DNA from: a virus
Lineage: Duplodnaviria > Heunggongvirae > Uroviricota > Caudoviricetes
IMG/VR virus record: IMGVR_UViG_3300035208_003871
Length of the DNA stretch: 64,000 nucleotides
Direction: 5' to 3' (one strand)
Shown here: in pieces, positions 1 through 64,000 of the stretch
How positions within the stretch are numbered: the first letter of the stretch is position 1
Layout of the letters: the number at the start of each line of letters is the position of its first letter
Translations under genes and position numbers: made by a program
Notes under the pieces: generated by a model
Databases searched by the model: none
What the model saw: only the letters and a program-made list of their open reading frames with translations
What the model was told of the DNA's origin: nothing

Positions 1-1256
1 TAATGAGTATCTCCAATTGAGAATGTTGCAAAATGATTACCAACTACACCACCGGATATCGAATATAACGCAGATTGCAAAGTAACATCCCACCCGTCTG
101 AATCTACAAAATCAGCTGTGTAAGGATCTCTCATTCGCATCGATGTTGTTAATACATCTAATTCACCTTGTATTTCTGGTGATATTTGAAATTTAGTTGC
201 TTCTTCTATTGTGTCAACATATCCAAAGAAAATTGATTCGGTGCTTCCTATAGCATTTTCCATATACAATTCAATAGTATATGTTCCGAATTCAAGATCT
301 GGCAATGTAGTATATGAATATGGATTATATTGAGGATTATTTAAATCAGGATCATAATTGTTATCGGTAATAACTGCATATCTAACAGGAATCATATGAG
401 ATATATCATTTGGGTAATTATCATTAAATTGATATTTATGAATTATAAATACTGCAGTATCTACGGTATATCTACTTGCTGTAAATAATACAGGAGTTAT
501 GTGTTCACCAATATTCATACATAAATCTCCTGTAGAAAATCTAAATTCTATTACTTGTGGAATATACCCGCCTACATTTATACAATTAAAATAATTATCA
601 ATTCCAATACCTCGATAAAATCTAATTTTACTATGGTAGCATCCTATAAATTCAATTGTGATTTCTCCATCAATCGGAACTTTATAATTACGTTTGCATC
701 TTTTAAATGTAACACCGGGAGAACTAAGTGTCATATCAGTGGTACTATAATCAACATCCGTTAATTCATCTTCTGTCGATGTTGGAAATGTACATGATGC
801 ACTAAAACTATAAATGCGATGTTTAATCATTCCAAAAATTGCATTTGATATAAATTCAAAATCCACAACATTTACTTGTTCAAATGTATATTTTATAGAA
901 GCTCTGAAATTAAATGCATCGTGCGAGTACAAACTATATGTAAAATTGCGAGGATCGTAGTAGATGTGCAGATTATTATCTGCATAACCAGAGTCATCAC
1001 ATGATGAGCAGTATTCTTCGGGATAGTCGTATTCAGTAAGAAACATTGCAGTGAAATTACTATCTTTAATTCCTGCTATATTTGTTCCTTCATATGATAT
1101 TAGACCAACTTGTTTTTCCCAATCGTAGATGTTTGTTTCAGAAGTACAACAAGGTGTATAAGATGATCCGTTTGGAAACCCATCAGTATTTCCACCAATA
1201 CCTTCTTGAACATATGTTCCTCCAACTATTTGACTGTTGAAAAACTGTCGTGTCAT
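1..1256 (-). CDS. Tail fibre or receptor-binding protein, N-terminal ~418 aa. The gene starts at the ATG at 1254-1256 and runs off the window start.
   Basis: The frame is open from the ATG at 1256 to position 1. AGAGGAAGA lies immediately upstream of the ATG as an RBS. It is the last gene of the tail operon. The product is Gly/Asn/Tyr/Thr-rich (MTRQFFNSQIVGGTYVQEG...). The ORF track omits it because no stop falls in the window. Confidence 0.5.
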   Translation of the reverse strand, partial: MTRQFFNSQIVGGTYVQEGIGGNTDGFPNGSSYTPCCTSETNIYDWEKQVGLISYEGTNIAGIKDSNFTAMFLTEYDYPEEYCSSCDDSGYADNNLHIYYDPRNFTYSLYSHDAFNFRASIKYTFEQVNVVDFEFISNAIFGMIKHRIYSFSASCTFPTSTEDELTDVDYSTTDMTLSSPGVTFKRCKRNYKVPIDGEITIEFIGCYHSKIRFYRGIGIDNYFNCINVGGYIPQVIEFRFSTGDLCMNIGEHITPVLFTASRYTVDTAVFIIHKYQFNDNYPNDISHMIPVRYAVITDNNYDPDLNNPQYNPYSYTTLPDLEFGTYTIELYMENAIGSTESIFFGYVDTIEEATKFQISPEIQGELDVLTTSMRMRDPYTADFVDSDGWDVTLQSALYSISGGVVGNHFATFSIGDTH

Positions 1257-1330
1257 TCTTCCTCTATATTTCACTATACATTATTTATAATATTTCAAGT
1301 CTTTTATCATGTAAAATTATATGTTATAGT

Positions 1331-1684
1331 ATGTCTTGCGGCGGATACATGTTTTATTACGAAATGGAATGCTACGAAGCGGGATTAGTTTCTATTTATC
1401 ACGCTGGTGGTGATAGTGTTCCTCTTAATAAAATATACATTGGATGGGAAGATGTACAGGGGTGGACAATTAAAAAATCTGCATCAACAACAACAAAATG
1501 TGATCCTAATAAAACGCAATTTTCGATAAGTGACACTCTTCACATTTCATATAATCCAATTGCAAATAGCGGAGAAGAAACCGTTTCTATCAAATTATTC
1601 ATTCGAGATTACAGTGGAGGAGAATGGTTATGTCAAACACTTTCCCCATTGTTATATTCAAATGTACCGTTAGTAAAGTGTTAA
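1331..1684 (+). CDS. Hypothetical small protein encoded antisense inside the tail-gene cluster.
   Basis: A 117-aa plus-strand ORF (MSCGGYMFYYEMECYEAG...) exactly fills the 425-bp gap that has no minus-strand coding. Its composition looks like a protein, and an AT-rich promoter-like stretch precedes it. Confidence 0.35.
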   Translation: MSCGGYMFYYEMECYEAGLVSIYHAGGDSVPLNKIYIGWEDVQGWTIKKSASTTTKCDPNKTQFSISDTLHISYNPIANSGEETVSIKLFIRDYSGGEWLCQTLSPLLYSNVPLVKC

Positions 1685-2199
1685 TCTCTTCCAAATACCA
1701 CTTTCCATACAAATGCAAATTCCTCTCCAGCTGTTACATTCCAATCATAGAATGTTTGACGTGCTCCCATAATTCCACCTGATGCAAATTCAAATAATCC
1801 ACTTTCTTGTAGAATATAATCATCATCACTTGTCATAACAGCCGTATAAACAACTGTATCTGGATATAATAAATTTGTACTATACGTATTCTCGTATGTT
1901 ATCACTGCATTGGTTCTACCTATTGTAGTTGGAACTTTAAGTGAAGCAAATTCATAATTTCCGCCATCAGTTCCATCGGTTCCAACATCAACGTAAGTAT
2001 ATGTACTTGCAAAATGAGTTGCTAATTCATAAACTGCCTGATTTGTAAGTGCATCATCTGCATAATTATACAATTTAAGCTTACAAAGTAACTTTTGTAA
2101 GAATGTTGGAGAATGATTAGTTTTAACTTCAAGATTCCATTCTTTATCGTCTATACGATAGAGTTCAATTCTATCACTCAATCTTATTTTACTATCCAT
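1681..2199 (-). CDS. Tail or baseplate structural protein (hypothetical).
   Basis: A 172-aa ORF in the tail operon. Its stop and the next gene's start are 1 nt apart. Confidence 0.45.
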   Translation of the reverse strand: MDSKIRLSDRIELYRIDDKEWNLEVKTNHSPTFLQKLLCKLKLYNYADDALTNQAVYELATHFASTYTYVDVGTDGTDGGNYEFASLKVPTTIGRTNAVITYENTYSTNLLYPDTVVYTAVMTSDDDYILQESGLFEFASGGIMGARQTFYDWNVTAGEEFAFVWKVVFGRD

Positions 2200-2200
2200 T

Positions 2201-3856
2201 TTAAGTCTCTCCAGTTATATCTTCAAGTGTCATAACGTATGTATCTTTATAAACATCATAATCTGAATTAAATTGAACTTCATATTTATGAGTTGTTGGA
2301 AATCTCATACTAATTTTATTTGGAATATTTTCATTAATATAAAAAACATCACCGCTTCTCACTCCAACTGTTCCATACGATAATGTATCTCTGAATTCCA
2401 GAGTCTGATTATTATATATCGGAACGTATGTTGCATAATCATTAATTGTAAATTCTACATAATATAACGATTCACACCTTACTGATTGTAATATGGGTGC
2501 ATCTTTATAATTTCTATAAAACATTTCACTAAATAAATTATCAATCTCGCCTTTACTAATTTCAACGTGAGTCGCAAAGTCAACTTCTACATTAAAAAAT
2601 CTCAATTTAGATACATTTGCAGATAATTCACTAATTGTTATTTTATCCTCAATTGCATCATTTGGTGTTATGTCAACGCAAATGGTTCCAAATTGACTAA
2701 ACTCATCACCCGGTTGTTTTGGTGTAACTTCGATATTTCTATATTTTGAATCTGAAGCAATCATCTGAGGTGTAATTACTTTTGCAAAATCTAAATTACT
2801 TGTGCCGTGATATGCAATACGTTTATAATCTTTCTTTGGTAATACTTCGGTTTTCCCCCATAAGACAGGAGCATAATTGGTTCCCGGTAATGTAAGTGCT
2901 TCTAACTGAACAAATGTTCCAAATGCATCAGACCACCCATCTCCAGATTGTATACTTTTACCATAAAATCCATAAACTTTAACTATTTCATCAATATCAT
3001 AATTTTCAGCAATGCAAAATAATGGATACTTAGTTGATTCAGCATCTTCTATATCTCCGTTCATTTCGATACCTTTGCTGTAGGTATATATATTTGCGCG
3101 TTCGGATTTAATTGAAGATGCGCCCATATTCATCAAAACACCATCTTCTTTGTACTCAAAGGTGAATTTTATTATTAGTCCATTAATTGTAACAGCACTT
3201 GCTGTATTATTTTTCATTGTGAAAATGAATGTTGGTGGAGAAAGCAATGCTCGTTTTAATGCACCATCGGATATAGCATTTCCATCTTTATCAATTGGTG
3301 TATACCAACCTTCGATAAATGGGGGGATTCCTCCAAATGGATCCATGTAATAAACTTGCGTAAATGTACTGTTATCAGCAATTACCGATGATTTAACTAT
3401 AGACTTATCACTCTTAATAAGATATTTTGTTATATCACCATTAACATCATCGATATAAGATTCTTCATACCAACTTGGAATTTCTTCAAATTTTACTTCG
3501 AGTTTGTTTTCAACCTCTAATGTCTGACCACGATAAGTTCCCTTAACCCTAAATTCAACATCAACGGTGCATCTATCATAGAATGCAGGTATTTTTACAA
3601 GGTTTGCAACTGATACTTCGGTTGCTCCAACAGAACCATTTTTATCTATAATAAAATCGGTACTTGCGTTTGAACCAAGTGTGACTGAATCGTAGTTTGC
3701 ATAGAATTGTATTTCTGATGTATTTGTGGAATTGTAATATTCTAATCGTTCTAAATCTTTAATAGATGCAGTAATACGAACAGTACCATCACACTTTGGA
3801 GAAATAATAAGCGGTTTTCCTCTAAAAACGTCTTCTTCTATAATCATATTTGCCAT
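2201..3856 (-). CDS. Tail or baseplate structural protein (hypothetical), 551 aa.
   Basis: A large ORF abutting its neighbours with 1-nt spacing, downstream of the tape-measure gene. The product is beta-rich and Thr/Asn/Tyr-rich. Confidence 0.5.
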   Translation of the reverse strand: MANMIIEEDVFRGKPLIISPKCDGTVRITASIKDLERLEYYNSTNTSEIQFYANYDSVTLGSNASTDFIIDKNGSVGATEVSVANLVKIPAFYDRCTVDVEFRVKGTYRGQTLEVENKLEVKFEEIPSWYEESYIDDVNGDITKYLIKSDKSIVKSSVIADNSTFTQVYYMDPFGGIPPFIEGWYTPIDKDGNAISDGALKRALLSPPTFIFTMKNNTASAVTINGLIIKFTFEYKEDGVLMNMGASSIKSERANIYTYSKGIEMNGDIEDAESTKYPLFCIAENYDIDEIVKVYGFYGKSIQSGDGWSDAFGTFVQLEALTLPGTNYAPVLWGKTEVLPKKDYKRIAYHGTSNLDFAKVITPQMIASDSKYRNIEVTPKQPGDEFSQFGTICVDITPNDAIEDKITISELSANVSKLRFFNVEVDFATHVEISKGEIDNLFSEMFYRNYKDAPILQSVRCESLYYVEFTINDYATYVPIYNNQTLEFRDTLSYGTVGVRSGDVFYINENIPNKISMRFPTTHKYEVQFNSDYDVYKDTYVMTLEDITGET

Positions 3857-3857
3857 A

Positions 3858-5639
3858 TTATTCCTCTATATTTGTATAAATGATGTTACTACTCCATTTT
3901 TCAACTTCGGTTGGGGATGGAACTTCGTCTTTTTTAACCAATTCATTGCGATAAATATCAAATACACTTCTGTAAGAAGTTCCTACAATTACTTCGGTTG
4001 ACTCCTCCGTGATTGTCATATCACGTATTTGCCATATACTATCTTTAGAATTTGTAAATGGATCAAGATCTACACCTGATCGATATGGCATTGATGGAAA
4101 TGTTGTCTGATCTCCAAGGCCTAAGAACACATCACCCTCATTAAATCTAACTGTTCCTGCAGGAAAATTAACTCTGAATTGATCTGTATTAATTTTAAGA
4201 TCGTCGTAAATTTTTTTTGCAATTAAACTCAATTCACGATCAAGCAATGTGGAATTCATTATGTATCCAATTCCAACCCCCGCAGATGGAAACTCTTCTC
4301 CATTAACTGCAAATTCCTTTTGTATTCCGTGAACTGCCCAAACTGTAGAATCTGAGTTCCATACAATAACATAATCTGGATCTATAGTCTCGTTATTTGT
4401 ATAGCATCTAACTGACGCTTCTATAAATTCAGATTCTGGATTTATTGTAATATAATTGTTATAAAATCCATATTCGAGTTTGCCGTCCGGAAGAGCATAC
4501 CACGAATACATTCCACACTGGTTCTGAATAAAATTATCAATTGCTTTCCCAATACTTATCCCGGACAGCATTTGCGGAGGAAATGTTACACCTTCTCGTC
4601 CGGGAATATATATTGAATTTCCATATTTTTTAACATTGTAAGTAATACTTGTCTTTTCAGATCCAGATCCGGGATTATACCATGTAATTTTATTATGAGA
4701 CTGAAAATGTGTCATTATAGCAATGATAATTTCACTCAATGACAAAAATCTATTTTTCTTAACAGGATTTGGTATCTTTACACGTGGAACAAAAATACCT
4801 TTATTAAAGTTTTTAACTGGTATATCCTGTAACAAAGCTCCAATTTCATTACAATCATATGTTTGTGATAAATCCTTATTTGATGTTATTTCTTTAATAT
4901 ATCCAACAAAAACTGGTTTTGATTTATTGCTCGAACAAAATATTGCTATTGGTGTATTCTCTGGAAATACATCTACCTGCGACGCAATTTTAAATGTTGC
5001 TTTATTTAAAGTAAGTAATGATTTTTCTATTCTAACATTATATACAATTGGACCAGTCCATGTTATTAATTTAGAAGGTAAATATGCTAACGGAACAACT
5101 GCAAACTGAATATTTTCGGGTTTGTTAATTGCGCAATTTTTATCATATATCTGCAATTCCGCTTGATTTTCAAATACGTAACCCAATTCCATTTCAAATT
5201 TAAATCTCTGACCAGAAGTAACTTCTTTATTCCATGTAAAACTTTTAATTTTCCATTTAGCATTACCAAGTTCCGGAATAAGATTATTTCCTATTTTTAC
5301 AGAAATTGCACGAGATAAGTAGTTTCCATCATCGGATGTATATATTGAATCAGTTAATTCTTGATTTAGGACATATGATGCTGAATTACTAATTGAATCT
5401 TTAAACGAACCTACTATCTTACAATCCCTGCTTTTTGCACCAAGTGGCATAACAACTGGATCTGTTCCAACTTCAATAACCTGACTATCTGTTACCGTTG
5501 TTACCTGAATATCATCTATAAAAGTTTCATCTGGCAAATCACCTATATTAGTCCATTCGGTTTTATAATCATTATCTTTGGATTTTACTTCTTTCCAGAG
5601 AGTAAACTGAATGTTAGTATCTGCCATTATAAACTCCAA
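3858..5639 (-). CDS. Tail or baseplate structural protein, 593 aa. It may be a distal-tail or tail-associated protein.
   Basis: It lies downstream of the tape-measure gene and overlaps the upstream gene by 13 nt. Confidence 0.5.
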   Translation of the reverse strand: MEFIMADTNIQFTLWKEVKSKDNDYKTEWTNIGDLPDETFIDDIQVTTVTDSQVIEVGTDPVVMPLGAKSRDCKIVGSFKDSISNSASYVLNQELTDSIYTSDDGNYLSRAISVKIGNNLIPELGNAKWKIKSFTWNKEVTSGQRFKFEMELGYVFENQAELQIYDKNCAINKPENIQFAVVPLAYLPSKLITWTGPIVYNVRIEKSLLTLNKATFKIASQVDVFPENTPIAIFCSSNKSKPVFVGYIKEITSNKDLSQTYDCNEIGALLQDIPVKNFNKGIFVPRVKIPNPVKKNRFLSLSEIIIAIMTHFQSHNKITWYNPGSGSEKTSITYNVKKYGNSIYIPGREGVTFPPQMLSGISIGKAIDNFIQNQCGMYSWYALPDGKLEYGFYNNYITINPESEFIEASVRCYTNNETIDPDYVIVWNSDSTVWAVHGIQKEFAVNGEEFPSAGVGIGYIMNSTLLDRELSLIAKKIYDDLKINTDQFRVNFPAGTVRFNEGDVFLGLGDQTTFPSMPYRSGVDLDPFTNSKDSIWQIRDMTITEESTEVIVGTSYRSVFDIYRNELVKKDEVPSPTEVEKWSSNIIYTNIEE

Positions 5640-6112
5640 TACTGAGTTGGATCAAATACCACTAATTCATTATGCCACTCAATAAGTGTCAAATCATAAA
5701 CAATAACCCCACGTCTTGTCGATGACCTTCTATATGTATAAGTGTCAACCAACCACCGTGAACCTAATGGTAAATTTTGATTTACTTCATTATTTGTAAC
5801 ATCAAGAATAGATCCGGGTAAAAATACATTTGGTAAATTATTTACAATTCTCCAATTAGTAAGTCCTTCTAAAAGATATGGAACTTCATGAAAACTCCAG
5901 TATGAACTTATTGTTATTGTAGTTGCTTTCCTGCCCAATAATGTTGAAATTGGAACCGATGACTGTCCAGTAGTATAAGATTCAGAATTTGCTCCCTTCA
6001 CATTAGAAACTCTGAATGATTTCATCACATGATCGGTTCCGTGAACAGGTACGAATATTTTATTTCCATTTACCATCGTAATGTTTAAAAAATATTCAGT
6101 AAATGTAAGCAT
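5627..6112 (-). CDS. Tail structural protein, 161 aa, the first gene after the tape-measure protein.
   Basis: Position in the operon. Confidence 0.45.
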   Translation of the reverse strand: MLTFTEYFLNITMVNGNKIFVPVHGTDHVMKSFRVSNVKGANSESYTTGQSSVPISTLLGRKATTITISSYWSFHEVPYLLEGLTNWRIVNNLPNVFLPGSILDVTNNEVNQNLPLGSRWLVDTYTYRRSSTRRGVIVYDLTLIEWHNELVVFDPTQYWSL

Positions 6113-6167
6113 GGTAGATAATTCAACATTTACACTATATTTAAATTGAGTGACAAAAAAGTTAGAG

Positions 6168-9100
6168 TTATCTGGTATATGTTTTTCTGATTATACCTTC
6201 GATGATAGATTCACTCTGCAATCTTCTAATAACTTCGGTTGCAATCTCGTTCTTATCAGATCCACTTACCGATATCACAATTTCCATTTGCTGCGGAGTT
6301 GATTCTTTTTGTGATATCTGAGTGTTTACTTCATTCGAAATTGCTTCATTTAATGCAGAAACCGATTGTGGTTCTTTCATAAATGATGGAGTATACTCAG
6401 CTTCATTAAACTTTCCAGCATATGCCCAATTGGTATTATTTAGACTTTCAATAGTCGCTTCTTGATTTGTAGTTAGTGCATCTGTCATTGTCTTGACGTT
6501 ATCGGCCATTGCTTGCTGAGAATCTACAAGTGTTTGCATTTGTCCCATTCCATCATACTCTCCTTCTCCATATGTTTGATTTGCTAAATAATTAGTTGTT
6601 TTTGGCATTAATATACTTGCAAGATATGGTCCAAGGAATGACATTCCCGGAATTGGAACTCCGGGCATTCCCGCAGTCATGTATAAATCTGCTGCTGCTA
6701 TCGGGTTCTTTCCAATTTCATTTGCTGTATTTCCAGCCAATTCCATACCCGCTTCGCCAAGTCCTATAAGTGAAGTTCCTGCACCAAATATACCTTCAAT
6801 ATCAAAGTTTGCAAGATTTGCAGCAGCATTATTAAGACCCATTACCAGATCTCCAACACCTTCTGATACATTAGCTTCACCCAATGGACCCAATCCGACT
6901 TTCAAGTTAGTAGATACAATTGAATCCCTTAAACTTTGATTTCCTTTCTCAAATGTATCTCCGACATCTTCGAGAGTTTGTGAGAAATCAGTTCCTAATA
7001 ATTTATCAGTGGTCTTTGATCCAGTTCGTAACATTGCACCGATACTTGGACCTGCCTCGAATAAATCTTTATTCTGATTCATTAAGTCCCGCATTTCTTC
7101 TTCGGATTTACCAAATGTTTCTCCCCATCTCTTCATTCCTTTTGCATATCCAGCAGTTGAAAATCCACCTGTAAGTAACCCGGTAAAAGTATTATATTTA
7201 CCATTATCACTCATCATATCATTGAGTGGACGACCAGATCTGAATTCCTTTGATGCTTGTCTAGATTCTAGGAAATGAGCACCGGCAAACACAGCAGGGT
7301 TTCCTGCAAGCATATTTGCCTTTGTAAAACCAGTTCCTAATATAGCAGATGTCTTTGATAATCCAGATAATAAGAACTTTCTACCAGCTGCAGATTTACC
7401 AGCTGCTTCAGCTGCTTCTACACCAATTTTCAATCCAGTTTTACCACTTAACCATCCCAGACCTTTTTCAATTACAGGTGCAAGTTTCTGACCTCCCCAC
7501 TGAAATCCACGACCCCCATAACCAACTGCTGCATTTTGACCACGAACTTTTGCAATGTCGAGAGCAACTTCATATGGATTTCCACCAGAAGTAATTGCTT
7601 TTCTTGCTGTTGATCCATAATCGTATGGAACATCAGATCCCCATACTTCACGAGGAGTCCATATTTGTTTTAAATTTCCTCCAAATCGTGGTTTATTTAC
7701 TGATAATTTAGATGGTGTATGTGTTTGTGTTAAATCAAGTGATCCTTTTAAATAGTCTTCGACTTGATCATGTGTTACAAAATTAATATCTTTGTATTGA
7801 TCTCGAAGAGTTTGTATCGCGAGTTCTTGTTCTTTATTTACTAAAACTGCTCCAATATCTAATTTACCAGTTTTATCAACTAAACTTTGTCCCGGCTTAG
7901 ACATTAATGTAAATGGTCCAGTTTTATATGCTCCACCTGCTGCTCCTAAATATCCAGAACCGGGAGAAAGATCAGTTAATGGTGCTGTATGAAATTTCCT
8001 TGATTTATCAATTCCTTGCGTAAGGAAATAATCTAAACTTTTAAGTGGATCTCCCTTTAATATTCCATGTGCATCTACATTTAACCCAAGACTTTTTTGT
8101 TTTAGTCTTTGTTCTAATAACAATCCTTCTGCTTCATTTTCAACATAATTATCTGGATCACTTAATATTAATTGACGATTTTTTTGTGCAAATGAAGAAA
8201 GAGCTTTACCAAATTCCTTTTCAAATTCATTAAATGATTTTGTAATAGGTGCAGATCTTGTTACATCGATTGGTGATGGACCCGGAGCATATGTATATTT
8301 ACCTTCTCTCCATCGTGTTGCATAATCTGTATTTGACCGTCCAGTTGGTCCATAATCTTTAATATCCTGTAACTCACGGTATCCCGCGTGATGATAATAA
8401 ATATCTTGTATAGTTGCCCCACGACCTAGACCTGATATTCCAATAGATCTTCCAATGTTTGAATTTGCACTTATAATTGCAGATCCAGCAGATTTAACTA
8501 ATGTTGTTCCTGTGTTCTTTATTGCTTCAACTAATCCACCTGATGTTAATGCAATCGCAAGATTTCCTGCACCTTCTTTTATTTTTCCAGCAGTAGTATA
8601 AATAATATTAAATGAATCTAATATTCCTTTATGCACAAATTCTGTTGCATCGCCAACTTTGATTACAAAATTTCCCCATGCTCCGGAAATACTTTGCGCC
8701 ATATTTGCAATTACTGTCTTTATAATTGATATAACTGAGTTTGGATTTGGAACTGCAATTGGTGTTGATGCAAGTGGATTTGCTGCTAGTGGAGATGCTG
8801 TTGATGTAGCTGAAATCGGAGTCTCTTCTTCTGGCACCATTGGGAAATTTCCCGGAACAACAGAAAATGGACTTGGTGTTGCTGCAACAGGAAGTCCGGT
8901 TGGAGTTGTAATTGGGCCTCCTGATATTGGAGTTGGTGTAAATGATAATGCATTTAATAGTCTATCAATTATACCAATGTCGAATGGAAATCCACCTTCT
9001 CCTTCTTTACCACCATTTCCAAATCCAGTAACCCAATTTCTTACATAAACACCAATTCCGTCACCATCATCTGCACGTGCAAATATGTCATATTCTTTAC

Positions 9101-12100
9101 GAGTTGTGACATTTCCTTCATCTAAAGTTCTAAGTGTTTTAGTGAATTGCAAATTATCGTTAGATCTTTTAATTTCGTTATTTGTAATTCCCATAAATGA
9201 TGGAAGTGTCTGTCCAGTCCCGGTGTAATAACCTTTTAGACCACCGCGTGGTATAACCGTTTCACCAGATTGAAGTGCTGCCACGGTGTCATCAGGGGAT
9301 CCCGGAACCATGTCATATGCTGGTTTTGGAATTACACCCCCACCTACATATCCCTTGACTCCTGTAAGAGCTCCGTATGCACCTCCAATTATATCTGAAG
9401 GTTTGAGGATCTTTGTTTGTCCATTTGTAAAGAATTCAATTGCTCTCGCTGCAACTTCCCAAGCTGCTGCTAATGCAATTCCAATTCCAACTAACCATAA
9501 TGCAGCAACTCCCATTGCAGCAAGTCCAGCAGTAACACCGCCAAATACTGCGGTCAATTCGGCAGCAGTTCCAGCGACTGCAAGAAACAGTGATAATCCA
9601 GATGTTAGTGGCTGAATTAACATCGTTGCTACCATTAAATAAGCAGCCCATTTAACTAAAGGTTCTAGCCATCCTTTATCTTTAAAGAAAGTAAGAACGC
9701 CGACAAATAATTTTAATCCTTCTACCATTGCCGGTAATGCAGCTGCTCCTGCTTTTAACAATTCCTTAAATGTTTTAAGTGTATCTGAATTAGTAAGATC
9801 TTTAAATAATCCACGAATTGAGCTACTCAATGCATCAGTAAATTCACGATCTTTAAACATCGCCGTTGCTAACGATGTCATTCCAAGAGCAAATGTTGCC
9901 TGTACACCTTGAGCATTTTTCCAAGCGGTTACCATATCTTTCTGACTTGTACCAGCCTGACCCATTATTTCATTGACTTTTGATAATCCTCCACCAAATG
10001 CCTGAACATATGCAACATTTTTAAACATCCCGTTAAGATCGGATAAGGAAGCCATTACTCCACTGAGTGCTCCCTGCAGTTGCATGAACACACCCATAAG
10101 CGAGAAGTATACTCCCATTGAACTCATTGAAATGGAAGCAGCTTTCCATGAAAAATCTTTGGATAATTTACTAATTTTCATCGGTGTAGTTGCTTGCAGT
10201 CCACCACCTTTTACTTGTTCAGTTCCTCGTGTAAATGTTGCCTGTTTTGCACCAGCACCATGCCGTCCAATATCTACATTAAATGTTTCTTCAAACTTAT
10301 CCTGTAACCCGGTAATTTCTTCATCGGTTTTACCGTATTGTTTCTTGATCTCTTCACGCATTCCAGCAAATCCAACAGTTATATTGGATCTTGCGGCTTT
10401 CAGACCATCTTCTGTTTCGTAATCAATGATATCAGCGAAATCAAGTTTCAGGTATTTACTTGCATTTACATCACCGAGTTCAGTTTGAAGGAAACTTTCC
10501 ATCGCTGTCTTTATTCCACCCTGTCTTCGCGCTATATTTTCCCTTACTGTATTTATCTGTTCTTCTGGACTAACTGTACTAGATGTGGCACCGGGATGAA
10601 GTTGTCCATAACTAACATCCATCGTTGTCTGACCAGTTGTGCTGACAATTTCATCCATCTGTTCATTCAGGAACTTAGTCATGAATTTTTCATATGCACC
10701 ACTCATATCAGATCCGCGAACAACTCTGCGCATCGCTCTTAATGGCGCAATGTTTTTAATTCCTGCTATTATTTTATTTCCACCAACATAACCTTCCCGA
10801 GTACGTTCCGCACCCATCTCATATAATGGTCTATTTGCGTAACTGTATGTTGTACTTCCAGTTTTCATTGATGGATCTAATTCAAATCTCCAATCTGAAC
10901 CATATAAAGAACGCATTCTTTCGTTGTGAGATGATTGTTTAGCACCTGCAAGGTAATTTTTCTTGTGTGTATCTTGTTTTTCTCTGCGTGCTCTGTGAAT
11001 ATTTGAAATTTCTATACGTGCCTCGTCTTCAGCATCAGTTACACGACGCTCATATTCTCCAGATATCTGCTCACGATAAGTTTTAGTTCCTTTAATTGGT
11101 TGTTCTAATCCTGAACGCAATGCACCCTGTATATACTTAAATTTTTGAAGAATTTGTGGAGAAACATTCTGCCCACGTCTCTCATTAAATGTTCCAAAAT
11201 CTTCAGTAACGAATCTCTGTGGAACATCCATCATATCTTTAATAATTTTACCTTGTGGTGTTTCAAGGAATCCACTAACAGGTTCCATTAATTTTGAGAA
11301 TTTATCCTGACCTTCAAATTGAGTATCTTTTCCGTATTTTCCAAGAACGCCCTTGTACAAATTGGATGAAATATTCGCAAATGCTCTTTTAGATTGTTGA
11401 ATATCAGTAATTGATTGCTGCCAATTAAGTAATCTCGATGGATGAGTTCCTTTTTTACCGGGAGGGAAAGGTGCCAATGGTCTGTCCTCAGGCATAAGCA
11501 TACCCATGTTTTCAACTGCTCCACCCCATGGCTGTGCCTGTACAGCGTTTATAGCAGCTTGTGTAAATGGACTACGTTTAGATCTTTGGATACGCTGACG
11601 CTGCTGTATCATTACTTCGGGTTCTGGTAATGTTACACCATGTGTCAATCCTTCAGTTGGAAGTCCGTAATTTGGAAACTCTCTTGTAGTAAGTTGCGTT
11701 CGTCTATCATCGGGTATAAATTTATACATGTTAGATAAATCAGCCGCAAATTTTGGTTGTAATTTTAATAATTCCCGCTGCTGACGTTTGATATTTTCCA
11801 TTAACTGATTAAATTTAATAAATGGACTATTGCCTTCTGGTTCGTTATATCCACCCAAATATGGAACTGCACTCATACCACTGTGAGGAATCTTAACAGT
11901 ACTTTCTTTTGCTCCAAGTAAACTTTCACTTGGATAATTTCCAATATCGGGTCCACCCCAAGATCTTCGTTCTCCGGGCAATACCATTGATGGATTAATC
12001 ATCCCAATTGAGTCACCACGTTGTGAACGTCTAATAATTTTTGCAGATTCTTTATCTAAATTTACAAATGAAGATGTAACTCTTTTAATAGCAGTACCCA

Positions 12101-15100
12101 TTGTACTTATATCATGAGTAATATCACTTGATGGAATTGTGGTAGGTTTATTACCCATATTATAACGGCTTAGTCCAGATTCTCTAAAGTTCTTAACTCC
12201 TTGTGCAGTCTGGAATTTTCTCATTAATGAATATGGATCTTGTAAACTACCTTCTGTAATATCCTTACGTAAGAAATCTGAAATTTTCGGACTTTCTAAT
12301 GTATCTATATTTCTAAGTTTATCAATTGAAACTGACCCAAATGGATTCTTTTTTCCTCTAGATGCATTACGTAATGCACGTTCCATCCTGTAAGCCTCGC
12401 GAACATCCATTCCCATTTCATCACGCATGTAACGAGTTGGTTCATAAAATCCCATTGATCTCGTTGGATCTTCAATTACACTTGCTGGTAATGGTTTCTC
12501 AAATGATCGTCTCATTACAGGTGAATTTAATGCAGCGACTAAGTCCGGTCTCACAGGGAATCTTCCATAACGTGAACTTGAACCAAGTCCAGTCTGACGA
12601 TGTTTACGTAATCCTGATAATCCAAAGTCATATCTCGAAGTTCCTCTTGCATATCCGGGAATTCCACCTTGCATAAACCCGGGAATACTTCCACCAATTG
12701 ATCTTCTTGCACCTATTTTACCAGATCCTTCTAATGCTTTACGCATTTTATAAGACATAATGTAAGCAATGTCATTTGATGGATTTGTATCTCCCATTGA
12801 TGTTCTAACGGGTAATTCATCAGAAGTTGGAGATCCAGTAGTTTCAAATTCGTAAGCTCCAGAACTTCCAACTCCACCTAAAAGTGGCAATATTGATTTT
12901 CCTGAATTTGCCATTTGACGAATAGGTTCAAGAATTCCAATTCCACCCATCTTATTAACTTGTGATTTCGTTAATCCAAGCTCTTCATCTGATACGCGAA
13001 TTAAATCATTTGGAATTTCACCATATGGTGTACCTTTTGCATATCCGGGAATTCCACCTTTCGCAAAAAATATACGATGTATATTATTACGCAAATTACT
13101 AGCTTTAAGAATGCTACTACGTTCTGAAGATTCCCCAAAATGAGGCGACATATAATTAGAAAACTTAGATCCGAGTTTACTTCGCTCACCGGGAGTAGAT
13201 CCGCCAAGTAAACCACTTTCAAATGATTGAGCTAATGTTTCAGCGATCCCACGTCTTTGAGCATAAACTTCTTGATCATCTTTACTTACTAAATGATTAT
13301 TTTTATATGTCGTAGTATAATAACTACGTTGGGTGGGACTAAATTGTTTATATGTAGATTTTCCATATGGCGTCAATTCATCTTTCATAGTTTTATAATA
13401 ATATGGAATTCTATCTCGCATAAACTCAAAGTCTTTATGATCTCCAAGTAAATTACGTTCAACTCTTGCATGAAACATTTCATGTAAAAATGCTTCTCTA
13501 TATCTATTATTTTGCAAAGGTGTTATATTTACATAATCTTCATTTGGATTATATGATGATGTTTTTTCATTTTGATGTCTTACTCCAATTGGAGTAAAAT
13601 CATAATTGAACTTTATTCTATTTGAATTAGACAATACCCCGGCTAGTGCAGTTACACCATTTGATAAATTACGAGATTCTGATTTATAGCTAGTTGCACC
13701 ACTTGATGCAAATGGATTTGAAAAACTTGGGGAATTTCCAATACCAAATAAAGGTTTATTAAATATTTTAACTTGTTTTAATAATTTATTTCGTAATTTT
13801 GAAAAATCTCCACGTGATGTAAGTTCATTTCTAGACAAAATATGAGAATATTTTTTTCTATAATTATTATATTCAGTATTTTGTTTTCTATAAAACATTG
13901 AATTATTTCTAAATAACGGCGATGTATCTAATCTTCCGCCTTTTGCAAATTTGCGGCTTTGTAACATATATCGCAAATATGCTTCTGATTTTGGACCATT
14001 TACTTCAGCTGATAAATCCTGAAATGATTTGTGTGGATTGTGTGGGTAGATGTAACTTTTATTATTGTTTAATCCTATAGCGGTTTCAAGTTCACCACCA
14101 AGTGCAAATCCACCGTAGCGATCTGGGTGATACAATCGATCAAACCAACCACTTAATCCAGTTAAATCAAAACTATCGGTTCCGGGAATTGAGCTCATAC
14201 TCTGACCTTGATCTACGGTTGATGAAAATGCAGACTGACCCGGATTTGCTAATTGCTGAAACGGATCGACTGATTGTCTACGGAACATATCATCGCGAAC
14301 CATGTGTCCCATATGACGAACATCACGGTTATAAAATGCACGTACCTGAGCACCCATTCCCGGAACTCCTCCACGTGCAAATCCAAAGTTTTCCTTAAGT
14401 TGACCACGTAATTTCAGTAATTTTTTCACTCTCTGTTCATGAGATCCCTTGTATTGCCAATCTCCTTCTCTTTCAATGAAACTTTCTGCCCATTCCTTTG
14501 ATTTATTTATATCTTCAATTCCCGGAGTTGAAATGCTCTGAGCTAGCATTTCATTTAACCCATGATATGCCACGGTATCAGGATCGTATCCTTTTGCAAA
14601 GAGTTCATTTTGAGTATCTTTTGCATATTGCGGTAATGTTTTATTAAATATGTTTCTTAAATTTTGCACTCCGCCAGCCTTTTCTGAAAATTCATCAATC
14701 ATACCCGGAGCTATTGATTGATGAACCATTTCGTGTTCAACTGTACGAGAATCTACATTTCCAACTAAATTAATCATATTTGTAGTTGGATCATAATGAG
14801 AACGATCAACATTTGGATCTGGTGATGTAGCATATGAACGAATTCTATTTACAGGTGCAGCATAATGAATACCTAATCCGGGATTTGCATACACTTTAGC
14901 AAATAAATTTTTTTTCGCTTCTGCTATCGCGACCTGATTATTTATAGATCCTCCACGTGCAAACATTGGGATGCTACCAACCATGCTTCCGATGCCTAAT
15001 AATCCTGCGGTACCACCTACTGCAGTTGCAATGTCAAATCCATGAGTTTTCACGAAACTTTTTGCACGTGAAAATATTGATGGTGATGATTTAAATGATT

Positions 15101-16148
15101 TAACTGGTGTACTTGGTATAATTGGTGCATTTTGTTTTGACGGTTTATTATATGCTTTGATTATGGCATTTAATTGAGATGATCCCATTGTTCCACTAAA
15201 ACCGTCATTTACTGTTGGTTTCTTTATTAATTTTTGTGTATATGGTTTTGATGGACGTGCCATTGGTAATACTGCTGCTAAACTCGCACCATTAATATTA
15301 CTAAGATTTCCGAATGGCTGTCTATTTGCTGCCCGGTTTTTATGAGTTACACTACCCATTCCACGCTGCATTGCACTTAAAATTGCTGTGGTTTCTGCCT
15401 CCTTAACAGCAGCCATTGTCGTAACAGTGTGCATTGCACGTTCAGATGATTCCCTTGCACGCTGTTTTCTGATCACGCCTGCTGGTATAACTGGAGTTGC
15501 TTTTGCCCTTGATTCTACTAACCCACTAATTTGTTTAAGATATTCGGTCTGCGACTTAGCTACCCCTTGTAAATGAGTCGCAGATTCAACAAATCCCGGT
15601 GGAAGATTTTTTCGCGCCTCGTTAATCATCTTCTTTTCGTAACGAGTTGTATTTATTAATTTACCAATTGTATGAGCAGCAGTAGATACAGTATTGAGTT
15701 TTTGTGCTGCTCTTTCATACATAGTATGCGACTTGTTTTGAGAAGTTGATGGATGAATATTTCCCATAGATGGATCGCTTAATACATCTTCATACTGCTT
15801 GTTTTTAGAAGTAAACTGTCGAATACGAGCATTATAACCTGCACGTTTAACGGCCTCTACACCATGTTTCTCAACTGCTTTTTTAACTTTTGCTTCCGCT
15901 AATGCATTTTCAGTATGCATTTTTGTGAATGCACGTCTTGTATTTTCGTAGTCAGTTTTACCTAGAGGAGATCCGGTTTTCGCTGTATTACCAATTGGTG
16001 AAGCGTGAATTAACCACTCTAACTCTTCGGGATTTGCATCTCCCAATTTTCTTATTAAATCACGTGTATTTGGAAACCCAGAGTCCTTAAGAAAATCTAC
16101 TATTTTCTTAGTATAATTTTTATATGGGTCAGTATAAGGGGCAGACAT
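6168..16148 (-). CDS. Tail tape-measure protein, 3326 aa, with two embedded HExxH metallopeptidase-like motifs.
   Basis: A single 9981-nt ORF downstream of the chaperone pair. It has a long hydrophobic, Gly/Ala-rich central segment typical of tape-measure proteins (approx. nt 9160-9640) and a Pro/Thr-rich linker (approx. nt 8750-8950). Two HExxH motifs are present: VEHEMVHQ at approx. nt 14715-14745 and FLHEMFHARVE at approx. nt 13458-13493. A motif F-[AM]-[KRQ]-G-G recurs five times along the protein. Confidence 0.85.
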   Translation of the reverse strand: MSAPYTDPYKNYTKKIVDFLKDSGFPNTRDLIRKLGDANPEELEWLIHASPIGNTAKTGSPLGKTDYENTRRAFTKMHTENALAEAKVKKAVEKHGVEAVKRAGYNARIRQFTSKNKQYEDVLSDPSMGNIHPSTSQNKSHTMYERAAQKLNTVSTAAHTIGKLINTTRYEKKMINEARKNLPPGFVESATHLQGVAKSQTEYLKQISGLVESRAKATPVIPAGVIRKQRARESSERAMHTVTTMAAVKEAETTAILSAMQRGMGSVTHKNRAANRQPFGNLSNINGASLAAVLPMARPSKPYTQKLIKKPTVNDGFSGTMGSSQLNAIIKAYNKPSKQNAPIIPSTPVKSFKSSPSIFSRAKSFVKTHGFDIATAVGGTAGLLGIGSMVGSIPMFARGGSINNQVAIAEAKKNLFAKVYANPGLGIHYAAPVNRIRSYATSPDPNVDRSHYDPTTNMINLVGNVDSRTVEHEMVHQSIAPGMIDEFSEKAGGVQNLRNIFNKTLPQYAKDTQNELFAKGYDPDTVAYHGLNEMLAQSISTPGIEDINKSKEWAESFIEREGDWQYKGSHEQRVKKLLKLRGQLKENFGFARGGVPGMGAQVRAFYNRDVRHMGHMVRDDMFRRQSVDPFQQLANPGQSAFSSTVDQGQSMSSIPGTDSFDLTGLSGWFDRLYHPDRYGGFALGGELETAIGLNNNKSYIYPHNPHKSFQDLSAEVNGPKSEAYLRYMLQSRKFAKGGRLDTSPLFRNNSMFYRKQNTEYNNYRKKYSHILSRNELTSRGDFSKLRNKLLKQVKIFNKPLFGIGNSPSFSNPFASSGATSYKSESRNLSNGVTALAGVLSNSNRIKFNYDFTPIGVRHQNEKTSSYNPNEDYVNITPLQNNRYREAFLHEMFHARVERNLLGDHKDFEFMRDRIPYYYKTMKDELTPYGKSTYKQFSPTQRSYYTTTYKNNHLVSKDDQEVYAQRRGIAETLAQSFESGLLGGSTPGERSKLGSKFSNYMSPHFGESSERSSILKASNLRNNIHRIFFAKGGIPGYAKGTPYGEIPNDLIRVSDEELGLTKSQVNKMGGIGILEPIRQMANSGKSILPLLGGVGSSGAYEFETTGSPTSDELPVRTSMGDTNPSNDIAYIMSYKMRKALEGSGKIGARRSIGGSIPGFMQGGIPGYARGTSRYDFGLSGLRKHRQTGLGSSSRYGRFPVRPDLVAALNSPVMRRSFEKPLPASVIEDPTRSMGFYEPTRYMRDEMGMDVREAYRMERALRNASRGKKNPFGSVSIDKLRNIDTLESPKISDFLRKDITEGSLQDPYSLMRKFQTAQGVKNFRESGLSRYNMGNKPTTIPSSDITHDISTMGTAIKRVTSSFVNLDKESAKIIRRSQRGDSIGMINPSMVLPGERRSWGGPDIGNYPSESLLGAKESTVKIPHSGMSAVPYLGGYNEPEGNSPFIKFNQLMENIKRQQRELLKLQPKFAADLSNMYKFIPDDRRTQLTTREFPNYGLPTEGLTHGVTLPEPEVMIQQRQRIQRSKRSPFTQAAINAVQAQPWGGAVENMGMLMPEDRPLAPFPPGKKGTHPSRLLNWQQSITDIQQSKRAFANISSNLYKGVLGKYGKDTQFEGQDKFSKLMEPVSGFLETPQGKIIKDMMDVPQRFVTEDFGTFNERRGQNVSPQILQKFKYIQGALRSGLEQPIKGTKTYREQISGEYERRVTDAEDEARIEISNIHRARREKQDTHKKNYLAGAKQSSHNERMRSLYGSDWRFELDPSMKTGSTTYSYANRPLYEMGAERTREGYVGGNKIIAGIKNIAPLRAMRRVVRGSDMSGAYEKFMTKFLNEQMDEIVSTTGQTTMDVSYGQLHPGATSSTVSPEEQINTVRENIARRQGGIKTAMESFLQTELGDVNASKYLKLDFADIIDYETEDGLKAARSNITVGFAGMREEIKKQYGKTDEEITGLQDKFEETFNVDIGRHGAGAKQATFTRGTEQVKGGGLQATTPMKISKLSKDFSWKAASISMSSMGVYFSLMGVFMQLQGALSGVMASLSDLNGMFKNVAYVQAFGGGLSKVNEIMGQAGTSQKDMVTAWKNAQGVQATFALGMTSLATAMFKDREFTDALSSSIRGLFKDLTNSDTLKTFKELLKAGAAALPAMVEGLKLFVGVLTFFKDKGWLEPLVKWAAYLMVATMLIQPLTSGLSLFLAVAGTAAELTAVFGGVTAGLAAMGVAALWLVGIGIALAAAWEVAARAIEFFTNGQTKILKPSDIIGGAYGALTGVKGYVGGGVIPKPAYDMVPGSPDDTVAALQSGETVIPRGGLKGYYTGTGQTLPSFMGITNNEIKRSNDNLQFTKTLRTLDEGNVTTRKEYDIFARADDGDGIGVYVRNWVTGFGNGGKEGEGGFPFDIGIIDRLLNALSFTPTPISGGPITTPTGLPVAATPSPFSVVPGNFPMVPEEETPISATSTASPLAANPLASTPIAVPNPNSVISIIKTVIANMAQSISGAWGNFVIKVGDATEFVHKGILDSFNIIYTTAGKIKEGAGNLAIALTSGGLVEAIKNTGTTLVKSAGSAIISANSNIGRSIGISGLGRGATIQDIYYHHAGYRELQDIKDYGPTGRSNTDYATRWREGKYTYAPGPSPIDVTRSAPITKSFNEFEKEFGKALSSFAQKNRQLILSDPDNYVENEAEGLLLEQRLKQKSLGLNVDAHGILKGDPLKSLDYFLTQGIDKSRKFHTAPLTDLSPGSGYLGAAGGAYKTGPFTLMSKPGQSLVDKTGKLDIGAVLVNKEQELAIQTLRDQYKDINFVTHDQVEDYLKGSLDLTQTHTPSKLSVNKPRFGGNLKQIWTPREVWGSDVPYDYGSTARKAITSGGNPYEVALDIAKVRGQNAAVGYGGRGFQWGGQKLAPVIEKGLGWLSGKTGLKIGVEAAEAAGKSAAGRKFLLSGLSKTSAILGTGFTKANMLAGNPAVFAGAHFLESRQASKEFRSGRPLNDMMSDNGKYNTFTGLLTGGFSTAGYAKGMKRWGETFGKSEEEMRDLMNQNKDLFEAGPSIGAMLRTGSKTTDKLLGTDFSQTLEDVGDTFEKGNQSLRDSIVSTNLKVGLGPLGEANVSEGVGDLVMGLNNAAANLANFDIEGIFGAGTSLIGLGEAGMELAGNTANEIGKNPIAAADLYMTAGMPGVPIPGMSFLGPYLASILMPKTTNYLANQTYGEGEYDGMGQMQTLVDSQQAMADNVKTMTDALTTNQEATIESLNNTNWAYAGKFNEAEYTPSFMKEPQSVSALNEAISNEVNTQISQKESTPQQMEIVISVSGSDKNEIATEVIRRLQSESIIEGIIRKTYTR

Positions 16149-16530
16149 AAAATAGGATTATATAATTAACCTTATATAAAAGAATATCAATTTACGGGAA
16201 CCATAAACTATAAATATAGGTAAAAGATCGATTTAGTAAATGGAAGCGCGATGCATAAATAAAATGGAGAATAATTGAGATCCCTTTTACAAGAGATCAT
16301 GAGGTAATAATGTAGAACTTGAGATGGGTGGAAAGAAAGATAAAACACCCATCAGAACGATACTCCGGGGATGAGATGAGACAGAGATTATCCAATTTAC
16401 TGTACAGTGGCACTCGATTTATGTTAGCTCCTCTGGATCGGGTGACAGATATTGTGTCATGGCGAATGGTTCCTGTGGCAGAACTTCTCTCCTATGACAC
16501 ATACATATTAGATGTTCAACAATATAAAAG

Positions 16531-16713
16531 TTACATCCCGAATTCAGTTTCCCGGTATGTTGCAAGAGAGTCAACCAGTTCTTTTATACAATTTATGATA
16601 TATCCCGCACATGCTAGATTTGTTTCATTAATTTCCATTTCAAGTGCAAAATCAAGCTTTTCCTGTAACTTTATAATCTGTTTTATGTAAGAAGCTATAA
16701 TAGCGTCATTCAT
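16531..16713 (-). CDS. Hypothetical 60-aa protein.
   Basis: A small ORF (MNDAIIASYIKQIIKLQEKL...) in the gap between the chaperone pair and the tape-measure gene. Its reality is uncertain. Confidence 0.2.
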   Translation of the reverse strand: MNDAIIASYIKQIIKLQEKLDFALEMEINETNLACAGYIINCIKELVDSLATYRETEFGM

Positions 16714-16747
16714 GTTAATTATATATGCTTAGAAACTATAAAAAAGT

Positions 16748-16981
16748 TCACATGTTTCCTCTCATCAGAGGTCCATATGATTTGTTCCAAAAATGCATCG
16801 CAATATCGATATCGAACATGATATGATCCATCCAATCAGGATCATCAAAGATTTCATGTGCAAAACATCCCTTATGCCATGCTAAAATTCCCAGAACCGT
16901 TTTCCATTTGGCATCATCATCGAGATCCCCTTGAGGATCAAGTTGACAAAAACCGGGATCTGTCGCCCACTCAGGCAACAA
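16748..16981 (-). CDS. Downstream (T-like) part of the tail assembly chaperone, probably expressed by a programmed frameshift from the upstream G-like ORF.
   Basis: There is no ATG start; the ORF track translates a TTG as M. The frame is open for about 13 codons upstream into the end of the 133-aa ORF, in the +1 (equivalently -2) frame. It sits at the canonical position immediately before the tape-measure gene. Confidence 0.4.
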   Translation of the reverse strand: MLPEWATDPGFCQLDPQGDLDDDAKWKTVLGILAWHKGCFAHEIFDDPDWMDHIMFDIDIAMHFWNKSYGPLMRGNM

Positions 16982-17372
16982 GCCGAAACAAGTCTTGACG
17001 CACGTTCATTGTGTTGAACGAGGCTAAGAATATCACCCACTGATCTTCACCGGGTAAATCATCTATTTTGTGTGAAATAAGAATGTTCGGTAATACTTCT
17101 TCTAACCACTGATCAAAAACTTCCTGCATACGTTCTTGATCTGCCGGAGAAACGACTTGCTCGCCGTTTTCCTCGATAGTTGACTTTGGCATTGCCTTTG
17201 TTAACAATCTGAAATGAAGTGCTCCAAGTTTTCCTCTTGGTTTTTCAATCTCATATAAATCGTTTCCTGTCTCTATCTTCAAGGTACGAGATTTTGGATC
17301 GATACGAGGTTTGTTATCCTCAACAGACTGATTTTCTACAGAATGTTCGCCTGATGGTTTTCTTGGTGCCAT
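16971..17372 (-). CDS. Tail assembly chaperone (G-like).
   Basis: A 133-aa acidic protein between the major tail protein and the tape-measure gene. Its 3' end overlaps the next ORF, which lies in another frame. Confidence 0.5.
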   Translation of the reverse strand: MAPRKPSGEHSVENQSVEDNKPRIDPKSRTLKIETGNDLYEIEKPRGKLGALHFRLLTKAMPKSTIEENGEQVVSPADQERMQEVFDQWLEEVLPNILISHKIDDLPGEDQWVIFLASFNTMNVRQDLFRLVA

Positions 17373-17456
17373 AGTAAATATGTATCGATTAACCGCTATA
17401 TAAAACTAAATCGACGTTTTTAAAAAAAGTTAAAGTTAAATTGAGTTGAGAAAAAT

Positions 17457-18344
17457 TTATGAGAAAATAATCTTGCTGCTTGCAGTCGTTTCTGCACGCC
17501 AATTAATTGTTTTCTCAAACTTATTACGTCCGGTAACATTGGCTGTAGCATCACTAATTTTACAATTTGGAATAGTAATTGTTCTGATTACAGATGTTCC
17601 GGTTGGTTCAGCTAATAGAATTTCTATTTCGCCAAATTCAATATCGTTTGCATTTGAAGACTGAACCACTCCGGGAAATGGATCGTCTGTGCTTAATGCA
17701 TTTTGCAAATCTGACCATTCTTTTGGTCCAAGTCCAATAGATCCAGAAACCGTAACTGCTCCACTCTGAACATAATCATCAAGATATTCGTGTCCAAGAA
17801 TGTAGTAATCCTGATCAATTGGTCGCTCTACCCTGACCGAAATGTTCATACATTTAATTGCAACAGAATTTACTGTAATTGTAGTGTTATAAAACACACT
17901 TACACTATTGGAATATGTTGGAGCAACACTAAATGAGTGAGTATCTGCACTAGCATCTCCACCAATCCAGTTAAATGATACTTTAGCAAAATCCTTTGTT
18001 TGAACATTCAAGTCCATAGAAGTAATCATAACAGATGCAACTTTGTATCCGTGACCAAACTCATCTGAAACATAAATATTGTTAAACCAAGCACCAGAAG
18101 CTGGCAATTCACCAAGTCCACTGGTTACTGCCTGTCCAAAAAGTTTTTCTACAATTACATCAAGATCGGTTCTGTATATTCCATCAATTGTTCCACTTGA
18201 GAGATAAGTTCCACCGAAAAGCTTAGATTCTCCAACGGCAGACATTGTTTCTTCAGCAATCAGATTTCTTGCAACGCTCATGCTAACACCGCTAACGGGT
18301 AGCAAAGTTGTACCATTTACTGAAAGACCTCTGTATGTTGCCAT
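17457..18344 (-). CDS. Major tail protein, paralogue B (295 aa).
   Basis: It lies immediately upstream of the chaperone genes. It shares motifs with the 379-aa neighbour: IDQDYYILGHEYLD versus MDQDYFYIGSEFLQ, and the C-terminus TGRNKFEKTINWRAE versus TGRNQFEKTVNWKAQ. Confidence 0.55.
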   Translation of the reverse strand: MATYRGLSVNGTTLLPVSGVSMSVARNLIAEETMSAVGESKLFGGTYLSSGTIDGIYRTDLDVIVEKLFGQAVTSGLGELPASGAWFNNIYVSDEFGHGYKVASVMITSMDLNVQTKDFAKVSFNWIGGDASADTHSFSVAPTYSNSVSVFYNTTITVNSVAIKCMNISVRVERPIDQDYYILGHEYLDDYVQSGAVTVSGSIGLGPKEWSDLQNALSTDDPFPGVVQSSNANDIEFGEIEILLAEPTGTSVIRTITIPNCKISDATANVTGRNKFEKTINWRAETTASSKIIFS

Positions 18345-18374
18345 TTCATACCTCCTCTAAAAAAGAGGATAGGT

Positions 18375-19514
18375 TTACACGTTGTAAACCTCAATATAGA
18401 ACTTATCTACATCATTAATCTGAGCTTTCCAATTAACTGTCTTTTCGAACTGGTTACGTCCAGTAAGTGAACGTGCCATTTCAGTAAGTTTTGCAGTATT
18501 ACAGGTAATTCTTGCAACCTCAGCAGATCCAGTTGGTGTGTGAAGAACTACAATAAACTCTCCTGATGGAATTGCATTTGCAAGTACTGTTGTGGCACAT
18601 GTGTCCGGATCAACTGAACCAAAGAATTCACGCTTTCCCTGATCAAGAGTATTCACACCAAGTGTAGTCTCTCCAGCAAGCATAGTACGTACACGCTGCC
18701 AGTCACCAGCACCAAGGGTAATAGTCCCTCCTAAATCAGTAAGACCGTTGTAGTACAATCCCTGTAAGAACTCACTACCAATGTAGAAGTAATCCTGATC
18801 CATTGTACGTGCAAGGGTCATCGTAAATCCTTTACACTTCAATGTTTCGTAAACACTAGATCCTTGGGGTTTCCACTTTAGAACCGCATTATAGAAAATT
18901 GCTGGTTCTCCAGTTACAGTGTTATTTGGTGAGTTATTTCCGGCATCGTACACTTCAGCTCTACGTGCAATCCACTGGAATGTTGAACGACTGTATTCTT
19001 TAACATTGAGTGTAACTTCCATGTTAGTAATACCAACACCACGATAAATCGTAGTGGTTCCGTGAACATCGTTAGATCCAGAAGTATCAGTTGCCTGTTC
19101 ATCCACAATTTTTAACGCAAGTGCCTGTGGAACCATTGCGAGTTCATATCTTAATCCTGCGCCGTGAACACAGCTTGATGCTATATTCACAGGATCTTGT
19201 GTACCAAGAGCTCCAAGAAGTAATCCTGAAGTTGCGAAATCCCAACCACGGAATGCTGCTTCAAACTGTCCATTAGCACCGTAAGTACCCCCGTAGATAC
19301 TTGCTGCTGCTACCTGATCAATAGATTCTTCGATAATAACATCACGATTTGCATTATCTGAAAAAGAATTAACCCGGATAGATTTGAAGGCAGGTGTGTG
19401 AGTAGCTCCTGAAACATAAGTTAAATAATCATTAGCAGTACTAAATCCTGCTGTAATTACATAATCGTTGATTTCCTCTTCATCATATGCGTATGAATCA
19501 GTAGTAATCGCCAA
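18375..19514 (-). CDS. Major tail protein, paralogue A (379 aa).
   Basis: It is a paralogue of 17457..18344. The annotated start is a TTG, so the true start is uncertain. An AAGGGGGA sequence lies upstream. Confidence 0.55.
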   Translation of the reverse strand: MAITTDSYAYDEEEINDYVITAGFSTANDYLTYVSGATHTPAFKSIRVNSFSDNANRDVIIEESIDQVAAASIYGGTYGANGQFEAAFRGWDFATSGLLLGALGTQDPVNIASSCVHGAGLRYELAMVPQALALKIVDEQATDTSGSNDVHGTTTIYRGVGITNMEVTLNVKEYSRSTFQWIARRAEVYDAGNNSPNNTVTGEPAIFYNAVLKWKPQGSSVYETLKCKGFTMTLARTMDQDYFYIGSEFLQGLYYNGLTDLGGTITLGAGDWQRVRTMLAGETTLGVNTLDQGKREFFGSVDPDTCATTVLANAIPSGEFIVVLHTPTGSAEVARITCNTAKLTEMARSLTGRNQFEKTVNWKAQINDVDKFYIEVYNV

Positions 19515-19636
19515 TTCTCTTATTGCTATAGTTATTCCCCCTTTACATTTTTATTATTCAAGAAAGTGCAGATTCATTCTCCGTTAATGGAAACATTTAT
19601 ATCTACCTTTATATAAATCAAAATATGGAAGTGAAC

Positions 19637-19768
19637 TATGATAACAGAAAACTGCAATGAAGAATGTTCGTGCTTTAAGTGGCTCGAAGAAAAAGACTTA
19701 TTTTATTGCGCCTGCACCGGAAAAGTTGTAGAAAAAGGAATGAAATGTTTAGTAATTAAATCTAATTA
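19637..19768 (+). CDS. Tiny Cys-rich protein (43 aa) encoded antisense between a tail gene and a head gene.
   Basis: ATGATAACAGAAAACTGC... translates to MITENCNEECSCFKWLEEKDLFYCACTGKVVEKGMKCLVIKSN. GGAAGTGAA lies 4 nt upstream. It falls below the ORF-track size cutoff. Confidence 0.25.
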
Positions 19769-20175
19769 ATTAATTCAGAATTTGGATCTTCCCAATCAAT
19801 CTCGAAAGAATACCTGCAATTCATTTCTACACGATTTGTTGTACCTAGTGGGATCACATCTGTATCGGTAAAATAAAATGATGTGCAGGCAGGTGCTTCT
19901 GATTTTTCCACATCCCGCGTTACTTTTCTTAAAACCGAGGAAATTTTTTGTGGAATGTCATTATTGTTGTGAATACAAAACACAACCTTGCACCATGCAG
20001 TATTCCAATATGATTCCTGAGTATCCGGTTCATTATCGAATTGTGAATAGACAACGGCACACTCCCCTTCCGACATTTCGTTTGTATAATTGTCATTAAC
20101 AGTGAATCCCATTTCTCTCATCGATCTTTCTATATAATATTTACAATCTTTAATTCGTTCTTTATATATTGGCAT
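19762..20175 (-). CDS. Hypothetical head-tail joining or completion protein (137 aa).
   Basis: It lies between the head and tail modules. Its start is 1 nt after the upstream gene's stop. Confidence 0.4.
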   Translation of the reverse strand: MPIYKERIKDCKYYIERSMREMGFTVNDNYTNEMSEGECAVVYSQFDNEPDTQESYWNTAWCKVVFCIHNNNDIPQKISSVLRKVTRDVEKSEAPACTSFYFTDTDVIPLGTTNRVEMNCRYSFEIDWEDPNSELIN

Positions 20176-20176
20176 A

Positions 20177-21235
20177 TTACCACCTCAAATACGGATTTGA
20201 ATAATAATTCCACGGTGTTCTTTTAGTATATCTATTCCGAGTACCTAATCTATTTCGAGTACCTGTTTTACCAACTCTTCCCTTATTATACGGAGAATTT
20301 GGAGTAACAGGAGTTCCGGATTTACCTTTTCTTGACTTTTTATCGTCCTTTTTAGCATCCAGTTCAGTTTTCTTACTTGATTTTTGATTTAATACAATTC
20401 TCGCATCTGATTTTCTTAAAGTTTCCATTTCAACAAGATATTTTGTTATTTTTCTATTTAAACGATCATTTGCAATCTTAACCTGCATCTGAAAATTAAA
20501 TTGCCATCGTTTCCAATACATGTCAGAAATCCCATGCCATACACCAAATGGAGTCTTTATACGACGATCAAATTCCGGAACGTAAGGATTTCCGTAACGA
20601 GAACTTACACCGTACATCAAAATGCGAACATAATCCACACGTCTTCCAGTTGAAGCATAACAAGGTTTTACGTGTAGATTACACCCACGATTTGACAATC
20701 CTTTAACTTCAAGTGCCCTCCGAAGCTGACCGCTTCTGTGACGACCAGCAAATTGTTGACGATGTGTATATTTCTTTTTTATTGCTGTTCCACGTGTATC
20801 AAATAAATAATCTCCACCAATCAACGGACCTTTAAAAACTTTCATTTTTCCAAATGGATATTTTACCGGGCGCCACCCTTTTTTCTGCCTTGTATAATTG
20901 TATAATCGTTTACCATACCCTTGTTTACTAAAAAACATACCATATGCACGACGATTAAAAAAATGAGGAATCTTCGCCTTCCAATAATTCTGAAGTTTTC
21001 TTGCTTCCGCCTGAACAAGTTCCTTAATGTGAGCATCTATCATCTTTGCATATTGTAAATGAAGATCTTTAGTAGCAGGTTTACGGGATCTGGTATTAAA
21101 CCACATTCCATTCTTCATTTGAACAGATGTAAATCCTTTTTTAGGATTTGTGGTAAATGGAAGCAGATTTACATCTACCGTTAATACAAAATCCCGCACT
21201 GGTATTAACGAATGTAACGGATCTAGACCTGCCAT
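20177..21235 (-). CDS. Very basic virion-associated protein (352 aa) with a Lys/Arg-rich C-terminal tail.
   Basis: It lies in the head-to-tail region. The last ~70 aa read KSSKKTELDAKKDDKKSRKGKSGTPV...GTRNRLGTRNRYTKRTPW, and R/K and Y/W are frequent throughout. Confidence 0.45.
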   Translation of the reverse strand: MAGLDPLHSLIPVRDFVLTVDVNLLPFTTNPKKGFTSVQMKNGMWFNTRSRKPATKDLHLQYAKMIDAHIKELVQAEARKLQNYWKAKIPHFFNRRAYGMFFSKQGYGKRLYNYTRQKKGWRPVKYPFGKMKVFKGPLIGGDYLFDTRGTAIKKKYTHRQQFAGRHRSGQLRRALEVKGLSNRGCNLHVKPCYASTGRRVDYVRILMYGVSSRYGNPYVPEFDRRIKTPFGVWHGISDMYWKRWQFNFQMQVKIANDRLNRKITKYLVEMETLRKSDARIVLNQKSSKKTELDAKKDDKKSRKGKSGTPVTPNSPYNKGRVGKTGTRNRLGTRNRYTKRTPWNYYSNPYLRW

Positions 21236-21242
21236 ATTTAAC

Positions 21243-21653
21243 TCAAGCCTCTATCATACTCGGGCTTAACATTCCATCACATGGATTTCCAAGTTTATCA
21301 GCATTTAGTGACAAATCCTCGTTAATTGGAACCGCCGTGATATAACTCAAACAATTATATGCCTGCATTAAAAGTGTCTGAAGCATAATCGGAGAACTTT
21401 CCGGCAATGTTCCCAAACGTCTTTCCGCAAGTGATATATAATTTTTATAACTGATGTATGTTGCCAACCTGATAGTGCATCTTCTAATTGAACGAATATT
21501 TACATCATCCGCAACTATCATACAAACAAAGTCAAATGCATCCTGTAAATCCTTAAATATAAGTTTATCATCAAGCATATCAAATGGAGCATCTGCTAAA
21601 GAATCCCTAACTTCTGGAATAATAGCGGCCAAGTCAAGATTGTAATCTGCCAT
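21243..21653 (-). CDS. Head-tail connector or adaptor-like protein (136 aa).
   Basis: It lies immediately downstream of the major capsid gene. The product is a small acidic protein. Confidence 0.4.
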   Translation of the reverse strand: MADYNLDLAAIIPEVRDSLADAPFDMLDDKLIFKDLQDAFDFVCMIVADDVNIRSIRRCTIRLATYISYKNYISLAERRLGTLPESSPIMLQTLLMQAYNCLSYITAVPINEDLSLNADKLGNPCDGMLSPSMIEA

Positions 21654-21732
21654 ATAATAAATAACAGACTTTACATTATTTAAAAAAGAAGTGAAATTAA
21701 AAAAATAACATTAAAATGCGGGCACAAAAATT

Positions 21733-22665
21733 CTACGTGCTCACGTTGGTTATTTTTATGATTCTGTCATTTGTAGTCTGCTGATTGTAATTCTGAGGCA
21801 TAATTTGGGTTTTATAATATTGGGTAATCATCCAAGCGTCTGCCCCTTCATCAGCATCACGAACAGTCTCTACTGTTGGGATCTTACCACCAGTGTAGCT
21901 GTAGTGAACTGCTGTCTGTGGACCCTTGATAACTGCAATTGCAGTATTCAGGTTATTGAGCTTACGTGAACCACGGAAACTAAATCCGAGTTCTGAAGAT
22001 ACCCATCCCACTGCTGAAGAATCAACAATCATACGACCCATGTTTCCATCTGTATCACCTTTCATAAGCATCTCAGGAATGCGAACACGTCCAAAGAGCT
22101 TAAGTGGGTAATATACAACGACATTACGAAGTTCATCTTCTGTTACGTTAGACTCTTCCTTACTGAAGATATCTTCAATCAAGTTTGCAATATCACCGAT
22201 TGGATCAGCTGCATCAGAGTTCCACGGAGTTGAAGCTGCAGAACTTGTACCTGCACCATTCCAAAGTTCTCCGAGAATCTCGTTGTCACGTGCCTGAGCC
22301 ATACCACGGGCTACTCCAGTCATAGAGTATTGCCACTGTGTTGCTTCATCGAGACGAATACGTGATTCATCATCGATCATTAACTTGCTACGGAATTTGT
22401 TAAGTGAGAAACTTCTTTCGAACCATCCCATTTTCTGGTATTCTGAGCTAGCCCCTTCATTAATCTGGAAGGTTGGTAACGTATGATCCTTCGGGAATCT
22501 TAAGTGTTTATCAAGAACATCGGTGTTCTCCATAACTACAGCGTCCATAAAGTCGATGTAATCAAGAGTCTTTAACCATACAAGTTCAGCGATTAAATCC
22601 TTACGAAGTGCATCATAAGCCTGACCGTCTGAAGTGTAAATACCAGTTTGATATGTCATATTCAT
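21733..22665 (-). CDS. Major capsid protein (HK97-fold-like), 310 aa.
   Basis: Its position after the portal, protease/scaffold and head-protein genes supports the call, as does the size. GAGGTGAT lies as an RBS before the ATG. Confidence 0.65.
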   Translation of the reverse strand: MNMTYQTGIYTSDGQAYDALRKDLIAELVWLKTLDYIDFMDAVVMENTDVLDKHLRFPKDHTLPTFQINEGASSEYQKMGWFERSFSLNKFRSKLMIDDESRIRLDEATQWQYSMTGVARGMAQARDNEILGELWNGAGTSSAASTPWNSDAADPIGDIANLIEDIFSKEESNVTEDELRNVVVYYPLKLFGRVRIPEMLMKGDTDGNMGRMIVDSSAVGWVSSELGFSFRGSRKLNNLNTAIAVIKGPQTAVHYSYTGGKIPTVETVRDADEGADAWMITQYYKTQIMPQNYNQQTTNDRIIKITNVST

Positions 22666-22676
22666 ATTAAATCACC

Positions 22677-23252
22677 TCAGGCCATTGCATGTGCATCAGT
22701 TACACGCACTTTTACGAAATATGCTCCAGATGCTCCAGTACTATTGTCGAGTGGAACTTCACAGATACCAATTACGTTTTCTCCAGTTGCTGCCTTTCTT
22801 ACGAATCCACCTGTTGCAGATGCCAATTCATCACCAAGAGCAAAGTTTACTGCCTGATATGCTGGTATTCCAACAAGCTCACCGTTTTTCATTGGGCAAA
22901 CTGTACATGGATAGAATTTCACTTCATCAGTTGCATAAGTGCTTCCGCCACCAGTTAGGTCAGCATCAATCGGGTAATACTGAATTGCAGCACCAACCAA
23001 TAGATCAGTACGTGCAGAAGTCTTCCATGACCATCCTTCAGGAACTACGTTATCTCCAGCAGGAACTGCTACGAGGTAACTTCCACCGTCAGTATCATAT
23101 GTAGTTGCGGCAGCAAGTTCCATTAACAATCCAGCATACTTTACCTGATACGGGCAAAGGTACGCTAAATTGTAATCTTCGGCAATACGTCCACCATTTA
23201 CTTTGTAAGTGGCGGTAATGCCTACTTGATTACCAATATTTGTTGGTATCAT
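22677..23252 (-). CDS. Head decoration or accessory capsid protein (191 aa).
   Basis: It lies between the scaffold/protease gene and the capsid gene. AAGGTGA lies upstream as an RBS. The product is Gly/Ala/Thr-rich. Confidence 0.45.
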   Translation of the reverse strand: MIPTNIGNQVGITATYKVNGGRIAEDYNLAYLCPYQVKYAGLLMELAAATTYDTDGGSYLVAVPAGDNVVPEGWSWKTSARTDLLVGAAIQYYPIDADLTGGGSTYATDEVKFYPCTVCPMKNGELVGIPAYQAVNFALGDELASATGGFVRKAATGENVIGICEVPLDNSTGASGAYFVKVRVTDAHAMA

Positions 23253-23298
23253 ATTTTCACCTTATTATATTAATTATCAATATTTCACAAAGAGAATG

Positions 23299-24480
23299 TT
23301 ATTGAACGGGAATTCTCATTCTCTTTGATAGTTTTTCTTGCGTTTCTGCATCGATGCTTATACGGAGTGAATCTGCTAATTCAAGAATTGTAGGTACCTT
23401 ATTTGTTTTCTTGCCTCCCTCTGCGCTCATAGGGCTTGCTCCAGCTGGAGAGTTCATCGGCGTTGTTTTCATCATTGTAATCTTGAATGCTTCCAAAGTT
23501 TCAATTTTTGATTTATAATCCTTCAAATGAGACACAAGCTTCTCTGGATTCTCAACCTGTAAATTGCGAAGTTCTGCAAGTTTATTTGTATAGTTTGCTT
23601 TCTCTTCTTTCTCAACCTGAGATCTTAAATTCTGATTTTCTGCTTGCATTTTTGCAAACTGCTCAAAAACATCTTTCGGAATACCATTCATACTTTCAGT
23701 ATTTCCCGCATTAACTGGAATTGCATCAGGTGTTACAACAGTTGCATCATCTGACACATTTTGTGCCTGATTTGGCTGCTGTCCACCTTTTAAAGCGGCA
23801 ATTTCCTGTTGCATCGATTCTAACTGACCACCAATCTTAGAAGACAATCCCTCAGCAATCGACATTGCAATATTTTTTGCAAATTCATTAGGATCAAAAG
23901 CGGGAGGTGTTACCGGAGACTGATTATCATTAAATGTTGAAACAGGAACTTCCTGACCCTGAATCAGAGTAGTAGGTTCCTGAGTTTGTGTATTAGTAGA
24001 AGTTTGAGAAGTTCCGTCATTTGGCATAGAAGATACCTCTGGAGCAGAAAATGCAAACCGAACAATATCGGTCTTATTTGAAGAAATAGCAGGATTTGGA
24101 ACAAAAGACAACCTAACAATTTTTTGTCCTACAATTTTTCCAGTTTCGGGATCTCTAACATAATCAATCTCTGGTGATATACTATTATGACCCTTTAAAA
24201 TCACATTTTCGAATTTATCGGAGTCAAATACAATACCATTATGAAGAATCTGATTCCCGTCTCTAGAGAATTTAATAGCATATCCTATTGTTTCCGCATA
24301 TTTATCGTGGCCTATTGAAAACGGAATCGGGGCATCTATATTACTAAGTAGTGCGTCAACATCAGCATCACTGATGTCAACCTTGTTTCCGGACTGAGCT
24401 ATAAAACTTCCAATTTCCAGAATACTACCGTCTGTCTTATAAATGTCTCCAACCTGTTTCCAGTTTGCATTTTCAGCCAT
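23299..24480 (-). CDS. Prohead protease / scaffolding-like protein (393 aa).
   Basis: It lies directly after the portal gene. An N-terminal globular domain is followed by a Thr/Gln-rich linker and a C-terminal coiled coil (QFAKMQAENQNLRSQVEKEEKANYTNKLAELRNLQ) typical of scaffolds. Confidence 0.5.
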   Translation of the reverse strand: MAENANWKQVGDIYKTDGSILEIGSFIAQSGNKVDISDADVDALLSNIDAPIPFSIGHDKYAETIGYAIKFSRDGNQILHNGIVFDSDKFENVILKGHNSISPEIDYVRDPETGKIVGQKIVRLSFVPNPAISSNKTDIVRFAFSAPEVSSMPNDGTSQTSTNTQTQEPTTLIQGQEVPVSTFNDNQSPVTPPAFDPNEFAKNIAMSIAEGLSSKIGGQLESMQQEIAALKGGQQPNQAQNVSDDATVVTPDAIPVNAGNTESMNGIPKDVFEQFAKMQAENQNLRSQVEKEEKANYTNKLAELRNLQVENPEKLVSHLKDYKSKIETLEAFKITMMKTTPMNSPAGASPMSAEGGKKTNKVPTILELADSLRISIDAETQEKLSKRMRIPVQ

Positions 24481-24535
24481 CTATGAAAAGTAGACATTTC
24501 CCTTATATAAAGAAATATAAAAAACGAGTATTTAC

Positions 24536-26287
24536 TTACTCTTTGTTAAGTACTCGCTTTGATTTAGAAGTTGCAGAATCAGTAGGCTGTTGTTCCCTTG
24601 ACTTAGGCGTACTTGGATAATTTACTTTTCCATCAGATCTTAATTTCTGACCACCAAAATTTGCCTTTGCCTTTTCTAACTGAATACTCGCGTCTGTTTG
24701 AACCTGTGCCTGATTATCCATTGATAATTCATCAAACGATTTAATAATCGTTATATTACCAGCAGTAACAATACCTTCTTCAGTAATTTGCTGTTCTGTA
24801 AGAGGCTGTAAATTCAATTCCTCACGAATCTCCGTAGCAGTGCATACTCCAAGATCCTTCTTTAATTGCGCGATCTTCGCTTTCTCAAGACGTGATTCAG
24901 CAATCTCGAACGAAATCTTAATATCCAGATGATCGACAGCAAAAGTTGAATCTATTAAAAGTAACCTCTCACGCATGTTTTCCAATATCACACGAGAAAT
25001 TCTACGAGCAATCTGTTCAATACGAAGTGAAGCACCAGATGCAACAATTAACTCAGATGCATAAGATCCATCAGATAATCCTCGAATAACAGATTTAGGC
25101 ATTCCAAGAGCATCCCAAATCGTATTATCTATCTGATCCAAGAACTTATCATCATCCATAAACGCATTACCAGCGTGTTCAATGTTACGAACCTCGATAT
25201 TAGACGATGTAATATACTTCTGATCCGGCGCATCAGTCTTTAATCCCGCTGCATAATTATACATAAACGATTGAATTGCTTTTTCCGCAGCCACCTTCTT
25301 TTGTGCCGGAGTTCCGGGAAACTTATCAAATGAAAATGCTTCAGCGTTAATCACGTGGTGCTCACGCGGAACATTTGCCCAACCCCAAAGTGTCCGAATA
25401 ATATAAACCTGTCTTTTCATCCATATACCAATTACCGCTCTGTGCAGTGGTGATATAGCATAAATACCAAAGGTTTGTCGTCCTTTTGTATCAATAATAT
25501 TGAGTGGAACATCACTCATTTTAATGTGAATAAACTGATTTTTTTCCAAAACACGTTCAGTTTCCAATCGTTCATCTATAACCAGATAATTTTCTTCAGC
25601 GATAATCGTATTTGGATTCGCATTCATTAAAATACGGTCTTTATCATCTACAATAGTAATACGATTATTCGGTAAAATTGTCAAACTTAGATTTTGATGC
25701 TTTTCCAAGTAAATTTCACCATGAAGGTACAGAACGGCTGCCCATGTCTCAATAATTGACGGAATATCAATTCTGCGAGCGATTTCATTAGCAGTATCCT
25801 TCATCGCATCCCGTTTCTCTGATGTAGAAGTTGTGATTTCCCTATCAATAGAAGATTCACCAAGTTCGCCAACCTCAGTTAATTCATTTGCCTCTTCGAG
25901 CGAATTCTCATCACCCTCGGTAACATACCCAATCTTAAGATTTGATGGTATATTATCGAAATTAGAATCATCTATGAGCATGAAACAATCATATGATGAT
26001 CTCACCATTTCTGCAACTTTATTTACTACCGCAGCAACTTCAGGTTCCCATACAAATAACTGTTCATAAATGTCACGCTCATTTAATTCATCGAAATTTG
26101 TAAGTTCTATAAGAAAATTAGCAAGCGTTGATGTTATTGCCGTAGCTCCAGCGGGTGTTCCGTGAGGAGTTACACTATCAAAACCAAGATCCTGAGATTT
26201 ACCACGATAATATGTACCGGGCATACCCATAGAGAAATACTCTGTAATATGCTCCAATTCACTTTTTGAAAAATCCTGTTTACCCAT
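24536..26287 (-). CDS. Portal protein (583 aa).
   Basis: The size and the position immediately after the large terminase gene support the call, as does the acidic C-terminal region. Confidence 0.75.
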   Translation of the reverse strand: MGKQDFSKSELEHITEYFSMGMPGTYYRGKSQDLGFDSVTPHGTPAGATAITSTLANFLIELTNFDELNERDIYEQLFVWEPEVAAVVNKVAEMVRSSYDCFMLIDDSNFDNIPSNLKIGYVTEGDENSLEEANELTEVGELGESSIDREITTSTSEKRDAMKDTANEIARRIDIPSIIETWAAVLYLHGEIYLEKHQNLSLTILPNNRITIVDDKDRILMNANPNTIIAEENYLVIDERLETERVLEKNQFIHIKMSDVPLNIIDTKGRQTFGIYAISPLHRAVIGIWMKRQVYIIRTLWGWANVPREHHVINAEAFSFDKFPGTPAQKKVAAEKAIQSFMYNYAAGLKTDAPDQKYITSSNIEVRNIEHAGNAFMDDDKFLDQIDNTIWDALGMPKSVIRGLSDGSYASELIVASGASLRIEQIARRISRVILENMRERLLLIDSTFAVDHLDIKISFEIAESRLEKAKIAQLKKDLGVCTATEIREELNLQPLTEQQITEEGIVTAGNITIIKSFDELSMDNQAQVQTDASIQLEKAKANFGGQKLRSDGKVNYPSTPKSREQQPTDSATSKSKRVLNKE

Positions 26288-26546
26288 AATATTCCTGTAT
26301 ATAAAATTGATCTATTTTACATATTAAAAAGAAAGATATATTTAGATCACTTATTCTGTCTTTAAACCAAGATAAACAAGAATAGACTCAGACCACATAC
26401 GAATTACAAGTTTTTCAGAATCGGGCTTTCTATCATAATCTTCTCGATATGCATTGCATATCATTCTTGCAATATTATCTACTTTAGACATATATAATAA
26501 ATTAAATATACCTTAACATATAAAAAGATTATGATAAAATTGCAAT

Positions 26547-28220
26547 CTATGCATAAAAATCAATATGAGTATCACTTCCACCAAAAGCAGTCTTCCCGCC
26601 TCTATCACAAATAATTGCTATACCAGCCGGAGTCATCAACTCAAAATCTTCTGCATCTACAGCCTCCAAATACCAAATGCAGTTCGCTACGGTGTCCGAA
26701 ACGTCTTTGGAGCCTCTACGCTTTGGATGTTCAACTTTGGGCTTTCCTCCGGGCGTCTGCTTCACAAATAACTGCTCACACTCAATTTTAAGATCTTCAT
26801 TATAGACAACTTCTAAATCTATTGGATGCATTTTTTCTTGCAATTCACGCCACCGATCATAATCTTCTTTACCAACCTGATGCATAATCGGATCTAATCC
26901 AATCTCATACTGAATCGCTTCTAAAATTTCAGGATACATGTAAATATCATGTATAAATGCAACTACATTCAATGATTTAACAGCCTGTATAATAAAGTTC
27001 TTAATATCGGAAGGTAAGATATACGCATCCTTATCTCCCATTTTTTGGAATTTATAGACTCCATCTACAATAATACGATCTCCTGCACGATATGCACACG
27101 AAACACCAAAACTATCATTTTTATACGCAGGATCAATCGAAAGTACACGTGGGAATCTATTAATATCGGGCGGTAAATTATCAAAATCTAATTCCAATAC
27201 ATTTACTATTTCCTCATTAAGAGTAATACCTTCAGGAAACTGCAATCCACTTGAAATCTCAGGTTGATTAGCAAAATCTCTTAAAAATCGCGCTCTGTCT
27301 CTACCACACGATTTCCTTAAATAATCCTCAGTAACAAGTGGATTCATCTCCCAAGTCTTGTACATGTATGCACGTGCGATTCCATCCCGTTCTTCGCGTT
27401 CGAAATCACAAAATACATCCATCATGATTCCGGTTGCTGATTTCAACGAAGATATAGCAACTATTTTACCATCTAATCCAAAAGTTTCAGTAGAATTACA
27501 AAGCTTGTTATAAACCATCATCGCATCGATATCAGTCTCAGAATCTGTAAAATAATCAAATTCATCAAAAATAACAATCTTATTAGTGTAACCTGCAGCA
27601 GTAGAAGCCTTTGATGCAAGAACCTGACAAATAACATTCTTAGATGGATACTCAATACGCTGACTTCCAAACACTAATCCGGGAAACCATTTCTCAAACC
27701 ATGGATTTCCCTGAATCATCGATTTCATATTAGCAAACACACCATCACCAGCCTGTGTTCTGCTCGTCGCCAAGCAAGTGAGAGCAATAGTAGAACCTTT
27801 CCCAGATTTACCAACCATCAATCCGTAGTGACGCGCCGGATTTTCCCACGAAATAACCTCAAATAATTCATATGCAAGTATACAAGAAATCAAACTCGTC
27901 TTAGAACTACGCTGCCCCGCAATAAGAGCCAATTTCTTGCGCATTGGTGCATCCAGAACATATTTGTGCTCATAAAATCCTCTCAAAATCTCCTTCTGTA
28001 CAGGCCACATTCCACGAGGATTACCAAATTCGTCTGGTCCGGGAAAACCTAAAATTTCTTCAATAAACCAAATAGGATCGCTTCTTGCACGAATTACGTC
28101 CTCCATGAATTGCATTTCTTCAATAGGATCAATGTAAGAAATCGATGCATCTTCAATAGATTCAAAAAAGTGACGTTCTTCTGCTATACCAGCATCACGT
28201 TTGGGTCTACCTGCTGCCAT
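26547..28220 (-). CDS. Terminase large subunit (557 aa).
   Basis: An N-terminal Walker-A-like motif (LIAGQRSSKTS) and a C-terminal RNase-H-like nuclease region (LSIDPAYKNDSFGVSCAY). It overlaps the upstream small gene by 14 nt. Confidence 0.85.
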   Translation of the reverse strand: MAAGRPKRDAGIAEERHFFESIEDASISYIDPIEEMQFMEDVIRARSDPIWFIEEILGFPGPDEFGNPRGMWPVQKEILRGFYEHKYVLDAPMRKKLALIAGQRSSKTSLISCILAYELFEVISWENPARHYGLMVGKSGKGSTIALTCLATSRTQAGDGVFANMKSMIQGNPWFEKWFPGLVFGSQRIEYPSKNVICQVLASKASTAAGYTNKIVIFDEFDYFTDSETDIDAMMVYNKLCNSTETFGLDGKIVAISSLKSATGIMMDVFCDFEREERDGIARAYMYKTWEMNPLVTEDYLRKSCGRDRARFLRDFANQPEISSGLQFPEGITLNEEIVNVLELDFDNLPPDINRFPRVLSIDPAYKNDSFGVSCAYRAGDRIIVDGVYKFQKMGDKDAYILPSDIKNFIIQAVKSLNVVAFIHDIYMYPEILEAIQYEIGLDPIMHQVGKEDYDRWRELQEKMHPIDLEVVYNEDLKIECEQLFVKQTPGGKPKVEHPKRRGSKDVSDTVANCIWYLEAVDAEDFELMTPAGIAIICDRGGKTAFGGSDTHIDFYA

Positions 28221-28728
28221 TCTTACCTTCTGGTAATGCTTTCTGATCCTTCATTGCCTGCATAATCAATGGTTGACAGTGTGGACAGGCTACTTCGAGA
28301 ACGGCATTGCGTATAGATCTTAAATCAGTTTGAATCTGAATAAATTGCTGATTATAAGTATCTCCCTTGTTCAATTTTCCCTGTAACTCAGCTAAAAGCT
28401 TCAGAGTTTCCCTAATCTCTTTAATCAACTTAATACCACGATCAATATTGGAAACACCAAACTCTTCTGTCTCCATCATAAAAGCCATCCAATCCTTCAA
28501 TCGAACATGAAGCATCAATAACTCCCGATAAAAAAAGTTTGGATCATTTAATAATTCTTCAAGATTAACATTCTCGGTTGGAACTTCATGATGATTTATA
28601 TGATCGAGAACATCTTCAATGGACATATTAAATTCAACAGCCGCAGTACTAACCTTTTTTGTACCAAGTTTTAACTCAGCTGACCATTTAGCTCCGTATT
28701 GACCAGCATTACATAAATTACAACCCAT
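28207..28728 (-). CDS. Terminase small subunit candidate (173 aa).
   Basis: It lies immediately upstream of the large terminase gene and overlaps it. The size fits. Confidence 0.45.
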   Translation of the reverse strand: MGCNLCNAGQYGAKWSAELKLGTKKVSTAAVEFNMSIEDVLDHINHHEVPTENVNLEELLNDPNFFYRELLMLHVRLKDWMAFMMETEEFGVSNIDRGIKLIKEIRETLKLLAELQGKLNKGDTYNQQFIQIQTDLRSIRNAVLEVACPHCQPLIMQAMKDQKALPEGKNGSR

Positions 28729-28824
28729 ATTTATACCTTTAATATTAACTATCGATATTTACAAGCAATATAAAATTTCCACTATATAGTTAATATTATA
28801 TAAATATACCACAAATATAATATA

Positions 28825-29067
28825 ATGAACGGTGAATTTAAAAATGGTCAATGGATTGAACCATTAATAACCACAGAAAAAACAAATACAGAAACAGCAA
28901 ATAACTGTGATATTATAGATGTAATTCAAGTATTACGATGTACAATATCCGGAATCGTTGAAAACATAGATAAAATAGAGTATAAATTAGATCTCATCGA
29001 AAAGCGAATCGATGAGATTCAAAAACAAAAACCAAGTTTAATACATAGATTGTTTAAAAGATCCTGA
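28825..29067 (+). CDS. Hypothetical 80-aa protein.
   Basis: An ORF in a 300-bp gap between minus-strand genes. No clear RBS. Confidence 0.25.
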   Translation: MNGEFKNGQWIEPLITTEKTNTETANNCDIIDVIQVLRCTISGIVENIDKIEYKLDLIEKRIDEIQKQKPSLIHRLFKRS

Positions 29068-29799
29068 AAAATCAGAAACCTTCGGATCGTTACTATGATA
29101 TTCTTCATATATCTTATCATCTATTTTTTCCTGTAATCCCGCATCCTTATATTGATATTTTCCTAATGTATACAAATTATGACTTCCAAATGCCCATTCT
29201 GGATCGTATATACCATTTCGATACAAATATTCAGCAGTATGAATCTGTGCATACTCAGTATAACGGTCACCGAATTTTTCCTTTGCTACATACTCAGGCC
29301 ATCCAAGTCCATATGATTTCGCTAAACCAAATATCTCCTCATAATTATATTCCTCTCCATCCTTCATAACAAGCTTCATATCTATTATACATGTCATCGG
29401 GATACCATCAGATGACACAACATCCATGGGCACTTCCGTTTCCTCTTCTCCTCTAATAAGATATTCCCGAAACTTCAATGGTTTACTAATATACGGAATA
29501 TTTAATCTAATATATGATGCTCCATCCTTTACATATGACATTTTTCCGTCATCAACCACAACAATTGTTCCACCACAAATATTGTGGCTACTACTAACTT
29601 CATTACTAAATATCGCCACAAACACACATGATATAATAAGAAATACACCAAATAATAAAAAAAAACATGCTAAATAACCAAATACAGTACAAGCTATTTT
29701 ATCATTTTCATTAACATGTTTATCAACAACATTACTATACCATAATCCAAATAAAAATAAAGCAATTCCCCATAATCCAAGTGTCATTACCAAAGACAT
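29038..29799 (-). CDS. Membrane protein with two N-terminal transmembrane helices and a soluble beta-rich domain. It may be an NfeD-like partner of the flotillin.
   Basis: An N-terminal hydrophobic pair (LGLWGIALFLFGLWY; FLLFGVFLIISCVFVAIF) is followed by GGTIVVVDDGKMSYVKDGASYIRL. It lies in the same transcriptional unit as the SPFH gene. Confidence 0.45.
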   Translation of the reverse strand: MSLVMTLGLWGIALFLFGLWYSNVVDKHVNENDKIACTVFGYLACFFLLFGVFLIISCVFVAIFSNEVSSSHNICGGTIVVVDDGKMSYVKDGASYIRLNIPYISKPLKFREYLIRGEEETEVPMDVVSSDGIPMTCIIDMKLVMKDGEEYNYEEIFGLAKSYGLGWPEYVAKEKFGDRYTEYAQIHTAEYLYRNGIYDPEWAFGSHNLYTLGKYQYKDAGLQEKIDDKIYEEYHSNDPKVSDFSGSFKQSMY

Positions 29800-29877
29800 A
29801 CTACTATATACTTCGGCTGAACTTAAATATCTTTCTATTATCTAATTGTCTTTTCATTAAATAATAAAAAACTCATT

Positions 29878-30333
29878 ATGTTAATCATGCTGTATCACTT
29901 CATCGGTCACAAAATCGGAGATATTCAAAAAGATATGAGATCGAGAGCAATAAAAAATACTAAATTTGACCCTTGGAACGATCCGGGAAACATAATGATA
30001 CAAGCTATTTTAGGATATCTTACTAAATTAGAAACAAACTATGAAAATTATGGAGTAATTGTATATTTTAAAAAAGGATTTGTCATCATAGGTGCATTAC
30101 TATACTCAATAAACGACAATAAATGTACAATTCATCGATTAGGAGTTACAAAAGAATATAGAAGACAAAACATTGGTACTAAAATGGTAGAATTTTTAGA
30201 ATTATACTTAAAAATAGTTGATGCTAAAGAAATATCATTATATTCTTCTGATGAATTATATACTATAAAATTCTATGAATCTCTTGGATTTAAAACCGTT
30301 TATTCTACAAATATGATAAAATATCTAAAATAA
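29878..30333 (+). CDS. GNAT-family N-acetyltransferase (151 aa).
   Basis: An acetyl-CoA-binding motif A (IHRLGVTKEYRRQNIGTKMVEFLE) and the typical C-terminal YESLGF. Confidence 0.7.
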   Translation: MLIMLYHFIGHKIGDIQKDMRSRAIKNTKFDPWNDPGNIMIQAILGYLTKLETNYENYGVIVYFKKGFVIIGALLYSINDNKCTIHRLGVTKEYRRQNIGTKMVEFLELYLKIVDAKEISLYSSDELYTIKFYESLGFKTVYSTNMIKYLK

Positions 30334-30374
30334 GTAACCAATAAATTAATATATTTATATAACTATTTTTATAT

Positions 30375-30635
30375 ATGGATTGTTGTAAAACCTGCAAATA
30401 CTATTTCCCATATAAACTCGAAGATCGCCCATTCCACGGAAAGTGCCAAAGATTTCCACCCATTATAAGAAAGAAATCATATATGGGAGAGTTTCCAAAT
30501 ATCGCAGAATCATGTTGGTGTGGCGAATATACACTAAAAATAAATACAATAAATGAAACAAGTAAATATCCTAAACCGCCGGGCGTTTACATTAATCAAA
30601 TGCCATTAAAAGTAGGCGAATACGTCATCCGCTAA
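30375..30635 (+). CDS. Small Cys-rich protein (86 aa).
   Basis: MDCCKTCKYY...GKCQRF...ESCWCGEY. It lies in the plus-strand island with the GNAT gene. Confidence 0.4.
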   Translation: MDCCKTCKYYFPYKLEDRPFHGKCQRFPPIIRKKSYMGEFPNIAESCWCGEYTLKINTINETSKYPKPPGVYINQMPLKVGEYVIR

Positions 30636-30828
30636 ATATAAATACTGTTAAAACCAATATACTTAATGCCACACGGCATAACAAGAAAAAAAAAGAAAGG
30701 GAGAAAGAATTGCAACCTTCTTCCTTCTTTTTGTTTGTTAGAACTATTTTAACACCGTGATGAGTCTGGATTTACTTAATGCAGCAGGATTCTTTTGCTT
30801 AACGAAGCAGGTAAGCGCGCATAAATGT

Positions 30829-31227
30829 TTACCATAAAAATTTCACGTTTGTAAATTCTTGCAGATCGGTTTTAATTCGCGGCTCGATAACTTTTTCCCA
30901 TATATAAAACTTGTTAGCGAGGCCAGCACCGAGTTTGGAGATTAAATAGATTTTATGGGGATTTCGTGCAATTTCGCTTTTTAATTTGAGGATTTCGTGA
31001 AGGTAAATTTTCTCATATTCGTCAGGTTTAAAGAATCCATGATCTTCATTTGTTGGACGCTTTTTGGTTATAAAACCGTATGTGTTTGGTTCATCGCGTA
31101 ATGCAGCTGCACCACCTTTTCCGGTTCTAAATGTGTTATCGCCATAAACAAATATTTGATCTGGGTATTTTAATAAGTGATCACGTGTCACGTGCATAAA
31201 AAGGTTAGTTCGTGGGGATAAATCCAC
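30829..31227 (-). CDS. Conserved hypothetical protein (132 aa) with the motif IFVYGDNTFRTGKGGAAALR.
   Basis: It overlaps the flotillin gene by 23 nt. The glycine-rich loop suggests a nucleotide or ADP-ribose binding fold. No family assignment was made. Confidence 0.45.
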   Translation of the reverse strand: MDLSPRTNLFMHVTRDHLLKYPDQIFVYGDNTFRTGKGGAAALRDEPNTYGFITKKRPTNEDHGFFKPDEYEKIYLHEILKLKSEIARNPHKIYLISKLGAGLANKFYIWEKVIEPRIKTDLQEFTNVKFLW

Positions 31228-32785
31228 GCTTCTTGAGATTATCGATAATTGCGTTACGCTGATCGGGTGTCAGGTTCTGATACATTTTTATAAGTGCATC
31301 GGCAGTGCCATCCTTTCCGAGATCGGTAGTGGTAATATCGGGTGCGGATCCGGTGACTTTGCGCACTTCTGATAAAATGTTCTGTAAGAGTCCGGATGGA
31401 GCTGCTGATCCCAATGCATCGAGTGAGCCGCCGATGTTCATTCCGCCTCCGGGAGTGAATAAATCCATGAAGTCCTTCGGAGCACCGCTTCCAATGTACT
31501 TAACATCTGCGTTCTGCAGTGCGGTTCCATAGACGGTTGCTACGGCCTGAGTAACCTCAAGTCTAAGTACTTCTATAGCTTTGTTTTGCTGGTATTCCTG
31601 TGCCTTTGCGATTGCAAGTTGTCCATCGGCTTCTGCCATCAACTGTGCCTTTGTACCTTCTGCTTTAGCGAGCAAATTGGCTTTCGTTCCTTCTGCTTCT
31701 GCTAATAGCTGAGCTTTGTTACCTTCGGCTTTCGCAAGCATTTCTGCTTTGTTACCTTCTGCACCGGCAACCATGGTCTTTTGCGTAACATCGGCTTTTG
31801 CGGTTCCTATCAATAGTGTGTTTTGTGCCTGACCTTCTCCTTCGAGGATTGCTTTCTTTCTCGATCCTTCTGCTACTTGGATGGTCGCTTCTCGCTGCTT
31901 ATCAGCTACAATGATCCCGGCATTTCCGTTAATTTCTGCTTTGCGTATTTCTTGCGTTTGATAAACTTCCATTTCTTTCTGAACGGCGAGTTGCTGTTGT
32001 TCGGCAACATTCATTTTCATTGCCTGATCACGCATTGCAATCTTTTCATTTGCTTCAATTTTACGGCTCTCGGATTGTTCACGCGCCTCTGATTCAGAAA
32101 CGCTTGCTTGTCGCTGCCGATTTGCCACTTCCATGCGCGAAGTTGCGTTGATTTCCGCTTCCTTCTTATTAGAAATGTCAAACACAACTGTTGAACTACT
32201 GTCATCCGGATCGCGGATACTCACAAATGCTACATTGGTGATTTCGCAACCCCATTTAGAGAAATCGGATTCGAGTTCGGACTTGACAAGGTTTGCGAGT
32301 TCTTCGCGCTTTGCAATGATATCTTCTATATTATAATTGGCAGTCGCGGTTCTTGTTGCACCAATTACGATATCTGATATTCCGTGAATGAATGAATCGA
32401 TAACAGAAGCGCCTTCAACTAATGGAAATCTTCGCGCTGCTTCGTTAACATTAGTAATTTTGCAGAATACAGATATGTCAACGGTGAATCGCGGGTTTCC
32501 CTTTGCGAATGTCTCGAAATTTTTGATTGGGATCTCGATGATATTTAGGGGCATTCTTCTAATGGTGACACCGAGCACTGGTAACCATGCAGGCCATGCA
32601 TAATACACAGGTTCCGGTTTCCCTGATGCAGTAACGCTGATATCGCCAGAGAAGATGTAACCACCTTTCGCGCTTACTACGACATCCGCCGCGTTCGGGG
32701 GTACAATCTTACGAAGAGTAATAATGTAATAAATCGCTATAATTAGGACTATTACTCCAATAAGTTGAAGAATTTCTATTATCAT
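31205..32785 (-). CDS. SPFH/band-7 domain protein, flotillin-like (YqiK-type), 526 aa.
   Basis: An N-terminal transmembrane helix (IIEILQLIGVIVLIIAIYYII) is followed by an SPFH core and a long Ala/Glu-rich coiled coil with AEG-x-KA repeats (AEGNKAEMLAKAEGNKAQLLAEAEGTKANLLAKAEGTKAQLMAEADG). Confidence 0.8.
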   Translation of the reverse strand: MIIEILQLIGVIVLIIAIYYIITLRKIVPPNAADVVVSAKGGYIFSGDISVTASGKPEPVYYAWPAWLPVLGVTIRRMPLNIIEIPIKNFETFAKGNPRFTVDISVFCKITNVNEAARRFPLVEGASVIDSFIHGISDIVIGATRTATANYNIEDIIAKREELANLVKSELESDFSKWGCEITNVAFVSIRDPDDSSSTVVFDISNKKEAEINATSRMEVANRQRQASVSESEAREQSESRKIEANEKIAMRDQAMKMNVAEQQQLAVQKEMEVYQTQEIRKAEINGNAGIIVADKQREATIQVAEGSRKKAILEGEGQAQNTLLIGTAKADVTQKTMVAGAEGNKAEMLAKAEGNKAQLLAEAEGTKANLLAKAEGTKAQLMAEADGQLAIAKAQEYQQNKAIEVLRLEVTQAVATVYGTALQNADVKYIGSGAPKDFMDLFTPGGGMNIGGSLDALGSAAPSGLLQNILSEVRKVTGSAPDITTTDLGKDGTADALIKMYQNLTPDQRNAIIDNLKKRGFIPTN

Positions 32786-33021
32786 AAAGGTCGTTCACTC
32801 CTGAGTTTCACTGTTCCTTTAGTAATGTTAATACTAAAGTCCGGTTTAAGTAACGTGCTGCGTTCCTGACTTTCATCCGAAAACTGAAGAATTATCGTCT
32901 GACCCTGTTCCACGAGTAGTTCATAGAACTTCGCGATGTCCTCAGGATTATGAAACACAATCTCATCATCGGCCATCCGTTTTATCTTCATTATTTCAAT
33001 GGACATATGGCTTTTCGCCAC
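32782..33021 (-). CDS. Hypothetical 79-aa protein, the first gene of the minus-strand operon.
   Basis: It overlaps the flotillin start by 4 nt (ATGA-type coupling). Confidence 0.4.
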   Translation of the reverse strand: MAKSHMSIEIMKIKRMADDEIVFHNPEDIAKFYELLVEQGQTIILQFSDESQERSTLLKPDFSINITKGTVKLRSERPL

Positions 33022-33124
33022 CTATACATTAAATGGAGAAGTATTTATATGTTTTTAAGACGAAATTATAATAAGTAAATGTGTGCCGGTTTACTATGTT
33101 TATATAGTGTCAAATGGGGGTATC

Positions 33125-33316
33125 ATGTTAATAGAAATATCATTAGCAAATTTGTATATTGTAGGTGTGGTAATTATGTTTAGTGGGATTATTGCAATGT
33201 TTGTGTTTTATGATAATGTAATAATGAGAACTGTGGCATTATTTATTGGAATGCTCGCCTCAATGTGGGTTTATAGTACATTTCGGCTGGTTATTGGTAA
33301 TAATTTGGAGGAGTAA
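33125..33316 (+). CDS. Small membrane protein, the first gene of the plus-strand early-like operon.
   Basis: The ATG at 33125 is preceded by a TTTATATAG TATA-like box about 20 nt upstream. The product is hydrophobic (MLIEISLANLYIVGVVIMFSGIIAMFVFY...). Confidence 0.4.
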   Translation: MLIEISLANLYIVGVVIMFSGIIAMFVFYDNVIMRTVALFIGMLASMWVYSTFRLVIGNNLEE

Positions 33317-33696
33317 TGCCTGAATGGGAAGGTGAATATGGTGGATATGGTGGTAGTTATAGTGAAGATTATGCTGCAAGATTATCTCTTCAGCAATTGC
33401 GCGATGAAGTTATAAAGGTCGAGAATGAATTGAAAAATAAAAAAGAACAGCATTTAGTTGAAAATCAAACCAAATTAGATAAAAGTTGTATAGATCTTAT
33501 TAATACAATAAAGAAATTGACAGTAAATGGTGATGAATGCGTTGTATTTAAATGCAGCACATGTGGATACGCTCCATGTTATGTAGTAGTGAATTATCCG
33601 GCACAATTTGTGGGTATTGCAACGAAAAAATCGCCAGAAACATGTTTATTCAGAAGTGATATTAAGCCTAAATGGGAAGAATACAATGTTCATTGA
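33316..33696 (+). CDS. Hypothetical protein (126 aa) with a CSTCG...C motif.
   Basis: An ORF with a Gly/Tyr-rich N-terminus. Confidence 0.45.
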   Translation: MPEWEGEYGGYGGSYSEDYAARLSLQQLRDEVIKVENELKNKKEQHLVENQTKLDKSCIDLINTIKKLTVNGDECVVFKCSTCGYAPCYVVVNYPAQFVGIATKKSPETCLFRSDIKPKWEEYNVH

Positions 33697-33892
33697 ATTA
33701 TTTGCCGCGTTAATGCTTTGTGTTTTACTTTACTATGGATATTACATATTTAAGTTTACAGCCAAACTGTTTTACTATATTTATAAGTTTGGGTGTCGGG
33801 AAGATAGGGTGGTAATTGTTGTTGTCATTTTATTAGTTGTTTTGGGATTTCTCGCGCTTCTTGAGAAAAATGGTGCTAAATTTTATGGATGA
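33686..33892 (+). CDS. Small membrane protein.
   Basis: The ATG at 33686 overlaps the previous stop. Two hydrophobic helices. Confidence 0.35.
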   Translation: MFIELFAALMLCVLLYYGYYIFKFTAKLFYYIYKFGCREDRVVIVVVILLVVLGFLALLEKNGAKFYG

Positions 33893-34064
33893 AGTTAACA
33901 AGGTAACATTATGGACGTGCAACGATTGTGATACTCCATGTTTTGCTATTGTTAGATCGGTTGGTAAAGACAATGGCTCATTTCCGAGAGTTACTAATTG
34001 TTTGATTGGGAGTAAACAGCATGTTGATTGGAAGTTAATTGGATATGATAAACTTATTCAGTAA
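33885..34064 (+). CDS. Small Cys-containing protein.
   Basis: An ATGGATGA start/stop overlap. The product is MDEVNKVTLWTCNDCDTPCF... Confidence 0.35.
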   Translation: MDEVNKVTLWTCNDCDTPCFAIVRSVGKDNGSFPRVTNCLIGSKQHVDWKLIGYDKLIQ

Positions 34065-34095
34065 GAATTTTAAATGTAAAAAGCAATGGTTATAT

Positions 34096-34299
34096 ATGAG
34101 AACTAGATATAATTTTTTTACAAAGTGGCATCTGTTGTACGCAATTGTATGGTCTGCATTTACAGCACTTGTGGGAGTTTACATTGGAGTCAATTATAAT
34201 TATGCTGTAGCAATGATACTTTGTGGACTATCTATGTATTTTGTCGGTGTATTTATGGGAACATTCCTTGGCAAACAGCAAGTAAATGACTACGATTAA
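34096..34299 (+). CDS. Small membrane protein with two transmembrane helices.
   Basis: Hydrophobic segments WHLLYAIVWSAFTALVGVYIGV and AMILCGLSMYFVGVFMGTF. Confidence 0.35.
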   Translation: MRTRYNFFTKWHLLYAIVWSAFTALVGVYIGVNYNYAVAMILCGLSMYFVGVFMGTFLGKQQVNDYD

Positions 34300-34585
34300 A
34301 TTTCCTGATAAACCACCCAGATTTTTCAGTGACTTGGAGTTTGATGATATGGAGTTAAATGATAATTCTTGCCAGACTTGTGTAGCTGCAAGTGATACTG
34401 ATCGATGTAATGGATATCTCGATCTGAAATGTAATGTCGGATATCTTCTGGGATGGAATAAAGTTCCGTTTATGCAGCGATGTGAAGAGATTCGTAATAG
34501 GAATGAATCGGTAATTGAAGCTAAATATCCATGCAAATATCATATGACTGTGGAAAAGTTCGTTAAAAGAATCGATAATCCATGA
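34286..34585 (+). CDS. Cys-rich small protein (99 aa).
   Basis: CQTCVAASDTDRCNGY...CNVGY...CEEIRN...CKYH. Confidence 0.4.
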   Translation: MTTIKFPDKPPRFFSDLEFDDMELNDNSCQTCVAASDTDRCNGYLDLKCNVGYLLGWNKVPFMQRCEEIRNRNESVIEAKYPCKYHMTVEKFVKRIDNP

Positions 34586-34923
34586 GTGATAAAGCAGATC
34601 CTGAGATAGTGAATTTTATATTAAGGGATATGAATGAAAATCTAATTAACCGTATAGTGACAATTCGCAACCGTCAGAAGAAACATGATAACTTTATGGC
34701 TATGGATGAGGCTGTCCGGTTAATTGAGATGAAATGCCGTGGCATTGAAGGAAAAGAGTCATGGTATAAGGTTCTCGATAAACGGTGCCCTATATGTAAC
34801 ACCAAGTTGTTACAGTACATTGGTCCAAAAATGATGCTAAAATTAAATTGGAGTAGAGATCCAGTTGGTTATTGTATTCATTGTGAAAAAACCCTATTAT
34901 TAAATGGCGAAATAATACCATGA
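34582..34923 (+). CDS. C4 zinc-ribbon protein (113 aa).
   Basis: CPICNTKL...CIHCEK. An ATGA overlap with the upstream gene. Confidence 0.45.
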   Translation: MSDKADPEIVNFILRDMNENLINRIVTIRNRQKKHDNFMAMDEAVRLIEMKCRGIEGKESWYKVLDKRCPICNTKLLQYIGPKMMLKLNWSRDPVGYCIHCEKTLLLNGEIIP

Positions 34924-35090
34924 TTGCATCTGAATTGGTGAAGACACTCAATCATTACATAGAAATGTATGGTGATGAAAAAGTATTCATAGAATGCACA
35001 AACCGCGAAATTGCTGGTGGACATGATGTCTATTCTGTAGAGATGGATAAAAACTGTATAACATTGAAATGGAAGCCTTATCGTGAGTGA
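34920..35090 (+). CDS. Hypothetical 56-aa protein, a paralogue of 36873..37025.
   Basis: MIASELVKTLNHYIEMYGDEKVF aligns with MKASELIESLNYLINTYGDLSVF. Confidence 0.35.
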   Translation: MIASELVKTLNHYIEMYGDEKVFIECTNREIAGGHDVYSVEMDKNCITLKWKPYRE

Positions 35091-35298
35091 ATGTATACTG
35101 AAATGTCCAAAATGCGGGAAGCGGCAATCGATTGATAAAGAGATTTATGATCATTGCATGGAGATTAAAAAGTTAGCTGAAACTGATAATATTTTATGTA
35201 TGCCGCATCCATTTACATGTGGTGAATGCGGAGAAGAGCTGGAATTGTGGTTGCCGTTAAATGATAATATGAAATATGGATTTGGTTATGATTTATGA
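35083..35298 (+). CDS. Zinc-ribbon protein (71 aa).
   Basis: CPKCGKRQ...CGECGEE. Confidence 0.4.
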   Translation: MSECILKCPKCGKRQSIDKEIYDHCMEIKKLAETDNILCMPHPFTCGECGEELELWLPLNDNMKYGFGYDL

Positions 35299-35488
35299 AT
35301 TAATGATGGGTATGGCGCTGTTTATTATATTGGTATTGTATGCATTTTCGTTGTCTCTTGGCGTTTTCATGGGACTTGCGTTTATTTATAATATTCGTAT
35401 GAGGGAGTATTCCGAGGCGATAAAATGTGCAATTATTGGGTTTGTATGTTTGATTCCAACATTTTTTATATTAGGGACGGCAATATGA
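35276..35488 (+). CDS. Small membrane protein (70 aa).
   Basis: Two hydrophobic helices. Confidence 0.35.
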   Translation: MDLVMIYELMMGMALFIILVLYAFSLSLGVFMGLAFIYNIRMREYSEAIKCAIIGFVCLIPTFFILGTAI

Positions 35489-35494
35489 GGAATA

Positions 35495-35926
35495 ATGATT
35501 ATATTAGCATGTGATGGCGGATGCAGATTAACCAGAAAAGATAGGTTAGGCGCGTGGGCCTACACAATAATTGAGGATGGAGAGATTGTCGCCAGCGATA
35601 GTGGAATTGAATTGGATACCACCGTTAATAGATGTGAATACCGGGCACTGCTTGAGGGATTGGGTGCTATTGGAATTGCTTGTAAAGGGCACGATGTTAG
35701 AATTATATCGGATTCACAACTTTTGATTTATCAAGTGACGGGCAAGTGGAAAGTTAATGATATTACATTACAAGAGTTAAAAAGTAAAGTACTTAGAGTT
35801 GGAGGTATAATGTTACATGGCTGTAATGTAGAGTTTGTGTGGATGGCACGAGATAATGAATGGACTGCAAGATGCGATAAAATGTGCAATATCGCAATGG
35901 ACCATTACATTGAGGAACATGGATGA
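35495..35926 (+). CDS. rnhA: Ribonuclease H (RNase HI-like), 143 aa.
   Basis: RNase H fold signature: ILACDGG...AWAY, then CEYRALLEGL, then IISDSQLLIYQVTGKWKV, then ARDNEWTARCDKMCNIA. Confidence 0.7.
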   Translation: MIILACDGGCRLTRKDRLGAWAYTIIEDGEIVASDSGIELDTTVNRCEYRALLEGLGAIGIACKGHDVRIISDSQLLIYQVTGKWKVNDITLQELKSKVLRVGGIMLHGCNVEFVWMARDNEWTARCDKMCNIAMDHYIEEHG

Positions 35927-36257
35927 AATTATGACGGATGTTGACATAATAACGGCGATGGAATTGTATGAGAAATCCATTCAACAATTCCATGTTATGG
36001 CAAAAGCAGTTGCAAATGACGATGAGTTTAGAAAATCAAATCCGACAGTGCAGACGTTAATTAAATTTAAAGGAGCGATTCGGGATTTGTATAATGAATT
36101 AGATTTTCAGATAGCCGTCACTTCAAAATTTATTGAAATGGCACCAAATGTTTCTGATTTATTATGGAAAAGGATTGATGAGACGATTATCATTGGTAAA
36201 ACTTTACAGGAAAAAACCGGTATAGAATGGGAGGCATTGCCGCAATGGACGAAGTAA
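35919..36257 (+). CDS. Hypothetical protein (113 aa).
   Basis: The ATG at 35919 overlaps the RNase H stop. The ORF track places the start upstream, inside RNase H. Confidence 0.4.
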   Translation: MDEIMTDVDIITAMELYEKSIQQFHVMAKAVANDDEFRKSNPTVQTLIKFKGAIRDLYNELDFQIAVTSKFIEMAPNVSDLLWKRIDETIIIGKTLQEKTGIEWEALPQWTK

Positions 36258-36532
36258 TCTGTCATAAGTGTGAGTATTTTGATTGGACTGATGAAGAAGA
36301 GTGGTGTAATAATAGTGGTGAATTATTGGGAGATATAACGTGTGGAAATACTACTAAAAGTGAATGTGACGATTTTAGGGAACGGGAAATAGGTATCGAT
36401 TTTGCAATTGGCGAAGATAGATCGGGATATATCTTTTGTAAATTTACGAAGTGTGAAAAATGTGGCAAACTGGTTCTTGGATTAATAGATACAGAGCATC
36501 ATGTGTGCCAAGAATGCAAACGTGTTGATTAA
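36227..36532 (+). CDS. Zinc-ribbon protein.
   Basis: CHKCEYF...CGN...CEKCGK...CQECK. The likely true start is the internal MDEV at about 36245. Confidence 0.4.
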   Translation: MGGIAAMDEVICHKCEYFDWTDEEEWCNNSGELLGDITCGNTTKSECDDFREREIGIDFAIGEDRSGYIFCKFTKCEKCGKLVLGLIDTEHHVCQECKRVD

Positions 36533-36710
36533 ATCTATGAAAACAGTACAAAACTTAGTTGATGAATTAACTAAGTATGATCCAACTTTCGGGATTGTAA
36601 TTTATGCCGATATCAGAGTGTATAAAACTCCAATAACGGGCAGCCTTGATTATATTGGTACAATTCCAAGTAATATAGGGTACTCAAGTATCGAGGATTA
36701 TGATGAGTGA
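36501..36710 (+). CDS. Hypothetical 69-aa protein.
   Basis: ORF only. Confidence 0.3.
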   Translation: MCAKNANVLIKSMKTVQNLVDELTKYDPTFGIVIYADIRVYKTPITGSLDYIGTIPSNIGYSSIEDYDE

Positions 36711-36873
36711 TTTTCATCCTTGTGCAAAATGCGTGTGGACAGATATAGATTGTGAGGTGTGCAATAATCCATTATCTGATGTTTACAATATCGATTACAT
36801 GGAATCCAGATGCAATTATTACCTTGATGAGTATGATCTTCGTGAAATATATACAGAGTTAGGTGTTTGTTAA
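36703..36873 (+). CDS. Small Cys-rich protein (56 aa).
   Basis: MSDFHPCAKCVWTDIDCEVCNN...RCNYY. Confidence 0.3.
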   Translation: MSDFHPCAKCVWTDIDCEVCNNPLSDVYNIDYMESRCNYYLDEYDLREIYTELGVC

Positions 36874-37025
36874 TGAAAGCAAGTGAGTTAATCGAATCAT
36901 TAAATTATCTAATAAATACATATGGAGATTTATCAGTATTTACTGAGCATGAAAATAATGATCAGATATATGTTATTACACTTCCTGATATTGGTTTTAT
37001 AATTTCAAAGGATGGATCTCCATGA
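36873..37025 (+). CDS. Hypothetical 50-aa protein, a paralogue of 34920..35090.
   Basis: TAATG and ATGA overlaps on both sides. Confidence 0.3.
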   Translation: MKASELIESLNYLINTYGDLSVFTEHENNDQIYVITLPDIGFIISKDGSP

Positions 37026-37303
37026 GTGATGATTATTTAACTGATACAGTTGTGAAATTTCCACCAAATGTTGTCGGGAGGTTTATTGGTGGTCGTTTTA
37101 TCCCGGAAGGCAGTGATTTAAAGGTTTTTATATTTGAGTGTAATGAGTGCAGTTTTCTACAACCATGTCGTTATAGCAGAGTAAGCAGCGATAGCGAAGT
37201 CGATGATCCAATTAATTGTCCAAATTGTCATGCTTATATACCTGATTGGAGTAGAGTAGAATTTTTGGAGTGGAAAAATTCCAGTGTGGTGAAAGATGAG
37301 TAA
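37022..37303 (+). CDS. Zinc-ribbon protein (93 aa).
   Basis: CNECSF...CPNCHAY. Confidence 0.4.
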   Translation: MSDDYLTDTVVKFPPNVVGRFIGGRFIPEGSDLKVFIFECNECSFLQPCRYSRVSSDSEVDDPINCPNCHAYIPDWSRVEFLEWKNSSVVKDE

Positions 37304-37583
37304 TTGGGGAGATGGGCACTGGTTAACTCCTGAGCGAATGGAGTTTCACCGGTTATCGACTAAAGTGTGGTTTCGAGGATCTGTTACCACAATTGGTGAA
37401 ATGGAACGCCAGTTAATTAATGAAGAATTAGATCGGTTGTATCCCATGGGTGATAACAAAGATGAAAACATCAAAATTATGGGCAAGCATTTAGAAAAAG
37501 TCCTTGATACAAAATGGAGATATGATTATTTACTGTCATTGGATCCTGATAGGCATTATAAATCCAAACGGGTGAAATCATGA
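37296..37583 (+). CDS. Hypothetical protein (95 aa).
   Basis: ORF in the operon. Confidence 0.4.
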   Translation: MSNWGDGHWLTPERMEFHRLSTKVWFRGSVTTIGEMERQLINEELDRLYPMGDNKDENIKIMGKHLEKVLDTKWRYDYLLSLDPDRHYKSKRVKS

Positions 37584-37771
37584 AATGGATGGATAATATT
37601 TTAAATGGTAATATTAAACCTGAGAGCGTTAAATCTGAAAGCAGTTATCATTCACCTATGGATTGCCCAAATATGGAATTAAAATGGGATGATGGTGGGT
37701 GCTATCCTAAAAAACATGTTAAATATTGTGAGTATTGTAGTTCTGAATTGTGGAAAGATGAAGAATTATGA
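37580..37771 (+). CDS. Small Cys protein (63 aa).
   Basis: CPNME...CYP...CEYCSS. Confidence 0.35.
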   Translation: MKWMDNILNGNIKPESVKSESSYHSPMDCPNMELKWDDGGCYPKKHVKYCEYCSSELWKDEEL

Positions 37772-37980
37772 AAAATTTGCCAATTATTCGAGCAGTATTT
37801 TGTCCATGGACTCATCAACTTCACGATATAGGCTTATGTGCTGATTGTTGTGATCATTATTCAGGTGATGGTCAGGACATTGATGGAATGAAATGCAACT
37901 ACGTAGAACATTGTCCCAATGAACCCAACTATTCATGGAAACGAAACCTTGAAGAATCATACAGGAAGTTAAACCAATGA
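37768..37980 (+). CDS. Small Cys-rich protein (70 aa).
   Basis: CPWTH...CADCCDHY...CNYVEHCPNE. Confidence 0.35.
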   Translation: MKNLPIIRAVFCPWTHQLHDIGLCADCCDHYSGDGQDIDGMKCNYVEHCPNEPNYSWKRNLEESYRKLNQ

Positions 37981-38101
37981 AAACAGAGCAGGAGATACGA
38001 GGGCGGATTGAATCGCTTGAAAAGTTACTCAAAACATTTGGATTTGATTGTTCAATAGAAGCCTCAAGATTACAATTACAATGGGTTCTCGGTGAGGAGT
38101 C

Positions 38102-38326
38102 ATGAAGAAGTATTTTGTTATGTGTGAAGGATCTTATGATTTTTTCGATACAGAAGAAGAGGCAGTTAAATACGCAGAATCGTTAATTGAAGATTTTTTA
38201 GATGGCAATGAGTGGGAATGTGAAAATGATGACATATTCTGGGGAGAAGTAAAGCAAAGTGGTAAATTTGAGAAGGTTGAATGTAATCCAGATGCATATG
38301 TTTATGCTCTAGAGGATGTATCATGA
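38102..38326 (+). CDS. Acidic small protein (74 aa).
   Basis: ORF. Confidence 0.35.
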   Translation: MKKYFVMCEGSYDFFDTEEEAVKYAESLIEDFLDGNEWECENDDIFWGEVKQSGKFEKVECNPDAYVYALEDVS

Positions 38327-38428
38327 ATGATAATTATTACCACACTGAACCAATTGAACCATTTGTTTGGTGTGTTTTGGCCGAGATGCACATACCATTA
38401 AAGTTGTGTCGCCAGTGCAAAAATAACG

Positions 38429-38761
38429 TTGGAATGGATGAACAAACAATTAACTGTAAATGTGGTCCAACTCATGAATGATAATCGTCCATGTACTGGA
38501 TTTTGCAATGAACGATCTTATTGCGTGTTTTTAAATGGTGAATTTGACGAATGCTTCAATAATGAGGTTTACCAAAAACGATCTAAATTAGAAAACACCC
38601 TAGTTGATAAATGTCATAAGAAATTCAAGGGATCCGTTGAAGAGTGGCAAGCATTATTAGATCGAATTTACCGGGAAGTTTGTGAAACGTATCCCTGTAG
38701 GTACAACGTTAACAAGAATGAAGTTGTTAAATTAATCGATGACAATGATGGAGTAAAATAA
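38429..38761 (+). CDS. Cys-containing protein. The real start is probably the internal MNDNRPC at about 38476. A 52-aa zinc-ribbon ORF lies at 38323..38481.
   Basis: ORF. ATGAATGA-type overlap. Confidence 0.35.
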   Translation: MEWMNKQLTVNVVQLMNDNRPCTGFCNERSYCVFLNGEFDECFNNEVYQKRSKLENTLVDKCHKKFKGSVEEWQALLDRIYREVCETYPCRYNVNKNEVVKLIDDNDGVK

Positions 38762-39021
38762 TGAAGTTGACCTGTCTATGTAAAAAATTAATCTATGATG
38801 CAAAGGATCCTATAGTAATGGTGGGTATTTTGTTTTTGTTTGTGGCAGTGTGGCATATTGTTGCATACTCGCTGGCTTACTTCTTTCCAATTATACCAAC
38901 CGACTGTGCTCAATTATACTTAGTTATTACAGGATTGCTCATGTTACTGGCGTTATTTGCTTCATGGTTCTATACGTGGATAACTGGAGCCATTGATTAC
39001 TGCAGGAGAATTCACGATTAA
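38761..39021 (+). CDS. Small membrane protein (86 aa).
   Basis: Two hydrophobic helices. Confidence 0.35.
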   Translation: MKLTCLCKKLIYDAKDPIVMVGILFLFVAVWHIVAYSLAYFFPIIPTDCAQLYLVITGLLMLLALFASWFYTWITGAIDYCRRIHD

Positions 39022-39022
39022 C

Positions 39023-39235
39023 ATGACACACGACATTTACAAACCTTGTTATAAAAGTTATACGGCAATATTCATAGGATCTGAACACGATTTTGCGTTA
39101 TTCGTACCATCTTGTGGCTCTTGTATGCATGGAAACTTCACCCAATACAAAGTTTGTCCAAACCTTCACGAAGATGATCGCATCCCACAAAACTTCATGA
39201 ATCATCTAAACAACACAATTAGGTGTAAGGATTAA
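39023..39235 (+). CDS. Cys/His-rich small protein.
   Basis: The ATG at 39023 is preceded by AGGAGA. The product is MTHDIYKPCYKSY...CGSCMHG. Confidence 0.35.
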   Translation: MTHDIYKPCYKSYTAIFIGSEHDFALFVPSCGSCMHGNFTQYKVCPNLHEDDRIPQNFMNHLNNTIRCKD

Positions 39236-39236
39236 C

Positions 39237-39425
39237 ATGTTTACAAATAACAATTCTGAATGGAGATGTGATTATTGTAATGTATTATTTAATGGGCTTG
39301 AGGCAGTTCAGAATGTAATATGCATTAAGGAAGGTAATAACGAATCTATGCATTTTTGTAACTATGATCATGCTGCTAAACATTTTGCATGTAAAGCATT
39401 GGGAAATAATGACAATCGATCTTGA
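39237..39425 (+). CDS. Small Cys protein (62 aa).
   Basis: CDYCNVLF...HFCNYDH. Confidence 0.35.
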   Translation: MFTNNNSEWRCDYCNVLFNGLEAVQNVICIKEGNNESMHFCNYDHAAKHFACKALGNNDNRS

Positions 39426-39570
39426 TACTATTTTTAAATTAAAGAAACAGGCAATGAAAAATTGTGAGGATCGGATTCATGAAGCTGCTTCACATCATCC
39501 CCCGGTTAGTGATAAATCGGACGAATCTTATGGAATGACATCTGTTTTACGAAAGCGTCACGGATTGTAA
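39364..39570 (+). CDS. Hypothetical protein.
   Basis: It overlaps the previous ORF, so the start is uncertain. Confidence 0.25.
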   Translation: MIMLLNILHVKHWEIMTIDLDTIFKLKKQAMKNCEDRIHEAASHHPPVSDKSDESYGMTSVLRKRHGL

Positions 39571-39755
39571 ACAATGCTAATCTGGATAGATTTTACTAAA
39601 ATAATTAAATGTGTAAAGTGGTTAATTATAATTGGTTTACTTTTACTGGTTGTTTATTATTGTTATGCTCATTTGCGGATCGATATTATTAAAAGGTCGG
39701 GTGGATATGAAATTTTTATAACTCATTGCGTTAACTTTATGTGCAATTAAGTTAA

Positions 39756-40004
39756 TTGTTAATTATGCAACATAAACTTATTCATATGTTAGGTCCACTG
39801 AATAATGTTACAATTCCGATGTTATATGAGATTCGGGATGGAATAAAATATACACAGGATTACTCAGATTATCTTGATGCGCTGAATAGCTTATATATTG
39901 AGAAGTGGATTGATGGATACTCTGATGACAATGATGATTGCGTGTGGATATTGACGGTTGAGGGACGCAAATTACTAAGTATTTTAGATGATATTATTAT
40001 TTAA
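39756..40004 (+). CDS. Hypothetical 82-aa protein.
   Basis: ORF. Confidence 0.3.
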   Translation: MLIMQHKLIHMLGPLNNVTIPMLYEIRDGIKYTQDYSDYLDALNSLYIEKWIDGYSDDNDDCVWILTVEGRKLLSILDDIII

Positions 40005-40031
40005 TCAGTATATTTTATATAGTTAGTATAT

Positions 40032-40256
40032 TTAATAATCTGATGTGGATTGATGACATATAATTTCGTGAAGTATATTGAATATATCTGGTGTCCAATC
40101 ACCCACCCTCATGATCTCTTCCCATGTTCTTTTTGATAGTGGTATGGGATGCGAGATAATATCGATGCCAATTTCTTCTTCTATTGCTAATATTGTTAAT
40201 GTGGTAATAACTTCAGAGGGTGTAGCATATCTAAGTGCAGTTATATAATCAGTCAT
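40032..40256 (-). CDS. Hypothetical 74-aa protein.
   Basis: ORF. Confidence 0.3.
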   Translation of the reverse strand: MTDYITALRYATPSEVITTLTILAIEEEIGIDIISHPIPLSKRTWEEIMRVGDWTPDIFNILHEIICHQSTSDY

Positions 40257-40327
40257 AAATATTTGTGTTATTTTACTATTATTATGTCTTTGTGCAATCG
40301 TTTTACGGTATTTAAACGGAGGATTTC

Positions 40328-40831
40328 ATGTTAGATGAGTGGTTATTGCGATTAGGTATGGTTCGCGACGAAGTAGAAATGCTTCTAAAAATGTATGAGA
40401 ACGGAAATAAATTGGGGTTTTTAGCCGAAGACTTCGGATTAACTGAAGATGAGATGTATGACTATGTTGGCTTTGGTTATATGCGGGTAGTTAATTTAAA
40501 GAAGACGAAGGATAAAATAGAATTGGTTTACAAAATTAACGATTTTTACGAGGTTCTTGATAAGATTTACGGAGAGCGCGAAAAACGACTCAAGGCTGAC
40601 CGGGAACTGATAAAATTAATTAAAAAGAATTTAAATAGAACATTAGTTAATCGTTGTAGACCAGCTAATAAAAGAATCGGAAGACCGCCACGAACTATTG
40701 CAAAAAAGAAACGCGATGCAAAAGCACGCAAATTGCGAAAAATCGAGCAGGAAGAATATGCACAATCGGAAGAAGGTAAACGAGAAGCACTGTTAGCAGC
40801 ACGTAAATATCTGGAAGAAAATAAAGATTAA
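40328..40831 (+). CDS. Probable DNA-binding protein with a basic AT-hook-like region (RIGRPPRTIAKKKRDAKARKLRK).
   Basis: A 167-aa ORF with a Lys/Arg-rich C-terminal half. Confidence 0.45.
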   Translation: MLDEWLLRLGMVRDEVEMLLKMYENGNKLGFLAEDFGLTEDEMYDYVGFGYMRVVNLKKTKDKIELVYKINDFYEVLDKIYGEREKRLKADRELIKLIKKNLNRTLVNRCRPANKRIGRPPRTIAKKKRDAKARKLRKIEQEEYAQSEEGKREALLAARKYLEENKD

Positions 40832-40879
40832 ATGTTAATTAATTTTAATTAACTTTTACTAGTTTAAATTTATATAAAA

Positions 40880-41086
40880 TTACTCGGTGGCAATTTTTAC
40901 ATCTTCGGGCTTTGCAGTTTTGCGCTTGGCATGAGTTGTAAGGAGTTTAATCTGTTTTGACCACCCGGTTCCAATTGCAGAGAGTTTCTTGTCGAACTCG
41001 ATAGCTGCTTCACGTGACACACGCTCGATACCATTGGCTTTCATCAATCTGACAATAGCCGCTAAAGGAAATGTCGTTTCTGACAT
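40880..41086 (-). CDS. Archaeal-type histone (histone-fold, HMf family), 68 aa.
   Basis: FPLAAIVRLMKANGIERVSREAAIEF...HAKRKTAKPEDVKIA matches HMfB-type histones residue by residue: PIAPIGRIIK-AGAERVS, then the RKT-x-K-x-ED signature. Confidence 0.8.
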   Translation of the reverse strand: MSETTFPLAAIVRLMKANGIERVSREAAIEFDKKLSAIGTGWSKQIKLLTTHAKRKTAKPEDVKIATE

Positions 41087-41170
41087 AATATAATATTTAA
41101 TTGATATTATATTTATAATTTGTGGTATATCTTTGATTTATACCGCGCAAACAGAAAATCGGGTGAAGTA

Positions 41171-41452
41171 TTAAAATGGATTTTGATTTCGGGTTGTATT
41201 TTTTGATTTCTTCAATTTGTTGAGATTTTCGCATTCTACGCAACAAGAATCGTTATTTTCAATTGTTGATCGAAAAGGATTACCACATGCAGTGCAAGTG
41301 CATTGATATGTGGGTGTGTGTCTATTAAATTGAGCGCATCTTCTGCTACAGTAAATCGCTTTTCCGCGATGAATATCATGTGGATAATATTCTTTTATTA
41401 CATTACAATCGCTATTCTCGCATTCTCTATGTAATCGCTTAACTTGACGCAT
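41171..41452 (-). CDS. Zinc-finger protein with a TRASH/zf-FCS-like motif (93 aa).
   Basis: CNVIKEY...GKAIYCSRRCAQFNRH, then CTCTACGNPF...CCVECENLN. The C-terminal module is paralogous to that of 52873..53526. Confidence 0.5.
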   Translation of the reverse strand: MRQVKRLHRECENSDCNVIKEYYPHDIHRGKAIYCSRRCAQFNRHTPTYQCTCTACGNPFRSTIENNDSCCVECENLNKLKKSKNTTRNQNPF

Positions 41453-41586
41453 TTATATGATCACTATTATGATATTTGTTTTACTTCGACTTAAAGATTT
41501 GGGCTTAAACCGCGTCAATCTAAAATAGTTAACATGAAGTATTATCAATTTATATAATTTACAAAACAGTCTGAACAAAGAAAAAC

Positions 41587-41830
41587 AAGGAAAACAGGTG
41601 TGGAATCCTTGTTTCGTTGTTCGTTGGATGGTTCGTTAAGGATAAATCCTCAACAGTAATATGTTGACGTACAACTTTAAATAAGTTTTGTATATCATTT
41701 ATATAGTGGGAAAGACAATACTTATTGTTAAGGTTATACTTAACGAACCACCCCACCTTGGATTCGCATGAGTAAACTTTTACTTAACGAACTTCCAATA
41801 ACACGCAAAGGAAAACCCACACCACCGTGG
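41587..41830. repeat. Nested inverted-repeat element.
   Basis: The outer arms are AAGGAAAACAGGTGTGG (41588-41604) and AAGGAAAACCCACACC (41808-41823). The inner arms are GGTTCGTTAAG (41630-41640) and CTTAACGAACC (41738-41748, with another copy at 41784-41793). Confidence 0.5.
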
Positions 41831-42608
41831 TCTTTCTTTGTTGTTGTTAAGAGATTTTGGCAGGTGACGCGACTTCGGCCTAAACCAATGCTGTTTTGTT
41901 GAGTTTTTTATATTTTGTTTGATTATTAGTGTTTTTTCTGTTTAATTCATAATTATTTTGTAATTTATTATTTGTTGTTTTATTTTTATCTTAATTTGTT
42001 TAGTTTTGGGTATGAGATGACCCTCTTATGTATTTTAATTATAATTATTTTGGGTATGAGATTTTTATTTGGTTTTGTGGAAGTTGTTTTGTGTTTGGTG
42101 GTTTTGTTGGGGTTAGATCTCATAACTAAAGTTCATAATTATTTGTGTATGAGTTTGAGTTTGGTTATGAGAAGAGTGCCTTGTTTTTTATTGTTGTTAT
42201 TTTCGGTATGGATATGAAGAGGGTGCTTTATAGGGGCTTTTATAAAACGGTTCGCGGGTTGAACCGAATCGTGCTGTGACGATTTATACTATTATGTTGG
42301 TTTGCATACTATATAACTTCGCGGTTTACAGTATATAAAGGAAGAGTGATTAGTCCTTATTGGACATGTAGACAAACGTGGCAAATGCAATTAATAGGAA
42401 TGGAACGATTTGTTTTTCAGGGTATATTTTGTATGAGGTGTCAAATATACTGAACACGAGATCTCCAAGTATCCAACCAGCTGATAGACTGAGTGGTAAA
42501 GAGATTAGTGGCGTAGGATGTTGCATGATAATATTTTGGTGTGTTGTTATTTAAATATAATTGACATATAGATTTATTTGATTGTAAGTTGATATTTATG
42601 AAGCGGGT

Positions 42609-42872
42609 TTGTTAGGTTTATATATGGTAAAACTTGTGGATTACTTGGACGATGTAGGGTGGGATGGTTTGATGGGGAGGTGGGTTCAAAGTGTTAAGCT
42701 TTATTTGTTTCCACAGGATTGTTGTATGAACTGCGTGTATATGGGATTTAAGAGGGGGCACGCGGGAAACGGTGTAATGTTAATGTATTATTGTTCATGT
42801 TTTAAGACGGTTTTGGTATTGCATAATGTTGGTAGTTGTTGTGGCAGTTATAGGAGGAGTAATTCTTGGTAA
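42609..42872 (+). CDS. Member 1 of a tandem family of cytosine-poor small Trp/Cys/Gly proteins.
   Basis: The motif DCCMNCVY. A second ATG lies at 42624, just after CTAGGTTTATATATGG. Confidence 0.35.
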   Translation: MLGLYMVKLVDYLDDVGWDGLMGRWVQSVKLYLFPQDCCMNCVYMGFKRGHAGNGVMLMYYCSCFKTVLVLHNVGSCCGSYRRSNSW

Positions 42873-43084
42873 ACGATTTGGATCGTGATATGCGGAGATT
42901 TTTGTGGGATATTCGAAAGTTTTTGATTACTAGTGAAGTTTGTTTATGTTGCGAGAAATTGATGGTTAGGAGGAGGGATGGCGCCGTTGTATGCGATTTG
43001 GACGATGATGAGATGCAATTGAAATTTTTGAATAATTATAGATGTGATTTTTGGGTGGTGAGGCATGGATGGGACACTGGATAG
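42866..43084 (+). CDS. Tandem family member 2.
   Basis: CLCCEKLMVRRRDG. It overlaps its neighbours. Confidence 0.3.
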   Translation: MVNDLDRDMRRFLWDIRKFLITSEVCLCCEKLMVRRRDGAVVCDLDDDEMQLKFLNNYRCDFWVVRHGWDTG

Positions 43085-43283
43085 TTTGATGTGTGAATGG
43101 ATTATTTGCAATCGGGATTATTTGGTGTGTACATATGGGTTTAGGCAGATGTGTTGGAACTGTGTTTATAGTGGGAAATCTGTGAATTTGGGGCAGTATG
43201 TTTGTTTTATTAGACCGATGGATAAATCGAGGAGTCCGTATTTTACTTGTGTTAAGTGGATTAAGATTAAGATACCGGGTTGA
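43065..43283 (+). CDS. Tandem family member 3.
   Basis: RQMCWNCVYSGKS. Confidence 0.35.
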   Translation: MDGTLDSLMCEWIICNRDYLVCTYGFRQMCWNCVYSGKSVNLGQYVCFIRPMDKSRSPYFTCVKWIKIKIPG

Positions 43284-43320
43284 ATTGTAAACAGGAGATT
43301 ACTAATGGTGTTTAGATGTT

Positions 43321-43686
43321 ATGACTTTGTTAGATTTGTATCCTGATGGATCGTATTCGGTGTTCGAGGATGTTGATGGGGATACGTTTAGTTTGAGGAT
43401 GAGGGGGTTTGTAATTGGAGTTAAGGAGGATTTGTTAAATTATAGCTGGGAGATGTACTCGGGGAGGAAGTATAGGATCACGGATGTGGATTGTCGGAAA
43501 TGTTGTTATTGTATGTATGAGTATGGTCGTGCGTTTCCGGAGATACAGGTAGATGGACATTGGATGCCCACGGTGTTGTTTTGTCGGTATAGTGGGGATG
43601 TATTGAGTTTTGATTTTATGAGGATCAGACAGAAGGTGAATAGACCGTGTAGGAATTATAAATTGGATGAGGATGCGGGGTGGTAA
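43321..43686 (+). CDS. Tandem family member 4.
   Basis: CRKCCYCMYEYGRAF. Confidence 0.3.
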   Translation: MTLLDLYPDGSYSVFEDVDGDTFSLRMRGFVIGVKEDLLNYSWEMYSGRKYRITDVDCRKCCYCMYEYGRAFPEIQVDGHWMPTVLFCRYSGDVLSFDFMRIRQKVNRPCRNYKLDEDAGW

Positions 43687-43883
43687 TTTTGAATGAGATA
43701 TCTGATTATTTTATGGATGCTGGTGGGTATTGTAATTGTTGTTGGATTTGTGTTCATTTGTACAGGGGAAAGATGGGTCATAAGGGACCGTTTTGTGCAG
43801 GAAAGAATAGACATATATTTAAACCGCTGGCCTTTTGTTTTGAGTTTAGATTGGTGAGTGCAATGGAGCTAAAGGGAAGATGA
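43680..43883 (+). CDS. Tandem family member 5.
   Basis: CNCCWICVHLYRGK. Confidence 0.3.
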   Translation: MVILNEISDYFMDAGGYCNCCWICVHLYRGKMGHKGPFCAGKNRHIFKPLAFCFEFRLVSAMELKGR

Positions 43884-44140
43884 ACAATGAGTTAACATTT
43901 ATGATGGTGGATTTTGTAAAGGAATGTGGGTTTCATTTGCTGAATATTTCGAGAAAATTTGGTGAAATGGGAACTTGCTTTCATTGCGATTATTGTAGTG
44001 TTGTACATTATAAGGTGGTTGATGGAGAGTGGGAAACTGATATTATATGTTGGAAGAATAGTTATTTTGGAGAAAGGGACTGTATGAGTTGGGGAATGGC
44101 AACTGCTCATGTGATTTGTAGTGGATTTGTGCCGCGTTGA
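43880..44140 (+). CDS. Tandem family member 6.
   Basis: CFHCDYCSVVHY. Confidence 0.3.
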   Translation: MNNELTFMMVDFVKECGFHLLNISRKFGEMGTCFHCDYCSVVHYKVVDGEWETDIICWKNSYFGERDCMSWGMATAHVICSGFVPR

Positions 44141-44152
44141 CTAGGTTTATAT

Positions 44153-44383
44153 ATGGTAAATCGGGAGTTTGATGAGCAGATGTGGGTTTGGTGGAGTAAT
44201 GTCGATCATTTGATTAGGAGGCATACTGGCGTTGGGAGGGCATGTTGGAACTGTTATAATAGTAAGCGTTTACCTGATGAATTTTATGGTGAGTTTTTTT
44301 ATTTGTTTTATTGTAGTAGGGACAATCGGGTAATAACGCATGTGATAAAGCAGGTTTGTGATTGGTGGGAATTCCGTGGATGA
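44153..44383 (+). CDS. Tandem family member 7.
   Basis: GRACWNCYNSKR. The start follows CTAGGTTTATATATGG. Confidence 0.35.
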   Translation: MVNREFDEQMWVWWSNVDHLIRRHTGVGRACWNCYNSKRLPDEFYGEFFYLFYCSRDNRVITHVIKQVCDWWEFRG

Positions 44384-44678
44384 TAATTGGATTGTTACCG
44401 AATATTATAGGAGTATGGTATTAGATGATTCTGTGGATTCGTCTGTGGATTTGTTTAGTGAACTAATGAGATCTTGGGTGAATAATATGATTCCGTGGTT
44501 TGGTGCGAATGTCGGATTGCGGATGATGTGTTGGAATTGTAGGTTTATTGGTAAACGGACTGGTGGAGGATTTTTGTGCATGAACAAATCAACAGAACAA
44601 TTTAATATGGAACTTTGTGATGATTGGAAGTTCAATTCATATGCATGGAGTTTAGATTGGTGGGCATTTCGAGAATGA
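44358..44678 (+). CDS. Tandem family member 8.
   Basis: RMMCWNCRFIGKRTGG. Confidence 0.35.
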   Translation: MIGGNSVDDNWIVTEYYRSMVLDDSVDSSVDLFSELMRSWVNNMIPWFGANVGLRMMCWNCRFIGKRTGGGFLCMNKSTEQFNMELCDDWKFNSYAWSLDWWAFRE

Positions 44679-44926
44679 AACCAACTGGTTTATCAACTGG
44701 TATGAGCGATTTTGATTTATTAGTAAAAAATTTTGTAAGGGATGTGTGCAGGAATACCGGGGTGTGTGCTTTTGTCAGGTGCAATTGCTTGACTTGTACG
44801 TTTTCGGCTAGGTTGATCACAATTGATAATTTACTTTTGGGAGTGCTTTATTGTCAGAGTTCAAGAAAGGTAGTTAGAAATGATTTGGTTTGCGGCAATT
44901 GGGATAGCAGGTTAAGAGGTTACTAG
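44624..44926 (+). CDS. Tandem family member 9.
   Basis: CAFVRCNCLTCTF. Confidence 0.3.
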   Translation: MEVQFICMEFRLVGISRMKPTGLSTGMSDFDLLVKNFVRDVCRNTGVCAFVRCNCLTCTFSARLITIDNLLLGVLYCQSSRKVVRNDLVCGNWDSRLRGY

Positions 44927-45253
44927 GTTTATATAGTGTAAATACCGGAAGTTATATACGTTCAGACGAAGTATTATAGGTATGGAACATTTAACGATTA
45001 TGGGTGTAATTAAAAGGAAGTGTTTATTATAAACTTTCAGGTGTGGGCAGGCATTGGACTGTTACTTGTGGGATTGGACTTGATAGTCGAGTGTCAATAT
45101 GCATGGTGTGAGAAATGGCGGGTTCCAGTTGGATCGGTCTTTGTGTTTACTGCGTTACTTATTTTCTGGGCTAATTGGTGAATTATTCGGGTTGTAGGGT
45201 GGAATGAGCGTTAGCGAATGGCCCTACTTGGGCAAACTGGTAAGTAGGGCGTT

Positions 45254-45446
45254 CATTTCGGCTTAAAACTTTTTGATTATTGCGACAAAGTGACGTGATC
45301 ATTGTCGTGATAGATACTTCGGCTTAAACACTTCGTCTGGTTTATTTGGAAAAACTTAATTCTTGGATACTTCGTCTTAAAATATATTCTTCGGGGTATG
45401 GGGTATAACGAACCGTAGGTGAGTGGCCCCATTCGGCTTAAAATAT
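45254..45446. repeat. Four direct repeats of TTCGGCTTAAAA (one copy is TTCGTCTTAAAA), spaced 53-61 bp apart.
   Basis: The copies are at approx. 45258, 45319, 45372 and 45432. Confidence 0.7.
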
Positions 45447-45519
45447 TTGAAAAGTGTAATTAATTCGGATATAGACCCGCTAGCTTATATATACTACTGT
45501 TAACGATGCTTTTTTATTC

Positions 45520-46002
45520 TTTTTGGGTGGAAGGAAGCTTCCTTCATGGGTATATAAAGGTATCGGATTGGGTGTACGATATGGAAATGTTTATATAGTG
45601 CATGTGGAATGATGTTACCAGTGAGAGTATATAAAGGTTTCGATTTGATTTTCGGTTCAAGTATATAAGGTTAACTGTTAGCGCGCTGTACAATTTAGTA
45701 ATAATAAACCAGTTGGTAGTATGATGCGCGGTGTTACGATTTTTTAATTGGTATTACGATTCAATAGGGCTTTCAGCGCGTTCATTTCTCTTAACCCTTA
45801 ATATCATTCGATTAATCATAAGGGTACTGAGGCGTAGCTTCAACCTTGATACCTTTACATGAAGGTTATATGGGCTTCTTTTTGAAATTGGAGGCCAATT
45901 CACGGTGTGATGAGATGGAATGACACTGTTTGTCATGGGTATATAAAGATGCCGGTGGAAGGAAGCTTCGTATGTGGGTATATAAATGTGTCGATTTGAA
46001 CC
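45520..46002. promoter_or_regulatory. A cluster of five GGGTATATAAAGG TATA-like boxes, some preceded by the palindrome GAAGGAAGCTTCCTTC.
   Basis: The boxes are at approx. 45548, 45627, 45660, 45937 and 45976. Each is followed by G-T-x-T-C-G-A-T-T-T-G-A. A perfect 16-bp palindrome lies at 45525-45540. Confidence 0.55.
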
Positions 46003-46019
46003 GGTATGACGCGCGATTA

Positions 46020-46560
46020 ATATAGTAACACGATTATATAATTGGTGATTTATATTAATAATTTTATATTATGTGGATTATATAATCTGAATATTATAAA
46101 AAAACTTTTATAAAATTATTTTTATTGAGTTGTACTTATTTATATTTTCGTAGCAGTGATATCACTGATTTTTATGTGATGTGGAATATATTAATAGGAA
46201 TATATTCAGGTTTTTATATTTTTGTTAATATAATTTTAGGGATTATATAATGGAGCTGGTTATATATTCCACACTATTATAAAACTATTTTTATAAATCT
46301 GTTATTATAAATCTATTATTATAATTATCAAATTATAAATCCATTATTATATTTCTATTATTATATAATGCATAGATAAATATTAAGTTTTTTATATTGA
46401 TTTCTTTATATTATTTCTTTTATATTACGACTAATATATTATTACTTTAATATCACTTTTAGTATAATTTATAGAGTATATTTTATGGAATATAAAATTA
46501 CTTATATAATTACTCTGATTATATATTAACAGGTAAAATATAACTGTTTGTCATATAATG
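46020..46560. repeat. An extremely AT-rich stretch with short direct repeats (TTATTATAAATC x3-4), which could be a DNA-unwinding element.
   Basis: Composition and the repeats at 46295-46345. Confidence 0.5.
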
Positions 46561-46866
46561 GTTTATATAAAAGGTTCTGGATATATTTGTGGTTTTTGCG
46601 GACAGGTATCTGAGCATAGGGGTTTTTGCTCTCCTTCCTGTTATAGTGGATACAAACAGGAAATAAAGAAAAACGGTATTAAAAAGTGTATTTCCTGTAA
46701 AAAGCATTATTCAGGTTCTTTCCTTTTTTGTGGCGAAATATGCTTTCAGAATTACTTATACCGGTTAAAAACGGGTAAAATTGAAAATAAAGAAGTTTTA
46801 TCGATAATAGAGAAATACCCTATAATACCTCATGATAATCAGGCACCTGATGCGGATAAACCATAA
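46558..46866 (+). CDS. zf-FCS/TRASH-like zinc-finger protein (102 aa).
   Basis: CGFCGQVSEHRGFCSPSCYSGYK, then CISCKKHYSGSFLFCGEICFQNY. These are two copies of a C-x2-C...[FY]C-x2/3-C module. Confidence 0.5.
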   Translation: MVYIKGSGYICGFCGQVSEHRGFCSPSCYSGYKQEIKKNGIKKCISCKKHYSGSFLFCGEICFQNYLYRLKTGKIENKEVLSIIEKYPIIPHDNQAPDADKP

Positions 46867-47503
46867 TGCATCTATACGCACATATCAGAACGGTATTGAA
46901 GGAAAAAATCTATCCCTTATACTCTTATGATCTCAAAACCTCATGATACCGTTTGAATATGAGAATAGTAAAATGAAACAATTTAACAGTATATAAACCA
47001 ACAATATTTATATGTATTACACATTATAAAAGATAAGCGCTGACCGTATAACCATTAGAATTAAAAAATAACCTCATAAATTCATAATTTTTAAATCCTC
47101 TATTTTTCCCGTTTATTTCGGTCTTTCCTGAAGCTTTAACGGTCTTATTCTCTTATCCTTGTCACAAAGAATATATACTATCTTAGATAGATAATATACT
47201 GTATAGAACGTGAGAAGGGAAAGATTAGCGACTCAGCGCTGATATCCCTTTGATTCATCCGCTAAAAGTGCTGAGGGTTCTCATGGGTTAAATCCCTTTA
47301 ATTTTCATAATATCCGTTTTATCCCTCTTTTTTGTCATAATCTCTTCTTACCGGGATGGATTTTCAGAGTTAAAAGAACCAGTTAAATTTATTTCTTGTA
47401 AAAAATCTATGAAAAACAACTAAAAATTAATTAAAATCTCTTAAATCTCTTTATTTGAGTATAAACCCTTAAACGGGGTACATCAAATCAAAGGAGTAAA
47501 AAC

Positions 47504-47794
47504 ATGTATGAATGTAAATTAAAGCTTCTTTATGAAGCTGATATCTATCTGTCAGGGAAAATTATCACCTTCTCATTTTATGAAGGTTCTATCTATCGAT
47601 TCAGTACAGAAGGAAAAATACTCTGGTACGATCAGAATAATGAGGTACTATCAGGTACTTCTCTCTTTGGATGGAAAGACTATCGTACAGATTTAGAGGA
47701 TGTACAGACTATCATAAGATCAATGAATCGATTCAGAAGCTTAGAACATCAGAGAACTCAGGTATCTGATATCCTAATTGAACCGGAGGAATAA
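47504..47794 (+). CDS. Hypothetical protein (96 aa).
   Basis: The RBS AAAGGAGTAAAAAC lies before the ATG. Confidence 0.45.
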   Translation: MYECKLKLLYEADIYLSGKIITFSFYEGSIYRFSTEGKILWYDQNNEVLSGTSLFGWKDYRTDLEDVQTIIRSMNRFRSLEHQRTQVSDILIEPEE

Positions 47795-47796
47795 TC

Positions 47797-47931
47797 ATGA
47801 AAAACACTTATGAACATGAACTATCTTCTCTTTTCAAAAAATTAAACTCTGATGAAATAAAAGATACATTAAATTCATTCTTTTATGAAAAAGGGTTTAA
47901 TTTATGTGTTTATGATATTTCAGAACATTAA
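47797..47931 (+). CDS. Hypothetical 44-aa protein.
   Basis: GGAGGAATAATC lies before the ATG at 47797. Confidence 0.3.
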   Translation: MKNTYEHELSSLFKKLNSDEIKDTLNSFFYEKGFNLCVYDISEH

Positions 47932-48027
47932 ATCCTTATTTCTGTAAACTGAGGTCGTAACTCAGAAGGATTATCACCGGATTAAAAAACCGGTTTCTCA
48001 AATGTAGCTTTAAAAAAGGTGCAAAAA

Positions 48028-49314
48028 ATGAAAGAATTTAAAGACCATCAGATGATTTACGAATATGGGAAAGAAAAGGGATTATTCCCGGTTCCTGAAA
48101 TAAATCAGGATAAATTCATTGAAAAAATGAATAAGTTAAACAAAAAAGCAAAAAAGCTTAATTGTCCTCAGGTAGTATTTGAGGAAAAAGAAAGAGTATT
48201 ATTCAGAAATAAAGATAATGCATTATGCTTTATCTTGTACCAGATAAACCACTCAGAACAAATAAAGATCAATGGATGGATTTTTACCGCTAAGCTTGAA
48301 TGCCTGAGCGGAGGTAATTTAATATCGAAAAATCCATCCTGTAAGGAAGAAATACCGATTAAGTACCGGGATATCTCTTTTTCTATATGTGAACATTGCA
48401 ACATAAACAGAAAGAGAAATGTACTCTATATAGTGAAAAATGAAACCACTCAGGAATTTAAATCGGTTGGATCTTCCTGTTTGAAAGATTTTTTAGGACA
48501 TGCATCACCTGAGCATATAGCTGAGTACAGTTTTTCTATTCCATCAGAAGAAGAGTTCTCAGACATTTCTGATTATATATCCGGTTCTATCCCTATTGTA
48601 TCCCTTCAAAGCTTTATCGCTCAGTGTATTTCATGGGTCCGGAAAGAGGGATTTATTACAAAATCTATGATGATAGAGCATAATAATCAGGAATATGAGA
48701 GTAAAAATTATATCTCTCATACAGGATATAAAGCATTTGATGTACTGACCATCACCAATTATCAGAGGATGGATTATAGGAATAAAAACATCTATACAGA
48801 AGATGATTATAAGAAATCCGGTGAAATTATCGAAATTATGAACCGGTATTATGATAATCAACCTGAAAAGGATATAGATGATTTTAACAATAATCTGAGG
48901 GTTATTCTTAAATCTGGTACTGTATCCTACAAACAAGATAGTATTTCAGCTATAATATTAATGAGATATTATCAGGTAATAGGAGAAAAGATCTCTTATT
49001 GGATTCCAGAGAATGAAAAACAAAAAAGAGCTTCAGAATTCAAATTTTTAAATAATGAGTATATCGGTACCATAAAAGAGAAAATAACCAAACAGGTACA
49101 GATAAAGTACATTTCAGAAAAGAGTACGCAATATGGATTAATCTATATCTATAAATTTATATCTGAAGATGGTTATAAAATGGTTTGGTTTTCATCTAAT
49201 AACATAAATAAAAATATTGGTGATAAATTGTATCTATCAGGTACAATAAAAGGATATAACGAATATAAATCCGAAAAAGAAACCATAATAACCAGATGCA
49301 AAATAATCTCTTAA
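48028..49314 (+). CDS. Hypothetical protein (~428 aa) with Cys clusters (CEHCN, CLKDFLGH).
   Basis: A long ORF. The ATG at 48028 follows AAAGGTG. The ORF track starts at a GTG at 48019. Confidence 0.5.
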   Translation: MKEFKDHQMIYEYGKEKGLFPVPEINQDKFIEKMNKLNKKAKKLNCPQVVFEEKERVLFRNKDNALCFILYQINHSEQIKINGWIFTAKLECLSGGNLISKNPSCKEEIPIKYRDISFSICEHCNINRKRNVLYIVKNETTQEFKSVGSSCLKDFLGHASPEHIAEYSFSIPSEEEFSDISDYISGSIPIVSLQSFIAQCISWVRKEGFITKSMMIEHNNQEYESKNYISHTGYKAFDVLTITNYQRMDYRNKNIYTEDDYKKSGEIIEIMNRYYDNQPEKDIDDFNNNLRVILKSGTVSYKQDSISAIILMRYYQVIGEKISYWIPENEKQKRASEFKFLNNEYIGTIKEKITKQVQIKYISEKSTQYGLIYIYKFISEDGYKMVWFSSNNINKNIGDKLYLSGTIKGYNEYKSEKETIITRCKIIS

Positions 49315-49405
49315 AATCATATTTTTAAGAAACAACTGAGATCACGCCTCAGATATGATATATCCTTGTAAATTTTTTGATTACAAGGATGAAAGGAGTT
49401 AAAAA

Positions 49406-49546
49406 ATGCTAATGAATGAAAAAAACCTCTATGAGCTATTGAACGAATATAATCAGGTATCTGATGATTATCAGGATATCTATACTGGTAATCATCCTGA
49501 GCTCAGATATGCTCATGAATTATCATATTCTGAGCTTGATTTTTAA
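49406..49546 (+). CDS. Hypothetical 46-aa protein.
   Basis: The RBS AAAGGAGTTAAAAA lies before the ATG. Confidence 0.35.
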   Translation: MLMNEKNLYELLNEYNQVSDDYQDIYTGNHPELRYAHELSYSELDF

Positions 49547-49589
49547 GAAAACCGTTTAATTTCGGTAAAAATTAAAAGGAGTTAAATTT

Positions 49590-49847
49590 ATGTCAGAAAT
49601 TGTATATTATATCAGAAATAACAGAAGATTAAGGTTTTTCATTATCTCAGGAACTGAGATAAAAGATATAACCGGTCAAATAAGCGATAGAACTAAGAAT
49701 AGGTTTTGTAAAGACGGATTTATATCAGTACCTGGTACTGGTTTTGATCCGATTGATGGAATAAAACCGTTTTATCCATCAATTGAATTTATCAGGATTT
49801 ATGAGAGTGAAATAAACATAAAAACCACTTACACATTAAAGGAGTGA
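49590..49847 (+). CDS. Hypothetical protein (85 aa).
   Basis: The RBS AAAGGAGTTAAATTT lies before the ATG. Confidence 0.45.
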   Translation: MSEIVYYIRNNRRLRFFIISGTEIKDITGQISDRTKNRFCKDGFISVPGTGFDPIDGIKPFYPSIEFIRIYESEINIKTTYTLKE

Positions 49848-49852
49848 TAAAA

Positions 49853-50056
49853 ATGATGATTCAAGGAAAAACCGTTAAATTCTTTTTTTCGATTATCGCT
49901 TATGACAGAAAAGAGGGAAGAACTGAAAGATACATTTGTAAAAACAGATCAGAAATGGATTCAAAAGAGAAAGAGATTATATCGAAAAATCAGGAAATAG
50001 TAAGCTATGGTGTATTTCCTGAGTGTCTAATGAATTCAAAGGAGATCAATATATGA
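49853..50056 (+). CDS. Hypothetical protein (~67 aa).
   Basis: AAGGAGTGATAAAA lies before the ATG at 49853. Confidence 0.4.
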   Translation: MMIQGKTVKFFFSIIAYDRKEGRTERYICKNRSEMDSKEKEIISKNQEIVSYGVFPECLMNSKEINI

Positions 50057-50226
50057 ACTTAAGACAGAAAATAGAAGAAGAAATAAGGAATAATGTTCCT
50101 GTTATCCTTTTTACATTTCAAGAAGATAAATAATTATCTCTCTTTTTGAAGATTTATGAGCTCATAACTCAGAGATGATATACCCTCAGCTTTTATTTGA
50201 GGGATTAAAGAAAGGAGTTAAAAATT

Positions 50227-50790
50227 ATGTCAGATGAAAAGAGAACAATAAATCATCAGTACTTAATGTCTGAGTATTATGATGATATAACGGAAAAGAT
50301 GAAAGAATCTAATCATATTGGATATCCCAACGATATTTTTATTGATATTTCAACCGTATTATCAGAAAAACCTGATTTTTTCATGATATTCTCAAAAGAT
50401 TATCCTAGTACTCATTTATTCGAAATTAAAGAAAATTATGATTATAATGATTTATTAAAATATTATAATCGATATTTATGCATGTATAATTTCTATTTTA
50501 TGGAAATGGATTCATTTAAGACCGTATATTCTTTCTTTTTGGGAAAAATGAATATCTATGATCTTAATCTGGATTATCAGAAAGAAATGATGTATTTCGT
50601 ATTGATGTTTTTTTATGAAAAGCATTATCGAAGGTGGATACATGCATTAGATGAAAATATCCCTGAACAAAAAGAAATTAAAGAAATATCTCAGAAAAAT
50701 TATGAGAAAAATAAAAGTATCTTTTCTATCCGTATTGATCAGATAAGAAACCCTGAGAAATACATAAAAAAGCCTTTATTTTCAATTTAA
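50227..50790 (+). CDS. Hypothetical protein (187 aa).
   Basis: The RBS AAAGGAGTTAAAAATT lies before the ATG. Confidence 0.5.
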   Translation: MSDEKRTINHQYLMSEYYDDITEKMKESNHIGYPNDIFIDISTVLSEKPDFFMIFSKDYPSTHLFEIKENYDYNDLLKYYNRYLCMYNFYFMEMDSFKTVYSFFLGKMNIYDLNLDYQKEMMYFVLMFFYEKHYRRWIHALDENIPEQKEIKEISQKNYEKNKSIFSIRIDQIRNPEKYIKKPLFSI

Positions 50791-50890
50791 ACCTATTTTC
50801 TCTTATATTGAAGAGATTAAATAAGATCATACTTATAATAGGTATTTCCTGTACAATTTTTAGTTATACAGGAAGAAAGGAGTTAAAACT

Positions 50891-51523
50891 ATGTCAGAAG
50901 ATGTTTACACAGATATTAAAAAAGAGGTTTCTTTGAGAGACTTTTTGAAATTAACCTCTGAATATATCTCTTTGTACAGACCTCAGGATATATATTTCCA
51001 TGTACCTATGGAAATACAAAATAATGGATATACTGATCACATTAACCAAATAGGGCACGAAATAACCCTATTTAAACATATAAGAGAACAATTTAAAGAT
51101 AAAGTTATTCATTCTATGATTCAAACAACTATAAGCAATATCAATTTTTCATTATATAATTATGGTAACGAAAAACATATGCTTATGGATATAGTAAAAA
51201 AGGATAAAGAACTTAGATTTAAGTGTTCTAATCCTGATATGATTAAATTACTATTAGAAAATAAAAAGGATGATTATATATTAAATATACAATATTATCC
51301 TCAAAATAATAGTGAAATGATAGAAAAATCAGGTTTGAGACAAGAATATATCGAATATACTCTTCAGAAACCTTTAAAAAATGGATTCAAGGATATTTAT
51401 CAGGTTTATGATCATAAAGTCTTTAAATCCAACGTACAAAGAGATATCCTAATAGTACCTATCAACTCAGCTTATACTTTATGGGATAAATCATCTGATG
51501 AAATATTAAAAGAAACCTCATAA
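50891..51523 (+). CDS. Hypothetical protein (210 aa).
   Basis: The RBS GAAAGGAGTTAAAACT lies before the ATG. Confidence 0.5.
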   Translation: MSEDVYTDIKKEVSLRDFLKLTSEYISLYRPQDIYFHVPMEIQNNGYTDHINQIGHEITLFKHIREQFKDKVIHSMIQTTISNINFSLYNYGNEKHMLMDIVKKDKELRFKCSNPDMIKLLLENKKDDYILNIQYYPQNNSEMIEKSGLRQEYIEYTLQKPLKNGFKDIYQVYDHKVFKSNVQRDILIVPINSAYTLWDKSSDEILKETS

Positions 51524-51628
51524 AACCCATAAATCATTTTTAGATGATTATAGAGATTCATTATCTCATATGGGTATTTCCCTGTATATTTTTTTTAACA
51601 GGGATAAATTAAAGGAGAGTGAAATTTA

Positions 51629-51988
51629 ATGAGATTAACAGTAAAAAACCTCATGAATTATTTATCTATTGATAAATATACTGCAATTGCAATAAATGAA
51701 ATGTACAAAGATTACAGAAAAGGAGAGATAACTGATAAAGCATTTTTTGAAAAAGCTGATCAAATGCTTGAATTTTTTGGAATAGAATATTTATCATCTG
51801 TTTACCATTACAATAAAACAGGAATCTCTAATTATGCTATGTACATTAATACAGGATATACATACAAATGTACTCTTATTAGGGATTTTAGGTACTGTAA
51901 AAGAATGATAATTGATAGCATGGGTAATTTTTACGAAAAAACTTATTATAATGTAGATAATAAGCATTTAGAAAAAATCTATGGATGA
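51629..51988 (+). CDS. Hypothetical protein (119 aa).
   Basis: The RBS AAAGGAGAGTGAAATTTA lies before the ATG. Confidence 0.5.
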   Translation: MRLTVKNLMNYLSIDKYTAIAINEMYKDYRKGEITDKAFFEKADQMLEFFGIEYLSSVYHYNKTGISNYAMYINTGYTYKCTLIRDFRYCKRMIIDSMGNFYEKTYYNVDNKHLEKIYG

Positions 51989-51994
51989 AATAAT

Positions 51995-52171
51995 ATGTTT
52001 CAAGATATTATTTTCGAAATACAGATGTACTTATCAGCTTATGAAAAACGATTAACATATAATCAAAATAGTGAAAGAGAACGAAAAAGAAAACACAAAA
52101 TAGAGACTCATTTAGAAATGATAAAAGATGAATTGATAAAAGGTAATAATATTTTAGAAAAAGAAAAATGA
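51995..52171 (+). CDS. Hypothetical 58-aa basic protein.
   Basis: A small ORF following the previous gene. Confidence 0.3.
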   Translation: MFQDIIFEIQMYLSAYEKRLTYNQNSERERKRKHKIETHLEMIKDELIKGNNILEKEK

Positions 52172-52261
52172 AATTAAAACAATATTTTTTAATTCAATAC
52201 TTTTATTCGATTTTTAATATAAAAACATTAATATAAAAACATTAAAATAAAACTATTAAAA

Positions 52262-52392
52262 TATTGAATGTACAAATATAAACAGTAATGTATTAAAATG
52301 TACATCAATGTATAGAAATGTACATCAATGCATTAAAGTATTCACCAATGTACAAAAATGTACATTATTGTATATATTTATACATTCAATAT
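52262..52392. repeat. About eight direct or inverted copies of AATGTACA(T/A) in an AT-rich spacer.
   Basis: AATGTACAAATA...AATGTACATCAATGTATAGAAATGTACATCAATGCATT...CAATGTACAAAAATGTACATTATTGTATA...TACATTCAAT. Confidence 0.65.
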
Positions 52393-52872
52393 ATTAAAAC
52401 TTTTATAAAAATATTAATATAAATAGTTAATAAATATAAATTGCAATTATATAAAAAGAATATTATAAAATTATTAATATATAAAATGTAATATATTTTT
52501 AACATTATATAGAGATCTTTATAAAAATAAATATATAAAAACAATTTTATATTAATAAAAAGTTATTCAAAAGTACTTAACAAAAAATATGGTAAAAATT
52601 CTCAAAAAACTAAGGTTACAGGCAAATTTATTATATTTAAATATTTGGATATTACTAAGGTTCATGGAAATTTGTTAACCCTTTTTAGTTAACTTTTTAA
52701 GTGAGTAAATAATGAAAATTACCCTATTACCCGGCAAAAAAGTTACAAGTTTAAAGTTTTTAATTAACCTAAGGTTACATGAATTATTTCTCATAACTCA
52801 TACCCAAATAATTATAAAAATTTACATTTTAATAATTAATTATTTATGGTTATAGAAACATACTAATTATAC

Positions 52873-53526
52873 ATGAGCTGGAAAATTGTTATAGAAAATG
52901 CTCTTTGGGTATTTCCGTATAAAAAACATATAGTACAAGAAGGTATAAAATATGAATTTTATAGACCTTCTGATTTGTTACATGAAGATATTCATAAAAT
53001 ATTTACTACATTGCCTCCAAAATTAGAATCTGATATATTATATGTTAGATATAGTACTAATGATGGTGTAGCTGAAAGAATAATAATTGGAAATGAAAAA
53101 CATAAGATGCAATTAAGAACAATGTTTAATATTCCTAATGTTACAGTGGATTATGGTATCGATACTAATGAAATGTTAGGACTCCCTTCTGATATTGATT
53201 TATATCCATCTGAAACTATTATTAATAATCCAGTGGGTAGACCGCGCAAATATCCCGAGTCAGAACCTAAATCACAAAAATATCCACGAAAGGGTAAAAT
53301 AACCCGTTATTGCGCGTTTTGTGGTGAGATATTTACTACTTCTCAATCTGAGATGAGTAAAGGATCTGGATTATATTGCAAAAGAGAATGTTCAAACTCA
53401 GCACGTACATCTTATAGTGAAAATGATAAGGTTCATTGCACTTGTCTTAAATGTGGATTTACTTATCAATCATTAACTCCTGAAGAATATTGCTGCATAG
53501 AGTGTGAAAATGAATCTAATTTATAA
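52873..53526 (+). CDS. DNA-binding protein with an AT-hook (GRPRKYP) and a C-terminal TRASH/zf-FCS-like zinc-finger module (217 aa).
   Basis: CAFCGEIF...GSGLYCKRECSNSART, then CTCLKCGFTY...CCIECENES. This is paralogous to the C-terminus of 41171..41452. Confidence 0.5.
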   Translation: MSWKIVIENALWVFPYKKHIVQEGIKYEFYRPSDLLHEDIHKIFTTLPPKLESDILYVRYSTNDGVAERIIIGNEKHKMQLRTMFNIPNVTVDYGIDTNEMLGLPSDIDLYPSETIINNPVGRPRKYPESEPKSQKYPRKGKITRYCAFCGEIFTTSQSEMSKGSGLYCKRECSNSARTSYSENDKVHCTCLKCGFTYQSLTPEEYCCIECENESNL

Positions 53527-53715
53527 CTCATACCTCATACCTGAATAAATAAATAATTATAATTTTTTTTTTTTAATTTAATTAAAAAGGTATGAGATTG
53601 ACCTCCTCCTATGTTTTCATTTAATTTCTCAGGTTTGGGTATGAGCAATTTCATATAACTCATATCTCATCAAATGAACATCATATATCGCATAACTTTT
53701 TTCTAAATAACTCCA

Positions 53716-53739
53716 TACCTGAGATTCTCAGGTATGAGT
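53716..53739. repeat. A perfect 24-bp palindrome, CATACCTGAGATTCTCAGGTATG. It is part of a family of GGTATGAG/CTCATACC motifs.
   Basis: Read directly. Related copies lie at 53523-53540, 53589-53613 and 53638-53660. Confidence 0.7.
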
Positions 53740-54638
53740 AATGAATGATCCTTGTCAGTCTGCTATCCAAGGATATCAGCCTGAAGAAATGAGGCGCCGC
53801 ATTGAAATAACTCCAAATTAGCCTCTAAATCGGAAAAGAACGAAAACGGCATAAATCCTAAAGGATATAATGATGATAATAGCTCACTATGTATTTGTTC
53901 TTTATCACTATATATACTTATCGATTTTAAGAGAAGTGAGGCACCAAAACTTAAGTTATCGCAAATCAATAATTTTATGCTCTTCAATATGCGTATCATC
54001 AGTTTTCCACTCACTAAAAATCAACTAACATATAAATCTTATCCTCAAATCAATGTTTTAAGCCGAAATGTTTAAGACGGAATACAGCTAACAATAGTAT
54101 GTAACAGGTGAGTAAGGTAAGAGTCAATAAAGCTCTTATGATGAAAACTGTTATGATGAGTATCGGAATTAGGAGATTGATACCTTCCCGATATGATATA
54201 GGCAAATGCCAAATATGGTATGTTATCGTGAACCTCTTATCAGGTGTGATCGCTAATCCATCCCCTACAACGAGAGGAGCCATAACACAAATATCAAAAC
54301 GGTAGTATCCCACGACTAAGTAACAACTAAACCCGATGATCGGTGATCAATCGGTAGTATAGATTAACGACCAACAATTTTTATGAGGTATTATTAGTGA
54401 ATCCACAAACCAATTATAACAATGTGAAATATTAGACTTCAGAGCATCCCGGTAACACATATTTTCAGGTTCAATTCATCCTGATCTTATGTATTCAGGC
54501 GAAACCCTGATAAAAACTATTACTCCTTTCTTTTAGTACCAGTCGCGTAAAAATATGATACATCCATAAAGTGAGATGCTAACGGACTCACAAGAAGGGT
54601 TCAAATCCCTTATTGCGTTTAAATTGGAGTTAAATTTT

Positions 54639-54935
54639 ATGATAATTGAAATTAAAGCAAACACAAAGACCAGACAAAACACTTGGGCTATCTTTTATGA
54701 TGATAGGAAAAAAGCATCAATCCACATAAGCGATTATGTTCCTGATTTATCAGATTACAAGTTCAAACAAAACTTCAAGCTCTACAAGGATAACCAGTTA
54801 ATGTTTGTTGGTAAATCTGATGAAGTATCATTTAAACCACTTGAAGAATTCGGAAAACCGTTTAAATGCAATAGAATCGATTTTTACTCAAAAAATCGTG
54901 AAGATTACATAACCCTAACAGAAGAATTCTTATAA
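54639..54935 (+). CDS. Hypothetical protein (~98 aa).
   Basis: The ATG at 54639 follows GGAGTTAAATTTT. The ORF track starts upstream at 54576. Confidence 0.4.
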   Translation: MIIEIKANTKTRQNTWAIFYDDRKKASIHISDYVPDLSDYKFKQNFKLYKDNQLMFVGKSDEVSFKPLEEFGKPFKCNRIDFYSKNREDYITLTEEFL

Positions 54936-54951
54936 AATGAGGTAAAAAATT

Positions 54952-55884
54952 ATGGCTTGGAAAACAAATGATAAAAACACTGACAAAACAGAAAAGAAAA
55001 GCGTTTACGAAATTATCACTGATCGCGTTATCCAATTAATAGAAAGTGGACAGCTAAACTGGAAGAAAACATGGGCTTTACAAGAACCTATGAATTATGT
55101 TTCAGGTAAAAAGTACAATGGAATCAACCATATACTATTATCATGCATGGGCTTCTCTTCTCCATATTGGCTAACATATAAACAAGCTACAGATATGGGC
55201 GGAAACATCAAAAAAGGTTCAAAAGGAGTCCCTGTAGTGTATTTCGCACGTAAAGAGTCAAAAGATAAAAAAGTTCTTAAAAACGGTACTGAAAAAGCTC
55301 AGTTTTATGTAATCCTTCGGTATTACACAGTATTTAATACTGAACAATGTGAGAACATCCCAGAAAAAAGTTATAACGCACCAATTATCAGAGACCATTC
55401 AGAAATTGAAACCTTAATTTCAGCACACAACCCTGAGTTGAGTAGAGGTAATCCAGCTTATTCACCCGGAATGGATATCATCTATATGCCCGATATCAAG
55501 GAATTCAGCTCACAGAACAACTATTATAAAACCTTCTTTCACGAAATGAGTCACTGGACAGGTCATAAAGACCGATTGAACAGGGATGAAGTCACTCGCA
55601 AATCTGGTCGTTTCGGAGATGAAGATTACTCCAAAGAAGAGCTTGTCGCTGAGTTAAGTGCAGCATTTATCAGCTCTATATATAATATCTCATCAGACGA
55701 CACAGAAGCAAACACAGCTGCTTACATCCAGTCGTGGATCAAAGTATTGAAGAATGATCCAAAGATGATTATAAGTGCCTCCAGTAGAGCACAAAAAGCA
55801 ACTGAGTTTCTTCTTAAACCAGTATCAAATAATATAGAAGTTTCAGAAGTTTCAGAAAAAACTGAAGATGGTGTATATGCATAA
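54952..55884 (+). CDS. ardC: ArdC-like antirestriction protein: an ssDNA-binding N-domain plus a zincin metalloprotease domain (310 aa).
   Basis: An N-terminal ArdC-N-like region (WKKTW...YNGINHILL...YWLTYKQATDMGGNIKKGSKGVPVVY) and a C-terminal HExxH motif (FFHEMSHWTGH), as in ArdC / DUF1738 proteins. Confidence 0.75.
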   Translation: MAWKTNDKNTDKTEKKSVYEIITDRVIQLIESGQLNWKKTWALQEPMNYVSGKKYNGINHILLSCMGFSSPYWLTYKQATDMGGNIKKGSKGVPVVYFARKESKDKKVLKNGTEKAQFYVILRYYTVFNTEQCENIPEKSYNAPIIRDHSEIETLISAHNPELSRGNPAYSPGMDIIYMPDIKEFSSQNNYYKTFFHEMSHWTGHKDRLNRDEVTRKSGRFGDEDYSKEELVAELSAAFISSIYNISSDDTEANTAAYIQSWIKVLKNDPKMIISASSRAQKATEFLLKPVSNNIEVSEVSEKTEDGVYA

Positions 55885-56083
55885 AAAATGCAAATTTATG
55901 ACTATCCACCAATATCTCAATGTTTTAGAGAATAACCATTATCGAATGAAAAATGAGGAAATACTCACAGATTTTTTGGATTATAAATTCGATAATGGAA
56001 ACCTATCATTCAATGTATGGTGTGATAGAAATGTTGAGTTAATCGAAAAATACACACCATCTATGAAAAAAGGTGTAATATGA
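55877..56083 (+). CDS. Hypothetical protein.
   Basis: It overlaps the ardC 3' end, so the start is ambiguous (55877 or 55898). Confidence 0.3.
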   Translation: MHKKCKFMTIHQYLNVLENNHYRMKNEEILTDFLDYKFDNGNLSFNVWCDRNVELIEKYTPSMKKGVI

Positions 56084-56328
56084 ATCTAATTAGAGGTTTC
56101 TCTGAATTCCGTAAGTTGGTTAATCAATCAGGTATCCCATACAAGTACGAACGAGTACGACCTAAAAACTGGTGTGTATATTATTGTGTTTACACCACAA
56201 TAGATCATATTGATAAATTACGTGAATATGTAGATGCATATAATCAAAGCAAAAGCAACCGATCATACATAAATTTACATGCTTACTCACTCGAAGAATT
56301 CAATGCAATCAGAACAAAGGAGGTATAA
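56080..56328 (+). CDS. Hypothetical protein (82 aa).
   Basis: An ATGA overlap with the upstream gene. Confidence 0.4.
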   Translation: MNLIRGFSEFRKLVNQSGIPYKYERVRPKNWCVYYCVYTTIDHIDKLREYVDAYNQSKSNRSYINLHAYSLEEFNAIRTKEV

Positions 56329-56673
56329 ATGTCAAATAGTTTAATGCTATTAAATAAGTATCAAATCAAGCTTGTTAATCACAGAATCGATAAGAAAGAT
56401 TATCGTGAAACCTATGATGTTAAAATCACCAACACTGAGGATAAAACATCAGTTATCATCGACACATATAAACCATCTCCCTTTTTAAAGACTCAAATAG
56501 AAAAATTGAATGATGCAATGGATTTTATCTCTTCAGTAGCTTCTGAGTATCATGAAGATCATAGAGAAGATGGTGATAACTTCTTCGAAAATATCTATAA
56601 TGAAGTTACAACTGTAATACCATATTCAGATATTGAAGAGATCTATGACCATTACCGAAGCACTGAGGATTAA
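56329..56673 (+). CDS. Hypothetical acidic protein (114 aa).
   Basis: AAGGAGGTATAA lies before the ATG. Confidence 0.45.
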   Translation: MSNSLMLLNKYQIKLVNHRIDKKDYRETYDVKITNTEDKTSVIIDTYKPSPFLKTQIEKLNDAMDFISSVASEYHEDHREDGDNFFENIYNEVTTVIPYSDIEEIYDHYRSTED

Positions 56674-56676
56674 ATC

Positions 56677-56856
56677 ATGGATAATAAAATTATTTGTCCT
56701 AAATGCAATACTGAGCTTATTGATGATGATTATGATGAAATGATAAATTATAATCATGGTACATCAGTACAAGAAGCACATTTTTGTCATAATTGTAAAT
56801 CATATGTAAAAGTAGAATACAACCTAACCATTTCAGAAATATGGTGTGATGATTAA
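56677..56856 (+). CDS. Zinc-ribbon protein (59 aa).
   Basis: MDNKIICPKCNTEL...HFCHNCKSY. Confidence 0.4.
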   Translation: MDNKIICPKCNTELIDDDYDEMINYNHGTSVQEAHFCHNCKSYVKVEYNLTISEIWCDD

Positions 56857-57003
56857 TGGTATTCCATACTCCTACTCCCTCAGAAAATCTCTCTAAGTTA
56901 CAGGAGGCATATAATCAATCAATTCAAGATGGTGAACCGGAAAGAGCACAAAGAATCAGACAACGCATAAATCGTTACAAATACGGTAAAGAGTGGTGAA
57001 ATT

Positions 57004-57342
57004 ATGACTAAAAAATTTGTAGGCTGGGTACGGGATTATGATAACCGTATCTATAAAGTTACTCATCTCAAAAATGGGATGTTAAAACTTAATGAACTAA
57101 AATCCATCTACAAGGTACCATATCTTGATGGATCAAAAAGGTTCAGATATGTAACAGAATGGAAAGAAAACGGTATTATTACTCCTGAATCAGCATTAGA
57201 AGGAGGAGAGTGTGATTTATCCAATTGTGGCGCTGGATCAATCTGGTCCATATTAAAAGGAAACAATTCATTCCACCACTATGAAATGAGAGAAAAACAT
57301 CTCTCACGAAACCTCATTACAGGAAAGATGTGGGCTATATAA
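57004..57342 (+). CDS. Hypothetical protein (112 aa).
   Basis: ORF. A GGTGAAATT-like RBS. Confidence 0.45.
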   Translation: MTKKFVGWVRDYDNRIYKVTHLKNGMLKLNELKSIYKVPYLDGSKRFRYVTEWKENGIITPESALEGGECDLSNCGAGSIWSILKGNNSFHHYEMREKHLSRNLITGKMWAI

Positions 57343-57700
57343 AAAAGGTACAAAAGGTAAGTAAAATGTCAGATTATTGTCCTAAATGTAAATCCAGATT
57401 ATATCCACTGGATAATGAGTACATAAAAAAGTATAATGTATGTTCCTATTGCGTAACATTTACAAATCAAAACAAAGTAAAAGGAGTTAATCATGAGTGA
57501 ATCAGCATTTACCATTTATGCATCGCAAATCTTTTTCAATCAAAAACAAAACGAAATTAAAAAAAATTACTCAGATTATGAATGGTATAATCTTATGCAG
57601 GAATATCTAAACGGCAATGGGTATGCTCTTGTAGAACTTGAATCTGAAGAAGAAGAATAATGTTACACCTAAACAACTAAGGTTACAAGGTTATAAAATC

Positions 57701-58015
57701 ATGAAATTTACAGGTATAAACGGAAATTACATCTCCATAACTCTGATCAATCCAGATAGACAGGATGATGGAAAAACCAAGTATGATGTACGAATATACA
57801 AGAGAACAGCTAAGCGAACAAAAAAGATATTATTAACAGATTACCAGACATTTATGAAAAAGTATGCAGCTGAAAAAGAAGCTGCTAACATGATTACAGG
57901 TATGTGTATAGATTACCTAAACGGAAACAAAAAACACAAAGATATTTACGAATATCTCAAAACCGTATTAGCAAAGCAGGAAATTGAGGATATTCACAAC
58001 ATAACCATAGTTTAA
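57701..58015 (+). CDS. Hypothetical basic protein (~104 aa).
   Basis: The ATG at 57701 is preceded by CTAAGGTTACAAGGTTATAAAATC. The ORF track starts upstream. Confidence 0.4.
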   Translation: MKFTGINGNYISITLINPDRQDDGKTKYDVRIYKRTAKRTKKILLTDYQTFMKKYAAEKEAANMITGMCIDYLNGNKKHKDIYEYLKTVLAKQEIEDIHNITIV

Positions 58016-58033
58016 TCGAAATGGTGAACAAAC

Positions 58034-58315
58034 ATGAAAATTAAAGTAAATGATACTGAATTTATCGATACTGATAAACTCAGAAAGGTATGTTCTGATG
58101 CTGATGGAATAGCAGTATTATACTATGCTCCTGAATCAAAGAGATTCTTTCGTGTGATTCCAGCTGGATATAAATCTGAAAATGAAGATATAGAGGAATG
58201 TCATTCATCCTTTGCATACGATTTTCTCCTACAAAATGTTTCAGATGCCGATGTAATCAATAAAAGAATTACTGCATTATTTCCAGACAAACCTCAGTTA
58301 CAGGAAGTTTTATAA
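58034..58315 (+). CDS. Hypothetical protein (93 aa).
   Basis: ORF. Confidence 0.4.
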   Translation: MKIKVNDTEFIDTDKLRKVCSDADGIAVLYYAPESKRFFRVIPAGYKSENEDIEECHSSFAYDFLLQNVSDADVINKRITALFPDKPQLQEVL

Positions 58316-58335
58316 AACAATTTTGGTGATTAAAA

Positions 58336-58497
58336 ATGAATCTAAAAGAATTTAGAGAATTGACTCATGATCTTGATGATGAAATGGACATCCTTATTAT
58401 CTATCCAGAAAATAATGGAGAAACTTTAACAGATTCAGATTCATCAAGTTTTCTAATTGGTAGAAATTTTGTAACAATTGGAGTCAGAAATTCATGA
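58336..58497 (+). CDS. Hypothetical 53-aa acidic protein.
   Basis: A small ORF with a TGATTAAAAATG context. Confidence 0.3.
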   Translation: MNLKEFRELTHDLDDEMDILIIYPENNGETLTDSDSSSFLIGRNFVTIGVRNS

Positions 58498-58659
58498 CCA
58501 TTTTTAAAGTAACACTGGAAATACACACAAATGAATCATACCGATCAGTAGATGAGCACATATGGAGATCACTTGATAATGATACATTCCAGATCCACGA
58601 CATAAACATCAAACGAGTGAATCAAGATATTATTATTGCGAGTTAAAAGGTGAACAAAC

Positions 58660-58986
58660 ATGAGTATTACAAAAAATTTAACTGAAAAACTAACTGGAAT
58701 GGGAATTTTTAGCAAAGACGATAAGTTAACACTTCGATCAATGCGTATGTTACATATCGTTAAGTATGAAAAGTCAGATGATGATGGTGAACCCGATAGT
58801 TTTGAATGGGGTACACCGGGTAAGGAAGGACATTTCAAAGTGTACGGTAACACAAAAAGCCCTGAACTATTCAAGAAAAAAATTGAAAATGCCCTCCTAT
58901 TACAGCAATGGGCAATTAACGAGATACAAATGCGTAAAATCTCAAATGAAGCAATTATCTCAAAAGTTCAGAAAAAGATTGAATGA
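58660..58986 (+). CDS. Hypothetical protein (108 aa).
   Basis: AAAGGTGAACAAAC lies before the ATG. Confidence 0.45.
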   Translation: MSITKNLTEKLTGMGIFSKDDKLTLRSMRMLHIVKYEKSDDDGEPDSFEWGTPGKEGHFKVYGNTKSPELFKKKIENALLLQQWAINEIQMRKISNEAIISKVQKKIE

Positions 58987-59035
58987 AAGTTTCATGAAAA
59001 TTTAATGAAAAATTATCTTTTATTGAGGTTAAGTC

Positions 59036-59779
59036 ATGAGCAACGTACAATTAATTAACAACCTTCCTTTTATGCTCTTATCCGGGTACAGTAATGATAA
59101 CATATGGTTAACAGTCCATAAAAAATCAGTTAAAAAGGGAGCATTACTTAAAAACAAAATGGATGGATACACAAGCATCCCACTCGCACATAATAAAATA
59201 TGCGATAGCAGGCGTGCAAATAAAGGAGTATCAAAAGACTGTATTTGTAGGTACTGTTATAGTTACATTCAAGCATCTATCCACCCATCTATTAGATCAA
59301 AGATGGAACACAACACAGTCCAGTTTTCAAATTTGGGATACATGCCAAAATTGATATACACCATTAACAACAGATTACGATACATTAGTTTCGGTGATGT
59401 CTCATCTCACATACAAGTAGTAAACATATTAAAGCACGCTCAGGTTAATGGTCATTTAAAGAAGGCGGTGTGGTCAAAAGCTTATGGTTACTGGAAAGGT
59501 AAACAACTAAACGGAAACATTGAAAATCTCAATCTCATCTGGAGCTGCAGCAAATTAAATTGTACAAAATTCATTATCCCCAAAGGATTTAATAAAAGCT
59601 TTTACGTATACACTGATGAAGAAAAATTAACAGATGCAAAAATTCAAGCACAAAAAGAAGGTCATAAAGTAATCGAATGTAATAAACAATGCAATGCCTG
59701 TAATTTTTGTTATGATGATTCAAGTTCATCAATTGTAATGGAATTACTAAAAATCGGTAAAGGAAAAGTTAATTTGTAA
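59036..59779 (+). CDS. Hypothetical Cys-rich protein (247 aa).
   Basis: ORF with GAGGTTAAGTC before the ATG. Cys clusters: CICRYCYSY and CNKQCNACNFC. Confidence 0.5.
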   Translation: MSNVQLINNLPFMLLSGYSNDNIWLTVHKKSVKKGALLKNKMDGYTSIPLAHNKICDSRRANKGVSKDCICRYCYSYIQASIHPSIRSKMEHNTVQFSNLGYMPKLIYTINNRLRYISFGDVSSHIQVVNILKHAQVNGHLKKAVWSKAYGYWKGKQLNGNIENLNLIWSCSKLNCTKFIIPKGFNKSFYVYTDEEKLTDAKIQAQKEGHKVIECNKQCNACNFCYDDSSSSIVMELLKIGKGKVNL

Positions 59780-59789
59780 AACACAGTGA

Positions 59790-60143
59790 TTGATTATGAA
59801 ACTTGAAACAAATCATCCATATGAAATATGGAAACTTGAAAAGATAGATAATCTTGTCTATTATGGAACATTTTGTGGTACAGTAGATAATTCTTCATTT
59901 AAATATGATAACTTAGTTCTAATTACGGATTGGGGATCTGAATCAGTAAGAATACTCACTGATTTAGATCATCCATTTAAAGTTATGGAGATGCATCTTT
60001 ATATCAATCCAGCACGAGCTAAAGTTAAAAATGTATCTGTAGATGATATAATGAATCTATTTAGTAAATGTATTGAAAAAAATGGAGGAAATCTTACCTA
60101 TGAGGGAATAACTGAATATTTCGCAATATTTACATCTGAATAA
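59790..60143 (+). CDS. Hypothetical protein (117 aa).
   Basis: ORF. Confidence 0.4.
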   Translation: MIMKLETNHPYEIWKLEKIDNLVYYGTFCGTVDNSSFKYDNLVLITDWGSESVRILTDLDHPFKVMEMHLYINPARAKVKNVSVDDIMNLFSKCIEKNGGNLTYEGITEYFAIFTSE

Positions 60144-60169
60144 AATAACGAAAGGATGAAGGTAATAAA

Positions 60170-61561
60170 ATGGTAAATTTTCAATGTAAAATCGTTAAAG
60201 GAAATATCCCCGATCCCGTTATGGATCGTATTACCAAATTACGATCATATGGGTATGAAGCATGGATCGTGGGAGGTGCATCTCTCTATCATTATGCCGG
60301 TAACCACTTAAACATAGACAAATATAAAACCCCTCCTAAAGATTATGATCTCTTTACCAATTGTACATCAGAAGTATTATTTAAAATCTTTAACGATATT
60401 AAACCAATTGGAGGTCAGGAAAGGTTATCCAGAATATTCACAGTTGTAACTTCAGACGGCATTGAAATAAGCACTTATCGTCAGGGAGGTAAACGTGAAG
60501 AAGTTGGTTTCAAAATAACCGATCATTTAGTTACTTGCGATTATACCATTAACAGTATTGCCTATGATGGTGAAGTACTAATCATCCCCGAAACCATCAA
60601 CGATCACTTAAAAGATAATAAACTGGTATCTATGGGAAACCCTCAAGATCGCATTGATGAAGATAATAATCGTCTCATGAGAGGGTTTAGATTCACCGGC
60701 AAATACAACCTATATATCGAACCTAAATTATATAAAGTATTACAAAACACTGATTTGAGCAAAATACCAGTAGAAAACATCAGGGATGAATTCTTTAAAT
60801 TAATTAAATATCCACACGGATTAAATGCTTTCATTGCATCAGGAAAGTTTTTTGAATTATTCCCTGAAATGAAACAAATGATAAATTTATATGGACAGTC
60901 AGTCTATCATGAAGAAGATGTATGGGATCATTCATTAACCACATATATCCAGATGAGCAAACTAACAGACGATCCCATACTATTATTCACCGCGCTATTT
61001 CACGATTATGGCAAACTATACACCAAAGATTCAGAAGGTAGATTCATTAAACATGATGAAATAGGATCAGAAAAGTTACAGTCTATATTAATCAGACTAA
61101 AAATAAAAACCAAAGATCAAAAACGTATATTGTGGTTAGTGAAAAATCATATGTGGGTTCTGAATGGAGAAAGTAAAAAGAGAAAGAAATGGTTCAGGTT
61201 CTTTAATTCAATGGAAGATTCGGGTTCTACTTATTCAGACTTTATGTTCATCCGGTATACCGATCACATCAGCAAAAAGTTAAACGGATCTTACCTCCAT
61301 GAAAATGAATCAACGATGAACTTCTATGAATTCATAAAATCAAATGTAATCACTGAATGGGTAATCCTTTATACATCAGGGCAATATCCAAAAAGAACTA
61401 ATAATCTAAACATAAACGGTAATGACATAATCTCATTAGGAATTCCACCCGGTCCTAAAATCGGCTTAATCCTAAACAAACTCTATGAAATGGTTATCGC
61501 TGATGAATTACCCAACATCCATGACAAACTAATAGATCAAGTTAAAAAATGGATAAAATAA
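60170..61561 (+). CDS. cca: tRNA nucleotidyltransferase (CCA-adding enzyme, class II) with a C-terminal HD domain (463 aa).
   Basis: A pol-beta-like head (EAWIVGGASLYHYAG...DYDLFT), an RxxRxxRF motif (NRLMRGFRF) and an HD motif (HSLTTY...FTALFHDYGK). Confidence 0.7.
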   Translation: MVNFQCKIVKGNIPDPVMDRITKLRSYGYEAWIVGGASLYHYAGNHLNIDKYKTPPKDYDLFTNCTSEVLFKIFNDIKPIGGQERLSRIFTVVTSDGIEISTYRQGGKREEVGFKITDHLVTCDYTINSIAYDGEVLIIPETINDHLKDNKLVSMGNPQDRIDEDNNRLMRGFRFTGKYNLYIEPKLYKVLQNTDLSKIPVENIRDEFFKLIKYPHGLNAFIASGKFFELFPEMKQMINLYGQSVYHEEDVWDHSLTTYIQMSKLTDDPILLFTALFHDYGKLYTKDSEGRFIKHDEIGSEKLQSILIRLKIKTKDQKRILWLVKNHMWVLNGESKKRKKWFRFFNSMEDSGSTYSDFMFIRYTDHISKKLNGSYLHENESTMNFYEFIKSNVITEWVILYTSGQYPKRTNNLNINGNDIISLGIPPGPKIGLILNKLYEMVIADELPNIHDKLIDQVKKWIK

Positions 61562-61727
61562 ATTTCCAAACAGTAGTTACTTGCAAATTTTATAATAAAA
61601 CTATCATTAGTTATTAGTTACTGGAAATAATTCATCATTAGTTACTCGCAAATTTTCACTTTAAATGTAAATCTATTGAGATTAACAAATGTTTTTATAG
61701 TTTAATAGCGAAGTATTATTTGCAAAC

Positions 61728-62087
61728 ATGACACGAGATCCTGAAACACAAAAGACTCTTGATGAATTAAGAAAAAAGTCAAGTATCATAAAGATGTTCG
61801 AAGAAGCAGTTGATAAGAACATCGAGGATGATCCAGTTACTCTCACGTTCACTCGCGGAGAGCTTGTATTCTTAATGATGATGAACAATCTTGCTATGGC
61901 TCATCAAATCAACGATGAAAAAGAGATAGAATTAGTTATGCCTATGATAGCCTATCTCGGTATGATTTATGGAGATTCTGCTATAAAAACACTTCATCAG
62001 GAAGGTAAAGAATCATACGAAAAGCTTTGGCAAGTCTCTAAAATCATGGGAGAAATAGAAAACGTAAAGGATGATTTCTTCAAATAA
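61728..62087 (+). CDS. Hypothetical protein (119 aa).
   Basis: ORF. Confidence 0.4.
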   Translation: MTRDPETQKTLDELRKKSSIIKMFEEAVDKNIEDDPVTLTFTRGELVFLMMMNNLAMAHQINDEKEIELVMPMIAYLGMIYGDSAIKTLHQEGKESYEKLWQVSKIMGEIENVKDDFFK

Positions 62088-62538
62088 AAATGGTAAAAAT
62101 GGTAAAAATGGTAATCACATGACAGGAAGATGGGATAGTAAAGAAAACGATTATGATAACAAACGACACAAAACATTCGTTGATAGAGGAGACAACCAAA
62201 GTAAACGCAATAACTCATCTAAACCAAACAAATCTGATAATCCAATAGATAACATCGTTGATAAGATCAAACGGTTAACTAATAAAGATTCAGAAGACAT
62301 AAAGTATTATCGTGTATTCTACATTCGAACAGTAGACAACAAAATCGATGATGTATTAGTCGAACATTACGAGACAAATGAATCAGTTTATATGGGTTTA
62401 GTTATAAATTCTGATCATAAAATGCAGCGTAGAAAAACTGACAATGGTGTAGTAATGTTTGAGTGGGAAGGTAAACCAAAAGACGGTAAACCAGTTAATT
62501 ATACAGCTATTTCTTATGCCATACATAACAACGATTAA
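62071..62538 (+). CDS. Hypothetical Lys/Asn/Asp-rich protein (155 aa).
   Basis: ORF. The start may be the internal ATG at 62119. Confidence 0.35.
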   Translation: MISSNKNGKNGKNGNHMTGRWDSKENDYDNKRHKTFVDRGDNQSKRNNSSKPNKSDNPIDNIVDKIKRLTNKDSEDIKYYRVFYIRTVDNKIDDVLVEHYETNESVYMGLVINSDHKMQRRKTDNGVVMFEWEGKPKDGKPVNYTAISYAIHNND

Positions 62539-62571
62539 AAATTAACGATTAACAACAATCAACCAAAACAT

Positions 62572-63258
62572 TTGACCAAAAATAACATGTCACAAAATAG
62601 ACAAAGGAAAGGATTCTGGGATCTTTCGGGTAATTCAGGAGAACCAGAATACATAAAATTTCCTAATCTATTACCAACAGTTTCAGACGAAAATGATAAT
62701 AACAACACGAAGGTGAACATGTCTCCATCATTAGGAATATTTACAAACAAAACAGACATATTCAGAGCATTAAAGCAACACTTAACCCCAGAAGAAACAG
62801 TAAAAATGGTCTTTGCAGATCCTTTTTATAAAGATGCTCTTACAGCACAGATGACTAACGATCCCAAAGAGCTAACAAAATTCGTAGCTTTAGATCTATT
62901 GGTAAGTTTAGTCATATACAACCAAAACGGAAAACGTGACAAGGAGTTATATCTTAAACTAAAACCATTAATTCAGTCAATATTCAGTATAAACGAACTA
63001 TACGACAAGGAAGATCTCAAGAAGTATGGAATGGAAAACGATCTGTTCATCAGTGAAGAATATGAAGCCACAATCGAAGAGATCCAAAATGCTCTCCCTA
63101 AAGAATTCCTACTTGACTACATACGCAAAAAGGTAACACTAACCGATCTGTTCGATGTCGATACCCTCAGTTTGTTCATCGAACAAACCTACCTCAAACC
63201 AACAAACAAAACACAAGACATAACCCAAACCCCCTGCAATAACTTAATGATAAATTAA
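62572..63258 (+). CDS. Hypothetical protein (228 aa).
   Basis: ORF. Confidence 0.45.
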   Translation: MTKNNMSQNRQRKGFWDLSGNSGEPEYIKFPNLLPTVSDENDNNNTKVNMSPSLGIFTNKTDIFRALKQHLTPEETVKMVFADPFYKDALTAQMTNDPKELTKFVALDLLVSLVIYNQNGKRDKELYLKLKPLIQSIFSINELYDKEDLKKYGMENDLFISEEYEATIEEIQNALPKEFLLDYIRKKVTLTDLFDVDTLSLFIEQTYLKPTNKTQDITQTPCNNLMIN

Positions 63259-63297
63259 AATTTAAACAAAATAAACTATGATAAACCATGATAAACC

Positions 63298-63546
63298 ATG
63301 ATAAATAAACAATCTGCATATTGTGCATTAAAAGGTATAAGTCCTCAGATTATACTTTTTGCATTTGGTATAATTATGTATTTATCTAATATACAAGTAT
63401 TAAGAGGAGCAGCATTCTGTTTAATTATAATAAATGCAATTGCCGGAATCATCTTATTCGTCAAGTTCTATAATGCCAATAGTGAACTACAAGAATTAGA
63501 AGATAAAATAAACAAATTAATAAAGTGCATAAAAAGTAAACAATGA
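63298..63546 (+). CDS. Small membrane protein (82 aa).
   Basis: Two hydrophobic helices. Confidence 0.4.
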   Translation: MINKQSAYCALKGISPQIILFAFGIIMYLSNIQVLRGAAFCLIIINAIAGIILFVKFYNANSELQELEDKINKLIKCIKSKQ

Positions 63547-63674
63547 AAGTAAACAATAATATCAAACAATGAGGATCATTATGGTTTAACAAGTTAATTA
63601 ACAAATCGTATAGTTGTTGAATAAAAGTTAACTTAAGTTTAACAAAAAATTAAACAAAAAATTAGAGGCAAAAC

Positions 63675-63905
63675 ATGCAAATTCGTGGAGTACAGATCGT
63701 AGGAGCAAATGAAGTAGTTATCAACCGAAGTCGTTATATTAAACAAAATAACGATTCATGGGTTCATTATGGAAAGAAAACTGAAGTCGTTATCCCTCAT
63801 GAAGTTATGGTAAATAGAATCCATAATGTAGCAGATAACTGGAATTTTGATGTATGGTTAAGCGAAAAAACTATCAACTTCAAGAATCCATACCTTATCT
63901 CATAA
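63675..63905 (+). CDS. Hypothetical protein (76 aa).
   Basis: AGAGGCAAAAC lies before the ATG. Confidence 0.4.
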   Translation: MQIRGVQIVGANEVVINRSRYIKQNNDSWVHYGKKTEVVIPHEVMVNRIHNVADNWNFDVWLSEKTINFKNPYLIS

Positions 63906-64000
63906 ATTTTTTCCAGTAAAGTTTTACAGTATATAAACCTAATAAACTAACATTAATGGTGGTGAAATGTCAGATAAATTAAATGAAAATGATTCAGAAA

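Follow-up and report, generated by a model that had tools for sequence, protein, structure and literature searches.

The giant open reading frame (ORF) of a virus known from sequence raises the question of what a tape measure protein (TMP) can be when it is 3,326 residues long. A reading made from the sequence alone had taken this length to mean either a very long tail or large embedded enzymatic domains. The ORF lies at 6168..16148 (-) of the window, the whole stretch of 64,000 nucleotides that was analysed. It is a single open frame of 9,981 nt and 3,326 codons which begins with ATG and stays open throughout, as that sequence-only reading had claimed. The identical 3,326-aa protein is recorded at NCBI, JGI and ENA, on contigs of ~155 kb. 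A frameshift or assembly error splitting the ORF, the weak point named by the same reading, is excluded; 13 distinct relatives have comparable uninterrupted ORFs within the same gene order. Because these comparable ORFs stand on 13 independent contigs, the ORF is not an assembly artefact, and a gene fusion is rejected on the same grounds.

Tape measure identity and gene neighbourhood

The giant ORF is found after a tail tube gene and a chaperone-like pair. The tail tube protein (17457..18344, -; 295 aa) matches Pfam PF18906, Phage_tube_2, at 48.2 bits (cut-off 27), as well as PHROG 290. The chaperone-like pair (16748..17372, -) is made up of two ORFs that overlap, one of 133 aa at 16971-17372 and, in the +1 frame, one of 77 aa at 16748-16981; an overlapping pair of 132 and 76 aa likewise lies upstream of P0002, one of the relatives. 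This order of tail tube, overlapping chaperone-like pair and giant ORF is kept in at least 13 uncultivated relatives, whose proteins range from 1,690 to 4,863 aa. The relatives were recovered only by a search with an alignment of the hydrophobic core. IMG/VR locus searches with the single TMP or the single tube protein returned no relatives, a word-indexed protein search with the giant protein returned only the protein itself, and cultured phages yielded zero matches when searched by tblastn with aa 1-3000.

No model was matched when the whole 3,326-aa protein was scanned against Pfam, PHROG and NCBIfam. Its core is homologous to those of the relatives with E = 1e-27 to 1e-97, and five of the relatives (L005, L021, L020, L003 and L009) match five TMP PHROGs, with a best E of 1.6e-11, at a unit that follows the core. 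Matches to this post-core unit lie in the annotated TMPs of 342 cultured phages. The giant protein itself shows a hydrophobic segment and then a unit of the FAxGG...GE[FY]V type, which is degenerate and aligns with the canonical unit of the relatives. Since the window protein matches no model but its core homologues match TMP profiles, its membership is transitive. Gene order and this transitive homology identify the product of the giant ORF as the TMP of a long-tailed, uncultivated phage, and the identity first proposed from the sequence is supported.

The tail is probably non-contractile, because no sheath-like gene was found; two tube-like paralogues are present, and a contractile tail as the default was rejected on both counts. 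Profile scans recognised no homologues of the tail genes downstream of the giant ORF, and PHROG scans gave nothing for the downstream tail genes of three relatives or for a 379-aa protein upstream. An Rfam search of the whole window yielded zero matches, and no tRNAs were found. The MAG taxon labels (Dehalococcoidales, Methanospirillum, Syntrophaceae and Saccharibacteria) are mutually contradictory and were rejected as evidence of the host.

Layout of the protein and the F-A-x-G-G joint

All parts of the protein are encoded on the minus strand (-). The N-terminal domain (aa 1-395; 14964..16148) is conserved in P0002 and P0003, is internal in L003, L006 and L009, and closes with a hydrophobic segment resembling a glycine zipper (aa 372-395, DIATAVGGTAGLLGIGSMVGSIPM), directly before the first joint. 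Cassette 1 (aa 396-589; 14382..14963), with the opener FARGG, contains the first of two candidate ArdC-like zincin modules. It is followed by cassette 2 (aa 590-680; 14109..14381; opener FARGGVPG), which is common to P0002 605-686, and by the short cassette 3 (aa 681-733; 13950..14108; opener FALGG). Cassette 4 (aa 734-1027; 13068..13949; opener FAKGG) contains the second candidate module and is orthologous to P0003 968-1282. Next comes a module (aa 1028-1170; 12639..13067) that is conserved in P0002, P0003, L004, L015 and L018; it includes a degenerate copy of the TMP unit (DLIRVSDEELGL...) and lies between the double joints FAKGGIPGYAKGT and FMQGGIPGYARGT, which are linked by DNA microhomology.

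The middle region (aa 1171-1995; 10164..12638) is common only to P0002 and, in part, L004. The conserved, transmembrane-like TMP core (aa 1996-2260; 9369..10163), within which hydropathy places the hydrophobic windows at aa 2137-2238, has 29-62% identity to all 14 other family sequences compared. Right after it stands a degenerate canonical TMP unit (aa 2263-2305; 9234..9362; YVGGGVIPKP...DDTVAALQSGETVIP), aligned to FANGGVV...DDTIITAKAGEVV of P0003. A Pro/Thr-rich low-complexity linker follows at aa ~2404-2462 (8763..8939), a place occupied in relatives by KPE or DK repeats; both the hydrophobic core and the linker of the earlier description are present. The C-terminal region (aa 2463-3326; 6171..8762), partly conserved in P0002 and P0003, presumably interacts with the tail tip; in lambda, T5 and mycobacteriophage Douge the TMP C terminus is located in the tail-tip (baseplate hub) complex.

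The cassettes are marked by a short motif which had been described as a five-fold repeat with a periodicity of unknown function. The repeat is real and strongly over-represented: for F[AM][KRQ]GG, 0.024 occurrences are expected from composition, and P(>=2) is 0.0002 in shuffles. The five listed copies begin at aa 396, 590, 734, 1028 and 1158, at intervals of 194, 144, 294 and 130 aa; a sixth, FALGG at aa 681, and the half-motifs YAKGT at 1036 and YARGT at 1166 had been missed. The description as a periodicity is corrected, in that the motif forms the start of a conserved TMP unit, reused here as a cassette joint. This unit of ~50 aa is present in ordinary TMPs, follows the pattern FAxGG...LSxGE[FY]V...LN..AxGG, and has no Pfam model. 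Among solved TMP chains it matches Douge gp16 in two copies (E = 3e-24) and 8rk3 (E = 1.6e-8). Lambda gpH, of 853 aa, has one copy bracketed by FATGG/YATGG (aa 732-785; a weak match, E = 0.2) right after a hydrophobic, Gly-rich stretch and is cleaved in that general region; it differs from the giant TMP in having a single unit and no cassette.

Enzyme-bearing TMPs (Douge gp16 with NlpC/P60, those with TM4-type motifs, and T5 pb2) share with the giant protein the gene position and the succession of a hydrophobic core and an FAxGG...GE[FY]V unit. In Douge gp16 two such units flank the embedded NlpC/P60 enzyme, as the joints bracket cassettes here. In the known enzyme-bearing TMPs a single wall-degrading domain follows the hydrophobic stretch on its C-terminal side, whereas the giant family has as many as ~10 joints and several cassettes, which for the most part precede the core and are of types other than wall hydrolases. 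Its members reach 3,326-4,863 aa, compared with 850-1,700 aa.

Several comparisons within the family bear on the use of the motif as a joint. Each protein has 1-10 copies of [FY]AxGG, against 0.07-0.2 expected. The ends of inter-protein BLAST segments fall within 15 aa of a motif in 49.7% of cases, compared with 12.8% +/- 2.0% (maximum 18.1%) at random positions. One cassette type is found at different positions in different proteins. In L015 and L018, two of the three blocks in common are 95-98% identical; what distinguishes the two proteins is entire cassettes, placed precisely at YANGG/FANGG and FATGG/YATGG, and their lengths ahead of the core differ by 666 aa. These comparisons show the F-A-x-G-G motif to be a precise joint for the gain, loss and shuffling of cassettes. 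As read from the family sequences, [FY]-A-x-G-[GT] stands at the start of every cassette, and the variable string of cassettes lies mostly N-terminal to the hydrophobic core.

It is possible, although a tentative suggestion, that the joints are in addition proteolytic processing sites, and that the giant TMP is a polyprotein cut at or near them, at tail maturation or after ejection, to free the cassettes. The same unit would then mark the cleavage of lambda gpH to gpH* and gpHC, for which the site and the protease have been unknown in the literature since 1974 (PMC12617516). The joints are Gly-rich, mostly have G or K directly before the motif and are positioned exactly between modules, which is consistent with such a role. 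T5 pb2 undergoes a cut that separates its hydrophobic stretch from an enzymatic motif, at the same relative position as the post-core unit. Lambda gpHC is taken to begin at about residue 690 (PMC12617516), near the lambda unit; the unit, however, lies ~40 residues downstream of this estimated site and not on it. Zincin domains have been proposed to process polyvalent proteins (PMC5512222), but joints are present in all 15 family sequences examined and an HExxH cassette in only seven, which leaves eight with joints but no zincin, so a zincin cannot be the general agent acting on the joints. There is no direct evidence in any phage of cleavage at F-A-x-G-G, and a structural turn or anchor is an equally possible role for the motif. 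The more general proposal, that the unit is a cut-and-join element of TMPs which serves both as recombination joint for effector cassettes and as TMP processing site, is doubtful.

The HExxH modules and the enzymes of relatives

Both of the HExxH motifs claimed from the sequence are present, ~10 nt or less from where they had been placed: HEMVH at aa 472 (nt 14721-14735) and HEMFH at aa 889 (nt 13470-13484). The number expected from composition is 0.037, and P(>=2) is 0.0007 in 20,000 shuffles. In module 1, a strand at aa 450-461 (SHYDPTTNMINL) precedes HEMVH (472-476), and NELF (514-517) and NEMLAQS (532-538) offer candidate third ligands. Module 2 has a strand at aa 864-875 (SSYNPNEDYVNI), HEMFH (889-893), DELT (923-926) and AETLAQS (969-975). 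The two are diverged paralogues, with 22.5% identity over 182 aligned columns and a pairwise E of 1e-5, and share the conserved upstream strand and a downstream E-x-L-A-Q-S with a plausible Glu ligand. Across nine HExxH copies of the family, which have 15-30% identity, the upstream Tyr and H-E-x-x-H are invariant; E-x-[LFA]-[AS] was seen by inspection of the sequences in seven of the nine.

In profile searches the closest relatives of the modules are ArdC, SprT and IrrE-type intracellular zincins. A profile of the nine copies has ArdC as its top match in the PDB, and Pfam PF18818 (MPTase-PolyVal), the ArdC zincin, matches module 2 only, with 11.4 bits, below the cut-off of 27.5; the assignment thus stays under database significance in each single search (PDB E = 0.094; Pfam E = 0.36). 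Compared by hhalign with an ArdC-family alignment, the profile reaches 83.4%, E = 8.4e-6 and a score of 39.9 over 54 columns that end short of the third-ligand helix, while shuffled controls in which HExxH was held fixed have a mean score of 18.2 and a maximum of 24.3. The 'Y-x-P-x-x-D-x-I' strand and the HExxH helix are the elements in common with ArdC. AlphaFold models of module 1 with its paralogue, and of module 2 with its paralogue and P0003 orthologue, had pLDDT of 37-38 and were unusable. The two HExxH cassettes resemble diverged paralogues of an ArdC-type zincin-like domain, of which fold and activity are predictions.

The suggestion of embedded enzymatic domains therefore holds in part. 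Enzyme-like, paralogous HExxH domains are present (E = 1e-5), with a candidate Glu as third ligand and a zincin relationship, to the ArdC type (hhalign 83%). The M23, M15 and lysozyme folds that had been put forward are not supported: they, like NlpC/P60, gave no Pfam match at E <= 10 in ten overlapping segments and none in PDB searches. The nearest relative, the zincin of ArdC and 'polyvalent' proteins, does not belong to the peptidoglycan hydrolases.

Pfam and profile scans recognised no domain over most of the 3,326-aa protein and, besides the two zincins, no cassette of recognisable function. Several unrelated catalytic domains per polypeptide are seen in the relatives. P0003 has GNAT, HD, ADP-ribosyltransferase-like and zincin cassettes, to which P0002 adds a methyltransferase-like one. 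The GNAT cassette scores 22.8 bits, over the Pfam cut-off of 20.7, and the methyltransferase-like cassette matches Methyltransf_23 with E = 1e-4. The HD cassette has a Pfam E of 0.002, H..HD..H..D invariant in five copies, and PDB matches that are, judged by their names, HD-domain or HD-superfamily phosphohydrolases in nine of nine cases. The ADP-ribosyltransferase-like cassette rests on weak Pfam matches with Y-x-G and E-x-E motifs and was unsupported by a PDB profile search. By these profile matches, the cassettes of the relatives are shown to be enzyme types typical of injected 'polyvalent' phage proteins.

Polyvalent proteins (Iyer et al. 2017, PMC5512222) likewise unite unrelated enzymatic domains, among them GNAT, ADP-ribosyltransferase, methyltransferase, phosphohydrolase and zincin, in one giant virion-associated polypeptide. 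The effectors of that study are packaged into the capsid head, and tape measure proteins are unmentioned in its text. The giant family differs in that its scaffold is a tape measure and its joints are a TMP-specific motif; the zincins of the window also fall under the Pfam threshold.

Wall hydrolases embedded in TMPs are well known, and T5 pb2 has a muralytic metallopeptidase motif, while the NlpC/P60 domain of Douge gp16 sits between two units of the F-A-x-G-G type. The HExxH domains might by this precedent be lytic metallopeptidases which help the tail tip to breach peptidoglycan, as in T5 pb2 and mycobacteriophage TMPs. This is unlikely, given the intracellular character of their nearest relatives and the lack of similarity to M23, M15, lysozyme or NlpC/P60 in the searches above. 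The sister cassettes of the relatives (GNAT, methyltransferase-like, HD and ADP-ribosyltransferase-like) require cytoplasmic cofactors or substrates, and the cassettes are placed on the N-terminal side of the membrane core, at the end that is last out of the tail. Also unlikely is a pure ruler, in which the extra sequence only lengthens the tail and the cassettes are tolerated filler, recombined at a repeated motif and bearing relics of enzyme motifs: TMP length does scale with tail length even across embedded domains, as in Douge, relatives vary freely in cassette content and the window protein shows no recognisable domain over most of its length, but the invariance of H-E-x-x-H and its upstream Tyr in nine otherwise divergent copies, that of the HD residues in five, and a GNAT cassette above its cut-off point to selection on catalysis.

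A tape measure that may carry proteins into the host

The favoured reading is that the giant ORF probably encodes a polyvalent TMP that carries effector modules, in a small family with a conserved TMP chassis interrupted by cassettes. The chassis would comprise the N-terminal domain with its glycine zipper, the hydrophobic core, the canonical unit, the low-complexity linker and the C-terminal part. The TMP is envisaged as an extended chain that occupies the tail lumen while continuing to determine tail length, predicted at ~0.5 um. Enzyme-bearing TMPs fill the tail lumen and are expelled at infection (Douge, PMC13033339; T5 pb2). On infection the giant TMP would leave the tail before the DNA does, and its hydrophobic core would insert into the membrane. 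The N-terminal cassette string, between the core and the DNA end, would enter the cell and refold. The zincin modules might then either sever the chain close to its glycine-rich joints, in line with a proposal made for polyvalent proteins, or attack a host defence protein, as is thought for the protease domain of ArdC. We infer both host delivery and cleavage at the joints; the ruler may in this way carry proteins into the host.

In Douge a TMP of 1,699 aa corresponds to a tube of 269.6 nm, or ~0.159 nm of tail tube per residue with the embedded NlpC/P60 domain counted (PMC13033339). At this ratio the predicted tail is ~500-530 nm long. Because the embedded domain of Douge still counts toward tube length, a tail of ~0.5 um remains a live prediction; a very long tail and embedded domains would be compatible rather than alternatives. 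TMP-derived segments that carry exchangeable domains into or across membranes have been described for Streptomyces Sle1, a TMP-related modular effector of a contractile injection system (PMC13277306), and for the type VI secretion system (T6SS) effector Tde1, which has a TMP-like glycine zipper (PMC10240207). These effectors are, however, bacterial and travel in tail-like particles or the T6SS, whereas the giant protein would be the ruler of an infectious phage itself; the likeness is one of described function.

TMPs are usually viewed as rulers, sometimes with one wall-degrading domain, and polyvalent proteins as cargo packaged in the capsid; the giant family unites both. Its ruler is a modular carrier, the load of which differs between close relatives through the exchange of cassettes at a five-residue joint. 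The joint is also found in lambda gpH and in mycobacteriophage TMPs, and therefore any function found for it, including a part in gpH cleavage, is testable in model phages. If the doubtful cut-and-join proposal were true, giant TMPs would be true injected polyproteins and the cleavage of lambda gpH to gpH* and gpHC would be located. Delivery of the cassettes, should it occur, would make the tail lumen a second route for enzymes of takeover or anti-defence, and the giant TMP a natural scaffold with which to engineer protein delivery by phages.

The giant gene and its neighbourhood

The giant gene is a single ORF on the minus strand (6168-16148), with 3,326 codons counted from the first possible start. 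The identical protein is on record at NCBI, JGI and ENA as a 'hypothetical protein' on contigs of ~155 kb, and it matched nothing in any profile library scanned. It contains a hydrophobic core (aa ~2137-2238) and a Pro/Thr linker (aa ~2404-2462; 8763-8939), a low-complexity stretch which lies after a post-core unit. The position of the linker is kept among relatives and its composition is not: Pro/Thr gives way to KPE repeats in the 4,495-aa relative P0002 and to Asp/Lys repeats in the 2,955-aa relative P0003. Cysteine is absent from the window protein and occurs 0-3 times in relatives of 1,700-4,900 aa.

The window is a piece of a phage genome, and its minus-strand head genes encode, in order, the terminase large subunit, portal, protease, a scaffold/decoration-like protein and further head proteins. 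After these lie the gene for a protein of 379 aa, that for the tail tube protein (295 aa; Pfam PF18906, 48.2 bits; cut-off 27), a 133-aa ORF whose end overlaps a 77-aa ORF in the +1 frame (16748-17372, minus strand), and the giant ORF, in that order. A matching overlapping pair (132 and 76 aa) lies upstream of the P0002 giant gene (locus L027, 4894-5515). These pairs probably encode tail assembly chaperones made by programmed frameshifting, +1 rather than the usual -1. Downstream of the giant gene are ORFs of 161, 593, 551 and 172 aa, and the whole is the standard order of tube, chaperone, tape measure and distal tail genes. Two adjacent tube-like genes of ~380 and ~290 aa are present (17457-19514, minus strand; L027 2796-4836), and both have recorded Phage_tube_2 matches on the P0002 contig, one weak and one faint. 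Since no sheath gene was recognised among the window tail genes, this suggests a non-contractile tail with two tube paralogues. Nothing in the cultured-phage collection exceeds 24% identity to the terminase, which places the phage very far from cultured phages.

The ATG of the giant gene is directly preceded by an ORF-free stretch of ~380 nt (16149-16530), with no obvious Shine-Dalgarno sequence and no Rfam match. Elsewhere, the direction of transcription flips near 30-31 kb (~30000-46000), and GC skew is unusually strong (0.42-0.57) across many small plus-strand ORFs at 42-46 kb. AT-rich tandem repeat clusters with periods of 14-40 nt (46275-46453 and 52214-52496) occupy the lowest-GC part (~25% GC), and could be iterons of a replication origin.

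A family of giant tape measure proteins

An exhaustive HMMER search of 1.84 billion representatives with aa 1-1200 returned only two relatives, P0002 and P0003. An alignment of the three hydrophobic cores was then used to retrieve loci from IMG/VR, GTDB MAGs and metagenomes. Every retrieved locus, and likewise P0002, has a giant ORF (1,690-4,863 aa) in the same gene order as the window. Deduplication leaves at least 13 distinct relatives, with cores 29-62% identical to that of the window and pre-core regions of 761 to 3,262 aa. In the largest (L006, 4,862 aa), the core is followed by an extension of ~2,700 aa that includes five FG[SEQ]GG[IL][LF] repeats at an exact 41-aa spacing (aa 3879-4043; locus nt ~15986-16480). 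Four family contigs (L001, L007-L009) sit in MAG bins whose labels (Dehalococcoidales, Methanospirillum, Syntrophaceae and Saccharibacteria) contradict one another, which points to binning artefacts.

In five relatives (L005, L021, L020, L003 and L009), the segment just past the core matches several PHROGs annotated 'tail length tape measure protein', among them phrog_25241 (E = 1.6e-11) and phrog_3547 (E = 3.9e-9). The segment that matches is a unit of ~50 aa, [FY]AxGG-x(8-12)-D-x-[IV]-x-A-x-L-S-x-G-E-[FY]-V-I-N...L-G...L-D-x-L-N-x-[FY]AxGG, for which Pfam has no model. Used as a query, one unit matched genes annotated as tape measure in 342 cultured phages. A profile built from nine units matched the solved chains of three tape measure proteins: mycobacteriophage Douge gp16 (E = 3e-24), with copies at residues 962-1011 and 1410-1460, that of 8rk3 (E = 1.6e-8) and, less strongly, lambda gpH (732-785, HFATGG...GYATGG; E = 0.2). 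The window protein has a degenerate post-core copy at aa 2263-2305 (YVGGGVIP...DDTVAALQSGETVIP) and a second within the conserved module of aa 1028-1170. The window protein is identified as a tape measure protein by gene order and transitive homology rather than by a direct profile match.

Enzyme-like cassettes and the motif between them

The two HExxH contexts reported by the sequence-only reading are both present, HEMVH at aa 472 and HEMFH at aa 889; 0.037 are expected from composition and two are reached in only 0.07% of shuffles. The surrounding modules (aa 446-597 and 860-1035) are 22.5% identical over 182 aligned columns (pairwise E = 1e-5) and share the string N-R-I..Y..P, S-x-Y-[DN]-P-x-x-[ND]-x-[IV]-N, H-E-M-x-H, [ND]-E-L, G-x-x-E-x-L-A-Q-S, S-T-P-G and a closing F-A-[RK]-G-G-[VI]-P-G, so that they are two paralogous cassettes. 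Seven more copies occur in relatives (P0002, P0003, L004, L017, L018 and two in L015). At 15-30% identity these keep H-E-x-x-H and an invariant Tyr ~20 residues upstream and, by inspection, most also have E-x-[LFA]-[AS] further downstream.

Profile searches of solved structures gave matches that were sub-significant, if thematically consistent: anthrax lethal factor, PPEP-1/Zmp1 and Spartan in the first, while in a later one ArdC ranked first (E = 0.094), ahead of serralysin-type protease C and IrrE. In the ArdC match, aYYNPTGDYIHM...LAHEATH is aligned with gkYdpnsnnInl...llHEmlH. When an ArdC-family alignment, made from five plasmid genes that carry the annotation 'zincin-like metallopeptidase domain-containing protein', was compared with the seven-copy HExxH alignment by hhalign, the probability was 83.4% (E = 8.4e-6, score 39.9, 54 columns). 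Column-shuffled controls scored 9.7 on average (maximum 18.0), and those with HExxH left in place 18.2 +/- 2.2 (maximum 24.3), so the likeness reaches beyond the pentapeptide. Pfam PF18818 (MPTase-PolyVal) matched module 2 only, weakly (E = 0.36), and AlphaFold models of the modules (two runs) had pLDDT of 37-38. The modules are putative ArdC-like zincin cassettes with a conserved catalytic motif, at a sub-threshold level of assignment. The proposal of a tape measure protein with embedded metallopeptidase-like domains is retained, while the suggested lytic kind is not: Pfam found no resemblance to M23, M15, lysozyme or NlpC/P60 in any segment of the window protein, and the nearest relative is ArdC.

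Relatives carry other enzyme types. These include a GNAT acetyltransferase cassette in P0003 (Pfam Acetyltransf_1, 22.8 bits; cut-off 20.7), a SAM methyltransferase-like cassette in P0002 (E = 1e-4) and an HD phosphohydrolase cassette (Pfam E = 0.002, nearly the full model). In the last, H..HD..H..D is invariant in all five copies, and all nine PDB profile matches are, judged by name, HD-domain or HD-superfamily phosphohydrolases (best E = 0.0026). An ADP-ribosyltransferase-like cassette is assigned tentatively (Pfam ADPrib_exo_Tox E = 0.018, NarE E = 0.044; Y-x-G and E-x-E conserved), a PDB profile search having given no support. The window also has a stand-alone GNAT gene at its strand-switch region (29878-30333, plus strand; PHROG 3810/1249, E = 1e-11), an enzyme class also found as a cassette in the relatives.

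The five-fold F-[AM]-[KRQ]-G-G repeat is likewise real (aa 396, 590, 734, 1028 and 1158; 0.024 expected), with an extra FALGG at aa 681 and half-motifs YAKGT and YARGT 8 residues past those at aa 1028 and 1158. Its reading as a periodicity is superseded by one in which the motif is the edge of the tape measure unit, which it both opens and closes, and a cassette joint. In the family it is also present on its own, outside such units, and members have 1-10 strict [FY]AxGG each, far above the 0.07-0.2 expected. Pre-core regions split at the motif yield pieces that cluster into types placed differently in different proteins, one type lying at L003 1-180, L008 642-818, L018 1455-1634, P0002 687-859 and P0003 741-923. 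Nearly half (49.7%) of BLAST segment ends between members lie no more than 15 aa from a motif, compared with 12.8% +/- 2.0% of random positions (maximum 18.1%, 200 trials). L015 and L018, 95-98% identical in two of three shared blocks, are told apart by whole inserts with both boundaries exactly at the motif. For one insert, GK-YANGG-LIPRYAKGTSDKIPFNF in L015 corresponds to GK-YANGG-QIPS|FAKGG...(230 aa)...FK-FANGG-QIPRYAKGTSDKIPFNF in L018; for the other, SK-FATGG-LTLNNPIRVSDGELAIP in L015 corresponds in L018 to GK-FATGG-SIPRY...(427 aa)...KG-YATGG-STLNNPIRVSDGELAIP. Douge gp16 carries an NlpC/P60 endopeptidase domain (E = 3.4e-6 against solved NlpC/P60 proteins) between its two units, so an embedded enzyme set between units is an existing tape measure design. 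Together, the shuffled types, segment ends, inserts and Douge gp16 show that the motif marks cassette joints. The joints at aa 396 and 590 share 15 identical nt (TTTGCACGTGGAGGA; 14949-14963 and 14367-14381) and those at aa 1028 and 1158 share 17 nt (AAGGTGGAATTCCCGGA; 13053-13067 and 12663-12677). Such microhomology could promote in-frame recombination, with gain or loss of cassettes.

Proposed working and place among known systems

The giant protein would lie extended along the tail lumen and fill it. The Douge tape measure protein, 1,699 aa with its embedded enzyme included, corresponds to a tube of 269.6 nm, or 0.159 nm per residue, a ratio from which a tail of ~500-530 nm is predicted. 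On infection, the protein would leave the tail ahead of the DNA and its core would form part of a trans-envelope channel, as in lambda, T5 and Douge. The cassette string, N-terminal to the core and adjoining the DNA end, would be placed to enter the cell next. Directly N-terminal of the first joint is a conserved hydrophobic, glycine-zipper-like segment (aa 372-395; 14964-15035; GGTAGLLGIGSMVGSIPM), which recalls the tape measure-like zipper by which the T6SS effector Tde1 crosses membranes (PMC10240207).

The zincins may then act on the tape measure chain itself or on host targets; the ArdC protease domain is implicated in restriction evasion in the recipient cell. A related and attractive possibility is that the joints are processing sites: cleavage of lambda gpH takes place in the Gly-rich region at its C-terminal end, the lambda unit falls in the unresolved N-terminal part of gpHC, and in T5 pb2 the cut falls between hydrophobic stretch and enzymatic motif. 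The zincins are disfavoured as a general agent at the joints, since 8 of 15 family sequences have joints and lack an HExxH cassette.

The relatives' cassettes are of the types listed for polyvalent proteins, which phages and conjugative elements inject, and the text describing those proteins never mentions tape measure proteins (PMC5512222). Literature searches found no description of such enzyme cassettes in a tape measure protein. The window protein combines two known kinds, enzyme-bearing tape measure proteins and injected polyvalent proteins. Two things set it apart: the ruler itself bears a multi-cassette load of non-lytic enzymes, and the widespread FAxGG unit is shown to be the cassette joint.

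Follow-up and report, generated by a model that had tools for sequence, protein, structure and literature searches.

Why does an uncultivated tailed virus carry a gene for a flotillin-like protein close to its packaging genes, and which of the surrounding genes belong with it? The question was raised by a window of 64,000 nucleotides (the whole stretch of viral DNA that was analyzed), for which a first-pass annotation had proposed a minus-strand operon that began with a flotillin-like gene and a possible NfeD-like membrane partner and ran on into the morphogenesis genes. Taken as a whole, that observation was partly confirmed and its interpretation partly supported.

Layout of the locus and its viral context

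Upon rechecking, all of the annotated ORF coordinates proved correct. The genes assigned to the operon do lie on the minus strand, but the series is broken twice by plus-strand genes (GNAT plus Cys86, and an 80-aa ORF at 28825-29067), so that the minus-strand genes form three units or more: p74-SPFH-p132, p253, and p173-TerL onward. The features of the locus are:

26547-28220, minus strand: large terminase subunit (TerL; phrog_9, E = 1.7e-13)
28207-28728, minus strand: p173, candidate small terminase subunit by position only, overlapping the TerL start by 14 nt
28825-29067, plus strand: p80, an 80-aa protein, convergent with p253 and overlapping its 3' end
29038-29799, minus strand: p253, with two N-terminal helices (two hydrophobic segments) and a soluble domain of ~185 aa
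29878-30333, plus strand: GNAT acetyltransferase, 151 aa, a single-gene insertion (Acetyltransf_7, _1 and _10)
30375-30635, plus strand: Cys86, a Cys-rich 86-aa protein
30829-31227, minus strand: p132, a DUF7831 protein, last gene of the p74-SPFH unit (PF25176, E = 8.1e-18; phrog_2072, E = 5.9e-7)
31205-32785, minus strand: flotillin-like SPFH protein, 526 aa (Pfam Band_7)
31634-31765, minus strand: four tandem 11-residue AEGxKAxLLAx units in the coiled-coil region of the SPFH protein, residues 341-384
32108-32635, minus strand: SPFH/Band_7 domain, residues 51-226 (Pfam match)
32696-32785, minus strand: N-terminal membrane helix of the SPFH protein, residues 1-30, followed by LRK (hydropathy)
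32782-33006, minus strand: p74, an acidic 74-aa protein lacking a hydrophobic segment, the partner of the flotillin gene
33007-33082, no strand: AT-rich divergent intergenic region of 76 bp, separating the leftward p74-SPFH unit from a rightward small-gene block

The intergenic region contains a sigma-70-like match (TTTATA-17-TATAAT, plus strand, 33044-33072). As promoter- and terminator-like matches were no more frequent than in shuffled sequence, we place a putative promoter here from the gene layout only.

The flotillin-like gene is part of a viral genome and adjoins packaging genes, as annotated: TerL and a portal gene (phrog_12, E = 4.5e-6) lie downstream, with a tail tube gene also nearby. 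TerL aligns with the terminase of Microcystis phage Ma-LMM01 at 24% identity, the alignment covering 87% of the query. A sister virus (L002), represented by an independent contig of 62.6 kb from a different sample, has a TerL that is 83% identical and contains an intein. p173, which gave no profile match in Pfam, PHROG and NCBIfam searches, is 81% identical to the L002 copy. The structural proteins of the two viruses are 77-92% identical and the SPFH proteins 64%; hence, the SPFH protein diverges faster.

The annotation had foreseen that the module might prove to be host DNA beside a provirus end, and an assembly or binning artefact would have the same effect. Two observations could be read this way: a protein identical to the 253-aa protein was deposited under a Dehalococcoidales MAG (155.3-kb contig), and one p74-flotillin pair (L059) is in a clearly bacterial chromosomal context. 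However, the genes that flank the module to its left and right are collinear with those of L002, and thus the module is viral. Moreover, the p77/p74/SPFH junction recurs exactly on six short contigs, all of them from other samples, and the G+C content of the SPFH gene (42-45%, against 30-34% in the flanking kilobases) is to be set beside that of structural genes elsewhere, which reaches 42%. We give host DNA or artefact almost no chance.

The flotillin-like protein and its upstream partner

The flotillin-like assignment of the 526-aa protein held up well. The Band_7 match had an E-value of 3.9e-17 (63.3 bits, the cut-off being 23.6), the annotated N-terminal helix is a single hydrophobic helix (Kyte-Doolittle maximum of 2.67 in a 19-residue window) followed by R/K, an arrangement conserved across the family, and the AEGxKA repeat resolved into the four tandem units listed above. 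When the family profile was searched against the PDB, the best solved relatives were human flotillin-2 (E = 7.5e-18) and flotillin-1 (E = 1.9e-17), the matches spanning ~285-310 residues of SPFH domain and coiled coil. The same domain order is found in the flotillin-1/flotillin-2 dome (PDB 9bq2 and 9l3g; E ~1e-17), with which the related SPFH cages HflK/C, QmcA and stomatin are grouped. The protein is also collinear with E. coli YqiK and shares its overall build with YqiK and FloT: an N-terminal membrane anchor, the SPFH domain, a long coiled coil rich in Ala and Glu, and finally a C-terminal region.

There are also differences. Flotillin-1 and -2 form a hetero-oligomer, whereas the viral protein, known here from sequence alone, would be a single-gene homo-oligomer, and it has a true transmembrane helix in place of the hairpin or lipidation of the flotillins and SPFH cages. 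Unlike the flotillin dome proteins it did not match the Pfam Flot C-terminal model, and its NCBIfam FloT score (46 bits) fell far below the 700-bit equivalog cut-off. Given these two results, we would class it as flotillin-like rather than as a FloT/YqiK orthologue.

A further difference from the flotillin dome is that wall length would vary among close relatives by 11-residue steps. The anchor-to-anchor lengths of the coiled coil were 30, 41, 52, 63 and 74 residues, that is 30+11n, with the window protein in the longest state. These steps, which are a new observation, are compatible with the right-handed CC1 barrel that forms the flotillin dome wall (PMC13000311). The clade to which the window protein belongs (33-64% identity) is known from metagenomes only.

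The gene directly upstream had been annotated as a 79-aa ORF beginning at a GTG (33021). The ORF is present, but its start is more likely the ATG at 33006, giving 74 aa, because the ATG is preceded by AGGTGG and every database copy is annotated with that length. The p74 stop overlaps the SPFH start as ATGA, and AGGAGTGA precedes the SPFH start; the two genes are translationally coupled through this overlap. A p74 family member lies directly upstream of, and on the same strand as, the SPFH gene at all 29 distinct loci of the close clade, the gap being -14 to +17 nt at 27 of them, and no other gene family at the SPFH loci consistently co-occurred. The distance matrices of the two proteins were correlated (r = 0.92; Mantel 0/2000), a value that tight linkage alone would also yield; the highest SPFH-NfeD correlation in the literature is 0.911 (PMC2636767).

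Profile searches gave no Pfam, PDB, NfeD or YqiJ similarity for p74, and the phage collection searched contained no relative. p74 contains no membrane helix and is predicted to be a mix of helix and strand; its AF2 model was of too low confidence to be used (pLDDT 47.6). The upstream gene is missing from all four of the distant lineages that were checked (Vibrio phage Chester, Xanthomonas phage X1 and the metagenomic loci L001 and L008). The Chester and X1 flotillins are homologous to the window protein over its full length. As a flotillin partner p74 is new, being previously undescribed.

The arrangement recalls the SPFH2-type operons yqiJ-yqiK of E. coli and yuaF-floT-yuaI of B. subtilis, in which a small gene directly upstream is likewise co-transcribed with a flotillin-like gene and the two proteins evolve together (PMC2636767). 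However, the viral cassette is virus-borne, and p74 is soluble and without similarity to NfeD or YqiJ_OB, whereas YqiJ and YuaF have N-terminal membrane helices and an all-beta OB domain. A phage-like contig of 147.6 kb (L062) also has a flotillin-like gene in a virus-like context with a partner directly upstream, and that 172-aa partner is canonical YqiJ/NfeD2-like: it combines membrane helices with a run of acidic residues (DxDxD) and a C-terminus rich in beta structure, all of which p74 lacks.

Neighboring genes outside the cassette

The NfeD-like partner of the annotation was p253. Its two N-terminal hydrophobic helices are present as described, but the proposal that its soluble domain is an NfeD-like beta-barrel, and that p253 and the SPFH protein form an SPFH/NfeD system, fared poorly. 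Both are membrane proteins encoded within the same 4-kb interval in the two sister viruses, NfeD proteins are notoriously divergent (PMC2636767), and an AF2 model of p253 having no usable fold (pLDDT 47.2) could conceal a cryptic OB fold. Nevertheless, hmmscan, hhalign and PDB profile searches detected no NfeD, YqiJ_OB or SPFH similarity (hhalign probability of only 1.5-1.8%) and p253 had no Pfam or PDB match. Six relatives were found among 1.84 billion proteins (representatives), and none of these matched NfeD or YqiJ_OB, whereas a cellular flotillin neighbor and E. coli YqiJ did so in the same kind of search. NfeD genes are upstream in the same operon, whereas p253 has its own unit downstream, beyond two plus-strand genes. 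Only the window and L002 have p253 at an SPFH locus, at least 27 other lineages having the SPFH gene but no p253. On one contig a p253 relative immediately precedes genes the size of TerS and TerL, and the stretch from the early genes to the terminase contains no SPFH gene. Between the sister viruses p253 is only 30% identical, against 64% for the SPFH protein. As p253 and the SPFH protein do not co-occur, the pairing is largely refuted, and we consider it very improbable.

The plus-strand genes had been described as a moron-like island. The acetyltransferase call was sound, three Pfam acetyltransferase models being above cut-off (E = 4e-11 to 5e-10) together with PHROG acetyltransferase families, and the gene is indeed moron-like: it is missing from L002 and a second relative (L063), where Cys86-like and p253-like genes are just 76-81 bp apart. 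The Cys-rich gene, in which the six cysteines were confirmed, is instead conserved in place and orientation in both relatives (33% identity with that of L002; 66% with that of L063, over 56 aa), as is p80 in the same arrangement (41% and 46%). Hence, Cys86, p253 and p80 are a separate conserved trio on the terminase side, outside the p74-SPFH system. The 132-aa protein noted for its glycine-rich loop is present and can now be identified as Pfam DUF7831; it has no PDB relative, and its gene is absent from L002 and all other SPFH loci. The GNAT and DUF7831 genes are insertions specific to the virus of the window and are likewise outside the system. The B. subtilis operon also holds a GNAT gene (yuaI), but the viral one is encoded on the other strand, belongs to a different transcription unit and is lacking in the sister viruses, and the resemblance is probably coincidental.

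Possible roles of the cassette

We propose that p74 and the flotillin-like protein constitute a two-gene accessory cassette which, judged from homology, most likely conditions the host membrane during infection, a reading to which we give about an even chance. The cassette is a self-contained unit at the boundary between the rightward small-gene block and the leftward packaging and structural genes. By homology with flotillin-1/2, HflK/C and YqiK, the SPFH protein would be held in the membrane by its N-terminal helix, its SPFH domain facing the cytoplasm. The long coiled coil would drive oligomerization into a ring or dome enclosing a patch of host membrane, and the number of 11-residue repeats would set wall height. 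p74 would be made in step with the SPFH protein and bind it, filling the operon slot of the membrane-anchored NfeD/YqiJ proteins although soluble and unrelated to them in sequence. Such conditioning might sequester a host membrane complex or keep the membrane intact until lysis.

The annotation had also suggested superinfection exclusion or abortive infection, in which case the dome would keep DNA from entering, or cause the membrane to fail, when a competitor infects. Consistent with an anti-virus weapon, the cassette is in a hypervariable stretch together with the two virus-specific insertions and moves from one unrelated viral backbone to another. Its SPFH protein, which is variable in repeat number, diverges more quickly than the structural genes, and SPFH genes of phages have been counted among the morons (PMC5834331). 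However, no PADLOC defence model matched p74 or the SPFH protein above noise, the cassette contains no nuclease, protease or pore-former effector domain, and fast divergence equally fits adaptation to different hosts; we consider this role unlikely. The best-understood prokaryotic SPFH proteins form cages around FtsH, and HflK/C sets the lysis-lysogeny choice of phage lambda. With this precedent the viral flotillin might cage an FtsH-type host membrane protease and shield viral regulators or membrane proteins, and SPFH1 and NfeD proteins also interact with FtsH (PMC2636767). This seems decidedly unlikely: the viral protein is closest to flotillins rather than HflK/C, its SPFH domain is predicted to be cytoplasmic whereas that of HflK/C is outside the membrane, and neither an integrase nor a repressor was recognized in the window, where most proteins lack annotation.

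The flotillin was also thought to head a morphogenesis operon, and it might act as a membrane-based platform used in packaging, assembly or release. The gene is indeed near TerL and the portal gene, within 3-4 kb upstream of TerS/TerL and on the same strand in two sister viruses, but plus-strand genes intervene and the link looks positional only. SPFH loci beyond the window and L002 gave no match to the window TerL, portal or structural genes, and neighboring genes vary from locus to locus. The cassette is found amid small unannotated, early-type genes (L004 and L006), and distant phage flotillins adjoin ribonucleotide reductase and Thy1 genes (L008) or, in T5-like Vibrio phages, lie within the tRNA region. 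Moreover, most tailed viruses have no SPFH gene, and the relative with p253 at the terminase has p253-TerS-TerL right after its early genes. A role in morphogenesis or egress is quite improbable, and one in capsid assembly is unlikely. As the pair is also found in a bacterial chromosomal context (L059), the membrane-conditioning cassette that we favor is not a virus-specific invention.

Phage-borne SPFH genes as such were already known. Full-length homologues of the window protein (28-30% identity, E 1e-31 to 1e-38) were present in 51 phage records, annotated as hypothetical or SPFH domain-containing, and the cultured phages among them include Vibrio Thalassavirus phages (e.g., Chester), Xanthomonas phages X1, Ep026 and PhiXhv-15, and Brevundimonas phages. 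SPFH genes have also been noted in Stenotrophomonas phage DLP5 and Gibbsiella phage GIB1; phage genome papers discuss such genes only as moron or host-related.

Gene layout and viral origin of the interval

A flotillin gene does adjoin the terminase genes of a virus, as the first-pass annotation had proposed, and all of the open reading frames it listed were recovered in place. The single minus-strand operon into which it had joined these genes is broken twice by plus-strand genes, leaving at least three leftward units:

33006 to 30829, minus strand: leftward unit 1, p74 (32782-33006), the flotillin-like SPFH gene (31205-32785) and p132 (30829-31227)
29878-30635, plus strand: interruption 1, the genes of the GNAT acetyltransferase (29878-30333) and of Cys86, a small Cys-rich protein (30375-30635)
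29799 to 29038, minus strand: leftward unit 2, the membrane protein gene p253 alone
28825-29067, plus strand: interruption 2, p80, an 80-aa open reading frame overlapping the p253 3' end
From 28728, minus strand: leftward unit 3, p173 (28207-28728), TerL (26547-28220), the portal gene and onward

As consensus promoter and terminator matches were no more frequent than in shuffled sequence, the units are defined by gene orientation. The small first gene, annotated earlier as encoding 79 aa, is present but its start is most likely the ATG at 33006, which gives a 74-aa protein. The sequence AGGTGG lies 10-11 nt 5' of this ATG, and p74 is 74 aa as called in every database copy. The p74 TGA stop overlaps the SPFH start codon as ATGA, and AGGAGTGA stands ahead of the SPFH start codon. 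Expression of the p74-SPFH cassette would proceed from the divergent region 33007-33082, apart from the terminase unit. Across this 76-bp region lies p77 (33083-33316, plus strand), encoding a small, very hydrophobic protein with two or three membrane helices; translation probably begins at ATG 33126, behind GGGGGT. The third gene of the unit, p132, encodes the 132-aa protein with a glycine-rich loop noted previously and proved to be a DUF7831 protein (Pfam, E=8e-18; also PHROG 2072), neither family having a known function. In the small-terminase position is p173, whose product carries a CxxC pair near each terminus (N-terminal CNLC, C-terminal CPHC) and gave no Pfam, PHROG or NCBIfam match, though it is 81% conserved in L002, a contig from a sister virus.

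TerL matched phrog_9 (E=1.7e-13) and was 24% identical over 87% of the query to the terminase of Microcystis phage Ma-LMM01. A portal gene (phrog_12) lies downstream and a tail tube protein is encoded farther on; the window is therefore that of a tailed virus. No close relatives were found among 50,697 deposited phage records (megablast, and tblastn with the capsid candidate). In IMG/VR, TerL gave no match and SPFH found one distant locus. A search of the window for concatemers found no long direct repeat. The 62.6-kb contig L002, obtained independently from a different sample, shares the gene order of the window on either side of the module.

Identity of window genes to their L002 counterparts
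Structural genes: 77-92%
TerL: 83% (L002 copy with an intein)
p173: 81%
p74: 82%
SPFH: 64%
p77: 45%
RNase H: 58%
Histone-fold gene: 90%

The junction of p77, p74 and SPFH was exactly reproduced in six short contigs from other samples, and p77 is kept in all short contigs having that junction as well as in L002 (45%). Given the collinearity with L002 on both sides and the six further copies of the junction, the concern raised earlier that the module might be host DNA at a provirus boundary does not apply; judged from these alignments, the module is viral DNA. One NCBI entry is identical to p253: a hypothetical protein, encoded on a 155.3-kb contig, from a MAG labelled Dehalococcoidales bacterium. 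Given the terminase, portal and tail genes, this contig probably represents a viral genome that binning placed in a bacterial MAG, and the Dehalococcoidales label most likely arose when viral DNA was binned. The L002 TerL gene (13593-16229) contains an intein with an HNH endonuclease (Intein_splicing, HNH_3) near the position of residue 503 of the window TerL; the latter (26547-28220) is intein-free.

The flotillin-like protein and its small upstream partner

The 526-aa protein is flotillin-like, as had been recognized from its sequence: it matched Pfam PF01145 (Band_7) at 63.3 bits versus a threshold of 23.6 (E=3.9e-17, residues 51-226), a domain carried by all 97 homologues. The expected N-terminal hydrophobic helix (a single one, residues 1-30, followed by LRK) is present, as is the AEG-x-KA coiled-coil repeat, which consists of four tandem 11-residue units (residues 341-384: AEGNKAEMLAK, AEGNKAQLLAE, AEGTKANLLAK and AEGTKAQLMAE). 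Among solved structures the family profile best matched human flotillin-2 (E=7.5e-18) and flotillin-1 (E=1.9e-17), both of which outranked QmcA and the stomatins; the alignments span about 285-310 residues and take in the coiled coil as well as the SPFH domain. Collinear with E. coli YqiK, the protein has the flotillin (SPFH2) architecture of an N-terminal anchor, an SPFH domain and a long Ala/Glu-rich coiled coil. The Flot C-terminal model PF15975 was absent from its matches at E<=0.1; the 26 closest relatives have PF01145 only, whereas many cellular matches list PF15975 too. With the NCBIfam FloT equivalog NF058507 it scored 46.2 bits versus the curated cut-off of 700 bits. By these profile scores SPFH is a relative of FloT/YqiK, not an orthologue.

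Clade-wide features are a helix-R/K start, the SPFH domain, the coiled coil and a C-terminal YIGSGxPKDFMDLFxxGGG motif. Two conserved coiled-coil anchors lie 28/30, 39/41, 52, 63 or 74 residues apart. With 55 and 67 as the two exceptions, each spacing is a base length extended by 0 to 4 units of 11; the window protein has the longest form. This 11-residue length series is a previously unnoted feature. An eleven-residue periodicity would be tolerated in register by right-handed or straight helical packing. The simplest reading of the series would therefore be a wall whose height varies in discrete steps. On the cytoplasmic face the protein would oligomerize into a ring or dome attached to the membrane.

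A p74 family member was found directly upstream on the same strand in all 29 distinct loci of the close SPFH clade that had upstream sequence (33-100% SPFH identity; profile search). The scan of the genome collection used a 13-sequence alignment. The gap between the two genes is -14 to +17 nt in 27 of these loci; L057, a fragmentary match, lacks p74. When all neighbouring open reading frames were clustered, no second family followed the SPFH gene from locus to locus; a DNA methyltransferase, at varying positions in 10 loci, was the next commonest neighbour. Pairwise distances among p74 proteins correlated strongly with those among the first 230 residues of SPFH (r=0.92; Mantel, 0 of 2000), as high as the best published value for an SPFH protein and its NfeD partner (SPFH2a-NfeD2a, 0.911; PMC2636767). 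This shows that p74 and SPFH are inherited as a unit without partner swapping. Such co-inheritance is compatible with, and is not proof of, a physical interaction between the two proteins. The p74 family and its strict linkage to one flotillin clade are new.

The gene p74 occupies the same operon position as those of the NfeD/YqiJ family, directly upstream of the SPFH gene (yqiJ-yqiK; yuaF-floT), but by sequence the protein lacks the other defining features of that family. It is acidic and has no hydrophobic segment, hence no N-terminal membrane helices, and family members are 69-89 aa long with no extension. Their conserved pattern is ME[IV]IK[IV]..R...EIVFAS..D...F.D.I..GK.VI.DY.D...R.GE.V.P.I...I.D.KI.I.SEE. 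None of the 21 members tested gave a meaningful Pfam match, and none matched PF01957 (NfeD) or PF07290 (YqiJ OB) at E<=1. Comparison by hhalign gave 0.1% against YqiJ and 0.8% against three NfeD2-like proteins, all values being below 1%. The PDB search found no solved-structure match for p74, the phage collection held no p74 relatives, and PHROGs had no family for SPFH, p74 or p253. The AF2 model (5-sequence alignment) was of low confidence (pLDDT 47.6) and gave only a strand-strand-helix at residues 6-33; a conserved amphipathic segment at residues 21-33 argues weakly against an all-beta OB fold. We suppose that p74 might bind the SPFH oligomer as cargo, cap or assembly factor.

p253 and the variable stretch before the terminase genes

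The other candidate partner was p253, which had been paired with SPFH as a possible NfeD-like protein. Its two N-terminal hydrophobic helices are there, as described, but the NfeD assignment fails on sequence, position and co-occurrence. Pfam gave no match above noise and neither NfeD nor YqiJ_OB (PF01957, PF07290). When 1.84 billion representative proteins were searched exhaustively with HMMER, just six relatives emerged, none of which matched the NfeD/YqiJ OB models at E<=1, and p253 had no match to solved structures (PDB profile) or, in profile-profile comparison, to the flotillin family. As controls, E. coli YqiJ was recognized by the like Pfam search (YqiJ_N; YqiJ_OB, E=1.7e-14), and a 175-aa gene upstream of a cellular flotillin gave a sub-threshold NfeD match (E=8e-4, 20 bits versus the 29.1-bit cut-off). 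The p253 gene lies downstream of SPFH, in a separate unit, and L002 was the only one of 59 SPFH-carrying loci to have a p253 relative. We conclude on these three grounds that p253 is not the partner of the flotillin. Its single-sequence AlphaFold model (pLDDT 47) was unusable past the two helices. A pattern seen by eye (IPY...VVSSDGIP...YGLxW) had suggested that p253 could be a second, divergent SPFH domain; hhalign gave this a probability of 1.5-1.8% versus the flotillin family, and the idea, unsupported by Pfam or PDB, was dropped.

The stretch from SPFH to the terminase genes is the most variable part between the window virus and L002: Cys86, p253 and p80 are 33%, 30% and 41% identical, respectively, and both p132 and GNAT are missing from L002. 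The acetyltransferase is confirmed by PF13508 (43.6 versus 27), PF00583 (43.3 versus 20.7) and PF13673 (39.9 versus 23.6), and the 86-aa protein is indeed Cys-rich, with six cysteines. These two genes had been described as a moron-like island. This holds for GNAT, which is an insertion, but not for Cys86, which is part of a conserved trio. In L063, a third relative, the trio recurs with unchanged orientations as Cys86-like (66% over 56 aa), p253-like and p80-like genes. Because the distance between the Cys86-like and p253-like genes is just 81 bp in L063 and 76 bp in L002, GNAT is a single inserted gene, placed in the divergent intergenic region that separates p253 from Cys86. GNAT and the DUF7831 gene are thus two single-gene insertions specific to the window virus.

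P0107, a more distant relative of p253, is encoded on a 5.3-kb contig that has no SPFH gene. One strand of that contig carries RNase H and small genes and the other carries genes for a p253-like protein, a 179-aa protein and a protein of at least 466 aa, an order that mirrors p253, the TerS-sized gene and TerL of L002. From this order without SPFH, p253 belongs with the packaging end of the virus group. The p74-SPFH unit looks like an insertion between p253 and the early region. The division of the interval into an inserted cassette, two virus-specific single-gene insertions and a conserved Cys86-p253-p80 trio is new.

Occurrence, possible roles and other features of the genome

Full-length flotillin-like genes (28-30% identity) were found in 51 deposited phage genomes. 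They include T5-like Vibrio phages (genus Thalassavirus), where the gene lies in the tRNA region, Xanthomonas jumbo phages such as X1, whose copy bears the annotation SPFH domain-containing protein, and Brevundimonas, Ralstonia and Erwinia phages. Since phage SPFH genes are already in databases, the kind is known. A literature search found no functional study of a phage-encoded flotillin; the Perkons paper concerns integration into the host floA gene and was set aside as not relevant. All four distant lineages examined (Vibrio phage Chester, Xanthomonas phage X1 and metagenomic loci L001 and L008) lack p74. A phage-like 147.6-kb contig, L062, has at 5468-7974 a flotillin with a canonical YqiJ-type partner upstream: the 657-aa flotillin directly follows a 172-aa protein of YqiJ/NfeD2 layout, with membrane helices, an acidic DxDxD stretch and a beta-rich C-terminus, which Pfam did not recognize. 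The cluster of this flotillin has 185 member sequences. The sources of the close clade were landfill leachate, digesters, activated sludge, sediments and wetlands. The p74-flotillin pair also occurs outside viruses: a 176-kb Brevinematales MAG contig, L059, has it in a bacterial chromosomal context among OmpA/FecR, acyl-CoA synthetase, M3 peptidase and acetolactate synthase genes. Between the p74-like and flotillin genes of that contig is a 43-aa open reading frame (9757-9888) with one hydrophobic helix, which may encode a membrane anchor as a subunit of its own, one missing from the viral cassettes.

The viral genome thus carries a translationally coupled, co-inherited two-gene cassette whose SPFH protein has flotillin architecture with a membrane helix. 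In other viruses the cassette or its distant relatives lie among small unannotated, nucleotide-metabolism or tRNA genes, and one relative of the window's virus group lacks the cassette. In view of these varied contexts and of the relative without it, we favour the view that the cassette is accessory and conditions the host membrane; it might sequester a host membrane complex or keep the membrane intact until lysis. The same gene context speaks against a morphogenesis platform, which is disfavoured. Exclusion of competing viruses draws indirect support from the variable neighbourhood of the cassette and the fast divergence of SPFH, but the module proteins matched no PADLOC-DB 2.0 model, giving just two noise-level matches (E=0.004-0.005). 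By analogy with HflK/C, the cassette could also cage an FtsH-type protease, for which the argument is family precedent. The specific roles cannot be firmly ranked on present evidence. A further reading, which we consider rather doubtful, is an undescribed SPFH partner system in which a soluble 74-residue protein replaces membrane-anchored NfeD/YqiJ, and a virus-built, membrane-attached cage with its wall tuned in 11-residue steps encloses or disables a specific host membrane complex. The target might be, for example, a membrane-acting defence effector, the entry route of competitors or a protease.

The structures of SPFH cages are now understood; their contents and purpose are an open question across all domains of life. 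As viruses tend to retain just the minimal working version of host systems, a two-gene cassette with a tiny soluble partner offers a compact handle on cage assembly or loading, and the cassette is a clean, testable system. If the 11-residue steps set cage height, the natural 30-74-residue series would test wall length versus cargo and give a first functional foothold for the phage SPFH genes annotated as hypothetical. If the function is generic membrane maintenance, the cassette would be one more host-derived accessory gene.

Clues to the host point both ways. A histone-fold gene, an MJ0330_N match on the L002 terminase and archaeal-type neighbours in locus L003 point to an archaeal host; a class II CCA-enzyme-like gene, an ArdC-like gene, the Dehalococcoidales label and the bacterial context of L059 point to a bacterial one. 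The first of these genes (40880-41086, minus strand) encodes a 68-aa protein (Pfam CBFD_NFYB_HMF, E=3.5e-8; 90% identical in L002) of archaeal-histone size, which is unusual in a tailed virus and bears on the archaeal-host question. The CCA-enzyme-like gene (60170-61561, plus strand) encodes a 463-aa protein that matches HD, tRNA_NucTran2_2 and, weakly, the PolyA_pol head, and that resembles class II (bacterial-type) CCA-adding enzymes; despite it, no tRNA genes were found within the window. The ArdC-like protein (54952-55884, plus strand) combines ArdcN (E=7.9e-29) with the zincin MPTase-PolyVal (E=5e-36). ArdC proteins are of an anti-restriction type commoner on conjugative plasmids. In the structural block, a single 3,326-aa open reading frame (6168-16148, minus strand) had no Pfam match at E<=0.01 and may encode a giant tail, fibre or adhesin protein. 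GC skew reaches +0.5 to +0.6 over 42-45 kb, and G+C then falls to 18-28% over 46-53 kb. This AT-rich part has tandem arrays resembling iterons, with 14-bp units at 46275-46453 and 20/40-bp units, which contain AATGTACA, at 52214-52496. These may mark a replication origin or be regulatory arrays.

Follow-up and report, generated by a model that had tools for sequence, protein, structure and literature searches.

A probable lineage-specific tandem array of small four-cysteine protein genes with a G+T-rich, box-punctuated coding strand in an uncultivated tailed virus

The plus strand at positions 42609–44926 of the analysed window, a 64,000-nt stretch from the genome of an uncultivated tailed virus (~154 kb), is best interpreted, at a probability of roughly 60%, as a tandemly duplicated and lineage-specific family of genes for small (~65–120 aa) Cys4 proteins, with a G+T-rich coding strand punctuated by a 20-nt box. 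In this interpretation, a single zinc ion would be coordinated by the four cysteines within a small fold made of a knuckle and a hairpin, the box may serve as a phage-specific promoter combined with a translation-start module and thereby define two or three polycistronic units, and the proteins would act as accessory factors, binding components of the host for take-over or anti-defence. The strand skew may have two sources, an amino-acid usage favouring C-free codons and an ongoing bias of silent sites that is specific to the strand (C to T and A to G in the sense direction), a pattern expected where the non-template strand is often single-stranded, as under very heavy transcription or in R-loops.

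Nine consecutive ORFs of 67–121 aa are present on the plus strand, as described in the initial annotation. ORF1 (42624..42872, 82 aa, CMNC) matches P0006 and P0012; an earlier TTG start (42609) lies upstream of its conserved N-terminus, MVKLVDYLD, which aligns with the orthologues in the related arrays L012 and L014. ORF2 (42866..43084, 72 aa, CLCC) carries the Shine-Dalgarno sequence AGGAGG and joins the stop of ORF1 in a TTGGTAA junction; ORF3 (43065..43283, 72 aa, CWNC) comes next. ORF4 (43321..43686, 121 aa) combines an N-terminal extension with a Cys4 module (CCYC), and its stop forms a GTGGTAA junction with ORF5 (43680..43883, 67 aa, CWIC). The remaining members are ORF6 (43880..44140, 86 aa, CFHC), ORF7 (44153..44383, 76 aa, CWNC; 71% identical to P0009), ORF8 (44358..44678, at most 106 aa, CWNC; alternative GTG start at 44376), and ORF9 (44675..44926, 84 aa, CNCLTC), the orthologue of which is P0008, with P0013 also matching. 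The overlaps first proposed between the ORFs hold for most neighbours (4–26 nt), but a short gap lies between ORF3 and ORF4 and between ORF6 and ORF7. The 55-nt overlap of ORF8 and ORF9 hinges on a doubtful, unsupported TTG start at 44624, and the ATG at 44675 gives a classic ATGA overlap with the ORF8 stop. The genes are packed by shared stop and start codons, either ATGA or NTGGTAA; in the latter, TGG-TAA closes one gene and NTG-GTA-A opens the following one. Shine-Dalgarno use is general across the genome (22/33 genes). A 54-aa alternative-frame ORF at 43693–43857, open also in L011 and L007, was considered and judged not to be a gene (pN/pS 0.61, compared with 0.28 for ORF5).

On comparative sequence evidence, the array ORFs are real protein-coding genes under purifying selection. 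The initial annotation had pointed to dN/dS as a means of judging the array, and, when calculated against strain variants and orthologues, it indicates purifying selection specific to the annotated frame. The pN/pS or dN/dS values of the annotated frame are about 0.15–0.5 across strain variants and divergent orthologues, compared with ~0.9–1.6 in most other frames. Against L011, the annotated frame has dN/dS values of 0.41 for ORF8 (with an in-frame 24-nt indel), 0.19 for ORF4, and 0.28 for ORF5, while the other forward frames range from 0.6 to 3.9. Against L012, the values are 0.34 for ORF1, 0.52 for ORF7, and 0.30 for ORF8; against L005, pN/pS is 0.21 for ORF1 and 0.15 for ORF2 (synonymous substitutions 10/18). 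When the six frames are pooled, the sense frame has a value of 0.38 with 2 stops and the others 0.44–1.6 with 10–40 stops; the pooled strain-level pN/pS is 0.22, and orthologue dN/dS is 0.30–0.53.

These results bear directly on the alternative raised at the outset, that the region does not code for protein but forms a structured element with strand bias, for instance an RNA or a repeat associated with an origin, with ORFs that are by-products of a stop-poor composition. The composition is indeed extreme, long stop-free runs occur on the antisense strand too, and RNA folding gave z-scores a little below zero (−1.9 and −2.2). However, the composition predicts more stops, at a high frequency of 0.079 per codon, and first-order Markov simulations matched in composition (n = 2000) yielded stop-free runs of ≥60 codons over 16% of the region on average and 59% at most, never attaining the observed 98.7%. 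Purifying selection is confined to the annotated frame, orthologues keep the protein motifs though their silent sites are saturated, an Rfam scan of 40–48 kb returned no match, and the folding energy is typical of the genome. Within the reach of sequence analysis, the frame-specific dN/dS rejects the non-coding alternative, which we consider very improbable.

Aligned across 26 members, drawn from this virus and from three metagenome contigs related to it, the family has four invariant cysteine columns at a mean column identity of ~20%. The family signature, located after an N-terminal helix, is CxxC-x(9–17)-C-x(11–18)-C-x2-[WFY]. The shared motif reported at first was recovered, with TGTTGGAAYTGT at 43152, 44243, and 44529 (0.01 expected), 1–2 nt from the original coordinates. 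Leave-one-out profiles detected ORF1, ORF3, ORF7, and ORF8 at E-values of 3e-6 to 1e-3 (1e-3 for ORF3), ORF2 at 0.03, and ORF5 and ORF9 at ~0.17, and a separate profile constructed from the L012 and L014 sequences detected ORF7, ORF1, ORF8, ORF2, and ORF3 at E ≤2e-5 and ORF5 and ORF9 at 0.02. Profiles tie together seven of the nine genes, among them ORF5 and ORF9 with borderline scores. The notion of an expanded multigene family stands as regards the tandem arrangement and the shared four-Cys signature, but does not extend statistically to ORF4 and ORF6, which were both missed by the family profile and share the cysteine pattern only. The 'Trp-rich' and 'Cys-rich' character of the proteins is partly a consequence of the G+T composition; the four Cys columns are invariant nonetheless.

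Judged from the sequence searches, the family is restricted to this virus lineage and previously undescribed. Pfam and PHROG scans of all 26 members, the nine ORFs included, gave no match with E <0.02, and a PDB profile search gave chance matches only. An exhaustive profile search of 1.84 billion representative proteins returned 11 matches, all from this virus or its relatives except two spurious repeat proteins. The ORF8 subfamily was not found in IMG/VR and GTDB genomes, and in JGI metagenomes the same virus alone was returned. No IMG/VR relatives were found via the neighbouring 431-aa gene, and megablast of 41–47 kb against INPHARED phages gave no match. An ORF at 30363–30632, evaluated as a possible tenth member with normal composition, was dismissed at an hhalign probability of 6.6%.

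Zinc binding by the family is predicted from the four invariant cysteines. The second half of the putative site comprises two lone Cys 11–18 residues apart and not a second CxxC knuckle. Two AlphaFold runs produced a helix and three short strands at low confidence (pLDDT 53 and 57), and Foldseek searches of the PDB with these low-confidence models gave no match at E <6.

The comparison with related genomes also agrees with the initial description of a hypervariable cassette, as the relatives differ in gene order, number, and integrity, and it indicates that the family turns over fast as genes are reordered, gained, lost, split, and recombined. In L011, the order is ORF8-like, ORF4-like, ORF5-like, box, and an unrelated gene, and in L012, nine or more members come after a box, in a partly different order. 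Substitutions relative to the strain variants are clustered at 41998–43840, forming a local SNP hot spot. In strain variants, ORF4 is split into 95-aa and 66-aa genes by a +2 insertion accompanied by a GTG-to-ATG change, which restores a stand-alone 66-aa Cys4 gene. Since ORF4 has out-of-frame indels in relatives (+2 in L005, L007, and L008; −20 in L011), part of the array may be decaying. A broader version of this idea holds that the array is mostly decaying or selfish duplicated DNA, in which a few copies are functional and the others are young pseudogenes open by chance. The frame-breaking ORF4 indels in two lineages, the array dN/dS of 0.3–0.5, which is relaxed relative to core genes, and the missing family signal of ORF4 and ORF6 are in line with such decay. 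Nevertheless, none of the nine frames is interrupted in this genome, pN/pS is <0.55 in every gene amenable to testing, the ORF4 break comes with a new ATG that saves the Cys4 module, and an intact 129-aa version of ORF4 exists, so that wholesale decay seems quite unlikely. A functional role of the family in host interaction or anti-defence is suggested by its position and evolutionary behaviour.

The repeated box noted at first is real, with the 20-nt sequence CTAGGTTTATATATGGTAAA found three times in the array at an expectation of 0.01. Box 1, TTAGGTTTATATATGGTAAA (42612..42631, one mismatch), stands at the array head and holds the ORF1 ATG (42624); Box 2, an exact CTAGGTTTATATATGGTAAA (44141..44160), holds the ORF7 ATG (44153); and Box 3, CTAGGTTTATATAGTGTAAA (44923..44942, two mismatches), overlaps the ORF9 stop. 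A non-family hydrophobic 53-aa ORF follows Box 3. At least seven occurrences were identified in total, and the box heads gene blocks and overlaps start codons. A box-like copy on the plus strand, ACTATGTTTATATAGTGTCAAA (33094..33113), heads a rightward block of small early-type genes. Three further copies lie on the minus strand, one at 46983..47002 that points into an AT-rich repeat region, one at 63923..63942, and a degenerate sequence match at 30894..30913. An ORF is absent behind three copies, among them those at 46983..47002 and 63923..63942.

The box contains a Shine-Dalgarno-like AGGT, a TTTATATA core, and a start codon, and it is conserved in L011, L012, and L014. The core is invariant in the three array boxes, at 63940(−) and 47000(−), and in the boxes of the three related arrays, with the other copies one base off. 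A conserved start codon is located inside the box or 2 nt past it in five cases. The core satisfies the archaeal TTTAWATA box pattern, but the spacing of archaeal TATA elements, in which the gene or transcript starts ~25–30 nt downstream, does not apply to the box. With an ATG inside it, the TTTATATA box does not appear to fit a classical sigma-70 −10/+1 geometry and does not fit an archaeal TATA at −26; a TTGACT-like hexamer lies just 5 nt from TATATA. A promoter consensus scan found no promoter-like site on any box, and sites across the region were not significantly above shuffles. No stem-loop was found beside the boxes, the 100-nt folds around four of them giving z-scores of −0.2 to +1.7, and no terminator-like site adjoining a box was found.

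Base counts and 1-kb skew windows bear out the strong G+T bias and very low C content initially reported for the plus strand. The sense strand of 42609–44926 comprises 25.6% A, 8.1% C, 30.6% G, and 35.8% T, and the GC skew in three 1-kb windows across the array is +0.54, +0.61, and +0.53, compared with at most 0.38 in the rest of the 64-kb window. Low C at codon position 3 is a trait of the whole genome and not of the array alone. What sets the array apart is a shift towards keto bases (G+T) in the choice among synonymous codons, with high G at silent sites and few C-containing codons. In the array, 66% of NNR codons end in G (22–31% in other gene sets), 12% of NNY codons end in C (21–31%), Arg is encoded by AGR in 74% of cases (42–59%), and Leu by TTR in 83% (56–69%), the C-initial codon families of Arg and Leu being avoided. 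A accounts for 17% of third codon positions in the array ORFs, compared with 30% at first and second positions. The skewed domain spans ~2.7 kb, and other genes of the genome are without such skew. The same composition is found in L011, L012, and L014 despite dS >1. The bias goes with the family genes and in L012 starts at the box; the unrelated gene right after the box in L011 is A-rich and not G+T-rich.

The excess of G+T on the non-template strand through single-strand deamination is established, as is the promotion of R-loops by GC skew (PMC10030826). At the Gly and Val fourfold sites of the array, G is raised and A unchanged, without a clean deamination signature. A search for a deaminase-motif footprint found that the remaining C has a weak context bias. 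These Gly/Val sites, the weak C context bias, and the A-rich post-box gene of L011 count against a mutational skew. Alternatively, the skew may be selected, with C avoided and G preferred over A in genes or transcripts that evade a host factor attacking cytosine-bearing single-stranded DNA or RNA, for instance a deaminase or a sequence-specific endoribonuclease, or under a different expression regime. The avoidance of C-initial synonymous families beyond protein needs, the retention of the bias in relatives with saturated silent sites, and its association with the family genes from the box onwards in L012 would fit such selection. However, no specific motif is depleted (TC is at 0.73 of expectation), no candidate host factor was identified, and the array mRNA is no less structured than others, leaving selection a low but appreciable chance. 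ACA and the other C-containing trinucleotides counted still occur in the array. The idea that the C-poor mRNA is unstructured was rejected, as the mean MFE of the array is −28.9 per 150 nt compared with −23 to −30.5 in other genes; the antisense strand is unstructured (mean MFE −8.3 per 150 nt).

It has also been considered that the G-rich sense strand serves replication, with array transcripts forming stable R-loops on the C-rich template and priming DNA synthesis at the nearby AT-rich iteron region at 46.0–46.5 kb, coding being secondary. A skew of +0.55 to +0.60 immediately before AT-rich DNA (GC 13–20%) that contains 14-nt repeats in tandem and has box copies on its flanks, the frequency of GGG runs (17.9 per kb in the array, 4.1 per kb elsewhere), and the affinity of R-loops for GC-skewed DNA (PMC10030826) speak for this role. 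On the other hand, the array contains no canonical G-quadruplex motif, it lies ~1 kb from the AT-rich repeats with other sequence between, and its genes are clearly under protein-level selection; a primarily replicative function is unlikely. The related arrays L011, L012, and L014 sit on short contigs, and the comparison with them covers the arrays themselves. More speculatively, the array could be a compositional island produced by strand-specific deamination, or by selection against it, on a heavily exposed sense strand, either as the footprint of a deaminase-type host defence directed at the phage DNA or RNA expressed first or as an origin-coupled R-loop module, in which a Cys4 family evolved in an almost three-letter (G, T, A) code; we regard this as unlikely and favour a duplicated Cys4 family with a dual source of skew.

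The virus encodes an archaeal-type histone, yet its class II CCA enzyme is of bacterial type and it has ArdC as well, and its GenBank bin is assigned to Dehalococcoidales; a search via the histone identified no host. A 3326-aa ORF was tried as a virion RNA polymerase and had no Pfam, PHROG, or PDB match. Judged by consecutive accession numbers, ORF6 is the first GenBank protein after the histone (MFA5760221.1), with none in between, so that ORF1–5 are apparently unannotated; ORF3 and ORF4 were confirmed to be missing from NCBI. Standard annotation largely misses the array, probably because of its atypical codon usage. Silent-site usage switches sharply inside a single virus genome, and divergent relatives keep the bias. 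If strand-specific damage or a cytosine-targeting host factor is responsible, the array would report naturally on it, and should the proteins act in take-over or anti-defence, at least nine paralogues on a simple Cys4 scaffold would form an easily tested set.

Small C4 zinc-ribbon and zinc-knuckle proteins are common among phage early and accessory genes. Like them, the array proteins are 65–120 aa long, have four invariant Cys with a CxxC knuckle followed by predicted beta-strands, and are set among small early-type genes, many of which also have CxxC pairs. In contrast to the C4 zinc ribbon with its two CxxC/CxxH knuckles, only the first pair is a CxxC in the array family, and no sequence or fold match was found in Pfam, PHROG, or PDB.

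The composition of the array resembles the known keto (G+T) skew of single-strand-exposed DNA (PMC10030826) in the excess of G and T and the deficit of C and A on the sense strand, synonymous sites included. However, its magnitude is unusual (GC skew ~0.6, C 8%), it is confined to ~2.7 kb, and the fourfold sites depart from a clean deamination signature.

The organization of the array recalls that of the PeSLs of T4-type phages, composite elements of an early promoter and a stem-loop in hyperplastic regions (PMC2839356, PMC4122927). In both, a short conserved motif flanks blocks of small lineage-variable ORFs, and gene content and order differ at the motif between close relatives, as illustrated by the different gene after the box in L011; the boxes of the array stand at its head, interior, and end. 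Unlike PeSLs, the array boxes have no adjoining stem-loop and overlap the start codon, and the ORFs that they flank are paralogues of one family instead of unrelated ORFans.

Nine consecutive ORFs (ORF1–ORF9), each encoding a small protein with four cysteines, occupy the plus strand at 42609–44926, where the base content is 25.6% A, 8.1% C, 30.6% G, and 35.8% T. The GC skew of this array is +0.54, +0.61, and +0.53 in three 1-kb windows, compared with at most +0.38 elsewhere in the 64-kb window. Stop codons should be frequent at this composition (0.079 per codon), yet 98.7% of the region lies in stop-free runs of at least 60 codons, against a mean of 16% and a maximum of 59% in 2000 Markov simulations. 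The nine ORFs of the initial annotation are present as described, and the positions it assigned to shared motifs and repeated boxes are correct within 1–2 nt. TGTTGGAAYTGT occurs three times (43152, 44243, and 44529) against 0.01 expected. The overlap reported between neighboring genes exists in most of the array, but not between ORF3 and ORF4 or between ORF6 and ORF7, and the long overlap of ORF8 and ORF9 depends on a doubtful TTG start; with the ATG at 44675 as the start, the two genes overlap by ATGA. An NTGGTAA junction, in which the upstream gene ends with TGG-TAA and the next begins with NTG-GTA-A, is found at both ORF1/2 and ORF4/5.

Selection was tested using near-identical contigs (98.7–100%) from at least six further metagenome samples and read sets, together with L011, L012, and L014, three metagenome contigs of greater divergence. 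Against L011, dN/dS in the annotated frame was 0.41 for ORF8 (44358–44678, +), 0.19 for ORF4 (43321–43686, +), and 0.28 for ORF5 (43680–43883, +), and ranged from 0.6 to 3.9 in their other forward frames. ORF1, ORF7, and ORF8 gave 0.30–0.52 against L012, with silent sites largely saturated, and ORF1–5 gave a pooled pN/pS of 0.22 against the strain variant L005. In a pooled six-frame test, pN/pS was 0.38 with two stops in the annotated frame and 0.44–1.6 with 10–40 stops in the others, the value of 0.44 belonging to the codon-aligned antisense frame, which has its third positions in common with the sense frame. Overall, pN/pS or dN/dS in the annotated frame is 0.15–0.5, and the ORF8 indel relative to L011 is a multiple of three (24 nt, in frame). 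A structured, strand-biased non-coding element had been considered as the alternative; RNA folding of the array was only marginally better than that of shuffled sequences (z = −1.9 and −2.2), and an Rfam search of the region gave no match. Taken together, these results lead us to reject this alternative. Within ORF5, a 54-aa alternative-frame ORF with a hydrophobic helix (43693–43857, +) is open in L011 and the strain variant L007; it is probably not a gene, as the constraint of its frame is weaker (0.61 vs. 0.28).

Pairwise similarity among the array proteins is weak, with a best E-value of 1e-5 (ORF3–ORF8). In an alignment of 26 sequences, comprising the nine window genes, their orthologs, and the L012 and L014 genes, the four cysteines are the only invariant columns, and the pattern is CxxC-x(9-17)-C-x(11-18)-C-x2-[WFY], preceded by an N-terminal helix with [FL]-x3-M-x2-[WF]. 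Leave-one-out profiles of the window genes detected ORF7, 8, 1, and 3 at E-values of 3e-6 to 1e-3, ORF2 at 0.03, and ORF5 and ORF9 (44675–44926, +) at about 0.17, and gave no score for ORF4 and ORF6; a profile from L012 and L014 alone recovered seven of the nine. Seven genes are therefore taken as demonstrably or probably homologous, so that the proposed motif-sharing gene family stands for these, whereas ORF4 and ORF6 have only the cysteine spacing in common with it. When 1.84 billion representative proteins were searched exhaustively by profile, 11 matches were obtained, all from this virus or its relatives except for two spurious repeat proteins, and no family member matched Pfam, PHROGs, or PDB. 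In the AlphaFold predictions (pLDDT 53–57), a helix precedes three short strands, and a Foldseek search with these models found nothing. The four invariant cysteines make zinc binding plausible.

Gene order and content differ between relatives. L011 carries ORF8-like, ORF4-like, and ORF5-like genes, followed by the box and then by an unrelated gene, while in L012 a box is followed by at least nine members, including clear orthologs of ORF1, ORF7, and ORF8 and others absent from the window. Substitutions relative to the strain variants are concentrated at 41998–43840 (in L005, about 54 of the 65 differences over 8.6 kb), which suggests a recombined patch. In the strain variants L005, L007, and L008, a 2-nt insertion after 43476 and a GTG-to-ATG change at 43486 split ORF4 in two, giving a 95-aa gene and an independent Cys4 gene of 66 aa; the L011 homolog has a 20-nt deletion, and an intact 129-aa version also exists. 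Judged from consecutive accession numbers, GenBank appears to hold no proteins between the histone and ORF6, and ORF3 and ORF4 were confirmed to be absent from NCBI.

The 20-nt box (consensus yTAGGTTTATATAyrGTAAA) lies at the head (42612), inside (44141), and at the end (44923) of the array, at the head of the early block (33096, +), and on the minus strand at 63940, 47000, and 30911, and is also present in L011, L012, and L014. Its ATG is the start codon in five cases, the gene N-termini (MVK, MVN) being kept in orthologs, and AGGT 7 nt upstream matches the Shine-Dalgarno use of the genome; in L011, the box doubles as the last residues and stop codon of the upstream gene. A promoter role is supported by the copies with no ORF behind them and by the one heading the early block. 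The box has the geometry of neither a sigma-70 nor an archaeal TATA promoter, and folding of the sequence around four boxes revealed no stem-loop. We infer a phage-specific module for transcription and translation start that may also mark duplication or recombination junctions.

All genes of the virus have little C at third positions (5–12.5% at Gly/Val fourfold sites), and the array stands out in two ways. Its proteins favor amino acids with C-free codons (Cys 7.0%, Trp 3.9%, Val 8.5%) and make little use of Ala, Pro, Thr, Gln, and His. Its synonymous choice also differs: compared with other gene sets, Arg is encoded by AGR in 74% of cases (42–59% elsewhere), Leu by TTR in 83% (56–69%), and Ser by AGY in 57% (25–49%), while 12% of NNY codons end in C (21–31%) and 66% of NNR codons end in G (22–31%). 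This synonymous bias is absent from the early genes at 33–41 kb; the block at 33083–40004 has a GC skew of +0.16 to +0.38 and normal synonymous codon usage. The L011, L012, and L014 arrays carry the same bias (8–10% C, 27–32% G), and in L012 this composition begins at the box. Since silent sites are saturated between these lineages, yet the bias is common to them, it is, to judge from this comparison, actively maintained. A G + T shift on the sense strand classically marks a non-template strand frequently exposed in single-stranded form (PMC10030826), and we take heavy transcription or R-loop exposure as the most likely cause of the skew. Not all observations point this way: at fourfold sites, G is raised but A is not lowered, the context of the remaining C is only weakly biased, and the unrelated gene after the box in L011 is A-rich. 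Selection against C in DNA or RNA is a less likely cause, and reduced mRNA structure was excluded by a folding comparison with other genes.

Directly upstream of the array, on the opposite strand, lies a small ORF apparently encoding a membrane protein (42350–42526, −), whose L012 counterpart (758–949, −) was judged conserved by eye. The stretch at 41900–42220 is very T-rich (50–60% T, 3.5–9% C) with TTTGGGTATGAGAT repeated, and contains a highly hydrophobic 81-aa ORF (41972–42217), whose frame is kept in strain variants by a paired +2/−2 change. After box 3, a hydrophobic 53-aa ORF (45020–45181, +) has ATATGCATGG..GG in common with the ORF8 3′ end (repeat D5) and may therefore be a remnant of a tenth member. 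CTTCGGCTTAAA occurs more often than expected (12 matches with at most two mismatches vs. 4.7), with four copies 53–61 nt apart directly past the array (45256–45442) and others at 41484, 41498, and 41873, some just before the array, and at 40419 (−) and 54057 (−). A 45-nt element, a near-palindrome (GGAAGGAAGCTTCCTTC in the best copy) joined to GGGTATATAAAGGT, occurs at 45526–45570, 45603–45647, and 45954–45998, with a further short copy at 45933, and may represent either a second kind of promoter or operator or a group of small RNA genes. The AT-rich region at 46000–46520 (GC about 13–20%) has many inverted repeats and at least five TATTATAAATCTAT-like 14-nt tandem repeats (46275–46372) and looks like a replication origin; boxes at 46559 (+) and 47000 (−) lie to its right.

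The source is an uncultivated tailed virus (contig of 154,370 nt, ENA ERZ27247350; 155.3 kb in GenBank, labeled "MAG: Dehalococcoidales bacterium"), whose terminase is just 24% identical to that of the nearest cultured phage, Microcystis phage Ma-LMM01. Minus-strand genes fill the window from 1 to 33 kb, including the large terminase (26547–28220), portal (24536–26287), tail tube protein (17457–18344), and a 3326-aa ORF (6168–16148) with no sequence match in Pfam, PHROG, or PDB. Next comes a block of some 30 small genes, tightly packed and running rightward (33083–40004); many have one or two CxxC pairs, and one encodes an RNase H (35495–35926). A short leftward gene pair then precedes the array, including a 68-aa nucleosomal histone (40880–41086, −; PF00808, NF043032) of the archaeal HMf type (best PDB relatives HMfA and HMfB, E = 2e-7). 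The virus also encodes a bacterial-type class II enzyme resembling CCA-adding enzymes or poly(A) polymerases and carrying an HD domain (60170–61561, +), as well as an ArdC-like anti-restriction protein that has a zincin peptidase domain (54952–55884, +). As indications of the host domain, an archaeal-type histone stands alongside bacterial-type genes in a tailed virus binned as Dehalococcoidales. Shine-Dalgarno-like motifs precede 22 of 33 genes. By coordinate mapping of L001, the ENA contig ends at about 60389, and the window extends beyond it (about 60390–64000), as would fit a genome that is circular or circularly permuted.

Overall, the array represents a genuine tandem family of small proteins with four cysteines, novel by sequence, in the accessory region of a very divergent virus, with a keto-skewed codon usage that is unusual and conserved. 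Small accessory genes that have expanded and are interspersed with a regulatory motif are of a familiar kind, whereas the protein family itself and the local compositional regime are unfamiliar.
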